Shown here piece by piece: positions 1-64,000 of a stretch of DNA of 64,000 nt; the stretch's first letter is position 1; each line of letters starts with the position of its first letter. Below the pieces are notes generated by a model. It had not been told where the DNA came from. It searched no databases and saw only the letters and a list, made by a program, of their open reading frames with translations. The position numbers were made by a program, and so were the translations under genes. The stretch comes from Thecamonas trahens ATCC 50062 (lineage: Eukaryota > Protista > Apusomonadida), in assembly GCF_000142905.1 (NCBI RefSeq), contig NW_013657637.1:202971-266970 (forward strand), written 5' to 3'.

Positions 1-1768
1 AGCTCAAAGAGGAGCAGAATGCGCTCAGCGGCATTCGGATGCAGGCCCGACGCCCCGAGCGCGAGGTTGAGTACAACGCCGAGCGCCAGGCTCGCCTCAT
101 ACACGTCCTTGGCAGCAGCGCCAAGCAGCGAGATGAGCCGGTCGACGACAACAATGACGACTAGCGAGCCGGCCGAGAGCGAGCCGGCGAGCTGGCGCGA
201 GGTAAACCACTCGGGCACACCGCCGGGCACCGGCGATGCAAAAAGATTCGCCACCCACGCCTTGGATGTGGACAAGAGCGCGACAACGCCCAACGCAAGA
301 TGGGCCGCCCGCTGCCGCAGCGGCGATGCCAGCGCGTGCGCCAGCGGGACCATCAGTGTCTCGATGTCGGTCCGCGCGTTGACGTAGCCGGCAAATGCAG
401 GCGCCCGCGAGAGCAGCACATGCAGCAGCGCAATAGGAACGTCGGCCTCGGCAGGCGCCACGGCAATATGGTCTGCGATCGCGTCATAGAGCACCGGAAA
501 CGCCGCCGCAGCTTGCCCGGCCTTTGGCGCCAGACTCGGATCCTCCACGCCCGGAAAGGCATCGATGAGGTCGGCGAGACCGGCGGTGACAGCACCTGTA
601 CTTGCCGGATCGCTTGCTAGGAGCAGCATCACCACCGCAGCGCGGGTGGCGAGTGGCGCCCACGCCCGCTGCGCGTCGCTGGTTTCGAGCAACGACGAGA
701 AAAACATGCCGAAGCCTGCGGCTGAGCTCTTCGCTGCAGCCTCGGCGTGCGTCACCGAGTCGGAGGCGTAAACAGTGAGGAGGGTGGCAAGGAGCCGGGC
801 AAACTGGGGCGGCGTCCACGCGGCGACAAGGGCAGCATGACGGGTGCGGAGGGCGGCGAGCGGGCGGGCAACAGTCTTGGCATCGACGTAGAGCGCGTCC
901 GAGACAAAGGCTATCAGGCAGGCGAGGAGCTCAAAGACGAGCTCGGCCATGGCCGCCGGCAGCGCAACCGGGAGCACCGGCCCGCCCATCCCGTCGAGGA
1001 CGGTGACCAGCAGCTGACCCACCCTCGCCATCCATGGAACGAGCAGCTCATCGGGGACGAGGACGACATCAGCCGCCGCCGCCGCCGCCACAAACGTCCG
1101 AATCAGCAGCAGCGCGTTGGTCAGCGTCGGTAGTGGCCGCGGCCGGACGTCAACCGCCACCCGCCGCCCGACCTCATCCATTAGCTCCTGCGCATACCCC
1201 ATCAGTGCCTGCATGTTGCCGGTCTTGCCGTTGTTCACCACTGATGCCATCGCCGAGCGAGTGAGTCCTACGCCCTTTTGCTGCATCACCTTTGCCGAGA
1301 CCCCAGCCAACACGAGCGGCTACCACCTGAAGAAGGACAATTAGCAAGGCACGGAAGGGCCTACAACATATATGGGACCAAGGTCATGTCGGGATGTGGA
1401 TGGGGTATCTGGGGCAACTGTATCCCACACGTGGTGTGCGGTGGAAGGTGGCGGTGGAAGGTGGCGTCGACGCGGTGATCATGATCAACGCCCGGCCGGG
1501 CACAAGGCATGTACGGTGGCCTGCTGCAGCGGCAGGCGAGGGGGACGGGGAGGTATGGGCATAGGGGGTACATACATATGTCGGCAGAAGCTCTTGCTAA
1601 GACGGTGGCGATGCCCTGCTCCCTCCGTATGCGTGACTCCTTCTCCATGTGGAAGGTCAGACCGTGGAGGTCGTCAAGCAGCTCACCGGCTCGACCACCT
1701 AGGGCAGTCTCACCACACACAGCATCGAGCAGGGCAATGTTGGCCTCCACAGATGTGTTGGCGCCCAT
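1..1768 (-). CDS. DYM: Dymeclin (Dyggve-Melchior-Clausen) family Golgi protein; 3' end runs off the window; intron 1241-1575
   Basis: Manual translation gives MGANTS (myristoylation-type N-terminus), LVNNGKTGNMQAL, TLTNALLLIRTF, PLATRAAVVMLLLAS and WFTSRQLAGSLSAGSLVVIVV...KDVYEASLALGVVLNL...GLHPNAAERILLLFEL, collinear with dymeclin motifs. GTATGT donor at 1575 and AG acceptor at 1241 keep the frame. Exon 2 is absent from the ORF track because it has no stop in the window. Confidence 0.8.
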
Positions 1769-2036
1769 TTGCCACAAAGTTTGTGCGCGGGAACGAGGGC
1801 AGAGGGGAGGAGGAGGAGGAGGAGGGAGGGGGGGGGGGGATCAGGGGGGAGGGAGAGGAGGCGGAGTACAGGGAGAAGGGTGACCGAGGGTGCGACCACG
1901 GTGACATGCCATTCGCCGCGGCAGGCAGGCAGGAGGAGGAGGTGGTGTCTGCATACCCCACTCCCCCCGTCTCTCTCTCTCTCCCCTCCCTCTCCCCCTC
2001 TGGCAGCCGCCGCATCTTTGCAAACGTTTGTGGGTC

Positions 2037-3800
2037 ATGGCGAGCCAGGGCGCGTGCGGGGGATGCGGCAAGGCCATTTACCCCTTTGACAAGGCCCATG
2101 AGGTCAAGGGCGTCCGCCTGCACGCCGGCTGCTTTGCCTGCACTTCCTGCAAGCGCATTCTCAAGCCGACCGGGAGATACGGCATTGTTGCTGGTCGCTA
2201 CTACTGCTCGCGTCATGCGCGGGAGGCCGAAGCTGCTGTTGGTGGTGGCGGTGGGGATGCTGGGGATGACACGCGCAAGCGGGCCACGTCCGAGGGCACC
2301 CCGTCGCCTGCGCGAGCGGCTGCCGCCCGCGACGCTTTAGCCCCTGTGGCGAGCGAAGCTGCAACGCCTTTGGCGAGTGGGCCGACAGGCGGCGGCAAGC
2401 GCCTGGCCGGACGTGATCGGATTGCGTCCGAGGGCACTCCGTCGCCATCACGAGTGGCTGCGGCACGGAGCGCGTTTGAGGGCGGATCCAGCGAGCCGCG
2501 GAAGTCGCGGCGGGCGACAGAGGGCGTGCCAAAGGCGTCGCGGGTAGCGGCGGCCAGGGCGGCGTTTGCTGGCGGCGATGTCGGGACTGACAAACCCAAG
2601 TCCAAGGTTAGCGCAGTCAAGGCTGCATCGGGGCGGGGGCGGCGGACCGCGTCCGAGGGCTCTCCGTCGACATCGCGCATGCAGGCTGCGCGCGCAGCGT
2701 TTGCAGGTGGCGTCCCGGCGCCACCATCTCCGAAGCGGGCGGCGCCACCGTCACCAACGCGGGCGGCGCCACCGTCACCAACGCGGGCGGCGCCACCGTC
2801 ACCAACGCGGGCGGCGCCACCGTCACCAACGCGGGCGGCGCCACCGTCACCAACGCGGGCGGCGCCACCGTCACCAACGCGGGCGGCGCCACCGTCGCCA
2901 ACGCGGACGGCACCACCGTCACCAACGCGGGCGGCGCCACCGTCACCAACGCGGGCGGCGCCCCCGTCACCAACGCGGGCGGCGCCACCGTCACCAACGC
3001 GGGCGGCGCCACCGTCACCAACGCAGACGGCGCCACCGTCACATCCTACCCCCCCACACGCTCCGGCTCCAGAGGTTCGCGGTCATCTTGTCACTCTTTG
3101 CCCGTCGTCCGAATACTGCCTATACGATCGTCCAATTCCGCTCGCGCCGGGATGGACCGACAACCCGTCGCGCGTCCTCTGGCTGCCGCAGTCCTCAGGC
3201 CACGCCTCGGTTGTCTGGGCCGGACCAGAGGCCCCCCGCCCCGCCAGGGTGCGAGCCCTCGCTGCTGCCCGTGCGTCCGGCACGCTTACCCCGCTGCTTG
3301 CCCACGCCGCCGATCTCGCGGCTGTGCTCGACACGCCGCTCGAGCTGCCGCCTGGCATCGATACCAACTCGCCCTCGCTAGTCAAAGCGACGCGATCACC
3401 AGGCGGTTCGTTTTCCTTTACCCGTGCGGCGCCCCTGGAGAGCCCACTGTGGACCCGCGCTGCGCTTGCTGCCGATGACGCCGTGTATGTCGCTGACGAC
3501 GGTCTCTTCTCGGCCTACATCTGGAAGGCCCCACGCGCAACGCTCTCACAGGCCGAGACCATTGCACTCACCGCTGCGCTGCAGGCCGGCGAACATGCGC
3601 CATGTCTTGCTGTCGCCCGCCCCTGGGCTCTGCACGTCACCGTGCTCGATGCAGGCTCGGAGAGCTCTCCATTCAAAGCGCTGTTTGTTGATTGGCACCC
3701 AGCTGTCACCGCCCTCGTCTCGGCGCTCGCTGATCCCGACGCACACCTTGCAGTCGCCGCCATGTTTCCGCCACGTGCCACCAAGAAAGCAATCGCCTAG
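2037..3800 (+). CDS. LIM-domain protein with short helical repeats, a PPSPTRAA tandem array and a C-terminal gelsolin-like domain
   Basis: CGGC...H..CFAC..C...YYC..H LIM pattern at the N-terminus. C-terminal VYVADDG...AYIWKAP...VTVLDAGSESSPFKALFVDW resembles a gelsolin/villin repeat. Confidence 0.7.
   Translation: MASQGACGGCGKAIYPFDKAHEVKGVRLHAGCFACTSCKRILKPTGRYGIVAGRYYCSRHAREAEAAVGGGGGDAGDDTRKRATSEGTPSPARAAAARDALAPVASEAATPLASGPTGGGKRLAGRDRIASEGTPSPSRVAAARSAFEGGSSEPRKSRRATEGVPKASRVAAARAAFAGGDVGTDKPKSKVSAVKAASGRGRRTASEGSPSTSRMQAARAAFAGGVPAPPSPKRAAPPSPTRAAPPSPTRAAPPSPTRAAPPSPTRAAPPSPTRAAPPSPTRAAPPSPTRTAPPSPTRAAPPSPTRAAPPSPTRAAPPSPTRAAPPSPTQTAPPSHPTPPHAPAPEVRGHLVTLCPSSEYCLYDRPIPLAPGWTDNPSRVLWLPQSSGHASVVWAGPEAPRPARVRALAAARASGTLTPLLAHAADLAAVLDTPLELPPGIDTNSPSLVKATRSPGGSFSFTRAAPLESPLWTRAALAADDAVYVADDGLFSAYIWKAPRATLSQAETIALTAALQAGEHAPCLAVARPWALHVTVLDAGSESSPFKALFVDWHPAVTALVSALADPDAHLAVAAMFPPRATKKAIA
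2721..3040 (+). repeat. Coding minisatellite, 24-bp unit (ccaccgtcaccaacgcgggcggcg) x13, encoding PPSPTRAA
   Basis: Near-identical tandem units are directly visible. Confidence 0.97.
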
Positions 3801-6800
3801 CCTCGCACAGGGCTCCACACACAGTACTCGCCGACGACCCTAAGCGCAGCCGCGTCGGCTTCGTCGAGCACGATGGACTCCACGTCAGCATCACCGGCCG
3901 CACGCGCATCCAGCACGTCATTGGAGACGCGCGCCGCCACGCCGGGGGCCGTCGCCAGCGTCACATGAGGCCGCCGTCCGGCATCCACCTCGATGCCGCC
4001 CAGCGCCACTGCCAAGCACACAATCCCGCGCCCGGCGACCAGCTCGACCGCATTCACCTCGACGCCATCAGCCAGTGCCGCGTTGGCAGTCTCGTCAAGT
4101 GCTCGGACATCACCCACCGTCGCCTCGGCGATGTACCGCAGCGTGACGTGGAACCCGATGCGTGCCCGGGCATCTGCGTCGGCCTCCAGCGCTGCACTGT
4201 CACCGCCGGCCGCCGCTACCGCGCGCGCCCACGCACTGTCTCCTGACGCCGTCGCGCGCCACGTGCACATTGCTCGGCTGAGCGTTGGAAGCGACAGCCC
4301 GGCAAACCGGAACCATGGCACAACGGCGGCGTTCACACGTGCGCTTCCGCCGTGAGTAACCCCGTCGACCACCGCACTCACAGCGACATCCAGCAGACCG
4401 TCTGCGTCGTAGATCCGCGAGTGCAGGCCACGGACCTCGTCGAGTGCACTTGCCAGCGCCGCAGCCTGCTCCCCCCACGAGAGGCCCGCCATCGGGTTGC
4501 CCTTGCGACGGCCGGAGAAAAGGTGCTTGATCGTCGCCAGCGGCTCGGCATACTCCGCGAGGGCGAGTTCGGCTTCGGCACTATCGCAGATCCCGAGCGA
4601 GACTACTTGCCCCCCAGCCGCCTCGGTTGCAGCCACCACCTTGTCGCCGTGCTTGTACTTGCCGTCACGGATCCTGCTGTGCAGCTTGCGGACGGCAGTG
4701 GTGTACTCGAGCCATGCTTCGCGCGACACTGTCGCCGCTTCCACCGAGCTCGCATCGCTGGCATGATCCGGCCGATCCAGCACGCCAAGGTACGCCAGTG
4801 CGTCCATGACCTCGTACCCACTCGGCGTGCTGGCCAGCCGTAAGACAAGCCAACTGGCATCGTGGATCAGCGATGATGCGCCGCGATTGTCGTACACCAG
4901 CACCGGCGTCTTGCCTGCCGCTCTTGCTGCATCCACTGCCTCGTTTGCCCGTCGTTTCAACTCGCGCGCCACCGTCGCGCGGCCCACCGTCGCCTGAATC
5001 TCATCGTTAGCGAGGACCGTCACAACGGCCTCCTCGCCGAGTGCCTCCTGCAAAGCAGGACAGAGCTTGGTGAGAAACGTTGTCTTGCCCACTCCTGGCT
5101 CACCCGGCACAATGACCCGGACCACCGTGGTGCCGCTTCCATCTTGTGCCGTGGAGCTTGCCATTAGATCGGGAGTAAAGTGTCGCAGCGGCGCCTTGCC
5201 ACAGTTGACCAGCAGCATCGGCGTCACAGTGCAAGGCGCGGCCATCCTGCCGCTGACACGCAGCACTTTGCCAATGTCGTCGTAATGGATGATCTGCTGC
5301 CAGCTGTCGTCGACCACACTTGCAGCCGCCAGATCGGCGAGTACCTCGGCCTTAAAGTTGAGCGCCGACTGCCGCGACGCCCGACGCGCAAAGACCGGCA
5401 CGCGGAGCGCGCCAGACTTGCCCAGGATCCGGTAAATAGGCCCGAGCTCCGACTGGATCCGCCCAGTCAAGACCAGGACAGGCGCACCTGCCGCCACCAC
5501 CCGCGAGAGCAGTGCAGGCATCGCCACACTCGCCGCCGCCGTCGTCTCATCAAACAGGGTGCCGTCAAAGTCAAAGACGTACACAACCTCGCCTGCGCCC
5601 GCAGCCACGCTCTCCGTCATCTGCATCCTGAGCGCCGCCAGCGACGCCCAGTTGGTGCCTGCGCCCAACGCACCGCTGCCCACCGCCGCCATTGCGGTTG
5701 TAGCAAGGACCGAGACCTCGCCCCCGGTCTCGAGCACAGCGCACACCTCGGCCGCCACCGCGACCACCAGCGCCGCGGCATCGGGGCCAGATACGCTCGC
5801 GCTGGCGCCGTCAGCCGTCACGCTACTCAGCACCGGAGGTGCGTGCTCGTAGAACGGCGCCACAACGTCGCCCACCCACTGGTGCACGACACGGGTCTGG
5901 GTCGGGTCTGCTCGCGGGACGAGCCCGATGCGGGCGCAGCAACCGAGGAAGAGCATGTGCGCATGCATCGATGATGGCAGCAGTCCTGGCCGCCGCATGT
6001 GACGCGTGAACGCCACAAGTGCGGTCCGGCGGGAGACGGTGTCAGCCTCAGAGCCCGCGGCTATCAGCGCCGCACGCACCGCCGTGTTGGCATCCATGAT
6101 TGTCCACGCCGACCCATCATACACGATGTCGACGAGGAGGCCTCCGGCAAACTCGAGAGCAAGGACCGGGAAGGCGGCGTCGGTGACGATGCGGCTTTGG
6201 AGGAGGTCGTCTCCAAAAGCCGCGGCAATTGCAGGCGCCAGCTCATCCAGAGGCGTGTTGGTCAGTAAGTCGATGTCGGACCCGACCGGGAGCGCTCCGC
6301 CGAGCACTGCAAACGAGCCAAATGGCCGCAGCGCCACGGGCGGCAAAGTGCTTGATGCCCACGCCTGTAGCCGCCGATAGCAAGCCAGTTGACCGGAATC
6401 TGGCCCTGCAAAGGCGACGTCGGCGACCAGCGCGTCGGCGGCGGCCGACGTCATCTCACGACAGACAAGATACATGCTCATGGCCTGAGCCCGGGTCAGT
6501 TGCGGCAGTACCCGGCCACATCGGGCCGGGTACGCAATCGACGGCGTGCGCAGGCCCGACGGGATGCTAAGCACAGCCCGGGCCAGCGAGAGCACATGCT
6601 TGATGCCTCCAGCTGCGAGGGCTTCGCGCGCAAACACGCGCGAGAGTGGCGGCAGCGGGGCCGCCGAGCCACTCGCAGCCGACATGCTCCGTGCCCACTT
6701 GACGATCGTGGTGACCACAACTGGCGGCATACCATCGAGGCGTGCGACATGGGCGTGAAGCGCCGAGTCGTCGAGGCAAATCAGAGCTGCGGCGTCGACG

Positions 6801-8194
6801 CGGTCGAGGGCACGACCGAGGTTAGCGACAGCGGCGCCAAGCCGGGCCGGGAGTACCGGGCCAAGATGACGGGCAACTCCGTGGGCGAGTAGATCCGGCG
6901 AAAGGCCGCGAACCGCAACCCCAACGTCACCGGCGAGCGCATGCAGCTGCGAGACGAGCAGGTCAGCGAGCAGCGCGTCGTGCGATGCCAAGCCGAGATC
7001 GTGAAGGGCGCACCACATGGCCGTCTTGACCTTGATCAGCAGCAGCGGCTCGCCAGCGGCCGACTCGACTGCAAGCACGCCACCCTCAAAGCCCGGCTCG
7101 CTCTCGGCCTCGATGGCGGCAACAACGTCGTCGACCTCGGCGGCAGGCGGCAGCGGTAGGCGCCGCGGGATGGGCAGCCCGATGCTGGACGCCACCGTCG
7201 CTACATTCAGCATGCGGTAGGCTGGTGGGTGGGCAACGGCGGCGATGAGATAAGCTGATGGCTTGTCGGCCGCGACCGTTGTTGTCAACTCGGGATGCCG
7301 CAACTCGATCACGTAGGTGACGCCCGGCTCGAGGCGAGCGGCGAGGGCGGGCAAGTCGACAGCTTCGCACAGCATACGGTGCATGGGATGCCCGTGGCGA
7401 AGAGTGGTCTTCTGTGACTCAATCAGCAGACCACTGTTGTCCGCCGCTCTGGGCGTCAGCTTGATGATGGCCCCATCCAGCTTCTCGCTCATGGCCACAC
7501 CCGCTCCGCCCAACACCGCCACTAGCGCTGACAGCGAGACCAAGCCCGGGCGGAGGTCAAAGAACTTGAGCAGTGGGAAGGAGAGCACAGAGGTAGCAGG
7601 ATTCGAATGTTCGGGCGAGTGGCTGAGAGCGGGGATGCCAGCGGCAGCCGTGGCCACCGGGTCGACGAGCAGATCATCGGCGCGACCACGGCCACTCCCA
7701 CTCCCACCCCCACCTTCTCCACCACCATGCTCATGCCCGACACGGACCTTGTGCCCGCGGACATGGGCCAGCCACGAGCCGTGGAAGGCGGCAGCGTTGG
7801 AGTATGCCACATGGGCCGTCCCGGACTCGCATCCGATGGCCGAGACCAGGAGGGCAGACTCAGCCAGTTGGGCCCGGAGCTCCCCGACGCCGGCGGCGTG
7901 TCGGGCGGCAGTGTCCAGAGCATCGATGACCGCCATCGGTTGGCGGGCAACTGCCACGGTGGCCAGAAAGGCAAGATCACCACGGAGCTCCTCTCCCATT
8001 CGCCCCGATCTCGCCATCCCGGCCATCGCCTTGGTCGTAGCCTCGGCTGTCTCATCCGCAAGCGACTCGGCCGCCGCCAGTGCCGCTACCAGTCGCGGCG
8101 ATGGGTTCGATTCGCTGCACAGAGGTCGCTGATTATGGCTACGAGCGCATCCGCCAGCCGAATGTCGGTCCCTGGACGGTCTTGGTGAGCGCAT
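3797..8194 (-). CDS. Multi-domain RNA repair enzyme: RNA ligase + Pol-beta nucleotidyltransferase + HAD phosphatase + P-loop kinase + 2H phosphodiesterase
   Basis: Ligase: LKFFD, SEKLDG, YVIEL, FEGGVL, IKVKT. NTase: FGS...GSDIDLL, LVDIV. HAD: VFDFDGTLF, LTGR, FK, HYDD. Kinase: GEPGVGKTT, VLVYDNR, VLDRPDH. 2H: FHVTL and PHVTLATAPGVAARVSN. Confidence 0.85.
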   Translation of the reverse strand: MRSPRPSRDRHSAGGCARSHNQRPLCSESNPSPRLVAALAAAESLADETAEATTKAMAGMARSGRMGEELRGDLAFLATVAVARQPMAVIDALDTAARHAAGVGELRAQLAESALLVSAIGCESGTAHVAYSNAAAFHGSWLAHVRGHKVRVGHEHGGGEGGGGSGSGRGRADDLLVDPVATAAAGIPALSHSPEHSNPATSVLSFPLLKFFDLRPGLVSLSALVAVLGGAGVAMSEKLDGAIIKLTPRAADNSGLLIESQKTTLRHGHPMHRMLCEAVDLPALAARLEPGVTYVIELRHPELTTTVAADKPSAYLIAAVAHPPAYRMLNVATVASSIGLPIPRRLPLPPAAEVDDVVAAIEAESEPGFEGGVLAVESAAGEPLLLIKVKTAMWCALHDLGLASHDALLADLLVSQLHALAGDVGVAVRGLSPDLLAHGVARHLGPVLPARLGAAVANLGRALDRVDAAALICLDDSALHAHVARLDGMPPVVVTTIVKWARSMSAASGSAAPLPPLSRVFAREALAAGGIKHVLSLARAVLSIPSGLRTPSIAYPARCGRVLPQLTRAQAMSMYLVCREMTSAAADALVADVAFAGPDSGQLACYRRLQAWASSTLPPVALRPFGSFAVLGGALPVGSDIDLLTNTPLDELAPAIAAAFGDDLLQSRIVTDAAFPVLALEFAGGLLVDIVYDGSAWTIMDANTAVRAALIAAGSEADTVSRRTALVAFTRHMRRPGLLPSSMHAHMLFLGCCARIGLVPRADPTQTRVVHQWVGDVVAPFYEHAPPVLSSVTADGASASVSGPDAAALVVAVAAEVCAVLETGGEVSVLATTAMAAVGSGALGAGTNWASLAALRMQMTESVAAGAGEVVYVFDFDGTLFDETTAAASVAMPALLSRVVAAGAPVLVLTGRIQSELGPIYRILGKSGALRVPVFARRASRQSALNFKAEVLADLAAASVVDDSWQQIIHYDDIGKVLRVSGRMAAPCTVTPMLLVNCGKAPLRHFTPDLMASSTAQDGSGTTVVRVIVPGEPGVGKTTFLTKLCPALQEALGEEAVVTVLANDEIQATVGRATVARELKRRANEAVDAARAAGKTPVLVYDNRGASSLIHDASWLVLRLASTPSGYEVMDALAYLGVLDRPDHASDASSVEAATVSREAWLEYTTAVRKLHSRIRDGKYKHGDKVVAATEAAGGQVVSLGICDSAEAELALAEYAEPLATIKHLFSGRRKGNPMAGLSWGEQAAALASALDEVRGLHSRIYDADGLLDVAVSAVVDGVTHGGSARVNAAVVPWFRFAGLSLPTLSRAMCTWRATASGDSAWARAVAAAGGDSAALEADADARARIGFHVTLRYIAEATVGDVRALDETANAALADGVEVNAVELVAGRGIVCLAVALGGIEVDAGRRPHVTLATAPGVAARVSNDVLDARAAGDADVESIVLDEADAAALRVVGEYCVWSPVRG

Positions 8195-8666
8195 GCCATG
8201 GCGAGTGCGGGAAAGAGAGCGGTGCTAGCTCGCGCCGCTATCGCTGTCGCTGTTGTTGTCGCTGTCGCTGGCATGACCACTGTCGATCGAAGCGATCGAA
8301 AGCTGTGTCGCACAGAACGGAAAAGAGATGGCGGAGAAGTTGGTGACTGCGATGGTTTAGAGAGGCGAGCCCGAGCTCATTTACTGTGGCCATGTCAGTC
8401 TCGCCGCCAGTCTTTGTGAGGGAGCGGGTGACAGGGGATGGTGGCAAGATCGATGACGGCATCAACACCTCGACCTGGAGCTGAGCCGAGAGTCGGTGGC
8501 GCTAGAGGGCGTCGGGCTAGAAGACGCCGCGCTCGGCGACAATGAGGTAGATGTCCCGGGCGAGGGTAAGAGACCGATAAGAGCCAGCCAGTGTATCACC
8601 AGGCTCCAATTTCCGGGGCTCGCGCATGGCTAGCGGCATGGCGCGGGTCGGGTACAGTTGCTGGGA

Positions 8667-10961
8667 TCAAGAGGTGATGGTGGGAGGAGCACCGAGGGAC
8701 TTGCGCTCGGTCATGGTTGTGGTGATTGCCTTGAGCCAGGGGGTGCGGTCGTGGGGCGAGTCGAAAACGAGGACGACGAGATCGCCGGGCGTTGCTGAGG
8801 AGCGGGAGCGGCGGACAGAGGCGGTATCCACCGAGGAAGCGGTGGCGGTGGAGATGAGCGGGGTGAGCGCGATGGAGTGTGGAAAAGTGTCCGAGATGAG
8901 CGGCGGGGTGTCGAGCAGGTGCATGGCGTCGAGATCGTGGGCGGCGGTGACGACACGTGTGGAGCGGATGCGCTTGCGCGAGACGATGACGAGAAGGCCG
9001 GCGAAGAGGTAGGCGTACTCTGTGCGGGGCTTGAGAATCGAGTTGGCCATAGTGTTGCGCTTGATGGCGGAGGGGACAATGACGCCGATGTTGAGCTCTC
9101 CCTCGGTGATAAAGTTGCGAATCTTGAGGTCGGGCGGGAGCAGACCATCGGGGTCTTCGAGGCCTTTGAAAAAGACATCGAGCTTGTTGAGGTTGTCGGC
9201 CGTCCGCTTCCACTCGTTGATGCGGGAGACAACGGTGCCGAGGTTGTCGGCCGTCTCGACGAGTGCGGCGTAGTCGACGTCGTTGGCAGCATCCATTTTG
9301 CGGAGAAGCTCGCGGAGGAGAAGCGGGTACTTGCAAAGGCGCTGGATGGGCTTGATAAGGAAGGAGCCGAGCGGGAGGCTCTTGGTTTTGGGATCCTCGA
9401 ACCGAGCTTGGAGAAAGGCGCGGAATTTCTTGGACGACGCTGTGAGGCTCTCTAGCGTGTTGAGCGCCCGCTCGTGGTTGGACGAGTACGGAGTGTAGAC
9501 GACAAGGATGCGGCGGAGCTTGTCAGAGAGGATGTCGCCGACGCGCTCCACCCATTTGCGCTCCTTCTGGCGCTTCTTGAACTGCAACCACATCTCGCGA
9601 TGGAGTGGAAGAATTTCCTCCACGTTGCCAAAGAGCGCGTCGAGGTCGTCGGCGGAAACAATGTCTAACTCGCGGAGCGGGGTGAGGAACTCGTCGATGA
9701 GGATGAGAAGGTCGAGGACGTATGCCTCCTCGGTTTGGATCATCTCGTAGATGACCTCCTGGCAGGCGAGCTGGTTCTTGGTGAAGCCTGAGATGTCGAG
9801 CGAGTGGTACTCTGCGTACTCACGGAAGTTCTTGGGCAGAGGGCCGCGCTTGGGCGCCGCGGCAAGTGCGCGCGACCGGCGTGCAGCGTTGGCAGCCCCG
9901 GTCTGGGCTGTGAGCATGGCTTTGTGCGTCCGCGATGGTAGGTCGGACGCGTTGCGTGCCACGGGGCGGGCCGGGCCAGCACCTGCACCAGAGGTCAGCA
10001 CCGCCGAGTCGCGCGCGGCGCGCACCTCTTTGCCCAGCTCGAGAACGTCGAGCGAGAACGCACGCCAGCAGGCGTCGTCGGCGGCGGGGCGGATGACGAT
10101 CTTGGCTTGCGAGACGGCCTTGGTCGACGCGGTCTTGAGCGCGCTGGCGAGTGCGTCGCCGTTGATACACATCGCACGCAGTGAGGCCATGAGCGTCTTG
10201 ACCGACGTGACCAGCGAGCGCAGGTTTGGCGCCACTTCTCCCGGGTTGCGCACCTTGATGGCGGCCAGGACTGGTCGGAGAGCAGCGGTGACGGCATCGA
10301 TCTCCGCCGCAAACGGCAGGCTTGCAAACGGCGTAGCGCGCGGCGGCACGCCGCCTGACGGCGCCGAGCCAATCGATCGCGACCGCGGGGTGCCACCCGA
10401 CTCGCGAAGCGAATCGACACGCGACGACGGCAGCTGCGAGGCCAACCCTGAGTCTGAGCCTGGGCGAGTTGACGAGGTTGGCGACGAGGTCGAGGATGCG
10501 GTCGACGACGGCGATGGGGCGCCCGCGAGTGACCTCCGATTTGCGCGCCAGTGATTCTCACAGACAGGACGGCCATTAGCCTCCATGTAACCAGCCACCA
10601 GCGAGGTCGAGCATTGCGGATGTGTGCAGCGGAAGTGATCGGGGAGAAAGGAGAAGCCGAGGGCCTTGACGTAGGTACCCAGCAGCGGTTCGTTGCAACC
10701 ACATTGACAATGAGGAATGTCATTGGCAGCCTCATAGCAGGAGCAGCACATGGCTGACGAGGTGAGCGCGAGCGGTCCGACCGAGACAGACGTCCGCTTG
10801 TTGGCCCCCACCTCGTAGAACCTCCGCCCCGCCAGTGTCTCTCCACAGCTGGCGCACACAAAGTGCTCCCGATGGAACCGAGCGCCAAGCACTCGGAGCG
10901 CCGTCAGGTCGTCCTCCTCCACCTCTTCACCACATCCAGGGCATGCATTGTCTTTCTCCAT
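8667..10961 (-). CDS. RhoGEF (DH-PH) with two N-terminal LIM domains and a central four-helix bundle
   Basis: Two LIM zinc-finger patterns. DH motifs QEVIYEMIQTEEAYVLDL, LFGNVEEI and LGSFLIKPIQRLCKYPLLLRELL. PH-like C-terminus (YAYLFAGLLVI...PWLKAI). Confidence 0.9.
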   Translation of the reverse strand: MEKDNACPGCGEEVEEDDLTALRVLGARFHREHFVCASCGETLAGRRFYEVGANKRTSVSVGPLALTSSAMCCSCYEAANDIPHCQCGCNEPLLGTYVKALGFSFLPDHFRCTHPQCSTSLVAGYMEANGRPVCENHWRANRRSLAGAPSPSSTASSTSSPTSSTRPGSDSGLASQLPSSRVDSLRESGGTPRSRSIGSAPSGGVPPRATPFASLPFAAEIDAVTAALRPVLAAIKVRNPGEVAPNLRSLVTSVKTLMASLRAMCINGDALASALKTASTKAVSQAKIVIRPAADDACWRAFSLDVLELGKEVRAARDSAVLTSGAGAGPARPVARNASDLPSRTHKAMLTAQTGAANAARRSRALAAAPKRGPLPKNFREYAEYHSLDISGFTKNQLACQEVIYEMIQTEEAYVLDLLILIDEFLTPLRELDIVSADDLDALFGNVEEILPLHREMWLQFKKRQKERKWVERVGDILSDKLRRILVVYTPYSSNHERALNTLESLTASSKKFRAFLQARFEDPKTKSLPLGSFLIKPIQRLCKYPLLLRELLRKMDAANDVDYAALVETADNLGTVVSRINEWKRTADNLNKLDVFFKGLEDPDGLLPPDLKIRNFITEGELNIGVIVPSAIKRNTMANSILKPRTEYAYLFAGLLVIVSRKRIRSTRVVTAAHDLDAMHLLDTPPLISDTFPHSIALTPLISTATASSVDTASVRRSRSSATPGDLVVLVFDSPHDRTPWLKAITTTMTERKSLGAPPTITS

Positions 10962-10973
10962 AATGATATGTAT

Positions 10974-10974
<1 letters not shown>

Positions 10975-11050
<76 letters not shown>
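10975..11050. repeat. (GT)n microsatellite just upstream of the RhoGEF start
   Basis: Directly visible. Confidence 0.95.
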
Positions 11051-11224
11051 GGGAGGGAGGGAGAGGTGTCTACTGCCGTGCACGCCGTGCTGACGTGCCG
11101 GCAGTCAGGTTTTCGGCAAACGACTTTGCTTGCACGCCCTGCCGGTTCCGGCACAGTAGTGACAAGCACGAACCACGAGCAGAATGATATGCGCAAGCAG
11201 GGGGGGGGGGGGGGGGGTGTACTG

Positions 11225-13345
11225 TCACCGCTCTGTGGCAACGCCGAAAAGATCAAGGCCAAGGAGGAAGATATGGAGCGGGATGAGCGAGATGAGCATG
11301 GCGTAGAAAAGGACGCTGTTGGCCAGGATGACCACCGAGATGAGAAAGCCAAAGGTGATGAGGTGAAAGAGGAGGATGATGGCGCGAAAGAGCGTCGAGG
11401 TGGACATGTACACATGCGGGTGCTGGACGGTGAGCGGTGGGTTGTTGATGGCCTCAGCAAGCTTAGCGAGCACAATGGTGAGCGGGAGCATCATCCAGAT
11501 GAGCGACCGCGATTTGGAGGTGACAACGAGGACAGTCTCGTGGCGGGGATCGTCATCAAGAGGGTCATCATCAAACTCTGATGCTCGCTCACGGACACCG
11601 TGCGCCTCGACCAGGCTCGGCGTCCAAAAGCCAAATGTGAGGAGAAAGAGCCGCTTGAGTGAGCCGACGACGAGGATGAACGGAACAAAGCAGCACGCAC
11701 CTGAGATGTTGCTCGACGGGCGTCCGGAGAAGAGGACAAGAAGAACGATGAAGCAGAGCGTGAGGATGGCAATGTTGGCAAAGAACATGACGTCCGCCAT
11801 CTGCTTGTCCAGCGGTGAGCACGTTCGCTCGATCGACCACATGCCGAGAAAGACCTGGGGCATGATGAGCACAATGAGCTGGATGATGTAGAAGAGGACA
11901 GCCTGGAGGAGGGCAGAGATGGCCTGGAAAATGAGCGCACCCGTCCGTCCGCTGCACGGCCGAAGCGAGACCAGCTTGATGGCCACAAACAAGAGCAAGT
12001 CATGGTGAAGAATGACGACAAACGCAGCCATGAACGCCGCAAGGAGCCACGGAAACGCCAGCAGTAGCGTCCCGCCGCAGTTCCACACCAGCACCTCGGC
12101 AGTGAGCGAGTTGAAGTACGCCAGAAGCGCATCGACCGAGAACAAGATGGGAGCTAGGTTGCCGAGCGGGACTACATCGGTAATGTCGCCAATTGATGGC
12201 AGTGAGCCGACGTAGAGCGAGAGCGAGCCGTGGATGAGCTGGAGGTTGATGAGGAGCCGGATAGCGTCAAAGACTAAAAAGATGAGCCGGAGGACAACAA
12301 GGACAGCATAGCCGACAGCAGACGTCTCGCGACGGCGCTCGGCGTACTTGATCGCGGCGTCGGTCGGGCGAGAGGCGTCGAGTCGGCTGCCGCCTCCGCC
12401 GCTGCCGATAGCCGCCGAGGCGTGTCCGCCTGCCGTTCCGCCGCCGTCACCGGTCCGCGCGCCAAAGAAGCCACCGGCCAGCGTACCGACACCGCGCTCG
12501 GCGACGGTTCGCTTGGAGCGGTCGGCATTGTCGTCGTCCGAGTAGTACGCCTGCGAGTACGAGCCGTCGTCCGATTCGGGCGCCCATGGTGCAATGGCAC
12601 CGTTCGGAGGCGGCGCGGAGTCCATCGGTGAGCAGAGCGTCGGATACCACGCATGCTTCCGCTGCTGATGAAAGAGGACCAACGCAAAGCACAGCAGGAG
12701 CACGGCACCCACCCCCGCAGCAATAGTCCCAGTCGAGTCGTCGATCCGCTGATGGAGCGAGAACGGCACGTGTGGCGCAGGGAGGACAGCAGATGGCGCC
12801 ATGTCGATCCACGCCGCAATGTACAGCCATCGATTACCAGACGAGGGCAAGCCCGAGTCGACGACAACCTCTACAAGATAAGAGTCATTGCTCGGCAGTA
12901 CGCTGCTCAAAGACATTCCGATGCGGCTGGCAGAGCCCCCCGGGTAGGAGACGGTGTGAACAAGGCCGGTCGAGTTGGCATGGGACGATCCGTTTGAAGG
13001 AGCGACGAGAGGCGCGTCGTCCCATGCCAGAGCCAGAGCCATCGATTGAATGAGAATGGCCGAAGAGAGTGGCTTTTCCAGCGAGAAGCGAACAACGACT
13101 TGCGAGTTGGTCGACGAGGTCAAGAGCCGGGCCGAGGCGAAGCTGCCTGACGCCGTTGGCGCGAGTTCACCAGCTGAGGTCACCGCATTGCGGACCTCAC
13201 CGAGAGCCGTTTCCCCTCCCAACAGGGTCGCGGGGAGGGCGAGGAGGATGAGCAGTGCGGCGAGGGTGGTGGGGGCGGTGACATGGGGATGAGGTGGTGA
13301 GGTGGGGGGAGGGGGGGGAGGTACTGTGAATCGGAGAGAGCTCAA
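11225..13345 (-). CDS. Uncharacterised multi-pass membrane protein; 5' end unresolved, possibly the last exon of the upstream gene
   Basis: Long ORF with one TM, a low-complexity loop and about 7-8 further hydrophobic segments. The ORF-track start is TTG, not ATG. Confidence 0.6.
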   Translation of the reverse strand: MSSLRFTVPPPPPPTSPPHPHVTAPTTLAALLILLALPATLLGGETALGEVRNAVTSAGELAPTASGSFASARLLTSSTNSQVVVRFSLEKPLSSAILIQSMALALAWDDAPLVAPSNGSSHANSTGLVHTVSYPGGSASRIGMSLSSVLPSNDSYLVEVVVDSGLPSSGNRWLYIAAWIDMAPSAVLPAPHVPFSLHQRIDDSTGTIAAGVGAVLLLCFALVLFHQQRKHAWYPTLCSPMDSAPPPNGAIAPWAPESDDGSYSQAYYSDDDNADRSKRTVAERGVGTLAGGFFGARTGDGGGTAGGHASAAIGSGGGGSRLDASRPTDAAIKYAERRRETSAVGYAVLVVLRLIFLVFDAIRLLINLQLIHGSLSLYVGSLPSIGDITDVVPLGNLAPILFSVDALLAYFNSLTAEVLVWNCGGTLLLAFPWLLAAFMAAFVVILHHDLLLFVAIKLVSLRPCSGRTGALIFQAISALLQAVLFYIIQLIVLIMPQVFLGMWSIERTCSPLDKQMADVMFFANIAILTLCFIVLLVLFSGRPSSNISGACCFVPFILVVGSLKRLFLLTFGFWTPSLVEAHGVRERASEFDDDPLDDDPRHETVLVVTSKSRSLIWMMLPLTIVLAKLAEAINNPPLTVQHPHVYMSTSTLFRAIILLFHLITFGFLISVVILANSVLFYAMLISLIPLHIFLLGLDLFGVATER

Positions 13346-13387
13346 GGGCCAGGGCTTTGGGGCTGGGCTGACTTTACCACGCTCTAC

Positions 13388-16092
13388 TTACGAGATGGTG
13401 ACGCGGGCAGTGGCAGGCGGCGAGATGGTAGTGGTGGCCGTGACGTAGTTGTAGACGACGGTGGCGATGGTAGAGGTCGAGGCGGCCGAGGTCGACGAGT
13501 AGCCAAGGGTGGTGGCAAACGAGTGCGGGACGACAAGCATGATGGTGCCTGTGACCGGGGTGGAGACAGCGCCGGTCGCCGAGTTGATGGTGGTGCCGTC
13601 GAGGGTGGCATCAACGTGGATCATGTTGGCAGTGGGGACGGCCCACGGCGAGTAGAGGGCAGAGAGCTTGGCGTTGAGGTCGGCCTGAGTGGTGGTGACC
13701 GTGACAAAGCGCTCGTCGGCCGAGAGGGGGAGGGCCGAGAGGAAGAACGAGCCGGACGGGACGTCGGTGGTGCCGGTGAAGAGACCGGCATGGACGATGG
13801 CGACCTTGGTGGTACCGGCGGGTGCGGCAGGCGCGGCGGCGGCGAGGCGGTCGGCGACGAGGCGGCCGACGTTGGTCTCCATCGAGCCGGCGTTGGCAAA
13901 GTCGAGGGCGGCGTCGGTGGAGCCAGCGGTGGCGGCGAGGTGGTCGGTGAAGGCGGTGGCGCCGGCGGCGAGCGCCGACTCGACGCCAGCGAGAGCGGGC
14001 GCCGGGGCGACGGCGGCGTAAGGCACGGGCATGCCGGTGAACATCGACGGGGCCTCGCGGCGGATGGTCATGTCGAGGCCAGAGAGGTAGTTGTTACCAC
14101 CCGAGGTCGAGAGAACAGCCTTGCCGTTGGCGGCCGAGTAGCCGTAGGCAAACGAGTTGCCCTGGACCACCACATGGGCCGGGAGCTTGGTCGGGGTCGA
14201 TGACGAGACCGAGGTCAGCTTGGCGTTGTCGGCCGAGGTCTGGTGGGTGACGGCCACAAGAATGTCGTAGTCGGCAGCGTGGGCGTCGGCAATGCGGGTG
14301 ATGGCCACCGCCGGGTCCTCCCAGGCAAGCGCAGCCACGTTGGGGTTGGAGACAAGGCCGACAACGCCAAAACGGATCCCGTCGGCGGTGACGACGACAA
14401 AGTCCGAGGTCGAGTCCAGCGCCATGCCGTCGGACGTCTTCTTGATGTTGGAGAGGACCCACGCGAGCGAGCCGGTCGAGGCGGCGGTCGCGGTCTTGGC
14501 CGAGACGGCAAAGAGCGCCTCGAGCTCTGCAGGCGACGACGCGAGCTTGAGGTCGTTCATGCCAGGCGTGGCCACAATGCGCGAGCCGTTGCCCGCTGCC
14601 ATGGCCGCCAGCGCGTTGTTGATGGCAGAGCCGCGGACAGCGGACGAGGCCGAGGTGGTGGTGAGGAAGAAAGCGTCACCGGCAAAGGCAGTGAATGTCT
14701 TGGACATATCGTGCGCTTCTCCGTTTGCCACCATGCCTCCGATGTACTGCAGCTTGCTCTCCGTTGACACGTCCGAGAATGCCAGCAGCTGGACATTGGC
14801 CACGCCCTGGGCCAGGATCTGCATCGGCGTCAGTTTGGCCATCATGGCCTCGTCGCGGTTGACCTGCTCGAGGTCGAGCACCTTGTTGTACACCACAGTC
14901 CAGCCCACAATAAACAGCACGCCAAACACAAGTGCAGCCACAAACATCAGGCCCTGGTTGAGTGTGGGGCCTGGCAATCGAACGCGTGGCGATGGTGGTG
15001 AGTGGCGGTTTTGATCAGTGGGGAAAAAAAGGTGTGGCGGGGCGGGGGGAGGGGAAAGTGGGGAGGGGGTGGTGAGGGGGTGGGGCGGGGGGGGGGGTGG
15101 GGGAGGCGTATGCAAGATGNNNNNNNNNNNNNNNNNNNNNNNNNNNNNNNNNNNNNNNNNNNNNNNNNNNNNNNNNNNNNNNNNNNNNNNNNNNNNNNNN
15201 NNNNNNNNNNNNNNNNNNNNNNNNNNNNNNNNNNNNNNNNNNNNNNNNNNNNNNNNNNNNNNNNNNNNNNNNNNNNNNNNNNNNNNNNNNNNNNNNNNNN
15301 NNNNNNNNNNNNNNNNNNNNNNNNNNNNNNNNNNNNNNNNNNNNNNNNNNNNNNNNNNNNNNNNNNNNNNNNNNNNNNNNNNNNNNNNNNNNNNNNNNNN
15401 NNNNNNNNNNNNNNNNNNNNNNNNNNNNNNNNNNNNNNNNNNNNNNNNNNNNNNNNNNNNNNNNNNNNNNNNNNNNNNNNNNNNNNNNNNNNNNNNNNNN
15501 NNNNNNNNNNNNNNNNNNNNNNNNNNNNNNNNNNNNNNNNNNNNNNNNNNNNNNNNNNNNNNNNNNNNNNNNNNNNNNNNNNNNNNNNNNNNNNNNNNNN
15601 NNNNNNNNNNNNNNNNNNNNNAGGGGAAGGGGGACGGGGGGAGGGGGGGGGGCGGGCAGCAGCCTGCCGTTTGACGGCCTTTTGCTGGACGCGGGTTGAT
15701 CAGGCGCAGGCCCAGGACGCAGCGCAGGGTGTGGGGCAAGGGGGCAGGGTGTGTGTGTGCGAGGGGTACGGGGGCGCGGGGGGGGGATGTGGAAAACGTA
15801 CCCTCTTCCTCCTCATCTTCAGCGGCTTCCATCTCGCGGCGCTTCTCCTCCTGGAAGGCAGCGCGGCGGGCCTCCTTCTCCTCGGCCTCACGGCGGGCGG
15901 CATCGAGGGCCAGCTCCTCCACAAGACCGTCGACAGTCACAGCGAGGTCGTCAAGGCGTGTGCCCAGTTCAAGGTCACGCTCGCGGCTATGTAGGGAGGG
16001 ATGGGGGAGGGATGGGGTGAGTGTGGGGGGATGTGGAAGAGGAAGAGAGGGAGAGGGAAGGGTGTGTGTGCGTGTGCTACGTACCCAGACAT
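13388..16092 (-). CDS. Membrane-anchored 5'-nucleotidase/apyrase-like (calcineurin-like metallophosphoesterase + 5'-NT C-domain) protein with degenerate active site; exons 16092-16085, 15986-15802, 14970-13388
   Basis: LLAFSDV, FAGDAF, TPGMND, GIRFGVVGL, ILVAVTH, VVVQGNS, ETNVGRLVAD and ISPPATARVT are collinear with CD73/UshA-type enzymes. GTACGT donors and AG acceptors are phase-compatible. An extra exon could be hidden in the gap. Confidence 0.65.
15120..15621. other. Assembly gap (N)
   Basis: N run, inside a predicted intron. Confidence 1.
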
Positions 16093-16349
16093 GGTTTGGT
16101 TGCGGGAAGACGACTGTTGTGGTCGGAAGTACGGCGGGCTGCGTTCAGCGTCAGCGCCACGGCACTTTGCCCTTTTCTGGGAGCGAGGGAAGGGAATGGG
16201 CGATTCACATCAATGTTTGATGGCGCCAGCCAAGCAACAACCGACAGCAGCCATGGGCAGGTCACGCGACAGCTCATGGCGGAGAGGGAGAGACTGGAGG
16301 CGGGAGGTTTGAGGAGCACACGTGACTCTTACAACGCGAGCGAATAGAG

Positions 16350-17660
16350 ATGCGAACAAGTGCGTATGTGGTGGCTTTGGCTGTGGCTGTGGCCATGATG
16401 ACGGGCTGGACAATGGCGACGGCGGCGAGCGCGACGACGACGACGATGCAGCGGGCCGAGGCGCCGATGCTCGTCGGGTACTCGTTCGAGATGTACATGG
16501 CGGAGCACCCGATGGCTGCGGCGCACTTTGTGAGTGAGGGCGTGGACCGCGAGGCTGTGTTTGCAAAGCGGATGGCGGTGATGGTGGCGCACAACGCGCG
16601 CTACGCCGCCGGCGAGGAGACCTGGTTCATGGGCCCTAACCTCCACACCGCGCTCACCGACGCAGAGCGGGCTATGGTCCGCGGCCATCAGGCGGAGCTC
16701 AAGCAGTTTGCCGGCAAGCATGCCCAGGAGTACCCAGTCGAGGCCGAGGTGGTCAAGGCCCGCGCTGCCGCCGCCCCGTCGCACGTCGACTGGCGCGATC
16801 ACTCACCGTCGATCGTCACTGCGGTCAAGAACCAGGGCATGGTACGAAAGGGAGTAAGGGTGTGTGTGGCGCTGATGGGTGGGAGGAGAGAAGAGAGCAG
16901 ACTCGGACTCACATGGCACCCATGGCTGCTTGCGATGACGCTGGCGGACCCATAGTGCGGTTCGTGCTGGTCGTTTGCCACCGCCGAGACGCTCGAGTCG
17001 CACTATGCGCTCGCCACCGGCAAGCTGCAGGCGCTGTCGGAGCAGCAGGTGCTCGAGACGCCGAACCCGCAGGCCTGCGGCGGAACCGGCGGGTGCGGCG
17101 GCGGTATCCCTCAGCTTGCATACGACTACATGGTCGATGCGTGGAACGGGACACTCGGAGCCGAGTGGACCTACCCGTACGAGTCTTTCTTCGGCAAGAA
17201 CTTCCCGCCGGTCTCCAACTCGTCGGCGATGAAGGCGCCGGCGGCCAAGCTCTCGGGCTACGTCCAGCTCCCGCTCAACGACCTGGACACGCTCATCGAT
17301 GCCATCGCCAACGTCGGCCCGGTCGCTATTACCGTGGACGCCTCCAACTGGCACGACTACGCCGGCGGCGTCTTTACCGGATGCAACAAGACCGACATCC
17401 ACCTGGATCATGATGTCCAGCTCATGGGCTACGGCGACGACCCGCATCTCGGCCCGTACTGGCTCATCCGCAACTCGTGGTCACCCACCTTTGGCGAGGT
17501 CGGCTACATCCGCATCGCACGCCACTCGACCCCGCAGTGCGCCAAGGACACCCATCCCGAGGACGGCTTTGCCTGCAAGGGCGGTAAGAAGACCATCACC
17601 GTCTGCGGCGAGTGTGGCATTCTCTCAGACTCGTGCTACCCGATCCCGGTCGTGGCGTAA
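16350..17660 (+). CDS. Papain-family (C1A) cysteine protease with signal peptide and propeptide; intron 16842-16955
   Basis: VDWR, KNQGM|CGSCWSF (catalytic Cys after splicing), LSEQQVL, LDHDVQLMGYG (His), YWLIRNSW (Asn). Confidence 0.95.
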
Positions 17661-17717
17661 TCCCCCCTCTCGGTAACTGGCTCCTCATATTATTGAACTC
17701 CATGTCCCAAACCTGGC

Positions 17718-20663
17718 GTGGCGTGTCTTTACCTCCCCGTCGCTGCCCTGGCCAATTTAGCTCGGTTTGGCTGCCGACAACACGTGCTGACCGGTAACTA
17801 CGCAGCGGATGACCCGTGGCAGCACCCGTCCCCTCACTACCACCCACCCCACCCATCCCCCCCCACCCCCTCCCCCATATCCCCTTGGTCTACAGGTGAC
17901 ACGGCTGCGGTGGGGCGATTGGTGGGCGAGGCATCAGTCAATATGCTGGTGGATGGCCGCCTGGCATTGGTGGAAGCGGCCGGGGCGGGTCATGATCGGG
18001 CGGTGGAGGCGCTGTTGGCGGCTGGGGCAGAGATCGATGGTGTGGATGCCCGTGGATGGTCGCCGTTGTTGGCTGCTGCGGCTGCTGGGCATGATGAAGT
18101 TGTCGAGCTACTCGTCGATGCAGAGGCAGAGCTGGATGTCGCCGCCAACGAGCCGGATGGCCTCACTGCCCTCGCTGCTGCTGCCGAGGCTAACGCCCTC
18201 GATGCAGCCGAGGTTCTACTGGTGTATGGCGCAGGCGCCACCGTGGCTCCCCCGGCCTGGCTCGGCCTCACTCCCATGCTTCTTGCTGCAGGTCGCGGCT
18301 ATACTCGCATCGTCGACCTGTTCCTGGAGGAGAGCGCCGGCAAGACGGACGCGCTGACCACTCCTGACGGGCCGCTGGGTCCTGCTGCGCTCGCCGCCCT
18401 CGGCGGCCATGGCGAAACCCTCAACGCGCTGATCAAGGCCGGAGTTGTTCCGCCGCGTGCCGGTGTCCCGCTCATCACCGGCATGGTCATGGATCCTGAC
18501 ATCGAGGCGCTCTTGCTCTCCAAGTGCTCGGTTGTCATTGGCCCGCACTCTACCGATCTTGCACCTGCACTTCGCAAGCTGCTTCAGTGGCCCGACGCTT
18601 CACCTGCGCCCGCACCTGTATCTGTGCCTGTACCTGCGCCTGCGCCTGCGCCTGCTCCGGCACCGGCACCCGCCCGAAACGGACTCGACGATGACGACCT
18701 GCTGCTGCTGCAGGCGCTCGGCGGCTCGTCGGCTACGCTGGCCAATCCCGACCCTTTGCAACCACCCACTGCTGCTGATGACCGCAGCGATGACAACGGC
18801 GACGAAGAGTCGCTCGGCGGTGAGTCGGCGTTTGTGGCCGGACACGGCCACGGCTACGACCGCCCGCCGCCCAACCCCATCCCACAGCGGCTGACCTCGA
18901 TGATGTCGGCCGTCTCGACCGAGACGACCGAGACGACCGAGACCGGTCGCACAGGTGCCATGCGCCGCTACTTAGACGAGCTGGACCAAGAGTACGAAGA
19001 CGTGTTGGACACTGTCGGCGTCTCTCCCGCCGTCCTCGACTACGAGCACCGCGTACCTGCCGCCAAAGTCCACACCCGCGCTCTTGCTGAGCAAGAGGCC
19101 GCCGAAGCCGCGGCCAAGCGGGAGCGGGAGCAAGAGGCCGCCGAAGCCGCGGCCAAGCGGGAGCGGGAGCAAGAGCAACAAGCCGCGGCCAAGCGGAAAC
19201 GCGAGCAGGCAGAAGCTGCCGCGGCCAAGCGGAAGCGTGAGCAGGCAGAAGCGGCGGCCAAGCGTAAGCGGGAGCAAGAGGCTGCCGAAGCCGCAGCCAA
19301 GCGTAAGCGGGAGCAAGAGAAGCAAGCGGCGGCCAAGCGTAAGAGGGAGCAGGCAGAAGCGGCGGCCAAGCGTAAGCGAGAACAGGCAGAAGCAGCAACT
19401 GCGGCCGCAGCAGCACGGCGTAGTCACTCGGACCAGGTCCGTCTTCGCCGCGAGGCCGAAGAACGAAAGTACCGAGAAGAGGAGCGGCTGCAGGCCCTCA
19501 TCGAAGAAGATCGCCGCCGCCAGGCCGCCGCTGACGCTGCAGTCCTCACACCGCTGACGCCCACCTCACCCGTCACACCCACCTCCCCCACACCGGCTGT
19601 GGCTGCTGCCGCGGCGTCCATCGAGTCTCTCCAAGACGAGCTGAAAAAGGCTGACGCTACCATCGCGGCGCAGCAGATCAAGATCACCCGTTTGCGGACC
19701 GAGCTCGCCTCTGCCAGCGCACAGGTCCGTATCCTCAAGGGCCGCGATGAGACCCGCAGGGCCGCCGCTGCTGGCGTCGCCCTCGCTCGTGGCGACCGCA
19801 AGCGGCAAATCGAAGACGAAATCGCTCTCCTCCGCACAGAGTACGCCGCTTTGGTTGCCGCTGACTCGCCACAAAAGCGCGCTTCGCCGTCCAAGGACCG
19901 CGCGCGTCAGCGCGAGCTCACTCGTCGCACACCGGCGCGCCACTCCTCACCGCCGCCCGCCGCCCGGCGTCGGGCAGCCTCAACCCGCCCTGGCCAGCGC
20001 TCCTCGCCACCTACGCGCTCGTACTACGCGCTCTACAAGCAGGCGCGCGGCCTCCCACCCACGCCGCCGTCGTCTGACGAAGGTGATTTAGTGTACGAGT
20101 ACGAGTACGCGTCAGACGATGACGACTTTGACGAGCTCGACTACAAGCCGCGGATCCGCACCCGCCCGCGCGCAATGACCAATTCACCTGCTCCATCACG
20201 TCGTCCGCACCCTTCCGCGCGGCGCAGGTCACCGCATCGCGCTCGCCGCACCCGCAAGGTTCGCAAAGTGCCCAAGCCGTCGTACATGCGCTCGTCCCGC
20301 GACGAGGCCCGGGTCCGTGCTCTGCGCGCAGAACTCGAGGCCCGCGAGCTCGAGCCGTGCTCGTTCAAGCCGAAGCTCAACACCCATTCTCGTGCCCTTC
20401 TCGAGCGCCGCAAACGCCGCACGTCTGACACCAGGCCCGCGTCCGGCCCAGAGCCCAAGTCCGAGCATGACGCCACCGCAGCTCCAACCCGCTTTCTCCA
20501 ACCCGGATTTGTCCCCTCACCGGACCGTGAATCACGCGCCCGCTCGCGCTCGCGCTCACGCCCGCGCCATCACCAGCCGCGGGTCGGCCCAAAGTCGGCA
20601 AAGAACCATGGTGCTGTCTCGGACTCACACTCGGTCTCCTGCAGCCGACCTTCCCAAGCTTAA
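17718..20663 (+). CDS. Ankyrin-repeat protein with charged helical repeats and a low-complexity basic C-terminus; start uncertain (first in-frame ATG 17943)
   Basis: GWSPLLAAAAAGHDEVVELLV, GLTALAAAA and GLTPMLLAAGRGYTRIVDLFL ankyrin motifs, followed by E/K/R/A-rich repeats. Confidence 0.8.
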   Translation: MACLYLPVAALANLARFGCRQHVLTGNYAADDPWQHPSPHYHPPHPSPPTPSPISPWSTGDTAAVGRLVGEASVNMLVDGRLALVEAAGAGHDRAVEALLAAGAEIDGVDARGWSPLLAAAAAGHDEVVELLVDAEAELDVAANEPDGLTALAAAAEANALDAAEVLLVYGAGATVAPPAWLGLTPMLLAAGRGYTRIVDLFLEESAGKTDALTTPDGPLGPAALAALGGHGETLNALIKAGVVPPRAGVPLITGMVMDPDIEALLLSKCSVVIGPHSTDLAPALRKLLQWPDASPAPAPVSVPVPAPAPAPAPAPAPARNGLDDDDLLLLQALGGSSATLANPDPLQPPTAADDRSDDNGDEESLGGESAFVAGHGHGYDRPPPNPIPQRLTSMMSAVSTETTETTETGRTGAMRRYLDELDQEYEDVLDTVGVSPAVLDYEHRVPAAKVHTRALAEQEAAEAAAKREREQEAAEAAAKREREQEQQAAAKRKREQAEAAAAKRKREQAEAAAKRKREQEAAEAAAKRKREQEKQAAAKRKREQAEAAAKRKREQAEAATAAAAARRSHSDQVRLRREAEERKYREEERLQALIEEDRRRQAAADAAVLTPLTPTSPVTPTSPTPAVAAAAASIESLQDELKKADATIAAQQIKITRLRTELASASAQVRILKGRDETRRAAAAGVALARGDRKRQIEDEIALLRTEYAALVAADSPQKRASPSKDRARQRELTRRTPARHSSPPPAARRRAASTRPGQRSSPPTRSYYALYKQARGLPPTPPSSDEGDLVYEYEYASDDDDFDELDYKPRIRTRPRAMTNSPAPSRRPHPSARRRSPHRARRTRKVRKVPKPSYMRSSRDEARVRALRAELEARELEPCSFKPKLNTHSRALLERRKRRTSDTRPASGPEPKSEHDATAAPTRFLQPGFVPSPDRESRARSRSRSRPRHHQPRVGPKSAKNHGAVSDSHSVSCSRPSQA
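19090..19400 (+). repeat. Coding tandem repeat (about 33-39 bp units) encoding EQ(E)A(A)EAAAKR(K/E)R
   Basis: About 8 imperfect copies of gccgcggccaagcg...gagca. Confidence 0.85.
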
Positions 20664-20724
20664 CGCGTCGTCTGGCTCGCTTGAGCTCCGTAGCGTGCTC
20701 CGCCACTCCCGGCGATAGTTGCCA

Positions 20725-23700
20725 CTATCTCGTCCGGAGGGCAGGAGGTGGATCAAAGTCCGCGGGTGAGAGCGATGTGGAGCCACGGCTGGTCTTGGAA
20801 GCGCCTTCGAGGTTCGCAGAGCGACGGAGGTCGACTGTCGAGGAGGTGGCGATTGGGCCGACTCGGCTGGACTGCCTGCGGAAGAACGAGCGCTGGCGAG
20901 GACGCCCGAGGGCCGACGCCGCTGGAGTCGCCGAGGCGGCGTTTGATGTCGACGGCATGATGAGCGTGGATGAGAGCGCGAGCGAGGGCCGGGCGGAGGT
21001 CTCGGTCGTTTTGGAGGGAGTAGTAAAGATACGTGAGTCCGACGACCGCATCGAAGAGCCTGAAATCGACTTTCGTCGACGGGTCCGCCGTGAAATCGAT
21101 CGGGAGCCCGACCGCGACATGGTTGCGTTGCGGCTCATCGAGTAAGCGGTAGGCCGCTGTGGATCACGCGCCGAGAGTGGAACCCTCGACAAAGAGAGAG
21201 TGCCGTCATAGGCGACAGAAATGGAGCGCATGCTGGCGAGCGAGGTGGACCGCTCACGGCTACTATCACTGCCGAGTCTGGGCGAGAGGTGGAGCTGAGA
21301 TGCATCACGGACGCGCCGGCGGCGGCGCTGGTTTCGAGTTGACTGCGAATTGAGACTCTGCAACTCGCCCATAACCTCGACCAGGCCAGAGAGCGAGGTC
21401 ATGGACTGCTTCTTAACCTTGTGCGAACCGTGGCGGGTGGAGATGGTACGGAACGACTCGATCGACAGCCTCGGCTGCGAGGCAGACGAGGCGCGAGGCG
21501 CCCTTGGCGATGACGAGACTACGCGACGGCGAGTGGATGAGGCTGAAGGTGTGGCTGAGATGGAGCTCCGCCGCTCAGTTGGCGACCGGTGAGCGGATCG
21601 GCGGGGACTGTTCGGCACAGAAGCAAACGCCAAGGTGTCACTGGTGTTGTCGTCGCGCAACGGCGGCGCCGAGAGTGCTGGCGTGTACGCCATCTCGATG
21701 GGCTCGACATCAACCCGACGGCTCGCCAGCGCGTCCTGCAGCTGCTGCTCCTGGTGCACGGATTGCTGCCGCCAGATCTGAATGATGGCGGCAAAGAGAG
21801 CAACCGAGGTGACGATGCCGAGTCCGCCCACAAAGTAAAGGAGCGGCGAGTGTGTGTAGACAAAGTACAGGATCTGACCGCATGAGGCAATGCCAGCGCC
21901 GTACGAGAGCCAGGCGTGAAGGGGTGCGAATGGGTTGATGACGGCCACGGTAAGGATGCTGATGGCAAAGTTGACGAGAGCGGCAAAAAGGCGCGCGTCC
22001 GGCTGGATGACGAGGACTGATTCGGCGGCAAAGGCAAACGAGATGAGGAGCTGAAGCGAGCGGAACCAGAGGCGGCCGGCGCGCAGGCCCCGGACGAAAA
22101 CGCCGTACCGTTCAAGGACAAGCGGTCCAATGGCTGCATTGCGAGCGAGAGAGAGCGCAATGATCACGACAAAAACGGGAAGGCCGAGCGAGAAAAGGAC
22201 GAGAACGGCCCAGGCGAGGAGGGCAACGGTCATGTGCTTGCCGTGGTAGCACAACTCAGTCAGCTCGATGTTAAGGCGCAGCTTACCATCGCCAGCTTTG
22301 ACGCAGTGAAGGGCCTGGATGGAACGGACAGCCAGCTGGAGATAGGCAAGGGTGCCGAGGATGATGACTGCATGAACGTAGCGCGAGCGATGCCGGCGCG
22401 CGACAGCCATCTTGAGCTCGGCAGCAACCTGGATCGGCGCCGACGCAAGATGCCGCGGAGTGCCTGGCGCAAAGAGCTGGCGAAGGAGGACGGCGAGAAG
22501 AAAGAGAAAGCCTGCACCGACTATCAGCGCGAGCGTGCCAAAGTATATGGTGGAGAACGGGATGCGCGGGACCGCGCACCCCGGGCGCAGCATCTCGATC
22601 TCAAAGTTGATGATCGATGCGAGCCGGGTGAGCGCGGCGACCACCGGCGTGCCTTCTGATTCGGAGACCATCTGGAAGCCCATCCGGAGCGCCATCGAGA
22701 ACTGCTGCAGTAAAACAACGGCGGCGACGACCATGACTAGCCGCTGGGCGGAGAAAACCACGAGAGCAATGGCAACAAGCGCCATAAATGCGACAAAGGC
22801 GAGAACAACAACGGTGAGCTCGGCGTAAATTGATGAGTCGGAGCCACAGGAGCGGCACACGCCGTTGTCGGAGTAAAACCCGGGTGCACAGGCGGCACAG
22901 AAGCGGCCGGTATAGCCAGCGGCACAGACGGCAGTGATGCGGCGGCCATTTGATGTGGCGAGCGGAAGCGCACCTGCGCCGCCGACGGCGCCGGGACAGG
23001 CGTGCGGGATGCGGCATCGGGTCGGCGGCTCGTACTCGTTGTCGGACCAGAAGCCTGGGAGTGGCCACATGCGTCGGCCGCCGGGGCAGTGGGCGCCATC
23101 AAAGTCCGAGCAGGGTCGGCAGACGGCGGCGTGGAGGACAAAGCCGACGTGAATGCACGGGCCGTTGATGTAGTCAAGGGCGCGCGGGAGGAGGAAGCGC
23201 TGCGGCGGCGCAGACGAATTAGCGCGGAGCGAGCGAACGAGAGTCACAGCATGGTAGCCGGTCTTGTTGGAAGGAAAGGCGCCAAAGATGATGCGAGATC
23301 CATCAGTGGTACGCGATACAGTGGCGATGGTGGCGATGATGGGTGCGTCGGCCGTGGGACTGAGCCACCGCTCACACTCGAGGCTGATGTCGTAGAGAGA
23401 GGCATCAAAGAAGGCGTTGGCGTCGCCGGCGGCAGACATTTCGAGAAGGATGCCGCCATTGAGTGGCGCGGCTGCCGGGTGGACCTGGAGGATGATAGAC
23501 GAAGTCGATTGCGATTGTGGCATCGTCGGTGGCGATTGCGGCAGCGGTGGGTGTGATGGAGGTGGCGGCGATGGGGGCGGAGCCAGCGCTGGCTCTGGGG
23601 CGCACCCGGCTGCACTCACTTGCGGTGAGTAACTACCGGAAGATTGGCAAGTGAGGGTGGTCGATGAGGTGGGGACGTAGCCCGGATGGCACGAGTAGGA

Positions 23701-24432
23701 GATGGCGTCGCCGACAGCAGCGTTCGGGCCACCTGTTGTGGCATCCGCAGCGACGTCTCCATTGACGAGAGCGACTTTGGGACAGACCTCGTAGAAGCCG
23801 ATCTTGAGCGAAATGTCACTGGCATGCATGATACAACAATTGCCAGATGGACAGAGACCGCCAAGCTCTTCAAAGCGGAGAACTGCGGCGGTGCCTGCGC
23901 CCCAGCGAGGCGCGTCGACCATGCGCTGCAGTACTTCGACGAGAACAGAACCAGCAAAGGAGACAGCAGAGCCACCCGAGTCAAGGATCTCGCCAAAGTC
24001 CAGAAGATCCGAGTTAAAGTTGTCGAGCGAGCCGGTCGTGGTCCACTCTGCGCCGTCAGGATGACCCGCCTTCTGGGCAGCAGTGACATCAAAGTAGCCG
24101 ATGCCGAGGCCTGTGGGGGAGTGATCGAGGGAGATGCTCGAGGGAATATTGATGGCAGCATCTGCGATTAGCAGATGGCCAGTTGACGAGGTGAGCGGTG
24201 ATGAGAGCGGGAAGCACGCAGCATAGCGGAAGTTGTGCTCGACGTCGAGTTCGAGATGCGGCACGCTTCCGGACAGAATGGCCCCGGATGTACGATTCAT
24301 GCGGACAACACTGGTCAGGGTTCCCGAGGTGATGTACTGGGTGGCAGCTATTGACGGGTGTTGCAAGATTGTGAGGATGGCGATGATGATGGTGGTGGTG
24401 AGGGTGGTGATGAGGACTTGCTGCCTTGCCAT
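20725..24432 (-). CDS. Cell-surface protein: signal peptide, Sushi/CCP domain, Cys-rich (EGF/laminin-like) region, multi-TM GPCR-like domain, Ser/Arg-rich tail
   Basis: CP...NG...VGDAISYSCHPGY...LTCQSSGSYS...C (Sushi); CPGG...PGFW...CPG...CAAGYTGRFCAACAPGFY; several TM helices; ERYGVFVRGLR loop. Confidence 0.75.
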   Translation of the reverse strand: MARQQVLITTLTTTIIIAILTILQHPSIAATQYITSGTLTSVVRMNRTSGAILSGSVPHLELDVEHNFRYAACFPLSSPLTSSTGHLLIADAAINIPSSISLDHSPTGLGIGYFDVTAAQKAGHPDGAEWTTTGSLDNFNSDLLDFGEILDSGGSAVSFAGSVLVEVLQRMVDAPRWGAGTAAVLRFEELGGLCPSGNCCIMHASDISLKIGFYEVCPKVALVNGDVAADATTGGPNAAVGDAISYSCHPGYVPTSSTTLTCQSSGSYSPQVSAAGCAPEPALAPPPSPPPPSHPPLPQSPPTMPQSQSTSSIILQVHPAAAPLNGGILLEMSAAGDANAFFDASLYDISLECERWLSPTADAPIIATIATVSRTTDGSRIIFGAFPSNKTGYHAVTLVRSLRANSSAPPQRFLLPRALDYINGPCIHVGFVLHAAVCRPCSDFDGAHCPGGRRMWPLPGFWSDNEYEPPTRCRIPHACPGAVGGAGALPLATSNGRRITAVCAAGYTGRFCAACAPGFYSDNGVCRSCGSDSSIYAELTVVVLAFVAFMALVAIALVVFSAQRLVMVVAAVVLLQQFSMALRMGFQMVSESEGTPVVAALTRLASIINFEIEMLRPGCAVPRIPFSTIYFGTLALIVGAGFLFLLAVLLRQLFAPGTPRHLASAPIQVAAELKMAVARRHRSRYVHAVIILGTLAYLQLAVRSIQALHCVKAGDGKLRLNIELTELCYHGKHMTVALLAWAVLVLFSLGLPVFVVIIALSLARNAAIGPLVLERYGVFVRGLRAGRLWFRSLQLLISFAFAAESVLVIQPDARLFAALVNFAISILTVAVINPFAPLHAWLSYGAGIASCGQILYFVYTHSPLLYFVGGLGIVTSVALFAAIIQIWRQQSVHQEQQLQDALASRRVDVEPIEMAYTPALSAPPLRDDNTSDTLAFASVPNSPRRSAHRSPTERRSSISATPSASSTRRRVVSSSPRAPRASSASQPRLSIESFRTISTRHGSHKVKKQSMTSLSGLVEVMGELQSLNSQSTRNQRRRRRVRDASQLHLSPRLGSDSSRERSTSLASMRSISVAYDGTLSLSRVPLSARDPQRPTAYSMSRNATMSRSGSRSISRRTRRRKSISGSSMRSSDSRIFTTPSKTTETSARPSLALSSTLIMPSTSNAASATPAASALGRPRQRSFFRRQSSRVGPIATSSTVDLRRSANLEGASKTSRGSTSLSPADFDPPPALRTR

Positions 24433-24881
24433 TGCGTTTGGATGCCAAAGAACAGTCGTTGGTGGCGAGTGACGGGTGGAGCTAGGTGCGGCACAAGACA
24501 ATCGCGACGAGCAGCGGCCGCCGTAAGGAGGATTAAGGGCAGACTAGCGGTGGTGATGACGTCGTGGAGGGCTTGTAATGCGGTGGTGTGGTGGAGGAGG
24601 CTGACGGGGGGAGGGGGCGGGGCGGGGGGGGGGCCAAGAGGCTGGTCAAGCGTGGAGAGGTAGTGCGGGCGAAACTATCGTCACTGCGCGGATGCGGCAA
24701 TGTTAATTGCGTCACACCGAGACCAAAATGTGCGGATCGTCGAATTAACACGATTATGTACCGGGACAGACGCAACCCCCTCCCCCCCCCCCCTATTGGC
24801 GATGGCGAGCGGCTTCGGCGGGAGGAGGAGGGAGCTACGTCGAGCGTTGCGGAGAGTGGGAGAGTGGACAGCTTGGTGCGA

Positions 24882-26507
24882 TCAGTTGCACGAAGCTGCG
24901 GTCGAGGCTGAGCACCTGCCCGCGCATGCAGAAGCAGGAGAGGTTCCATCGAGCTCGCAGAACGAAGTGAGCTTGGTGGAGAGTGCGTCGAGTTCGTGGC
25001 GGAGGACGGGTGGCATGTCAGCAGGGGTGATGGCGTCGATGGCGTCGAGGACCGCGGACGGCGAGGTAGAGATGGCCGACGTAGCTTGGGCACGGAGCGG
25101 GCAGTTGCGCGGAAAGGCAAGGAGGACGAGGACAAAAATGTGGGCAGGGGTGAGGGTGAACAATCCGGGATGTGACGTGCTCGAGTCGAGGCTGGTGGCT
25201 GGAAGCGCGTCGGCGGCGAGGGCAAAGATAGGGAGGTCGGCGATGGCGGACGCGAGCTCGCGGCAGTAGTCAGCAAGGGCACGGGCTCCCGGCACGGTTG
25301 GATCCGGTGGGGCGGCGGCTACGCCGAGGGCAGACCAGAGCCTGGTCTCCAGCGTGGCGGCTGAGGCAATGGCATCGTGGATAGAGCACGACGAGCTGCA
25401 GTGTTGCGAGAAGGTCGGGATGAGATCGGCGAGGTCAGCGAGGACACCGACGAGCTGCGAGCTGCTCTTGACTCGGCACAGCGACGCGAGCGGAGCGTCG
25501 CTGGACGACTTGGCAAGCACCATCCAGCCGCGCGGGCGGGCTGTGGCCGGATCGAGCGAGCATGCCATGGCAGCGGCAACAAGCGGAAGCGGGGCCCAAT
25601 GCGGCGGGTGCTTGAAGCGGGCGACGTCAAGAATGAGAACCGAGTCGGAGGAGGCATGGTAGCCCCCGATAGGCGAAAAGTGACCGGTTCCGGTCTGGCC
25701 AAGCCCGCTGCGGTCGTATGCAATGACCAGCGCCGAGCCTGCCGGCTCTCGCACTGACCTGATGACATCTGCACGAAAGGCGTCTTCCGAGAACTCGTCT
25801 TCATCAGCGCGGCAGGCCGTCACCACCTCGAGCGCATTGCATTTTGCGAGGCAGGCGAACTCATCGAACGAGATGCCTTCTTCCTTGATCTTGTCGAGGG
25901 CTGGAGGGGTGAAGGGGTGAGGGTGAGGGTGAGTGAGAGGGAGGGGGAGGAGTGGGGGGTGGGGGGTGGGGGGAGGATGATGTGTGTGGTGATGGGGGGT
26001 GGGGGAAGATGATATGTGTGGTGATGGGGGTGATGATGATGATGATGATGGTCATCTTCATGATGACCATCATCACCACTACGATGACCTTCTCCATGAT
26101 GGCCATCCCCACCATGACCATCTCCATGATGCTCATCCCCACCATGACCATCTCCATGATGCTCATCCCCACCATGATCTTCTCCATGATGGCCATCCCC
26201 ACCATGACCGGGGGTGATATTGATGAGGCGTACGCTTGCAGCAATCCAGCAGCTCCTCATCATACCATCGCCATACACCCTTCCACACTCTCTTGGGATC
26301 GACAGCAAGAGCATTGAGAACCATGACCAGAGTGCCCAAGCCACAGAAGGCTGGCTCAGCCTGGGTGGTGAACTGCTCCACTAAGGAGAAGAAGACCTCC
26401 ATATTGCCCTCGGACAGAGCCTCAGCAAACATCTTCCTCCCACGGACAGACGAGAACGCCACACACGTCTCCGGCAGAGGTCGTCGGTAGAACGACGTGT
26501 CATTCAT
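24882..26507 (-). CDS. PCS: Phytochelatin synthase; intron 25901-26233
   Basis: [30 protein letters not shown] (Cys), [30 protein letters not shown] (His), [14 protein letters not shown] (Asp). Splicing gives [15 protein letters not shown]. Confidence 0.95.
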
Positions 26508-26869
26508 ACGTGCTGCTGATGGCTGCTCTCGATGGCTGTTGGTAGTGGGCGTTGCGTCAAGTGGTTGCTGGTGTGCCCGTGGCTGTGACCCGACACGGTC
26601 ACTCGGCGCCTGTCCAACTCGTCTTGTCGCTCCATGGCCTACCTGCTGCTCAATCGGCTGCATCCTACCACGGGTCACCTTTGGATACCGACGCGGATCT
26701 GCTTCTAACGCCTTGCTCTGACATCGCTCATCATCTCGCTTCCGGTTCACGCTGCCGATGAAATCAACAACGTGGCAGTCGCCATACGGAGGTCGCCTGG
26801 TCGCCGCCGATCTGTTTCGTCGCTAATGTGTGGATGGCTGGGTTAGGGGGAAAGAGGGAGGGAAGAGTA

Positions 26870-27842
26870 TCATTGCGCAAAGGCGTGCGAGACAAACTCA
26901 CGGAGATCATCGACGCCTTGGCCGGTGAGAGCGGCGCCGGCGGTGAAACGGACGGTGTAGGGCACCGCAGCAAAGTCAAAGCGGGCGGAGGGCGGGCGAA
27001 GGGCAGCAAGGGCGGCGGCCTGAGCGGCGGCATCCGGGTCCTCGCCGTCGGTATCCTCCAGCCGCGAGGTGTGCATGTCAATGAGGGTGGAGATCTCGTC
27101 AGCGAGCGCGTTCTCCAGAGCAAGAGGCGAGCATGCCGACGGCACATCGGCCTTGTTGCAGAAGACCAGCAGCGGCGTGGCGTTGGCCACCATCGCCGGC
27201 TCCTTCATGACGGTGAACAGATGCTCGGCCGTGACGCGGAGAACCTTGGCATCAGCCGCAGCCACCGCATCGACAACAAAGACCACCGCCGCCGCAGACG
27301 ATACCGCCTGGTGGAGCTTGTACCGCAGCGAGGGATGGCCTGGCAGATCAAGGACCGGCAGGGCGGCGCGGAAGGTGTACCGCCTTGCGCTCGGCGCCGC
27401 TGGGCCCGCCGTAGACTGGGCATTGAGCCACTCGAGCGGAAGCAGGCCACGGTTCTCCTCCATAGAGGTATGGCACTTGCGAAGGGCAGAGGAGTCGCCA
27501 CCAGCCACGGCGACCTGGAACAACGTTGTCTTGCCCGTCCCAGACTCGCCGAGGAGCACCACACACGAGCCACGACGACGGACCGACGAGGTTCTGAGCG
27601 AGTACGCCACCTGCCCAGCAACCACCACCATGACAGCAGCAACCACATACGTCCGGCACAGGTCAGTCGTAGGCAGACCAGCCATTGCCAGCGGAGCATC
27701 GAGGATCCATTCTGTGGGAACCGTCCGTAAGAAGAGGTGTGAGTCCGAGGGGAGGGAGGGAGGGGTGGGGAGGGGGGGGGGGGGGGGGGCTACCGGGTGT
27801 GGCTTCAGCTACGAGCTTGGGGAGGAATAGCAGCCAGTCCAT
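26870..27842 (-). CDS. SRPRB: Signal recognition particle receptor beta subunit (Arf-like GTPase); probable intron 27712-27793
   Basis: N-terminal TM, then GESGTGKTTLF, CHTSMEEN, DLPGHPSLR, VVFVVDA and LLVFCNKAD. Confidence 0.85.
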
Positions 27843-28320
27843 GGTGGGAGGAGTGTGGGTGGGATGGGTGGAAGGAGAAGAGGAGGGAAGGGAGGGGGGG
27901 AGGGGGGGTGAGGAGGGGGGAGAGGTGGGTCTAGTTGTTGGTTCTGGGCCTGGGGCTGGGCCTGGGCCTGGGGCTCGGGTGGTGATGCGGTCGGTCGGTC
28001 GGTCGGTCGGTCGTCGGGTGGTGACACGGCGGTTGGACGACGCGTGGGAAGGCTGATCAAGCGCGTGTAGCGGCACGAGACGATATCAGCTGAGTACTAC
28101 TACATTGGGTGATTCAATCAGGGATCATATCTTCCAGAGTTGGGCGAGCGAGCGACGTGGATGAAGCGGTCGAGCTCGTCAAAAGGCAAGGCGCGATGGC
28201 GCGACGTTGGCCATGACGCGCAGCTGCCGACGCCGGTAGGATGGTCATGCGGGCGATGCACGTGCGATGCACTCTGTGTCTCAGGCTACATCGATAGCTA
28301 CTGCGGGGTGTGCAGAGGGT

Positions 28321-30542
28321 TTAGGCATCATCGTCCGAGTCGTCGTTGTCGCTGTTTCCAGCCAAGATCGGGCCGCCGGCCTCGTCGGGCGACCCGCACG
28401 GTGGGTGGTGGTGGTCGGAGCGCGACTGCATGTCATCGTCATCGTCGTCGTCATCGCTAGAAGCGCGGCGGAGAGTACGCTTGCGCTGAGCAAGTGTCTC
28501 CATGGAACTGTCGAGGGCGTGGACCGAGCCGGAGATGTTGAGGTCGTCCGAGTCCGAGTCGACGGCCAGCGAGGGCTGAGCCATGTCGTGGGCGTCGTCG
28601 CCACCCTGCATAGCACCGCGCTCGTGAGGCATGAGCGCGGCCTGGGTACGGAAAGCATAGAACATGGGGTAGTGGATAATGTTGGTGACTGACGAGGCAT
28701 AGAGATCAGCAAAGCGCTCGACTTGCGAGGCAAAGAGGGTTTTGCGCGAGCCGGTGCGAAGGCCGAGCCAAAGGTGGTCTTGTGCAGCCGCTTGACGGTG
28801 GCGCGGATCTCAGCGTGGATATCCTTGACGTTCGGCGGGTTGACCGCCGACGAGTCGAGGCCGCGGTAGATCTCGGCGAGCATAAACTCGAGGTTGGCAA
28901 GGTGCACAAACTCCGAGGTCGAGTTGCGGAACGAGTTGAGCTCGTCGACCAGTTCGCGGACAACCAGCAGCGTCCGCCAGCCCGAGTTCTTCTTGCTCTT
29001 GATCACGTCACCAAAGATATGATCGCCAATGTACAGCACGTCCGGCCCACGGGCACCGGTCAGCTCGCAGAACGTCGACAGCGAGCCACCGTGGTAGACG
29101 GCGCCGTCCTCGAACGCCGTGATGCGGTGGAGCTTGAGGTTGCCTGTCGCCACCTCGACCTCGCGGAGAGCGGTGCCCTTGCCAAAGAAGAGCGGCTTGC
29201 GCGCCGAGACAATGGCCACGTCAAAAAACGATCGCCAGTTCGGGTAGTCGGCGGTGTAGGACGGCGCAAGCAGGTAGTCCATGATGATGTTGGTGTACGC
29301 GTACGGTGAGTTGGTGAGCAGGAAGACCTTGGCCTTGGTCCGGAACCGCAGCAGCAGGTCGGCCAGCCGCGGCGCAGGCTCGACATACATCTCCAGGTCG
29401 GCCGTTGTCGCATCCTTCAGCTCGCCCGAGTAGTGGATGTGGTCAACGGCGGCACGGAGGTCGATGAACAGTGCCTCGAACGAGAGCGACAGCTTCTCGT
29501 CGTCGATGCCGAGCTCCGACGACTCCATCTCCGACTCAAAAAGCGAGATGAGGTCGGCGTAGAGGCAAATCTCCGGCATGGAGAAGAGCGTGTCGTAGAG
29601 GTGGAACCGCCGGCCCGAGCCGACCTTGGCCAGGTTGATAAACTTGGACGGGTACTTTTCCGCCGTCGTCAACCGCCGCCGCCCGTGCGTCGCCGCAAGA
29701 ATGGTACCGTACTGGTCGAGCTTGAGCAGGTTGCCGAGCTTGGTGTCGAGGCAGAGGCCACGGATTGGAAAGCTCGCGTCGTAAGAGAGCGTCCTGATCG
29801 ACTCGGGATAGCCCATCGCCACCAGCCGGTTGACAATCAGCCGGTACTGCAGCGCCTCGTACTGCGGCGACTTGTACTCGCAGATGGTGTGGTCCATGTC
29901 AAACCCGACGTGCTTGACAGACTCGAGCCGGAGCCCGCGCACCACATACACTCGATTCTCCGGCTCGCGCTTGTACGTCGGCGGCAGATCGTGCATGTTG
30001 GCATCCGAGTACTGCCGCAGCTCGGCGGCCGTCGGCGGATTTGACAGATCCTCCAGCCGCAGCCGCCGCGAGCTCACCACCGGACCCGCCGCCCCAGTGC
30101 TCCCATCATCCGACGCCGATCGAGAACTACCACCAACTGTGAGTCGTACTCCCTCCAGCTGTCGATGACGCGTTTTCCCCGCATACGACACTGTCGCCAC
30201 CACCGCCACCACCGCCACCGCCCCCCAGCCGCAGCCACAGCGCCACGCCGAGGACAAACCACGCCCACCTCCTCCGAGACCCACCCAGTGGGCCACCCAA
30301 ATACACACACACACATTGCCACATGCCTAGCACATGCCTCACGCAAGCATATGCCGCATACTGCTGTTCCTCTTTGATTGCAGCTCTGGCTCCCTCCCCC
30401 CCCCCCCCCCTCCCCCCTCCCCCCCCCGCGCTCCCACACCTCCACACACGTACCGACGAAGATCCATGAGTCGCGATGACGGCGACATGGCCATGGCGAG
30501 AGGAGGCGTTTCGTAGGAAGGTGTATTGTTTCCGCTTGACAT
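28321..30542 (-). CDS. NT5C2: Cytosolic purine 5'-nucleotidase (cN-II, HAD); intron 30127-30453; 1-bp frameshift near 28758
   Basis: RVYVVRGLRL, GFDMDHT, FLLTNS, ARKPLFF, LYIGDHIFGDVIKSKK, GWRT. After the frameshift: RTGSRKTLFASQVERFADLYASS...LMPHE and an acidic tail. Confidence 0.9.
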
Positions 30543-30727
30543 AATGAGTAAGATATGACAGCTTCTACGCTTCCGCCTCCCTCGCAGAGTGTGTCCTGGC
30601 GGCCTTTGTTGCTGCGCCGGGAAGGAGTGCCACGTGGGTATGCGGTGGGCGGGTGAGGTTCTGGAGACGGCAGCCAATTTAAACCTTCAAAAAAAACTCA
30701 ATTTTTGTTCCTTCACCCTCTGGTCAC

Positions 30728-33700
30728 ATGCCGAGGCGGAGGGCAAACATGGTTCAGCTGCCGAGGCTAGAATCCGGACAGAAGCCGCAAGCAGCCTGGC
30801 TCACCGCTGTGTCATCTCTCTCCACTTTACCCCCCCCCCTTCGCCTCGCCCTGGCACCACGGCGAGTTCCCTATGGGCTGCGGGTCGTCGCGGACTTCGT
30901 CTGCCTTCCCCCGCCATCGGCAAGCGGGAGCTGGCAGAGCGGAGAGCAGAGCGGTCCCAGCGGGCGACGGCTCGGGCGAGGACAAGGCGGACGTGAGCAC
31001 AAGCCCTTGCCAGAGCACCAAGTCGTGGTCAAGTTTGCGCCACATCCGCATGGCTCTCCGCTGGTGGGCGGCGAGAGACGGGCGAATGACAATAGGCAGA
31101 CCACGGCAACTACAAGCCGGGCGCTCATCAAGCACCGATTCGACTCGGGCAGACCGTCGTACTTTGAGGTGCTCGGCGCGGCAGCTAGGGCCATCTATGC
31201 AGAGTCGGGCGCAAGAGACCTGTCGGTCGATGAGCTGAACAACCTGGAGATCGATCTGGTGTTCTTTGACCAGGACGGAGACCCTATTCTCATCTTTGAT
31301 GAGGCCTCGTGGCTGCTGGCTTTGGATGACGCCAAGGCCATGGCGTCGCGGGCTGCCACAAGTCGTGATCTTGCTCGCAAAGCACCCGCATCGCCGCAGC
31401 GCTCGCGCCCGCCTACGCTGGTCTTGGAGGTTCGATTCTCGTCCAAGCGCCGCAGGTCTAAACGGCTCACCCGCCTCGGCTCAGGCCGATCGCGAGCCGG
31501 ACGAAGCTCGCCGGCACCTGCGCTCTCGCCGGTGCTCGAGGCCAAGAGCAACACACATGCAACCAGTAAGAGCGGCGAGGACTCGTCGCCGAGCTCGGGC
31601 TTTCTGCCTAGCGCGGCGCTACCGCCGCGACCACCGGGACGGGCGCACGGCTTGGGCTCGTCGTCGTCGTCGGTTGGCATCATCTTGCCTGTGCCTTCCA
31701 GCAACGGGCCGGTGGTACCTGTCGAGATGACCAGCACTTACTCGATGGCCTCGGGTGAGTCGCGGGCGGTGGAGATTGACGAGCCGTCGACGCCGTCGCA
31801 GACCAGTCCGCCGACGGCGGCGGTTGCTCCAAGGCCGACCACCTTTGGCGACCGGACCGGTGTTGAAGGTGGCGACCTCTCGTTTGTCCACATCACCAAG
31901 CATATTTCATCACCAGAGGTCTCATCCGCATGTGACGAGGTGGTGCTGGCGTCGGCCTCTGAGTGTCGCACGCCGACCACGCCGCTGCCCGAGCGCTCAC
32001 CGCGGATGCGGCCATCGCCGCGGACGCTGGTACGTGGCACTCGGGCAAGTCCACGGATGACCGCGGCAACAGGCGTCATGGGCTCACGTCCGCTGGATTT
32101 GGGCGAGAAGAGCGCTGAGCTGTCGCAGTCGCTGGCAGCCCGCACGGTTGCTGCGGCAGGTGGGCTCACCGAGCCGCAGCTTGTGTTTGACGATGATGAG
32201 AAGGATCTGTTTGACTCTTTCGACTCTAGCTCGAGCAGCAGCCGCAACAGTAGCAGCAGCAGTAGCCATGGTAGTGGCCGCAACAGCCCTGTGGTGGCGG
32301 GAACGAGCGAACTGGAAGTCATCTTTGACGACGACGAGAACGCGTTATTTGCTTCGATCAACTCGGACTCAACATCGTCTTCGGGCTCGGGCTCAGGCTC
32401 GGGCTCGAGATCGGGCTCTGAGGCTGGTGAACCGCTCAGCGATGAGCGGCCGGAACCGCAGACCTCGCCAGTGCCCGAGCCTGATCTGGTATTTGACGGA
32501 GAAGTGGCCGAGGCCGAGGCGGTTGCGGCCAAGGACGGTGCGATCCGTTGGAAGCGCGGACGGCTCCTTGGAATGGGCGCGTTTGGTAAGGTCTACATTG
32601 GCATCGACCTCGACCGGCACCAGCCGATGGCGGTCAAGGTTGTCGAGTTTGTGCCGCCACCCCACCCGCGTGGTGAGAAGGCCGACGGCGAGCTGCCGGC
32701 GACGATGCTGCGAGAAATGACCGAGGCCGAGCGTGAGATCGAGCTGTTGAAGAGCTTGCGGCACGACAACATTGTGCGGTACATCGGGGCGAGCAAGGTG
32801 GTAGACAGCGCAGGAACCCATGCGCTGCATATTTTTCTCGAGTTTGTTGGCTGCGGCTCGCTGGCGACGCTCCTTGCGCACCATCGCAACGCCGACGGCT
32901 CGGCCGGTCTCGACGAGGCGACGAGCCGAGCGTACATGTACCAGATTCTGGAGGGCCTGTTGCATCTGCACGATCACAAGGTCATCCACCGCGACATCAA
33001 GGCCGGCAACGTGCTCATTTCCAAGCAGCCGAGCTTCCCTGCGCTGCACACGATGAAGATTGCCGACTTTGGGGCGTCGACCACGTTTTCGACGGTGGCA
33101 CCGGTTCACGGGCACACGCTTGCGGGCACGCCCAACTTTATGGCGCCCGAGGTGATCCGGCAAGAGGGCCACAGCCTCAAGGCCGACATTTGGTCGGTCG
33201 GCTGCCTGGTCATTGAGATGCTGACCGGCCTCCCGCCGTGGCCCAAGTCGGAGCCGATGGCAGTGCTATTCTCGGTGGCCCAGCACAAGCGGACGCCACC
33301 GCTGCCCAATGGCATCTCAGCCGCACTGGGAGATTTCCTCGCCCGGTGCTTTGCCCACAACCCGGCGCAGCGACCATCGGCCGCAGCCCTGCTGCGGCAC
33401 GCCTGGTTCGACGGCATCGCTCAGCTTCCGGCAGACTCGCTCGATGCCACGGTTGTCGCCGCCATTGACATCGACGACATCGCCGCCGAGATCGACGAGC
33501 TCATGGCGGCGTCGCATGCCGCGCGGCCGAACGCCAAAGTCTCGTTCTCGTTTGCGAGCCACGCCAAGGCCTCGACTCGCATCAACGCCCACGACGAGAA
33601 GCCGCTATCAGCCACCAAAAGCCTGGCTGAGCGCTACGCCGAGCTCCTGGCCAGCGGTGACGATGACGCCCTGGCCGAGTTCGAGGCTGAGATGGAGGCG

Positions 33701-33748
33701 TCGGCTGCGCCGACCCGCACCGCCTCGGGCCGCCTTCGCCGCGACTAG
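30728..33748 (+). CDS. STE11/MEKK-family MAP kinase kinase kinase with N-terminal PB1 domain
   Basis: PB1 OPCA motif FFDQDGDPILIFDE. Kinase motifs WKRGRLLGMGAFGKVY, MAVK, HRDIKAGN, KIADFG, GTPNFMAPEVI and ADIWSVGC. Confidence 0.9.
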   Translation: MPRRRANMVQLPRLESGQKPQAAWLTAVSSLSTLPPPLRLALAPRRVPYGLRVVADFVCLPPPSASGSWQSGEQSGPSGRRLGRGQGGREHKPLPEHQVVVKFAPHPHGSPLVGGERRANDNRQTTATTSRALIKHRFDSGRPSYFEVLGAAARAIYAESGARDLSVDELNNLEIDLVFFDQDGDPILIFDEASWLLALDDAKAMASRAATSRDLARKAPASPQRSRPPTLVLEVRFSSKRRRSKRLTRLGSGRSRAGRSSPAPALSPVLEAKSNTHATSKSGEDSSPSSGFLPSAALPPRPPGRAHGLGSSSSSVGIILPVPSSNGPVVPVEMTSTYSMASGESRAVEIDEPSTPSQTSPPTAAVAPRPTTFGDRTGVEGGDLSFVHITKHISSPEVSSACDEVVLASASECRTPTTPLPERSPRMRPSPRTLVRGTRASPRMTAATGVMGSRPLDLGEKSAELSQSLAARTVAAAGGLTEPQLVFDDDEKDLFDSFDSSSSSSRNSSSSSSHGSGRNSPVVAGTSELEVIFDDDENALFASINSDSTSSSGSGSGSGSRSGSEAGEPLSDERPEPQTSPVPEPDLVFDGEVAEAEAVAAKDGAIRWKRGRLLGMGAFGKVYIGIDLDRHQPMAVKVVEFVPPPHPRGEKADGELPATMLREMTEAEREIELLKSLRHDNIVRYIGASKVVDSAGTHALHIFLEFVGCGSLATLLAHHRNADGSAGLDEATSRAYMYQILEGLLHLHDHKVIHRDIKAGNVLISKQPSFPALHTMKIADFGASTTFSTVAPVHGHTLAGTPNFMAPEVIRQEGHSLKADIWSVGCLVIEMLTGLPPWPKSEPMAVLFSVAQHKRTPPLPNGISAALGDFLARCFAHNPAQRPSAAALLRHAWFDGIAQLPADSLDATVVAAIDIDDIAAEIDELMAASHAARPNAKVSFSFASHAKASTRINAHDEKPLSATKSLAERYAELLASGDDDALAEFEAEMEASAAPTRTASGRLRRD

Positions 33749-33768
33749 CCCATTCTGGCTGGCGACAG

Positions 33769-34362
33769 CTACCAGTAGAGCGTGCCCGGCGCGCCTTTGG
33801 CCGTGCCCACAATTTCGGGCGTGAGCCAGCCGCCGTAAAACGAGCCGGGCTGTGGCACCGCCAGATCATCGTCGACGTACGCGGCCTCGACTCGCCCTGC
33901 GTAGAATGCGATACAGCCCTTGATAGCTGTAAACGCCTCGGTCGGCTCGGGGTACGACCAGGCGGCGCGGACAAGGCGATCGCCGTCCGGCACCAACACA
34001 TCCCAGTATGTGGCGAGGCCCTTCCACTCACAGAACGTGGAGTGCGGCTCACAGCTTGGCACCACTCGCTCGAGATCGATGTCGGCGAGCGGGATGTAGT
34101 ACGTGGGTGCGTGATGGGTCTCGGCAACGCGGATGGCCGCGCAGGTCTCGGCCACCACTGCCCCGCCATGCTCGACTCGGATCCGCCACGGGACGGGCTT
34201 GACTTGGGGTGGGCGCGGAAAGTCAACAACGTTTTCGGTCGGCCGTGGCTCGCAGCGCGGCGACGACCTCGGCTCTGCTGCCATGCTCGGCTCAAGTCGT
34301 GTGCCGTTGGTCCCGCCCACAACAGCAGGTGTGCCCAAGGTGCGCAAGAGCTGTCGATGCAT
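33769..34362 (-). CDS. DUF427 domain protein
   Basis: DFPRPP, ETHHAPTYYIP, TFCEWKGLATYWD, AAWSYPEP, IAFY, QPGSFYGGWLT...KGAPGT. Start is ATG 34362 or 34284. Confidence 0.85.
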   Translation of the reverse strand: MHRQLLRTLGTPAVVGGTNGTRLEPSMAAEPRSSPRCEPRPTENVVDFPRPPQVKPVPWRIRVEHGGAVVAETCAAIRVAETHHAPTYYIPLADIDLERVVPSCEPHSTFCEWKGLATYWDVLVPDGDRLVRAAWSYPEPTEAFTAIKGCIAFYAGRVEAAYVDDDLAVPQPGSFYGGWLTPEIVGTAKGAPGTLYW

Positions 34363-34533
34363 GTCGTCATCCACACTATTTTTTGTTGCACCCCCCACCC
34401 CCCACCCCCCCTGTCCTCTCCAACCTGAGCCCTTGCGAAACGAAACGCGTCAGCTTGCCGACAACAAGCGAGCTGTATTCCGCCTCGCTCGCGCTTGCCA
34501 CCCAACTCAAACACCTTTACCGCCTTCACCAAC

Positions 34534-35361
34534 ATGCTTCGTGCCGCTACTACCTCGCTCGCTGCCGCCCGCGCTGTGACGCATACGCAGACTGCCGCCA
34601 TTTCTGTGGCCTCTTCGGTCTTTCTTGTGACCGGTGGCGGCTCGGGCCTCGGCGGAGCAACAGCCGAGGCCATTGTGGCTGGCGGCGGCAAGGTCGGCAT
34701 CATCGACATCGACGGCGAGAAGGCCGAGGCTATGGCGGAGAAGCTCGGTGCCGAGTCGGCCGTCGCCTTCCAGGCGGACGTCACCTCGGTCGACCAGATC
34801 AAGGCTGCCGTCGACGGGACGGTGGCCAAGTTTGGCAAGCTCAACGGCGCGGTCAACGCGGCTGGCATTGCCAACGCGACCCGGCTGCTGAAGACCGACC
34901 TGGACACCATCCGCAAGGTCTACGACGTCAACGTTGTCGGCACCATCAACACCATCCAGCAGGCGACACTCGCCATGAACGAGATGGAGCCCGATGCCGA
35001 GTCGGGTGAGCGCGGCGCGTTTGTCAACACCGCCTCGGTCGCCGCCTTTGACGGCCAGATCGGCCAGGTCGCGTACTCGGCCTCCAAGGGTGCCATCCAT
35101 GCCCTCTCCATCGTCCTCGCCCGTGAGCTGACCGGCTACGGCATCCGCTGCAACACCATCGCCCCGGGCATCTTCGACACCCCGCTCCTCGCCTCGCTCC
35201 CGGAAAAGGCCCGCCAGTCGCTCGCCAACCAGGTGCCGTTCCCCAAGCGGCTCGGTGACCCCGCCGAGTTTGGCAAGGCCGCCGTCGCCATCATCGAGAA
35301 TGGCTACCTCAACGGCGAGACCATCCGTGTCGACGGCGCCCTCCGCATGGCCGCCAACTAA
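34534..35361 (+). CDS. HSD17B10: 3-hydroxyacyl-CoA dehydrogenase type 2 (SDR), probably mitochondrial
   Basis: [71 protein letters not shown]. Confidence 0.93.
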
Positions 35362-36457
35362 TGCATTTGCCCTCACCCTGGCACCGCGCCCTTTTGCCTC
35401 GCACCTCTGCGCACCCAGTACGACTTCCCCGTTGTACGTGCACTCTCCCCATGCGTAAAGGTAGCCGATTTTGCGCACATCTCTTGGGCGATTCTTGTTT
35501 ATTTTCCACCTCACTCTTATACTCCACTTCTATCGACCCCACGCCTCCCCAACGCTCACGCCTATTCCTCACTCTGCGCGATCCGACCCTCACGCTACTG
35601 ACTGGTGTAGAGAATGTGGCTTGCACTCGCCACTTTGCAGTGTTCATGAGTCACGAGGGCATACAGCAGGGAGGCGGAGGGGTAATAGAAGAGAAGATAG
35701 GCAGAGCAAATTGGGAAGGCACAAAAATGGCGGACGACCGGGACACTATACCGCTACAGCCAACATCATCGCGCGGCAACCGCGCTGCCCGGCCCCCCAC
35801 CGGCGGCGCAGTATACTTAACGACCACACTTGTCTGGAGACCCGGCGGGAGCTCTACGTGCCACACACCAGTCCCTCCTCTCGCCAACCTCCCTCCCCCC
35901 CTCTCCCCCTCTCCACTTCACCCACACCCGGCCTTGTCTGCCCCCCCCTGCGGCGGTCTCTGGGTGGCGACGAACAAGGGAAAAAATTCTCGTCGGGACG
36001 ACAAACCGTACGTTCCTCCCCCCCCTTTCAATCAATGACTCGATGTATTTTCGCCATGCTGCCGTCTGCCAGCTGGCGGCTTCCCGTCCCGCCTTTCCCC
36101 ACCCCCTCCCCCCCCCCCGCCCCTGTCTTGCCCTCCCGCTACCACCAGCCAGCCTGCACACCAACACGAGCCTTCCTCCTATACTCTAGCTGTTGCCTCT
36201 TTTGTCACCGTCTTTGGGTCCTCTTTCGCATCTCCTCCTTCCCTCTGCCCCCCCCCCACGCCCCCATCCCTCGCCCCCTACTGCGGTTGTCTTTACCCCG
36301 GAAAGCTGGTCGCTCCAGCGTGGATCGTTGGTGGCAGCGCTCGCAGCCCGGCTGGCGAGTGGCCTCGCGCAACTTTTTGATTCGTCCACCCCCCACCCGC
36401 GTACGGTCACTCACCTCCTCTCCTTCCTCTCCCCTTTTGTCTCCAGAACCAAGCGTC

Positions 36458-39400
36458 ATGAGTGGTACCTCACTAGAGGCCAACGAGTCGCTAGACATGT
36501 CCTCGCCGGCACGCGGTGACGCGCTCCTTGCGCCAACAAACGAATCGCTCGACGAGTCGACCGGGCCGGTCGAGATGGAGACCGAGCCAGTGGCGGCTGC
36601 CGAGCAAGCAGGCACTGGGGCGGACGGCAGCATGGCGGCGCCGCAGGCTGGAGTCGAGGCGTCGGGCCAGCCCAAGGTGGAGGATGCCCTGCTGTACCTG
36701 GAGCAGGTGAAGATCCAGTTCCGCGAGCAGCCCGAGGTGTACGACGCGTTTCTGGACATCATGAAGGACTTTAAGGCGCACAACATCGACACTCCCGGTG
36801 TCATCCAGCGGGTTCGGACGCTCTTCCGCGGACACCGCGACCTCATCTTTGGCTTCAACACCTTTCTCCCACCGGGCTACAAGATCGAGCTCGACGACCT
36901 CCGTGACGAGCCGGAGCCGCCGAAGCGGGCCAGCAGCAGCACGGCGCGGCCGGCCAAGAAGGGCGGGCGCAAGAAGCGGGTGTCGAACAGCTCGCGGGCG
37001 CGGCGCGGCGGCATGCGCAAGCGTGACGGTGTGTCGGCGGCGGCCGAGCCCAAGAGCCTTGACACGGCGCTCAACTACGTGAACAAGATCAAGCAACGGT
37101 TCGAGAGTAACCCCGAGGTGTACACGGTCTTTCTCGAGATTCTGCAGACGTACCAGCGCGAGGTGCGGACGATCACCGAGGTCTACGACGAGGTCTCGCG
37201 GCTGTTTGCCAACGAGCCGGACCTGCTCGAGGAGTTTACCACGTTCCTCCCCGAGTCGCTCGCGCACCACAACCGGCGCAAGCGCGGGCGCGAGGGCGCC
37301 AGCCGCGGGCGGCCGCTCAAGCGGGCCAAGATCGAGCTTGCGCCCGACGACGAGATCGGGTTCTTCAACGCGGTCAAGCGGCGGCTCACTGCGCCGCTCT
37401 ATGCCGACTTTCTCAAGGCGCTGCATGTCTTCTCCAACCAGATCCTCTCGACAGCCGAGACGGTCAAATTGGTGCGGACCATTCTCGCCGGCCACCCGGA
37501 CCTCATCTCGTGGTTCGAGGCCTTTGTCGACTACAAGGAGCAAGGCGCCAAGATGCGGCGGGTCCAATCGATCTCGCAGATTGACAACGATGAGTACATT
37601 GACTACTCGCAGCTCAAAAAGTATGGCCCGTCGTACCGCGCCCTCCCGACCTCGTACCGCCGCCCTTCGTGCTCGGGCCGTGACGACTTGTGCGACTCGG
37701 TCCTCAACGACACGTGGGTTGCGTCGGCCGCCACCGACTCGGACGACTTTATCTTCAAGTCCTCGCAGAAGAACGAGTTTGAGGAGCGCCTCTTCTTGTG
37801 CGAGGAGGAGCGCTACGAGCTCGACATGGTCATCGAGCAGAACGCGTCGGCCATCCGCGCCCTCGAGCCGCTGGCCTCCAAGATCCTGGAGGCTCAGAAG
37901 CAAGCCGGCACCGAAGGCCCCGGCCCGTCGTTCAAGCTGGCCTCCGAGAACGCGCTTGGCATCATTCAGATCAAGGCCATCGAGCGCATCTACGGCCACC
38001 GCGCCAAGGACGCTCTTTCGGGCCTCCGCAAGAACCCGCACGTCGCCGTCCCCATCATTCTCAAGCGGCTCCGCCAGAAGGATCGAGACTGGCGCCGCAT
38101 CCAGCGCGAGTGGAACAAGGTGTGGAACAACGTCAACGCCGACAACTACCGTCGCTCGCTCGACTACCGCGGTGCGGAGTTCAAGACCTCGGACAAGAAG
38201 TCCATGGGCACCAAGGCGCTCGTCTCTACTGTCAAGGAAAAGGTAAGGTAAGCTGCTGGAGCTGCCCCCCTCCANNNNNNNNNNNNNNNNNNNNNNNNNN
38301 NNNNNNNNNNNNNNNNNNNNNNNNNNNNNNNNNNNNNNNNNNNNNNNNNNNNNNNNNNNNNNNNNNNNNNNNNNNNNNNNNNNNNNNNNNNNNNNNNNNN
38401 NNNNNNNNNNNNNNNNNNNNNNNNNNNNNNNNNNNNNNNNNNNNNNNNNNNNNNNNNNNNNNNNNNNNNNNNNNNNNNNNNNNNNNNNNNNNNNNNNNNN
38501 NNNNNNNNNNNNNNNNNNNNNNNNNNNNNNNNNNNNNNNNNNNNNNCCCCCCCTCCCCTCCTCGCCTGTTTCTGCCTCCACTCACCTCCTCTCCCAACTT
38601 CTCACGATTTCCAGCAAGACCAACTGAAGGTCCAGGGCAAGGCCACGGCGGTGCATTTTACGTCGACGATCGAGTCGACAGCCGAGATCCAGGAGGCGTA
38701 CCGGCTGCTGCTGTTCTGCCTCACGCGGTCGATGGCGACAGACAAGGTGGTGCAGAAGATGCGGCTGTTTATTGTGGGCTGGCTTGCCAAGTTCCTGGGC
38801 GTGCCGGTGGAGACGTCTGTCATCGACGAGCACTTTGCACAGATCCGCAAAGCGCTGGCGCGCAAGCACACGCCGAGCGGGGCTGCAGCGTCGGCAGCGA
38901 CGGCGGCAGCAGCAGCCGCCGCGGCTGGGGCGCCTGCACCTGCGGCGGCGGCCGCAAACGGGCCGACAGCCGGGTCGATTGCCGAGGGCCTCCCGCCGCC
39001 TGTGGCGGCGGCCGTCGCCGAGGCTGCAGCCAAGATCGACGCGGCCGAGGAGGAGGTGGCGCAGATGCGGTCGACATCTACGGCGCCGCAGCCGCCGTTC
39101 TTTGGCAACGAGATCTACTTTGTAGTTCTCCAGCTGTTTGCGCTTCTCACCTCGCGCATCGCCAAGGTTCGCGAGCTTGCGGTCGTGGCGCAGGGCAAGT
39201 ATGACGCGGCGGGCGCCCAGGCTTTCCGTAAGCCGTTCAACAAGGCGGCGGCGATGCTCGACCCGACGTACGCCAAGCGGAGCGACACAGCGCTCGAAGC
39301 GATGGATGTGGCCGCGGCCGGCGGCTCGGTCTTTGCCGCCGTTCTCAACTTTGTCAAGTTGTACCAGGCGTCCAAGGTCTCGACGAGCCGGTTTGAGAAC

Positions 39401-40402
39401 ACGCTCAACGACGTGCTTGGCCCCGACTCGTACCAGCTTTTCACCATGGACCGCATTCTCACACAAATGACCAAGATGATCAACTCGGTCGTTGGCGACG
39501 ATCTCTGCGCGCGGCTCATGGCGCTGTACAACTACGAGAACGGGCGGACCCGGAACACCGACTCGTCGTACCGCGTCTCGGCCCTGCTCATGATGCCCGA
39601 GATGACCACGTTCAGGCTCAAGGTCTCGCAGTACGCCCGCGGCTCGCGCTCGCTCCTGGTCTGGGTCATTCCAGAAGACTCGCCTGGCACCATGCCGGTC
39701 TTCTCGTCGTCGCCCGCCTCGCCGCCCGAGGCCTCGGCCATGCTCGCCAAGTGGTCCGAGTACATGCGGACCTTTATCCAGCCGACAGTCAACCCGCACA
39801 TCGACGTCCGCGCCCACAACATCTTCCTCCCGCGCAACCTGGTCACCTCGCGCTCGCTCGACGACCCTGAGCTCGTCATCCAGCACGGTCTTGCCGCTAA
39901 GATCGACTTTGACTCGTACAAAATGGTCTACCTCTGCGGAACCGAGGACTGGCTCTACCGCCGCGGCGCGCTCGCCGCCGCCGTCCCGCGGTTCAACTCG
40001 TCGCCCAACAACTGGTGGGCCAAGCTGCACACGCCCGACCCGGCCCGGCCTGACCCGCCTGTCCTCGACCGCACCAACATCAAGCCCGAGTACGTCGACT
40101 CGGACGACGACGACGTCGTCTCCGACTCCAACACCAACGCCAGCAACAACGAGACCAAGCCGGTCGTCACGTCCGTCTCCGTTCCGGTCAAGGCGCCTGC
40201 CTCGGTGCCGGGCCAGCCACCACCGGCCGTCCCCGCTCCCACTGGCGATGCCGTCCCGACATCGGCGGTCACCGGGGCTGTGCCTGTCCCTCCCGCGCCT
40301 GTCGCCGCTGTTACTACAGCCGCGCCTGCACCTGAACATGTGCCCGTGCCCGCTGCCGCCGCACCCGCGCCCCCTGCCGTCGTGCCGATGGATACCGAAT
40401 GA
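36458..40402 (+). CDS. SIN3: Sin3 transcriptional corepressor (PAH1-3, HDAC-interaction domain, C-terminal domain); intron ~38243-38614 spanning a gap
   Basis: KVEDALLYLEQVKIQF...FLDIMKDFK...FNTFLP, ALNYVNKIKQRF, YGPSYRALP...CSGRDDLCDSVLNDTWV, KNEFEERLFLCEEERYELD, YQLFTMDRI. Confidence 0.95.
38275..38546. other. Assembly gap (N)
   Basis: N run in the Sin3 intron. Confidence 1.
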
Positions 40403-40566
40403 ACGCAACCAACCCCAACCCCCCCCCCCCCCTGTGTTGCAGCCAAAGGTGGCCTCTGCTGCCATTTTTTTGCGTGCGGTCGGTGCGACCGACGTTTGGC
40501 TGGTATCGACCACCAAGCATGCCAGAGACCAACTGTTGCGGCCACTACACTTCCAAGCACACCAGC

Positions 40567-43500
40567 ATGTACGGCCTTTACCCCCCTCCCCTTCCCCCTC
40601 TCCCCCCTACCCACCCTCCTATACCTCCTCCTCCCTCTTCCCCCTAACCCTGTTTTCTCGCCCCTCCGTCTTCTCTGTCCTCGCTCCCTCCCCCCCCTGT
40701 ACATCCCCCCCTCTCTTGTGGCCGCCTCTGTCCAGGCGTTTTCCCAAGAAAGCCAACGTTGGGCCAATCGTCGCTACCTCAATGGCAACTGTTCCCAACA
40801 ACTTGCATGCGTTCCGAACTACCACCTTGACACGCCCTCCCCCACCCCCCACCCCCCCACCCCCCGCCCTCCCCCTCCCTCCCGCTGCCTCCCTCCAACC
40901 CTACCTCCCTTCGACTCTACGTCCTTCCATCCCTCCCCCTGAATACGGAANNNNNNNNNNNNNNNNNNNNNNNNNNNNNNNNNNNNNNNNNNNNNNNNNN
41001 NNNNNNNNNNNNNNNNNNNNNNNNNNNNNNNNNNNNNNNNNNNNNNNNNNCCTCCTCCCCCATAGGCCATCCCCCCCCCCCCCCCCCCCCTTTTGGCCAC
41101 CAGCCACGATCACGGGCTTGGCCACGACCTGTTCCTTTTTTTGGCGAGCCTTTCCCCCCTTCCCTCTCCTTTTTCACCGCTTCATCAGCAAAGCCAGATC
41201 CGCAACGCACACGCAGCAACTCACAGACGTACACACAAACAAACACACACCTGTGCTTGCTTGCTTGGATGTGTTCCCCTTGTGTACATCATCCATTGCA
41301 TCGGCTTGTGGCCATGGCTGGCGCAACGACAACAGGTCGGCCAATCAGGTTGTACTCAAGGTGCGTGTGGCCAAGACCGGGGCGGTCAAGTCGATGCCGT
41401 TCAACCCGAGTATGTCAACAGGCGAGGTCTGCCGCGAGATCCGCGATCGCGTGGGCGAGGGCGGGTCGGATCATGGCCTGTTCAAGGTCGGCGACGACTA
41501 CTCTGTGGGCAAGTGGCTGGAGAACAACAAGACGCTCAACTACTACGAACTCCGGTCCGGCGACCTCGTGGAGTTCAAGAAGAAGCACCGGCCGCTGCGT
41601 GTGCAGACGGTGGATGGCGCAGTGAAGACGGTGCTTGTGGACGACTCGATGATTGTGTCGGACATGGTGGCGATCATTGCGGCGCGGGTGGGCATTGCCA
41701 ACGCTGAGGAGTTTTCTCTCAAGAAGGTCGACTCGGCCGACAACGAGTGGCTCAACCCCGGGCAGACGCTCCGCGACCAGGGCCTGGAGGAGACGGATCC
41801 TGTGCTGCTTAAGCAGCGGTTCCACTACTCTGACCAGAACGTGGACACGTCGAACCCTGTGCAGCTCAACCTGCTGTATGAGCAGTCGCGCGAGGCCATT
41901 CTCACCGGCAAGTACCCGTGCACACAGGCTGAGGCCATCCAGTTTGCCTCGCTCCTCTGCCAGGTCACGCTCCACGACCACAACCCGGCCAAGCACAAGC
42001 CGGGCTCGCTGGATCTCAAGAACTACGTTCCCGGCGAGTATGTCAAGGCCAAGAAGATCGACAAGACCATTCTCTCGGAGCACCGCAAGCTCATCGGCAT
42101 GTCGGAGCTCAACGCCAAGTTCCGGTTTGTCCAGCTCTGCCGCTCGCTCAAGACGTACGGTGTCACCTTTTTCCACGTCCGCGAGCAGGTGAGCCAGGGC
42201 AAGAAGAAGAAGAAGCTTGTGGATCGGCTGCTGGGCATCACCCGCGAGAAGATCATCCGGATGGACGCGCAGACCAAGGAGGTGGTCAAGTCGTACCCGC
42301 TTGCGCACCTTAAGCGGTGGGCGGCGTCGACCAACTCGTTTACCTTTGACTTTGGCGACTACGAGGGCTCCTACTACTCGGTGCAGACCTCCGAGGGCGA
42401 GGCAATGTCGCAGGTCATTTCGGGCTACATTGACATTATTCTCAAGAAGAAGAAGCAGGCCGGCCGGTACGTCGTCGACGACGACGAGGAGCAGACCGTG
42501 GTTGAGGAGGACATTTCTGCCATGAAGGCGCAGGCTATTTCGCGGACGCCGTCGAACATGCAGTACACGTCGGCTGTCAACCTCTCGCGGGCTGGCATGG
42601 TTCAGGGCGGTGCGTCTGGCTACCAGATGTCATCGGCCGGCGCCCAGTATGGGACTGCCCAGACGCCGCAGTCACAGAACGCGGCTGGCGGGTGGAAGGG
42701 CCAGTTTACCCGCGGCTCAGCCGGTGAGCTCGAGTCGTTTACCACCGGCAACGCCGCGGTGCTCAACGCGTCGGGCCTCGGTGGCCTGCTCAAGGACCTC
42801 GAGGGTGCATTTGCCTCGGTCAACGCCGCATGCAACGAGCTCGCCATCCCGGTGACCAAGTCGCCGATGGGCGACTCGGATGACCCGATGGCCCGGCAGT
42901 GGCGCCAGAAGGCCATGCAGGGCACCCGCCAGCAGCTCCGCCAGCACACCGACGGCCTCACCGTGGCCACCGCCCAGGTGGTCGGCTCGGCAGTCTGTGC
43001 CACGCCCGACCAGTTTGACCCGGACACGCTCGCGGCGTCGTGCAAGGCGCTCGGCAACCACATGGCCCAGCTGGCGACGTTGGCCCGGACTGCGGCCTCG
43101 CTCGTCGACGACGCCGAGTCGGGCCAGCTCATGGCGGCCTCGCGCCAGATGGGTGACGCGACCAAGCGACTGGTGGCGGCTGCCAACGGCGCCGCCGGTG
43201 GCCTCTCGCAGTCGATTGTCGACCCGAAGCTCCGCGAAGAGGTCCTCGCCTCGGCCAAGGACATCGGCAAGCTGGTGAACCAGTTGCTCGCGGCGTCGGG
43301 CGCGTCCGAGGTCGACGGCGCCGGACAGACCAAGATGTTTGAGCGGACGGCGGCAGTGGCGCAAGCCGCGACCAAGCTTGTCAACGACGCCAAGCAAGTC
43401 GCCAACGCGCAGTCGACCGACGAAGCGCGCAAGCTTGTCAACGGCGGCGCCAAGCACGCGTGGACCGCAACGTCGCAGCTGGTGGCGTGCGTCAAGGTCC

Positions 43501-46500
43501 TCGCCCCCACGGTGGCATCGGCCAAGTCGAAGCAGCAGCTCGAAAAGTCGGCGGCGCTTGTGCGTTCGGCCGTGGGCGGCATGATCGACAAGGCTGGCGC
43601 GGCCGGCGTCGACGCCCAGGACATGTCCAAGCTCAAGGTGGCGTGCCAGGGTGTGAACCAGGCGCTGCAGCAGCTGCTTGACGCGGCGCGGACCGTTGGC
43701 GACCGCCCGGACTTTACCGCGCAGTACGCCAAGGCCGCGGCAGTCATCTCGGCCGCCTCGCGCAAGCTCGTCAACGCCAACGGCAACCCACAGGAGATCA
43801 TTGCCGGTGCCAAGGCGGTTGGCCAGGGCTCGGCGGTCATGATCAAGTTCGGCAAGGCCGAGGCCGGCCACGAGACCGACCCGGGTGTGCAGAAGGCGCT
43901 CGTCGACGCCACCCGCCGGCTCGCCGACGCCACGTCGGCGCTCATGCGGTCGGCCAAGGCTGCGGCGTCGAACCCGTCCGACGGCGCGGCGCAGGACCAG
44001 CTTGCCAACGACGCTCGCGAGCTGGACATCCAGGCGCAGGACATGCTCGCCAACTCGCAGCAGCGGCTTGCTATGCGCAACCTCGCCGAGGCGACGCAGG
44101 AGGCCATCTCCAAGACCGCTGCGCTCATCCAGGCGTCCAAGCCTGCGGCGTCGGCCAACTCGAACGCGGCCGCCGCCAACGGGCTCATCGACAGCGCGCG
44201 GCAGACGGCTGAGAAGGTGACCGGCCTCGTCAACGCGCTCAAGGCACACCAGGCCTCGCCGGACAACTCGACCATGCAGGGCAAGCTGGTGACGGCGGCC
44301 AAGGTGTCGTGCCCGGCGGTCGCCGGCCTTGTCAACGCTTCCAAGCAGGCCGCGCCGTCGGTGACCGATCCCACGGCGCAGCAGAACCTGGCGTCGTCGG
44401 CCAAGGGCTGCGCCATGGCCATGCAGAAGCTGCTTGGCGCGCTGAAGGAGGCCAAGTCGCTGCAGGGCGGGCTCGAGTTTGACACTGCCATGGAGCAGTG
44501 CAACGCAGCCAAGGAGCAGATGAAGTCGACGGCCCAGCGGGCGTCGGCTGGCACCCTTGTCCCCGAGTTTGGCACCACGCCGCAGAGCTCGTACGAGAAC
44601 TACATGGCCGCCCGCCGTGCGGTCCACAACAACCTCGACCAGCTCCTCAAGTCGTCGCAGGAGAAGGACCAGGAGACGGCGGCCATTGCCGCCAAGGACA
44701 TCGGCTCGGCCATGCGTGGCGTCGGCGCCGCCGTCGAGGGCGTCGCCGCGACGTCGGACGACCCGACGCTCCCGGGCACCGTCACCGACGCCGGGCAGGA
44801 CTTTGCCGACAAGGTCATTACGGCGCTTGCTGCCGCCAAGGCATGCGCCAACGATCCGGAGAACGACGCCAAGGTTGAGCAGCTGCTTCAGGCTGTGGCC
44901 ACGGCCAAGGGCTCGTCCGAGGCCATGACCGCTGCCCTTCCGGGCCAGCGCGAGGTCGAGGCCGCCATGACCGCTGTGCGCGCCCACTGCGACCTTGCGC
45001 AGCTCCCTGCGCTGCAGGCCGGCGAGAGTCAGAAGACGTTCCAGGACTCGTTCCTCAAGGCTGCGCGCGCGCTCGCGCAGGCCTGCCAGGGCCTCTGCCG
45101 CTCGGTCGAGCGCGGGCCGGACGAGCTGGCCCAGGCCGCGAACGGGGTGGAGTCGACGACGGCGCGGGTTGTTGCCGCCGCCGGTGGCATGGCCGCAGCG
45201 ACAGCTGATCCGGAGACCAAGCAGCAGATTGTCGACACTGTCGGCGAGCTCGGCGAGTCGATCCAGGACCTGCTCGAGGCGTCGCGCGGTGCGGCAGCGG
45301 ACCCGAACAACGCCGAGTCCAAGTCTGCGATCAATGACTCGCACCTTGCAGTGACCGACACGCTCAACGAGCTCTCGTCGCTGTTCCAGGCTGCCGGTCC
45401 GGGCCAGAAGGAGTGCGACGAGGCTATGAAGGCCATCAAGAAGGCTGCTGCCCAGATCGAGGCAGCGGTGGTGCCGTCGTCGATGGCCGGCAAGTCGTAC
45501 GGCCAGATCCAGGGCGAGCTCAAGGCTGCGGCCAAGGAGCTTGTGCGCGGGACGGGCCAGCTCATGCAGGCGGCCAAGAAGAACCCAGCGGCCATTCCGA
45601 CGGCTGCGGATACGCTGACGGGCGCGGTGTCGACCATTACTGCCGGGTCGTCGGCGGTGGCGCAGGCTGTGGGCGACGGCGGCAAGGTCACCGTCGAGCG
45701 GTTCACCATTCCGCAGGAGGCGATCAAGGACTCGGTCAACGAGCTCCGCATGGCCAACGGCGAGCCGAAGAAGATCATCGGCGGGTGCACCGGCGTTGCC
45801 AAGTCGACGCAGGCCATCATTGCGGCGTCGAAGCTTGCCTCGCGCCAGGTCGACGACCCGGAGGCGAGCCAGCAGTTTATGGACCTCGCCAAGGCCATTG
45901 CCGGCGCGACAGCGGCGACGGTGGGCGCAGGCAAGGCTGTGGCGCGGTCGAACACGCCCGAGAACAACGCCGAGCTGCTTGCGCAGTCGAACGCGCTTCA
46001 GAACTCGGTGGCACAGGTGGTGGCGCTCGCCGAGGACCACCTCGACCACTCGCAGGTCTCGCCCGAGACCAAGCAGTTGCAGAAGGAGATTCTGGCCAAC
46101 GGCAAGGAGGTTGCCGGCAACACCTCGCAGCTGCTCGGCGCGGCGAAGCTCACGGCCATGTCGCCACAGGATGTGCAGTGCAACCAAGACATGCTCGCGT
46201 GTGCCAAGAGCCTCTCGGACGCCATCTCGGACCTGCTGACGTCGATTGCCGGCGCGGCACCGGGCGCGCAGGAGTGCACCAACGCCATGGACGTGGCGCA
46301 GAACTGCATTTCTGAGCTCGACACGGCGGCCATGTCTGCGTCGGTCGAGGCGCTTGACCGCGAGGAGGGCCAGACGGCCGACGGGTGCTCGGCGGCGCTC
46401 GCGACGACGGCATCGGAGCTCTCGACGGCAGCATCGAAGCTTGCGGCCGCAGCCGCCAGCTCGCCGAACGAGATCGGGCCGGTTGCGTCATCGATTGCCA

Positions 46501-49199
46501 TTTTGCTGCCAGACCTGACGTCGTCGACTGTCGGCCTCGCGGCGTGTACGGCGGATCCTGTCAAGCAGCAGGCGACTCTGGCGCGCGGCAAGGACGTGTC
46601 GGAGGCCATGTACGGCCTGCTGATGACGACCAAGGAAGTCGGTGGTGCCGCTGACGACATGGAGGGCCAGATGCGGATCGAGCAGAGCTCCAAGGACGTG
46701 TCGAACGCGCTTGCGGCGCTCATGGGCGATGTGTCGGGCGAGATGGCGAGCTCGCAGCAGGTCCAGCAGGCGCAGCTTGCGGCCAAGAACGCGAGCTCGG
46801 TGCTCAACGGGCCGTACGACACGTCGAAGGACTACCGCGCGTTCAACCAGGACATTGTGGACCAGGCGAGGACCATTGCCGGTGCCGTGTCGAAGCTCTC
46901 GACGACGGCCAAGATGAACCCGGATGGCGTGGGCGCGGCTGCGGAGAACATGGCGGCGTCGCTGTCGCCGATGATGGCGGCGGTGAACGGCGCGGCGCAG
47001 ACAGCGCCGGACGAGGCGACAAAGAACATGCTCCTCGACACGGCGGAGAACCTCTGCTCCGAGTCTGCGGCGCTACTTGTCCGCGCCGGCGAGCTCTCGA
47101 AGGAGCCGACCTCGTTTACCAAGCAGCAGTCGGTCTCGTCGTCGGCGCGCGAGGTGAACATGAACGTAGCCAAGCTCATTTCGGCGACTAAGGCCAAGTC
47201 GTCGGCGGTCAAGGGCTGCGAGGCTGCCATTGAGAGCATCCAGGCCGCGGTCCACGACATGGACACGGCGGCCATGTTTGCGAGCATGGGCCAGCTGGAG
47301 CGCGAGGACGGCGGGCAGTTCTCCAAGTACCGCACCGAGCTCATGACCGAGTCCAAGGCGCTTGCGCAGGGCTCTGCCGGGCTCATCAACACGGCCAAGA
47401 CGTCGTCGGCCTCGCTGGCGCCGGCTGCCGAGGACGCCGCCGGCAAGGTCAACGCCATTGTCGACGCGGCCAAGCACGCGGCGGCGACGGTGTTTGACCC
47501 GGAGCTGCAGCGGCAGCTCTTTGACTCGTGCCGGTCGGTGTGCAACTCGACGGCGTCGCTCATCGACGCCTCGCGGTCGGTCCACGACGCGCCGAACGAC
47601 CAGGCCCTTGTTTCCACGCTCAACGCGTCGGGTAAGGAGTTTGCCGACAACGTCTCGGCCTTTGTTGCCAAGATCAAGGAGGTCGATGGCGAGAACGCCA
47701 AGGGCGTGACGGCGGCGACGACGGCGCTCGACGCCATCCGGAGCGCGGTGCCCGAGGTGACGTCTGCGTCGCCGCCGACGGTCGAGCCGTCGGTCGAGGC
47801 CATGGTCGACGCGTCCAAGAAGGTTGCTGCCGTCTCGGCGCAGGTGGTCTCGGCCATGCGATCGTCGCCCGAAGCGCTTGCCGTGGCCGCCACAGCGGCA
47901 CAGGACGCGACGCTCGAGCTGCTGGTGCAAGGCAAGGCGGCGTCGACCGACGGCGACGCCGACGCGCAGGAGCCGACGCGGACTGCGGTGGTCAACGCCG
48001 CCAACGCCATTGCCGGCGTGCTCGACGTGGTGGTGGCAGCCGGCGGTAACTCGACGTCGCCTGCGGTGGGCGAGGAGCTCGCGGCGGCGGCGCGCGGCGT
48101 GGCCGACGCGGTGGCCGACGTGGTGGAGAAGGCGCGCGAGCTGCGCGCCGACTTTGTCGACATGAGCGATCCGAACATGGTGGCGGAGAAGTCGCTGCTC
48201 GACGCTGCGGCGTCGATCGAGGCTGCCGCGCAGAAGCTGGCCACGCTTGTTCCACGCCCGCCGGTCAACATGCCGGACATGGACATGGCGTTCGAGGAGT
48301 CGATCCTCGAGGCGGCCAAGGCCATTGCCGCCGCCGTCGCCGCGTTGGTCAAGGCCGCGACCGAGGCGCAGCGCGAGATTGTGGCAAACGGCAAGGCTGC
48401 TGCCGGTGGCAAGGTCTACCACGCCGACGCAGTGTGGCAGGAGGGCCTCGTCTCGGCGGCCCACGCCGTCGCTGCCGCCACCTCGGAAATGTGCCAGGCG
48501 GCCAACGACGCGGCCCAGGGCGAGGGCTCGGAAGTCTCGATCGTGGCGGCGTCAGAGGCCGTCTCGTCGACGACTGCCCACCTTGTCGCCGCCGCGCGCG
48601 CCAAGATGGATCCCAACTCGCGGAACCAGGCCCGGCTCGAGGACGCCTCGCGTGCCGTCCGCCAGGCCACCTCGTCGCTCGCCGAGTCGGCCAAGATGTA
48701 CGGCGACAAGATGGCCGAGATGGAGTCTGCCAACGCCATGATGGCCGTCGACAGCAACTCGTCGGCCGTCGCCCGCATGCGCCAGGAGCGTGAGGCCCGT
48801 GAGCGTGTCCTCCGGCTCGAGCGCGAGCTCGAGGCTGCCCGCCGCGCCGCCACCGAGCAGAACCGCTCGCGCTACACCGAGGGATCAAGCTCGGCTGCGC
48901 CCGCCCCGGCGGCCAAGCCCAAGCCCGCGCTCGCGGCCAAGCCCAAGCCTGCGCCCGCCGCCAAGCCCAAGCCCGCCGCCGCCGCCCCAGCGGCGTCCAG
49001 CGGCGGTGCTGCCGGTACCACCTACTCTCTCGCTGAGCTGCAGAGCGCCACCCTGCCGCCTGGTGTCGACCCGGCGCGCAAGCAGGACTGGCTCTCGGAC
49101 GCCGACTTCCAGACCGCGTTTGGCATGGACCGCGCTGCCTTTGCCGCCCTCCCTGCATGGAAGGCCGAGACGCTCCGGCGCAAGGCCAAGCTCTTTTAA
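40567..49199 (+). CDS. TLN: Talin (FERM F0-F3, helical rod, I/LWEQ) with C-terminal villin headpiece; predicted intron 40569-41335 splits the ATG
   Basis: FKKKHRPLRV, DQNVD...PVQLNLLYEQ, CRSLKTYGVTFF, LKRWAAS...FTFDFGDY, ISGYIDIILKKKK; long Ala-rich rod; ILEAAKAIA...AQREIV...WQEGLVSAA; headpiece LSDADFQTAFGMDRAAFAALPAWK...KLF. Confidence 0.95.
40951..41050. other. Assembly gap (100 N)
   Basis: N run in the predicted first talin intron. Confidence 1.
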
Positions 49200-49543
49200 C
49201 TCTTAACGGTACGGTCGTTCGGACGCGTTGTCGCGCGTCTCAAAGTGAACAACTTCCAGGTCACCGGCCGACGCTGCGCGACGCCTGCCTGGCCTGCGGC
49301 TTGAGGTGGGAGCAGAGGTTGTAGAGGAGGGTAACGTACTCGCCGTCGATAAAGGTCGCCAGGTTTGCTATGTATGGCTGGACGAAGGCGTTGTAGACCA
49401 CAGCGCGCGGGACAAAACCGAGCGAGACGACCTTGGACGTCGAGAGATGGCCGTCGAGCGCCGCCGCGTCGGCGTCAGCAGCAGCCACGTTGCGGGCGCA
49501 CTCGACGGCGGCGCGCGCGAGGTGCGGGACGTCAAACAGGCCA

Positions 49544-52398
49544 CTACACTTGCTGTGGCTTGCGAGAGCGGCGACGGCGACGCGGCGCGACAGAGGCGGA
49601 GGCGGTCGTGCCGGATTGAACCGAGCGGCGGCGGCGGCGCGGCCGGGACGGCTGGCGGGTCGAGGCCGCGGTGTGGTCGTACGAGTCATCGTCGAGGCTG
49701 GACGAGTCGTCGTCGTCGCCTTCGTAGATGTACTCGTCCGAGGAAATGTCGGTCTCGCGCAGATCAGACGAGGAGTGCATATCGGCGGGAAGCTTGGGAC
49801 GGCGAACGCGCTTCTTGAGCATGACCTTTTGCGGAGCAGCGACGGGGAGGATGCCGGTCGGAATGTGGATGGAGGAGCCATCAACGGAGAGGATCGAGGT
49901 GGCAGGCTTAATGACCTCCTCAGAGTACTCGATGTACTCGTACTCGGACTCCTCGCGGGCCTTGCGACGAGCAAGGCAGAGGCCGATGATGATACACAGG
50001 CAGCAGAGGGCGGCGAGGACGGCAAACATCCACAGCGGGAGGATGGTGTCGGTGGTGGGCGGCGGTGGCGGCGGGACGACCGAGCCGGTCTCATCGGGCA
50101 CATACGTAAATTGGACCGCTGACGAGCCCGAGCCGCCCGAGGTTGTGGTGACGACGACGTCGTAGGCGCCGGCCGAGCCCTCGCCGAGCGTGCAGTTGAG
50201 GGCGGAGACCGGCGAGCCGAGGACCGAGGTGACGCGGCACTCTGCCGAGCCGACGCGGACGACAAGGATATCGGCGAGCGAGGTGCCAAGCGAGGTACCC
50301 TCGACAAGGAGCTGGGTGCCCGGCGGACCCGACGAGGGAGTGACGCTGGTGACGGCCGGCGGAGCGACGACACGGTAGGATATGGTCGACGCGGCGGTGC
50401 CGCCGTTGCGGGTGGTGACCGTCACCGCAAACACGCCGGTGGTGGCAAATGCGCCTGTGGTGCAAGTGACCTCGGTCGATGACTGCGCGGTGACAGTGCA
50501 GGCGACCGAGGCGATGGTGACCGAGACGGTGGGATTGTCGACAATGTCAGCTGGCGCGGCGCCCGGCAGCGAGGCGATGGACACGCCCGAGCCGCCGAGC
50601 CAGGTCCCGGTGAGCGTGAGCGAGTCGCCGCCTGCCTGGGGGCCCGAGGTCTTGGAGAGTGAGGTGACGGCCGGTGGCGGGAGGGCGACTAGGTGCGCGC
50701 CGTTTGCGGCTGACGCGCCACCCGACGCTGAGGTGACAATGACCGCGTGCTTGGCAGCGGTGAGGACCGGGACAGCGCAGGTGATTGAAGTCGCCGAGTG
50801 GAAGGTGACCGAGGTACACGCCACGCCGCCAACGGTGATCGAAACAAGGTCGGCGGCGTTGAGGGCCAGGAAGTCGAGCCCGGCGCGGGCGGTGACGTTG
50901 ACGGTTGGTGTGGTGCCGGCGGTGACAACCGCATCGAGGTCGGACGGGTCGACGACGGCAAAGATGGCCGGCTGAGGAACTGCCTCAAAGGTGACCAAGC
51001 CCGAGACGGGCGGGAGACCGGCACTTGCGGAGAGCGCGACAACGTATGCGTCGGCAGTGAAGATGGTGGATGGAATCGGGCCGGTGACGGTGCAGGTTGC
51101 CGAGGTGACCGGCGTGCCGATGGCGGATGCGATCGGGCACGGGTACGCCACCTTTGTGCGGTGTGGACGAGCTTGAACTCGGCCATGTCACCGGCGGCGG
51201 CGGCGAGTGAGCCAGTGATGGTGAGGACGTGCCCGCCGGTGGCGAGCGTGGCCTCGGGCGCAACGGTGGCGATGCGAGGGCCGACGTCGTAGCTAAAAAC
51301 GACCGATGAGCTTGGCGAGCCGCCGTAGATGACGGCTTTGGCGCCGGCAGCATCGATGCCCAGCAGCGAAAGTTCCTGCGGCGGCGGGAGTGAGCCGCCG
51401 GCAGGCGTCACCGAGTACCAGGTCGGGGTGCCGGAGGCGTCGTCGATGTGCAGAGAGTGGAGCTCGTCGACAAGGGTGTTGCCCGAGTTTCCGGCAAAGA
51501 CCAGCATGATGCGCTTGCCCAGCGCCGAGAGACCGCCGAGCGGGGCGACCATCATCGACCGCTTGGCCGATGGTGGGGTGCCGGCAGTGGTGAGGGCAGA
51601 CCAGGTCCAGGTGGCAACGTCGAGCACGTTGGTGGTGGCCACGTCGCCGGTGGTGAACTTTTGGTAGTGGCCGCCAAAGACAGCGAGTGAGGAGCCCCAC
51701 GAGACAACGCCGGCGTTGTCTCTGCAGTCCGGGCGGTTGGGCTCGGTGCCTGTAGTGGGCACCAGAGCCCAGCTGCCGTCCTCGGCGTTGTACGCGCTGC
51801 CGATGGTGTACACGTCGAGGCTCGACAACTCTGCATCAAAGATGACGACCAGCTTTGTCGTCCCGCCGTCGTCGATGGCGACCATGGCGTGATCGGCGAC
51901 CGGCGCGCCGCGCGAGGGAATGGCCGACCAGGCCGATGCGGCAAACTGGTACCACGAGGAAGCCGAGACGGAGAAGGCCCAAAAATCATCGAGTGTGGCA
52001 GCCGACTCGCCACGGCCACCCAGAAGATAGAGCACCACATCCGAGCCAATGTTGACAGCAGCAAGAGCACACGCCTGTCGAGGCACCGGAGAGGCGGCCG
52101 TGGCCAGAGTGTGGTTCGTCCATACGCCCGTGCTAATTTCCAGCGATAAAACATCCGAGGCAAAAGGCGGCGCAACCGAACCGGTCAGCGATCCTCCCAC
52201 CATGTACATGACGCCATTGAGTGTGGCTGAGCATCCGCCAAGTCGTCCTGTCGCCGGAGGACTTCCTCCCATGGTTGCCAGCGGTGTCGATGTAAAGACG
52301 CCAGCTGTTCTTTGGCCGACACACAATGTTGCTCCCAAGCTCATCACGACCAAGACCACCATGACTCCCGTTGTCATCCTCGCCGGCATCGTAGGCAT
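49544..52398 (-). CDS. Type I membrane protein: signal peptide, Kelch beta-propeller, about four IPT/TIG domains, TM, acidic tail; 1-bp frameshift near 51158
   Basis: Kelch motifs MYMVGG, LYLLGG and LAVFGG...W. IPT motifs PAVTSLSKTSGPQAGGDSLTLTG and PAVTSVTPSSGPPGTQLLVEG. TM LWMFAVLAALCCLCIIIGLCL. The two ORFs join if one base is restored. Confidence 0.8.
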
Positions 52399-52573
52399 GG
52401 TAGCGGGGAGTAGGGGGGGGAGAGGGGACGGGGGGAGGGTGGCGTGGGCGTGGGGGGGGAGGAGAGGGCGGTGACGACGGGTGGCGTGGAGAACGGAGTA
52501 CGGGGGAACAGCGGAAGTAACAAGGAAGGGGGCGGGACAGATGCAAGCGTTTGTGGCGGGTGGGGGGTGGTAT

Positions 52574-53115
52574 NNNNNNNNNNNNNNNNNNNNNNNNNNN
52601 NNNNNNNNNNNNNNNNNNNNNNNNNNNNNNNNNNNNNNNNNNNNNNNNNNNNNNNNNNNNNNNNNNNNNNNNNNNNNNNNNNNNNNNNNNNNNNNNNNNN
52701 NNNNNNNNNNNNNNNNNNNNNNNNNNNNNNNNNNNNNNNNNNNNNNNNNNNNNNNNNNNNNNNNNNNNNNNNNNNNNNNNNNNNNNNNNNNNNNNNNNNN
52801 NNNNNNNNNNNNNNNNNNNNNNNNNNNNNNNNNNNNNNNNNNNNNNNNNNNNNNNNNNNNNNNNNNNNNNNNNNNNNNNNNNNNNNNNNNNNNNNNNNNN
52901 NNNNNNNNNNNNNNNNNNNNNNNNNNNNNNNNNNNNNNNNNNNNNNNNNNNNNNNNNNNNNNNNNNNNNNNNNNNNNNNNNNNNNNNNNNNNNNNNNNNN
53001 NNNNNNNNNNNNNNNNNNNNNNNNNNNNNNNNNNNNNNNNNNNNNNNNNNNNNNNNNNNNNNNNNNNNNNNNNNNNNNNNNNNNNNNNNNNNNNNNNNNN
53101 NNNNNNNNNNNNNNN
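52574..53115. other. Assembly gap (N)
   Basis: N run between divergent genes. Confidence 1.
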
Positions 53116-56100
53116 GCATGGAAGGAACAAATATTTGTAGTGATGGCGTGAGAGGGAGGAGAGAGAGAGGGGAGGGGGGAGTCGAGGGCGGGGGGGAGGG
53201 GGGCGGGAGGGCCCGACTTTGGCAACGGGAGAGGTCGAGGAGCGAGGGAGAGGGCGGGACTTCACACTTTGCACATACCCGTCTCTCCTTAGTAAGGTCA
53301 AAGGAGCGTGCTCGGGTGGAAGATTCGGCAACAGGCGGGATCTGGTTCGGCTGTGCGGATGGCGGGTATGCGGCGGGGATGGCGAGTGGCTGCATGTCTG
53401 GTCTTTTTGGTTTTTCGCTCTCCGATTTGGTGCTGGCACAGAGCGACAATGGCGCGGCGCGCAACTCGCTGCGGTCGGTGACGTGGACCATCGAGGCACC
53501 TGGAGTAGCAACAAGCACCACGACAGGCACGTTTCCAGCTGGGAGAGGTCAGATGAACCTGGTGGCTACCGCGTGCTGCACCGAAGACCTCGACAAGGCT
53601 GACTTTGACCCTTTTACGCAGCTTGGAGACATTGTCTTCACCTGGACGCGCACGCCGACTCTGCCGGCCGAGATCGCCAGCCCCATCCACGGCGTGGGCG
53701 TCATGTTTGGCCGCAACGGAACGTATGGAAGCCAGACGCTGGTCGACACCTCGATCAACACGCCGTCGACAACCTACACTTACACCGTTGTGGCCACCCG
53801 TGGCTCCGAGTCGGTCACCTCGACGTTCACGGTGACGACGCTCACGCCGCCGACGTGCTCCGGCTCGTGCTCGGCGATCAACGGCGCGCCGGCGCCGTCG
53901 ACCCCAGCGGTGACGATCGGCAATCAGCTTACATTTGACATGGCGGCGTGCTCCGAGGCCGGCGTGACGTACGGCGGAACGCTCATCATGGCGTTCCCCG
54001 GCGGGAGCATCGCCATCTTCTCCGAGTTCCTCGCCGCAAGCACGCCGTCGCTCGTCACCCGCGCCCCACCGATTTACGCGAGTGCTGCTGACTACAGCCT
54101 GACGTTCGCTCCGTACGCCGACCTAGCCAACAAGGCGCGGACGTCGTACGCACCGCCGTGTGGCGTGGGTGCGTCGTCGGCGACGATCACCCGGCCACCA
54201 GCGCTCGATGCGAGCTCGTCGACGCTTGCGCAGGCTGTGGCGTACTGGAAGAGCACCTCGCTGCCGGCCGCGGCGGGCTTCCGCACCTCGCTCGGCGAGT
54301 ACGCGCCGTTCCTGGCCGGGATCGCCGGCTCGGCCGCCGTCGCTGCCGCTCCGGCCTACAACCTCAGTGCCAACAGCTACGGCGAGATTGTGTCTGCGGT
54401 GTTGGATGAGCTCGCGGCGGGAGTCCGGGCCAACCCGGTGAGCGGGATGGATAGCGGCGGCGCGGCGCGGGCAACGCAGGCGCTGGTCACAGTCGTCCAG
54501 ACCCTGTTTGTCCACTACAACTCGTCGGCGGCGACGGTGGAGCTCCGGGCGACGCCGATCGTCAACTTTGCGCTGCCAGCCGACGACTTTGCCGCCGGCG
54601 TCGAGGTCTTTACCGGCCTGGTTGCACTGTACAATGCGTCTGCAGCCGACGATCGCAAGGGTATGGTTCAGGTCTCGGGCGTGCTGGCGGCCATGTCGCA
54701 GATGCTCTTTGACTCAACGCGGACATTTGGCTGCAACCAGACGCTGGCGGAGGCGGCGACGCGACTCGAGGCTGCGGTGCAGGTCCAACGCAACCTCGAC
54801 GTGGCACAGCAGAGCTGCGGGACGACGCCGCGGACCGACGCGGCGTCGTCGTACTCGGCACTCTTTGATCCGCGCCGGGTTGCGCTCGGCAGCGTGCCAC
54901 GCGTCCACTACGAGGCCGCCAACGGGGTGGGCACGCTGTTTGAGATAGGCTCGCTCGCCGGGTTTCGCGCCGCCGTCGGCGGCGCCACCACCTGCGTCCA
55001 CCTCTCCATCGCCACCACCGCCGGCGACCCGTTCCAGCTCCGCGACTGCAAGCCCGGCGAGACAATCGACCCGAGCTCGAACGCGACGCGCGGCGTCAAG
55101 TCCGGCTCGGCCGATGTCACGCTCCGCAACCAGGCCGGGAGCCCCATCTCGCTCAGCACGCTGGGCGGGGCGGGCAACTACGTGTACGTCGTGTTCAACA
55201 GCCCGGTCTCAGCCGGGACGGGAGCGACGACGCCGGGCTTTGTGCGGCAGTGTAACTTTTGGGATGAGGCGCGCGGGGCGTGGAACGGCGTCGGCTGCAC
55301 CATGCTCACCGGGCGGCCGTCGCCGGATCGGTTTGTGGCGTCGTCGTCGCCAGGCGGCTTCATCCCGGACTCGGTCATCAACGCGTGGTCGACGTCGGGT
55401 AGCCCAGCACTCTCGTCGGCGGCGTACGTCTGCCAGTGCACCCATCTCACCACGTTTGCGGTCCGCGACGACGTGCCGCTCTTCCTCGTTCCGGGCGTGG
55501 CGTCCGAGGACGACGCGCCCGACGTCGGCGGACCCATCCTTGTCACCATAGTCGTTGTCATCATCATCGTCGGCGTTACGGTCGAGGTGTTGGCGCTGGC
55601 AATCGGCGAGGAGGTGACGACCGGGGCCCGGCTCGGGCTCGACCGCATCCAGCTCTTCTTTGCGCTCGCACTCATCGGGCGCACCGTCCCGCGGTTTTAC
55701 CTTCGCCTTGCGCAGTACGTCTCGGTCTTTTCGTTCATCCGCCCGCCGCCGTGGGAGGCGAACGACTACCCAGGTGCGCCCGGACCACGTCGCAAGCTCC
55801 TTGCCGACGAGACGGCGATGGGCGTGGAAAAGTACGCAGCGTTTGCTGGCATTCCGGCGGACCACTTGCTCCTGACGGTCATCTGGCTTTTTGTCGCCGT
55901 CTTTGTGGCTGTCTACGCCTTTGCGGCCGCCTTTGCCTTTGGCTGCGCGCGGCGCCACGCGCTCGCCGCCAAGCTAAAGGCCAAGCTTCCGGGCGTTGGC
56001 ATCCGACTCGTTATGCTCGGCTACTTTCCTCTCATGTACACATCGTCGTACTCGCTAACCTTTGCCGACGACACCGACGTTCGGACCATGTTTGGCGTCG

Positions 56101-56831
56101 CCTTTGGCATCGCGCTCGTCATGTACGGTGGCGTCGGCCTCGGCTTTCCGGCATGGGCTGCCGGCCACGTCGGGATCAACGGCATTCGCGGCGGCAGCCT
56201 CGAGTCGGAGACCTTCCGTGCTCGCTACGGAGTGCTCTATGATGACTACGTCCGGCCGGACGTTCTCTTTGTCGCTGCCGTCCTCGCGCGCAAGCTGGTC
56301 CTCGGCTCGGCCATCGGCTTTTTCTCGCAGGAGCCCGAGACCGCCGTCGTTGTCCTCATCCTCGGCCAGCTCGCCTTTGCCGTCATCCTCGCCTGGCGGC
56401 GCCCGTACAAGGACGTCGTCCTCGAGGGCATGGAGATTGCTTTCGCATTTCTCGATGTCCTCCTCTTCGCGCTTCTCATCCCCTACACCGACCTCGGCAA
56501 CGACGAGGACACCGCCCCGGCGTGGATTATGACCATCCTGCAGTTTGCCGGCCTCCTCGCCACCCTTGCCATGGTTCTGTACAAGGCCACCAAGGCGGCT
56601 ACCTCCCGTCGCGACCGTGCCAGCGCCGCCGCCGCCGATAAGGAGCTCGGTGAGGGAAGCAGCTACACCTATGCAACAGCGGACTCGGGCTCGAGCCTGC
56701 GATCGGGTGTTAGCTCGAGCTCGGGAGTTGGCTCGAGCTCGAGCTCGAGCTCGGGCTCAGGCTCGGACTCGGGCTCGGGCTCGGGCTCGAGCTCGGGCTC
56801 GGGCTCGAGCTCGGGCTCGGGCTCGGCATAA
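53116..56831 (+). CDS. Large membrane protein with GAIN/GPS autoproteolysis domain and multi-TM (Flc/Pkd2 TRP-like) domain; 5' end uncertain
   Basis: CNFWD...WNGVGC...[14 protein letters not shown] motif. Then TM helices with LDRIQLFF...[27 protein letters not shown] and RRPYKD. Confidence 0.8.
56708..56828 (+). repeat. Coding hexamer repeat (tcgggc/tcgagc)n, Ser-Gly tail
   Basis: Directly visible. Confidence 0.9.
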
Positions 56832-57203
56832 AGGGGCCTAGTTTCTTTACGGGAGAAGGGGGGGGTGGCGCCCTTCGGGCGACACGACGATCGGAGAAGA
56901 CGAACTCTCATCCAATTGCACTGACTATTTTCCGATCACTGATCATCGGCAAACAATTCCAACTTTCTCATTCACTCCCATCCATGCTGCCTCCCTCCCC
57001 ACTGCGACGCCCCCCCTCTATCCCTGCCTCATCCACCCCCCCTCTTCCAGATAGGGTGGCGCGAAAGAGCACCGATCGACCGATCCACCCCATGGCCTTG
57101 CCCCCCCCCCCCCCAAACCTCTCGCTTCGCCGCCCTGATCACGATCGCGATCGCGATCACGATCGCGATCGGCGTGTCACGCACAAGCACCTCACGTCCA
57201 CCC

Positions 57204-58115
57204 ATGGCCATGGCAAGCCACAAGACGACAGTGTCGACACGGGTGCGGTGCGGGACGGACGCCGAGGAGGTGGTGGCGGAAGTGTGCTCCGCTCTGGCTG
57301 CGAGCGACAGCGTGGACGGCGTGGTGGCTGGCGCGGCCGAGGCATGGCTGGCGAGGCGAAGGAGTGTGGGCGGAGCGAGTTCCATGGCTGAGGACGAGGA
57401 GGCGTGGGACGGCGACGATGAGCTGCGTGGTGCACTGGCTGTGGTGGCGGTGTGTGTGGTGGCGGACGGGAAGGACGGCGCGAGTGTGGCTGCACTGGTG
57501 GCGAGCGATGGTGGTGTTGTTGGCTGGGTCTCGCGGGTGTACTCGGCGATGGCGGCAGTGGCGGGGCACGGGCTGGACGTGGTGGTGCAGGTGGCGGAGG
57601 TGCATGCGGCGGTGGCGGGTGGAGAGAGCGGGGGGCGGATGTATGGGCATACGTGTATGGGGGGGACCTTTGATCGGCTGCACATCGGGCACAAGGCGCT
57701 GCTGACGGGCGCGGTGATGGCCACATGTGGCGTGCTCAAGATAGGCGTCTCGGACGACGCCATGGTGGCGGAGAAGAAGCATGCCGAGCTCATCGAACCG
57801 GTCGACGTCCGCATTGCCGCCACCCGCACCGCCTGCCTCCGGATCCATCCGGGCCTCGAGTACTCGGTCTTTCCCATCCACGACATGTGGGGCCCGACCC
57901 GCGACGATCCCGAGCTGGACGCCATGGTCGTGTCGGCCGAGACCGTGGCTGGCGGCTACGCCATCCGCAAGGCCCGCAACGAGCGTGGCCTCACACCCGA
58001 GATCGACGTGGTAGTTGTCGACCTTGTTCAGCCGGCAGACGCTGGAGGCAACGACGTCTCGACCAAGGTCTCATCGTCGGCGCTGCGTGCGGCCGAAGCT
58101 GTGCGACAGGCGTGA
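57204..58115 (+). CDS. Phosphopantetheine adenylyltransferase (eukaryotic/archaeal type, stand-alone)
   Basis: GGTFDRLHIGHK (HxGH), WGPT...LDAMVVSAET..GG..I...R.ERGL, KVSSSALR. No dephospho-CoA kinase domain. Confidence 0.9.
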   Translation: MAMASHKTTVSTRVRCGTDAEEVVAEVCSALAASDSVDGVVAGAAEAWLARRRSVGGASSMAEDEEAWDGDDELRGALAVVAVCVVADGKDGASVAALVASDGGVVGWVSRVYSAMAAVAGHGLDVVVQVAEVHAAVAGGESGGRMYGHTCMGGTFDRLHIGHKALLTGAVMATCGVLKIGVSDDAMVAEKKHAELIEPVDVRIAATRTACLRIHPGLEYSVFPIHDMWGPTRDDPELDAMVVSAETVAGGYAIRKARNERGLTPEIDVVVVDLVQPADAGGNDVSTKVSSSALRAAEAVRQA

Positions 58116-58130
58116 TGCCCTGGGCCGCCA

Positions 58131-61100
58131 CTACGCATGCATGCGCTCGTAAAGCGGGGTGACGTGGAAGAGGTCGTGCTCGAGGGCGGCGATCTCCATG
58201 TCGAGAGCCGGAAGGATGGGCGCGGTCATACCGCCGCCGCGCTGGAGAAATTGCGGGCGGTCGTGGCCGCCCGTGTGGGCGCTCGCGTGGGCGGCGGCGG
58301 CAGGGTGCTTGCGGCGGCGGCGGCGGCGGGCGCGATGGGGCGCTCCGTGGCCGGCCTCAGAGTGCTCGGTGAGGTCGGCCTCGGTTGGAGCTGGGACGCC
58401 ATCGGCGGGGACGAGCGAGCCGACGAGTGAGGCTAGAGCGCCATGGGCGCGCTTGGAGTGGAGGTGGCGGCGCTCGCGGCGGAGCTTATTGCGGAGGGCA
58501 AGCATTTCGTTGTGGAGGTCGCCGTTGGCGCGGGACTTGGTCTCCAGCTCGATGTCGAGGGCGCGGACGGCGACGGCGATGTGATCGCAGGCGGTAATCG
58601 AAGTGGCGAGCGCAGCCTCGAGGAGGGCGCGACGCTGGGCATAAACCTGAAGCTTGCGCGGGTAGGTGGCATCGGGCGGGACAGGGGGCAGAGCGTCGAG
58701 CCGCTGGGCGAGCGCGACGGCGTCCTGGGTCCATCGGGCTGAGCCCGAGCCGGCCCACGCTGGCTCGGCCATGTGGCCCTGGCCCGAGACGAGCGCGGCC
58801 TGTGCGTCGGCAAGCAGCTCGACGCCAAAGGCTTCAGGCCGTGGCAGGTCGTGGCGCGGCGAGTGGCGCTTCGGATCAAAGGTCTCAGCGACCATGTCCG
58901 AGGCGACGACGGCGGCGGCGGCGGCGGCGGCTCGTGCCTCGGCCTCGGCATGGAGCGCGGCGTGGCGCGGCGAGTCGAGGCGCACCGCGCGGCGGTCGCG
59001 GCGCGGGCGTCCGCTCGCCGCCGACCGCTCATCGTCCTCCAGGATGAGCTGGACGTGGTCGGCGAGGTCGGCGGCGAGTGCCCGGAGCTCGGCGCCGGGC
59101 TCCTCCTCGGCGGCGGCCTCAGCGAGGCGGAGAGTGTGGAGCTCGGAAGGGGTCTTGGCGAGCGACGCGACGTGAGATGGCGAGTCACGGGGCGGTGACG
59201 AGTTCGGGTCGTGGGCCGAAGACGCTGAGTGCGGCGAGAGGGGGCAAGACGATGACGCCGAGGACGACGAGGAAGACGACGACGAGTACGCCGACGATGA
59301 CGAGGTGTCGAGCGAGGGATCGCCGCTTTCGGCGGTTTCGGCGACCGAGGCGAGCTGAAAGTTGCTCAGCATGGTGGTCGGCAGCGGGGTGTGCTCGACC
59401 GCCGGAGCGGAGGAACCCATGGCGGCCATCGACTTGCGGCGGCCGGACATTTGATAGCGGCGGATGCGTTCCATCTCTGCCACTTGCTTGGACGAGAGCT
59501 TCTGATTGCCGGTGCCCGAGAGCTGCTCAGCGACGAGGTCGGCGGTGGGGATGGCAGTGGACGGCCGGCGGGCCGAAGGCTCGCAGTCGTACGACATGTC
59601 GAACAGGATGTCTTCTTCGATTTCGCGGAGGAGGAGGACGCGGAGGAGATCGGTGATGGCCTCGACCCGGGTGATGTTGAAGCGGCGGCGCTGAAAGGAG
59701 CAGAACTCGGCGATGATGCGGCCAACGAGGTTGCCCTTGGACCAGTTGGGGAGCCGGTCGCGGCGCGGGCCGTGGCCGGGCGAGGTCGGGGAGGACGGCG
59801 GGCGGGAGGCGAGGCTGTCGACCTGTGTAAAATCGTCGTTGGCTTCGTAGGCAAAGGTGAGGTCGGAGAGGAAGATGCCTAGAAAGGGGATAGCCGGCGA
59901 GTGAGGGTCGGCGCGCATGGCCTCGCGCAGGTGCTTGAACGACCGCTGCGAGGAAAAGAGCTCGCGGATGGTGGTGAGCGTGGCAGTGGTGGAGGATGAG
60001 ACCGAGTCGAGGGTCTTCTTTAGCCGCGAAACCGGGGTCGAGGCAAAGGCGGCGTTGAAGGCCATGAGCGTGTTGTAGTTGCGGAGAGTAAGGAGCTCCT
60101 TGCATGTTTTGGCAAAGTAGGTGATGCGCTTGGAGCGGTCCTTGGCCTTTTTCTCCTTGAGGATCATGCCAGCGCAAAAGTTGGAGATCTTGTTAAAGTG
60201 CGCAATGAACTCGAGGATGTTTGGCGCGAGGTGCATGGTCTTTTTCTTGGACCACGCGAGGTCGCGAAACTCGGCCGGATCGATTCGCTGCAGCAGAGTC
60301 TGGTCGAGGAGGGTGAGCTGCCGCGCGAGGTCGGCAGGTGGGATGGAGCCAAAATCGAGTAGCGAGAGTGAGGCGCCGGGCTTGAGCTTGATCTTGGGCG
60401 GGGTGGGCCGGCCGGCTGGTGCCACCACCAGCGGCTCGAGTGGGACCTGCTGCATGGTCGCTGCGAGCTTGAAGAGCAGGTCCTCGGCGGCAGCCTCAAA
60501 GCCGAGCTCGGGCAGCCGCTTCTCGCACACCTGCTGCATGGCGGTGACAAACGAGGGCGAGTCGAGAAAGTCGCCACGAAACTCGGTGATCCACACGGCG
60601 AGCAGGTCTAGCGCCGCCGCCGGCTGCGGAAGCGCGCCAAGCGCCGTTGTTAGGTTGGTCAGATCGTCGGGCGGTGAGAGGAGGTCCAGGACCTTGAGGA
60701 GGAGGACGCGCGGCGTGCAGTACTTGCGAAAGACGTGAAGGAGGCGGCGCGGATCAACCAGGTCTGAGCCATCGGTGGCGAAGCGTAGGAGCTGGTTGAG
60801 CGACGCCGCAGCAAGATCCTGCGAGGTGGGCTCGCGGACAACGACGCTATCCTCGTCGATGTCATGAGAGGCAACTTCCTCCATCTCCTCCCAAAAGGCT
60901 ACCTCATTGAGAACCTGTGCCGAGGAGTAGACCGAGTCTGATCGCGGCTTGCTCATCGACGACGCAGCCTCGTGGATGATACGACCGGCGGCAGCACGCA
61001 TGGTCGACTGAAACTTGAGAAAGTGGGCATACTTTGCATCGTCACCATTTTGACTGGCACCGCGAGCAGAGCGAGGTCGACTCTGACTCTGCCCGCCATC

Positions 61101-61403
61101 ATGAGCATGACCATGAGCATGACCACGACCATCTGATTGCGGGTGATGTGAGCCATGCGGACCGTTGTGTGTATCGGCATTGGAGAAGGAGACTCTTGAT
61201 GATCTCCGCGAGGAGGTAGGCAGAGCAGCAGGAGATATGGTTCCCGAGAGTCTTGGCGATGATGGTGATTGGCCATGAGGCAGTCGTGTGGTGGCTGCCC
61301 ATGTCTGGCCCGTCGTCCCCGGGACGACCAACACGTCGTCGGCTCCGAGGTCACCGCCTTCTGACGACGAGTCCGAGTGGATGGCCAGGCGAGCAACAGA
61401 CAT
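58131..61403 (-). CDS. RasGEF (REM + CDC25 domain) with C-terminal coiled coil
   Basis: LARQLTLLD, APNILEFIAHFNKIS, LRNYNTLMA, VSRLKKT, IPFLGIFLSDLTF, NWSK. Confidence 0.92.
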   Translation of the reverse strand: MSVARLAIHSDSSSEGGDLGADDVLVVPGTTGQTWAATTRLPHGQSPSSPRLSGTISPAALPTSSRRSSRVSFSNADTHNGPHGSHHPQSDGRGHAHGHAHDGGQSQSRPRSARGASQNGDDAKYAHFLKFQSTMRAAAGRIIHEAASSMSKPRSDSVYSSAQVLNEVAFWEEMEEVASHDIDEDSVVVREPTSQDLAAASLNQLLRFATDGSDLVDPRRLLHVFRKYCTPRVLLLKVLDLLSPPDDLTNLTTALGALPQPAAALDLLAVWITEFRGDFLDSPSFVTAMQQVCEKRLPELGFEAAAEDLLFKLAATMQQVPLEPLVVAPAGRPTPPKIKLKPGASLSLLDFGSIPPADLARQLTLLDQTLLQRIDPAEFRDLAWSKKKTMHLAPNILEFIAHFNKISNFCAGMILKEKKAKDRSKRITYFAKTCKELLTLRNYNTLMAFNAAFASTPVSRLKKTLDSVSSSTTATLTTIRELFSSQRSFKHLREAMRADPHSPAIPFLGIFLSDLTFAYEANDDFTQVDSLASRPPSSPTSPGHGPRRDRLPNWSKGNLVGRIIAEFCSFQRRRFNITRVEAITDLLRVLLLREIEEDILFDMSYDCEPSARRPSTAIPTADLVAEQLSGTGNQKLSSKQVAEMERIRRYQMSGRRKSMAAMGSSAPAVEHTPLPTTMLSNFQLASVAETAESGDPSLDTSSSSAYSSSSSSSSSASSSCPLSPHSASSAHDPNSSPPRDSPSHVASLAKTPSELHTLRLAEAAAEEEPGAELRALAADLADHVQLILEDDERSAASGRPRRDRRAVRLDSPRHAALHAEAEARAAAAAAAVVASDMVAETFDPKRHSPRHDLPRPEAFGVELLADAQAALVSGQGHMAEPAWAGSGSARWTQDAVALAQRLDALPPVPPDATYPRKLQVYAQRRALLEAALATSITACDHIAVAVRALDIELETKSRANGDLHNEMLALRNKLRRERRHLHSKRAHGALASLVGSLVPADGVPAPTEADLTEHSEAGHGAPHRARRRRRRKHPAAAAHASAHTGGHDRPQFLQRGGGMTAPILPALDMEIAALEHDLFHVTPLYERMHA

Positions 61404-61452
61404 GGTATGCGTATGTGTGTGTATGGGGGTGTGTATGTGTGGTGGGGAGAGG

Positions 61453-61520
61453 GGTGGTGGTGGTGGTGGTGGTGGTGGTGGTGGTGGTGGTGGTGGTGGT
61501 GGTGGTGGTGGTGGTGGTGG
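61453..61520. repeat. (GGT)n microsatellite upstream of RasGEF, followed by GGGAT-like and (ggtgttgct)n repeats to ~61720
   Basis: Directly visible. Confidence 0.95.
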
Positions 61521-61759
61521 CCGTGGGCGGTTGGCGACATGGTTGGCAGGCGATTGGTTTCGGGTTGGGGAGATGGGGATGGGTTGGGGATGGGATTGGA
61601 AGGGATCGGGTTGGAGAGGAGAAAGGGGATGGGGATGGAGATGGAGATGGGGTTTAAGGCCGCTGGTGTTGCTGGTGTTGCTGGTGTTGCTGGTGTTGAC
61701 GGTGTTGGCGGTGTTGGCGGTGATCGCTCAAGGCAGGGGTGGGGCAAGGTGACGGAGTG

Positions 61760-62992
61760 TCAAGGGTCCGACATCGTAGCCCTTGCATACCAGGTCTTGG
61801 CTTGCGGTGGAAGATCGGGAACGCCTAGGGTGTAGACCATCCGCCTCCCCCAATGTAAGGTATGCTGGTAGGGAAGACGCTGCGCGTCTGCTAGGTCGTT
61901 CCGATCGACCAGACAGTGCGCATGCGCCACGCCGCTTGCACGCCAGACTGGACACAACTGGTCGGCCCACAGCAGCTCGATCCAGTTGACTGGCCGCCGT
62001 GCAAGATTCCGCCGCAGCATGGCCCGCGGCACGCCCAACACTCGCGCCCACATGAGCTCGTCGAGCGACAGCGATCGCAGTCGCCGGCACGTCCATCCCA
62101 CCCGCACCACATCCACCGGCTCATCCGCCCCAAGCAACGTCATGATGCTTATCCACAGCTCGGCAGGGAGTTCCGCCCACGACACGACATTGTTCGTCTC
62201 TCCAGCCGCCACCTCCTCGGTATCTGCTGCCGCGCTTGAGCTCGCGCCCGCGCTGAGGCGAGGTCTACTGTCGTCGTCACCGCCGCTCCTGACAGCCCAC
62301 GACGGCCGCGGCTGGTGGCAGAGCGGAGCGGCACAGGCATGGTCGGTGAGGCTCGACGAGAGACTCGGGATGCGCGACCAGGGCGTGACAACAAGGCGGA
62401 AGACGGGGAGGCCGAGGCCGAAGAGCGGGCTCTCGGGGAGGGTCTGGACCTCAAGGCCGGCGGCGGCGGCGACGAGGTGGACGGCTTGGCAGACAACATT
62501 GTCGGCAGCGAGGATTTCGAGGACAGGCAACCAGTTGTCATCGACAGGCGAGCCGGCAGAAGTCCGCGCGATGGAGCTGGCCGCCACAAGGCGCATGTGC
62601 TCGACTCCGGTCTCGGCGTCGATGTCGATGAACGCGTCTAGGCCATCGATCTCGGCGGCGACCACAGCGACGGCATCGCTCGAGAGCAGGGCGCGGCCGG
62701 CAAAGTACAGCATGTAGCTCGGCCCGTGGCGGTGTAGGTGGGTACGGACAAGCGCTTCCACCTGCGCAATGGTCGAGCTGACGGCCAGCGACCGCGCCTG
62801 CGTCGGAACCCGAGAGATCAGCGACGACACAATCTTGGCCACATCTTCCCATCGCTCTTGCGCTTCGCCAAGCGCGCCGGCGCCCATGCCTCGTCGGCGC
62901 GGGATATGACCTGACGATGATCCGGGCGAGGCCTGCGACGATGATGCAGCCGCCGCAGCCTGAGCCCGCCGCTTCTTCCGCCGACGGGGCAT
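61760..62992 (-). CDS. F-box domain protein (F-box in the C-terminal third)
   Basis: WAELPAELWISIMTLL...VVRVGWTCRRLRSLSLDELMW F-box consensus; basic NLS-like N-terminus MPRRRKKRR. Confidence 0.7.
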   Translation of the reverse strand: MPRRRKKRRAQAAAAASSSQASPGSSSGHIPRRRGMGAGALGEAQERWEDVAKIVSSLISRVPTQARSLAVSSTIAQVEALVRTHLHRHGPSYMLYFAGRALLSSDAVAVVAAEIDGLDAFIDIDAETGVEHMRLVAASSIARTSAGSPVDDNWLPVLEILAADNVVCQAVHLVAAAAGLEVQTLPESPLFGLGLPVFRLVVTPWSRIPSLSSSLTDHACAAPLCHQPRPSWAVRSGGDDDSRPRLSAGASSSAAADTEEVAAGETNNVVSWAELPAELWISIMTLLGADEPVDVVRVGWTCRRLRSLSLDELMWARVLGVPRAMLRRNLARRPVNWIELLWADQLCPVWRASGVAHAHCLVDRNDLADAQRLPYQHTLHWGRRMVYTLGVPDLPPQAKTWYARATMSDP

Positions 62993-63098
62993 GTTGCGAC
63001 AAGTGTGGTTCGTGTGGGGACGGGTCCAGATCTTGTTGTGCCGATCGTGTTGCTGTCGATGTCGTGGAGTTGATCGTACTCGTTATTGTTCTCCATCC

Positions 63099-64000
63099 GC
63101 AGCCATGGTAGGCAGCCATGGTGGGCAAACGTTGTAGGCAGCCATGGTAGGCAGCCATGGTAGGCAGCCATGGTAGGCAGCCATGGTAGGCAACCATGGT
63201 AGGCAGCCATGGTAGACAACCATCGTAGGCAACCATGGTAGGCAGCCATCGTTGGCAGCCATCGGAGGCAGCCATCGGAGGCAGCCATGGTGGGCAGCCA
63301 TCATAAGCAGCCATGGTAGGCAACCATCATAAGCAGCCATGGTAGGCAGCCATCATAGCAGCCATGGTAGGCAGCCATCATAAGCAGCCATGGTAGGCAA
63401 CCATCGTAGGCAGCCATGGTAGGCAGCCATGGTAGGCAGCCATGGTAGGCAGCCATGGTAGGCAACCATCGTCGGCAGCCATGAATAGAAAAACCATCGT
63501 CGGCAACCAAGAAAGGCAAAAATCGTCGGCAGCCATGGTAGGCAGCCATGGTGGGCAGCCATCATAAGCAGCCATGGTAGGCAACCATCATAAGCAGCCA
63601 TGGTAGGCAGCCATCATAAGCAGCCATGGTAGGCAGCCATCATAAGCAGCCATCATAAGCAGCCATCGTAGGCAGCCATGGTAGGCAACCATGGTAGGCA
63701 GCCATGGTAGGCAGCCATGGTAGGCAACCATCGTCGGCAGCCATGGTAGGCAACCATCGTCGGCAACCATGGTAGGCAACCATCGTCGGCAGCCATGGTA
63801 GGCAGCCATGGTGGGCAGCCATCATAAGCAGCCATGGTAGGCAACCATCATAAGCAGAATAAACCCTCCATCATAAGCAGCCATGGTAGGCAGCCATCAT
63901 AAGCAGCCATGGTAGGCAGCCATCATAAGCAGCCATCATAAGCAGCCATCGTAGGCAGCCATGGTAGGCAGCCATGGTAGGCAGCCATGGTAGGCAGCCA
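63099..64000. repeat. 13-bp satellite array (ggtag/cataa/cgtcg/cgtag/ggtgg + gcagccat or gcaaccat), continuing past the window end
   Basis: More than 60 tandem 13-mers with a conserved 8-nt core. Confidence 0.97.

What the first reader, a model, noticed from the sequence alone, without database searches (positions are those of the whole stretch)
3797..8194. Five-enzyme, single-polypeptide RNA repair system: ligase-NTase-HAD-kinase-2H phosphodiesterase
Seen: one uninterrupted 1465-aa ORF. In order it carries an ATP-dependent RNA ligase (~7600-7000: KFFD, adenylation motif I E-K-L-D-G at 7486-7472, III YVIEL, IV FEGGVL, V IKVKT), a Pol-beta nucleotidyltransferase (~6400-5950: FGS...SDID, third Asp in LVDIV), a HAD phosphatase (~5590-5270: DFDGT, LTGR, K, YDD), a P-loop kinase (~5120-4600: GEPGVGKTT) and a 2H phosphoesterase (~4330-3800: two HVTL motifs). 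Known: ligase-kinase-CPDase is the order of fungal/plant Trl1 tRNA ligase, and sporadic eukaryotic 'Swiss army knife' RNA repair proteins mix such modules. Inference: this is a Trl1/Rnl1-like scaffold with two extra enzymes inserted, able to heal 5'-OH and 2',3'-cyclic phosphate ends, extend the 3' end and seal the break in one chain. A plausible role is defence of tRNA/rRNA against ribotoxins from bacterial prey or viruses. I do not know a characterised protein with this exact domain order.
Basis: partly seen in the sequence, partly recalled or inferred. Interest (0 to 1): 0.92.

Follow-up and report, generated by a model that had tools for sequence, protein, structure and literature searches.

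The report
Five-enzyme heal-refill-seal RNA repair protein
A single-celled marine flagellate has one long gene, with a full-length relative in environmental DNA, whose protein carries the signatures of five predicted enzymes that would together clean both ends of a broken RNA, likely add back lost nucleotides and re-join it; such multi-tool repair proteins are a known kind, but I did not find this combination described.

Summary
The ORF (8194-3797, minus strand, 1465 codons) and every listed motif are real. The host is Thecamonas trahens, and NCBI model AMSG_08675 probably mis-fuses the gene to the upstream RhoGEF. One stand-alone 1422-aa metagenomic homologue (36% identity, 97% cover) keeps all five motif sets in order, so the architecture is conserved.

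Domain support is uneven. The Rnl1-type ligase is good. The NMP/polynucleotide-kinase-fold P-loop and the TUTase/poly(A)-polymerase-like transferase are moderate (low-confidence models). The DxDxT HAD is moderate to weak. The 2H rests mainly on motifs.

Two corrections. Three runs show the window lacks a base after 8113, so the first 27 codons are probably the wrong frame. The ligase looks T4-Rnl1-like (KxDG), not Trl1-like (KxNG).

Best reading: the 2H opens the cyclic phosphate, the HAD removes it, the kinase phosphorylates the 5'-OH, the transferase refills and the ligase seals, with no Tpt1 step. No activity is shown. This is a new variant of known fused RNA-repair enzymes. The main survey (Burroughs and Aravind 2016) was not available, so novelty is unproven. 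The scan had not noted this protein before; it noted a different fusion of this kind in another protist.

The parts
3797..8194 (-). Whole ORF, 1465 codons as read from the window. True start probably near 8199, or at a downstream Met (8026, 8017, 7999)
   Evidence: full-length homologue P0003
8113..8114 (.). Place where the window lacks one base compared with three sequencing runs. It shifts the first 27 codons and lies beside the splice acceptor implied by the NCBI model
   Evidence: table 4
6995..7897 (-). ATP-dependent RNA ligase adenylyltransferase domain, Rnl1 type (about aa 100-400): R146, K210-F211, motif I K238, Ia K262, III E297, IV E370, V K388/K390. A Gly-rich insert at about aa 150-195 is absent from the homologue
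   Evidence: ESM Atlas 0.96-0.97 to PF09511 clusters; hhalign to phage Rnl1 profile, score 46.6, 0 of 100 shuffles as high
6425..6994 (-). Predicted helical region (about aa 401-590): likely ligase C-domain and linker, with a conserved YPARCGR-LPQL motif of unknown role
   Evidence: weak extension of the Rnl1 alignment
6107..6412 (-). Pol-beta nucleotidyltransferase palm (aa 595-696): G626-S627, D640, D642, D689; resembles TUTases and non-canonical poly(A) polymerases
5615..6106 (-). Conserved region (about aa 697-860), likely the helical part of the transferase (inferred, not matched to any family)
5225..5593 (-). HAD phosphatase of DxDxT type (about aa 868-990): D875, D877, T879, T910, K948, D972/D973; motifs I and II only 35 residues apart, so likely no cap
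   Evidence: TIGR01484 E 2.5e-5; phrog_415 polynucleotide kinase E 0.01; hhalign to T4 Pnkp profile 24.9 against shuffle maximum 21.7
4346..5137 (-). P-loop kinase of the NMP/polynucleotide-kinase fold (about aa 1020-1283): GVGKTT, D1064, D1102, lid-like R1141..H1144
3800..4327 (-). Predicted 2H phosphoesterase (about aa 1290-1465): H1349-x-T and H1410-x-T
   Evidence: motifs conserved in P0003; Pfam LigT_PEase E 0.014, below its cut-off

Best explanation
This conserved single-chain protein carries five predicted enzyme domains and likely repairs broken RNA by healing both ends, probably refilling lost nucleotides, and sealing the break with T4-type chemistry. Shown: one reading frame, catalytic-type motifs for five enzymes in fixed order, and conservation in a stand-alone homologue. 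[quoted passage not shown] The junction would carry no 2'-phosphate, so Tpt1 would not be needed. The likely substrates are tRNA or rRNA cut by ribotoxins or stress nucleases; this is the least certain step.
For: Homologue P0003 covers 97% at 36% identity as a stand-alone protein and keeps the motif sets. Ligase: Atlas score 0.97 with 214 of 256 features shared; all ten best named hits share the PF09511 family or clan. Profile alignment to phage Rnl1 gives E 7.7e-5 with the motifs in register. K210 to K238 is 28 residues, the same as K120 to K148 in Chaetomium Trl1 (PMC6379707 passages). Kinase: the fold class includes RNA kinases, and a P-loop, a downstream Asp and a lid Arg/His match the elements named for Candida Trl1 kinase (PMC5728400 passages). 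All three homologues keep the ND[ED], YDN and RPDH motifs. Transferase: RNA 3'-terminal transferases fill the top 15 VIA rows. The pathway logic (2H, then HAD, kinase, transferase, ligase) is described for separate phage proteins (PMC7824862 passages). RlaP gap filling before T4 Rnl1 ligation partly restored tRNA charging in vitro (PMC12776372). T4 Rnl1 did not join a 2'-phosphate end (PMC12440814 passages), which explains the need for a HAD.
Against: No activity, substrate or expression is shown. No domain reaches a curated Pfam or NCBIfam cut-off. Both models are poor (mean pLDDT 33 and 43) and no PDB Foldseek match reached E < 0.001. The ligase, HAD and 2H regions gave no fold match. HMMER with the same Rnl1 and Pnkp profiles was not significant, and with P0003 as master the Rnl1 alignment fell to E 0.0064. 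A ThpR-type 2H profile scored below most shuffles (83 of 100 as high). The kinase fold ties with adenylate kinases, PSTK and Kti12. P0003 has Arg in place of the P-loop Lys, and both proteins have Gly where Trl1 has the first lid Arg. Plant Trl1 also lacks the fungal arginines yet is described as stricter about the 2'-phosphate, so their absence is not decisive. Strain differences (10 synonymous, 12 non-synonymous) do not show purifying selection (p 0.05-0.19).
Confidence: 0.6

Rival explanations
1. It is the organism's housekeeping tRNA-splicing ligase (a Trl1 equivalent), with the HAD standing in for Tpt1 and the transferase doing a separate tailing or quality-control job.
For: Ligase, kinase and 2H lie in the Trl1 order, and the kinase motifs resemble those of Trl1. 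The gene sits among ordinary cellular genes.
Against: Only 3 proteins in 1,835,955,588 representatives match at E <= 0.001 (itself, P0003, P0008). The ligase look-alike clusters are 63-80% viral where taxa are known. Motif I is not KxNG.
Confidence: 0.17
2. Only some modules are active. The P-loop domain is a Kti12/PSTK-like tRNA-binding or regulatory NTPase, and the protein mainly heals or tails RNA ends for decay, not for re-joining.
For: The best kinase fold rows are PSTK, adenylate kinases and Kti12. P0003 has a Lys-to-Arg change in the P-loop. The transferase resembles TUTases, which mark RNA for decay (own knowledge).
Against: The catalytic-type residues of the ligase, transferase and 2H are identical in both full-length proteins at 36-41% overall identity, and the HAD keeps DxDxT, T and K. 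P0008 keeps the P-loop Lys.
Confidence: 0.15
3. The ORF is the C-terminal part of a 2169-aa LIM-RhoGEF fusion protein, as in NCBI model AMSG_08675.
For: The public model joins them, and GT and AG lie at the implied intron ends, 8700 and 8115.
Against: P0003 and its four cluster members are stand-alone. The RhoGEF frame has its own stop at 8667. The implied acceptor lies beside the missing base, so the intron may just step over an assembly error. P0003 follows the window frame to the stop, where the NCBI model leaves it.
Confidence: 0.04
4. It acts on DNA ends or small nucleotides, not RNA.
For: DxDxT phosphatases and P-loop kinases also heal DNA ends. The kinase fold ties with NMP kinases.
Against: The ligase matches the RNA-ligase family PF09511, and the transferase matches RNA terminal transferases above DNA polymerases mu and lambda.
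Confidence: 0.04

Closest known systems
Fungal and plant tRNA ligase Trl1/AtRNL (ligase-kinase-2H CPD)
   Same: Single chain with ligase, P-loop kinase and 2H in that order; kinase P-loop, downstream Asp and lid Arg/His; Rnl1-like N-terminal subdomain.
   Different: About 450 extra residues (transferase and HAD) between ligase and kinase; motif I KxDG, not KxNG; no Arg at the R334/R337 spacing; predicted not to need Tpt1; no Trl1 Pfam model was hit.
Phage T4 Rnl1 plus Pnkp (PseT), and the baculovirus ligase-kinase-phosphatase enzyme (seen only as a reference title)
   Same: Rnl1-type ligase motifs in register; DxDxT capless HAD; P-loop kinase; predicted 2'-OH/3'-OH sealing.
   Different: All in one chain in a cellular eukaryote; HAD precedes kinase (Pnkp has kinase first); adds a 2H and a Pol-beta transferase.
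Eukaryotic 'Swiss army knife' RNA repair proteins (Pfam HAD_SAK_1 PF10307, HAD_SAK_2 PF18143, 2H-SAK PF22547; Burroughs and Aravind 2016, not read)
   Same: Concept (recalled): sporadic multi-domain eukaryotic proteins that bundle end-healing, transferase and ligase modules.
   Different: None of the SAK Pfam families was listed for either full-length protein or for the domain pieces. Whether this order is among the published architectures could not be checked.
RlaP (PF10127) ligase-associated Pol-beta transferase
   Same: A Pol-beta transferase beside an RNA ligase, able to refill nucleotides before sealing.
   Different: RlaP is described as a separate, mostly bacterial or phage protein; here the transferase is fused and its fold matches point to the TUTase/poly(A) polymerase group.

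Membership tests
Trl1 tRNA ligase | Ligase, kinase and 2H CPD in one chain in this order | tested here: met
   the 2H call rests on motifs
Trl1 tRNA ligase | Ligase motif I KxNG | tested here: not met
   EKLDG and EKVDG against KxNG (PMC6379707)
Trl1 tRNA ligase | C-domain arginines (R334/R337) that read the 2'-phosphate | tested here: inconclusive
   No Arg 9 or 12 residues after the second motif V lysine in P0001 or P0003, judged by gapless spacing only; plant Trl1 also lacks them
Trl1 tRNA ligase | Kinase P-loop, general-base Asp, lid Arg/His, G-loop | tested here: inconclusive
   P-loop, D1064 and R1141/H1144 present; first lid Arg replaced by Gly; G-loop not assignable; fold tied among many kinases
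Trl1 tRNA ligase | Splices tRNA in vivo and leaves a 2'-phosphate junction | not testable with these tools
   needs complementation and biochemistry
Rnl1-family RNA ligase (PF09511) | Motifs I, Ia, III, IV, V plus the N-terminal subdomain Arg, Lys, Phe | tested here: met
   below detection by hmmscan
Pol-beta nucleotidyltransferase, TUTase/poly(A) polymerase group | hG[GS]..DxD and third Asp on a palm fold | tested here: met
DxDxT HAD phosphatase (Pnkp type) | Four HAD motifs without a cap | tested here: met
   P0003 has Glu for the first motif IV Asp; fold not confirmed
2H phosphoesterase | Two H-x-T/S motifs on a two-lobed fold | tested here: inconclusive
   motifs met (3 of 2000 shuffles); Pfam E 0.014; ThpR profile not significant; model pLDDT about 30
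Swiss army knife RNA repair proteins | SAK-type HAD or 2H Pfam domains (PF10307, PF18143, PF22547) | tested here: inconclusive
   not listed by hmmscan at E <= 1 or 5; tiny profiles of 4 and 1 phage members scored within the shuffle range, and two of the four HAD frames may be mis-cut
Swiss army knife RNA repair proteins | Architecture listed in the defining survey | not testable with these tools
   paper not held

The most novel reading that the evidence does not exclude
A eukaryotic one-chain 'heal, refill and seal' enzyme that inserts untemplated nucleotides at RNA breaks. It couples a TUTase-type transferase to a virus-like Rnl1 ligase, making it either a Tpt1-independent antidote to nucleotide-excising ribotoxins or a self-contained insertional RNA editing enzyme in an apusomonad.
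Probability: 0.3. Interest if true: 0.85.

Novelty: new variant of a known kind. Interest (0 to 1): 0.63.

Why it matters
Ribotoxins that remove nucleotides after cutting (RloC, PaOrf2) are thought to defeat plain re-ligation. Refilling before sealing has been shown in vitro with the separate protein RlaP and T4 Rnl1. A fused version would put the whole route in one testable protein. It would show a eukaryote using T4-type, Tpt1-free chemistry on a Trl1-like domain order, which bears on how eukaryotic tRNA ligases were assembled. It could also be a one-enzyme reagent that converts and ligates mixed RNA ends. The public gene model hides the protein under a RhoGEF name with only RhoGEF and LIM Pfam hits, so it is easy to miss.

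Tried and rejected
Sequence search of PDB with the protein, alignments or domains gave only chance hits or P-loop-only hits. No related loci were found in metagenome contigs (0 of 595 and 0 of 593 pattern matches), in viral contigs (0 of 22, 0 of 70) or in phage records. No shorter homologues of the C-terminal part were found among 7994 candidates, and no new ones with the N-terminal profile among 7985 (which did not return P0003 either, so it is insensitive). The ESM Atlas gave no usable hit for whole P0003.

Expression: no RNA holder was listed. Runs X1, X2 and X8 are of unknown kind. Their contigs cover the ORF and none skips 8115-8700, but a control stretch showed patchy cover and no splice joints, so they say nothing on transcription.

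Pairwise BLASTP to T4 Rnl1 and Pnkp was not significant. The viral fold library gave generic kinases; one row was a 797-aa Tupanvirus protein named as a T4-type RNA ligase, E 0.01, a lead only. The ligase, HAD and 2H folds did not appear in any fold search, and those model parts are too poor to judge. The wide VIA search of the N-terminal model was never run. No whole genome is held, so RtcB, Trl1 and Tpt1 in this organism could not be checked.

Full report
Observation. The window holds one stop-free frame of 1465 codons from 8194 to 3797 on the minus strand. A protein search found the same sequence in NCBI model AMSG_08675 of Thecamonas trahens ATCC 50062 (P0002, 2169 aa). That this is a free-living, bacteria-eating apusomonad flagellate is my own knowledge. 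The neighbours are ordinary cellular genes: a LIM protein, a LIM-RhoGEF, an ankyrin protein, phytochelatin synthase, SRP receptor beta, a 5'-nucleotidase, a protein kinase and a RasGEF.

Gene model. Three of four runs laid on 3000-11500 carry one more base after 8113 and one after 8208. They are X1 and X2 (one sample) and X3 (an estuary metagenome); X8 does not cover the place. Read with these bases, the frame opens near 8237 and its first ATG lies near 8199, giving 1467 aa; later Met codons are at 8026, 8017 and 7999. The NCBI model joins the upstream RhoGEF to this frame. From its sequence I infer an intron from 8700 to 8115, whose acceptor lies beside the missing base. The RhoGEF frame has its own stop at 8667. 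The NCBI model also leaves the window frame before the stop, while the homologue follows it. I take the fusion for a prediction artefact. RNA evidence is lacking.

Relatives. Two proteins passed E <= 0.001 among 7989 scored candidates of similar length: the NCBI model and P0003, an unnamed 1422-aa ENA protein with 36% identity over 97% of the query. Its cluster has 5 near-identical members. An unindexed HMMER search with residues 230-1429 over 1,835,955,588 representatives gave 3 hits: these two and P0008, a 165-aa fragment matching the kinase (E 5.8e-10). P0003 has no RhoGEF part and keeps all five motif sets in order. The family is therefore real, conserved and rare in these collections.

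Ligase. Residues 70-420 scored 0.97, 0.96 and 0.96 against ESM Atlas clusters that carry PF09511 (RNA_lig_T4_1) on 38-73% of members. These clusters are 63-80% viral where taxa are known, which the tool says is no sign of transfer. I built a profile from 24 of 42 phage Rnl1 loci. It aligned to the P0001/P0003 pair at E 7.7e-5, score 46.6; none of 100 locally shuffled alignments scored above 22.9. KFF, KxDG, the motif Ia Lys, motif III Glu, EG, KxK and a following W..LH pattern fall in register. With P0003 as master the E-value was 0.0064, and hmmsearch with the same profile was not significant. Trl1 motif I is KxNG (PMC6379707, passages). Its 2'-phosphate preference depends on R334/R337, and T4 Rnl1 did not ligate a 2'-phosphate end (PMC12440814, passages). 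Both proteins here have KxDG and no Arg at that spacing. Plant Trl1 also lacks these arginines, and I could not build a Trl1 profile, so 'Rnl1-like, not Trl1-like' is likely, not proven.

HAD. DFDGT, LTGR, K948 and YDD match the four HAD motifs. Motifs I and II are 35 residues apart, which leaves no room for a cap; capless HADs act on macromolecules (own knowledge). Support: TIGR01484 at E 2.5e-5 and 3.3e-5, below cut-off, and phrog_415 polynucleotide kinase at E 0.01 and 0.048. A T4 Pnkp profile built from 7 of 21 loci aligned with all four motifs, score 24.9 against a shuffle maximum of 21.7 in 100. No fold confirmation.

2H. Two HVTL motifs, 61 and 70 residues apart in the two proteins, are conserved; 3 of 2000 shuffles gave two such shared motifs. 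Pfam LigT_PEase gave E 0.014, below cut-off. A profile of 75 of 80 ThpR loci plus 2 phage 2H proteins landed on this region but scored 13.5, with 83 of 100 shuffles as high. This is the weakest call.

Mechanism. [quoted passage not shown] RlaP added one or two nucleotides to RNA 3'-OH ends and improved charging of a tRNA missing one nucleotide after T4 Rnl1 ligation (PMC12776372, first fifth of the text and passages). The five domains here map one-to-one on that route, and the HAD makes sense if the ligase needs a 2'-OH/3'-OH end. I put this at 0.6. Rivals are a housekeeping tRNA-splicing role (0.17), partly inactive modules or tailing for decay (0.15), the RhoGEF fusion (0.04) and DNA or small-molecule substrates (0.04). 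Strain differences in X3 (22 used; one upstream of the frame error left out) were 10 synonymous and 12 non-synonymous, none at the listed catalytic residues, and do not show selection.

Comparison and novelty. Fused repair enzymes are known: Trl1 and AtRNL (PMC3400036, passages), Clostridium Pnkp (PMC2190708, passages) and a baculovirus ligase-kinase-phosphatase (reference title only). Modules also split in Mucorales (PMC11571804, passages), and Naegleria has many candidate ligases (PMC4408790, passages). 'Swiss-army-knife' names a HAD family from Burroughs and Aravind 2016 and Pfam families PF10307, PF18143 and PF22547. That it also names multi-domain eukaryotic proteins is recalled. None of these families was listed for this protein, and my small-profile test was uninformative. 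Ten literature searches listed no paper describing this order; I saw most hits only as listings. No paper holds the accession numbers, and 'Thecamonas' had zero occurrences in the rows listed. The 2016 survey is not held (reference entry seen in PMC6514570), and it or its supplements may show this architecture. The scan had no note on this sequence or genome.

Verdict. It works like a Trl1 or T4 heal-and-seal system with an added refilling step, but it fails the Trl1 motif I test and is not filed as Trl1. New variant of a known kind; interest 0.63.

Noticed in passing
window 8208-8209, 28043, 28757, 30907: Further small insertions in public runs relative to the window, suggesting scattered indel errors in this assembly that may break other gene models.
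   Followed up: partly
window 2028-3800 (+): LIM-domain ORF (Pfam E 7.9e-9) with about 12 tandem Pro-rich repeats; its stop codon overlaps the stop of the repair gene, tail to tail.
   Followed up: partly
window 8667-10961 (-): LIM plus RhoGEF gene with its own stop, fused to the repair gene in NCBI model AMSG_08675.
   Followed up: yes
window about 6530-6495 and 6105-5830 (-): Strongly conserved motifs between P0001 and P0003 outside any assigned active site (YPARCGR-LPQL, W-IMDAN, PSSMH-HM, H-WVGD-VAPF); possibly the nucleotide-recognition parts of the transferase.
   Followed up: no
protein P0008 (Logan, 165 aa): Third family member covering only the kinase; its last residues stop resembling the others, which could be an intron or a contig-level break.
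   Followed up: partly
window 26163-26750 and 24882-25826 (-): Phytochelatin synthase split over two ORFs (Pfam positions 1-88 and 118-210), probably by an intron.
   Followed up: partly
window about 41050-49199 (+) and 35471-38251 (+): Long ORFs that look like talin and Sin3 by eye (recalled, not scanned).
   Followed up: no
BFVD entry A0A6N1NT89: A 797-aa Tupanvirus protein named as a T4-type RNA ligase matched the kinase half weakly (E 0.01), hinting at ligase-kinase fusions in giant viruses.
   Followed up: no
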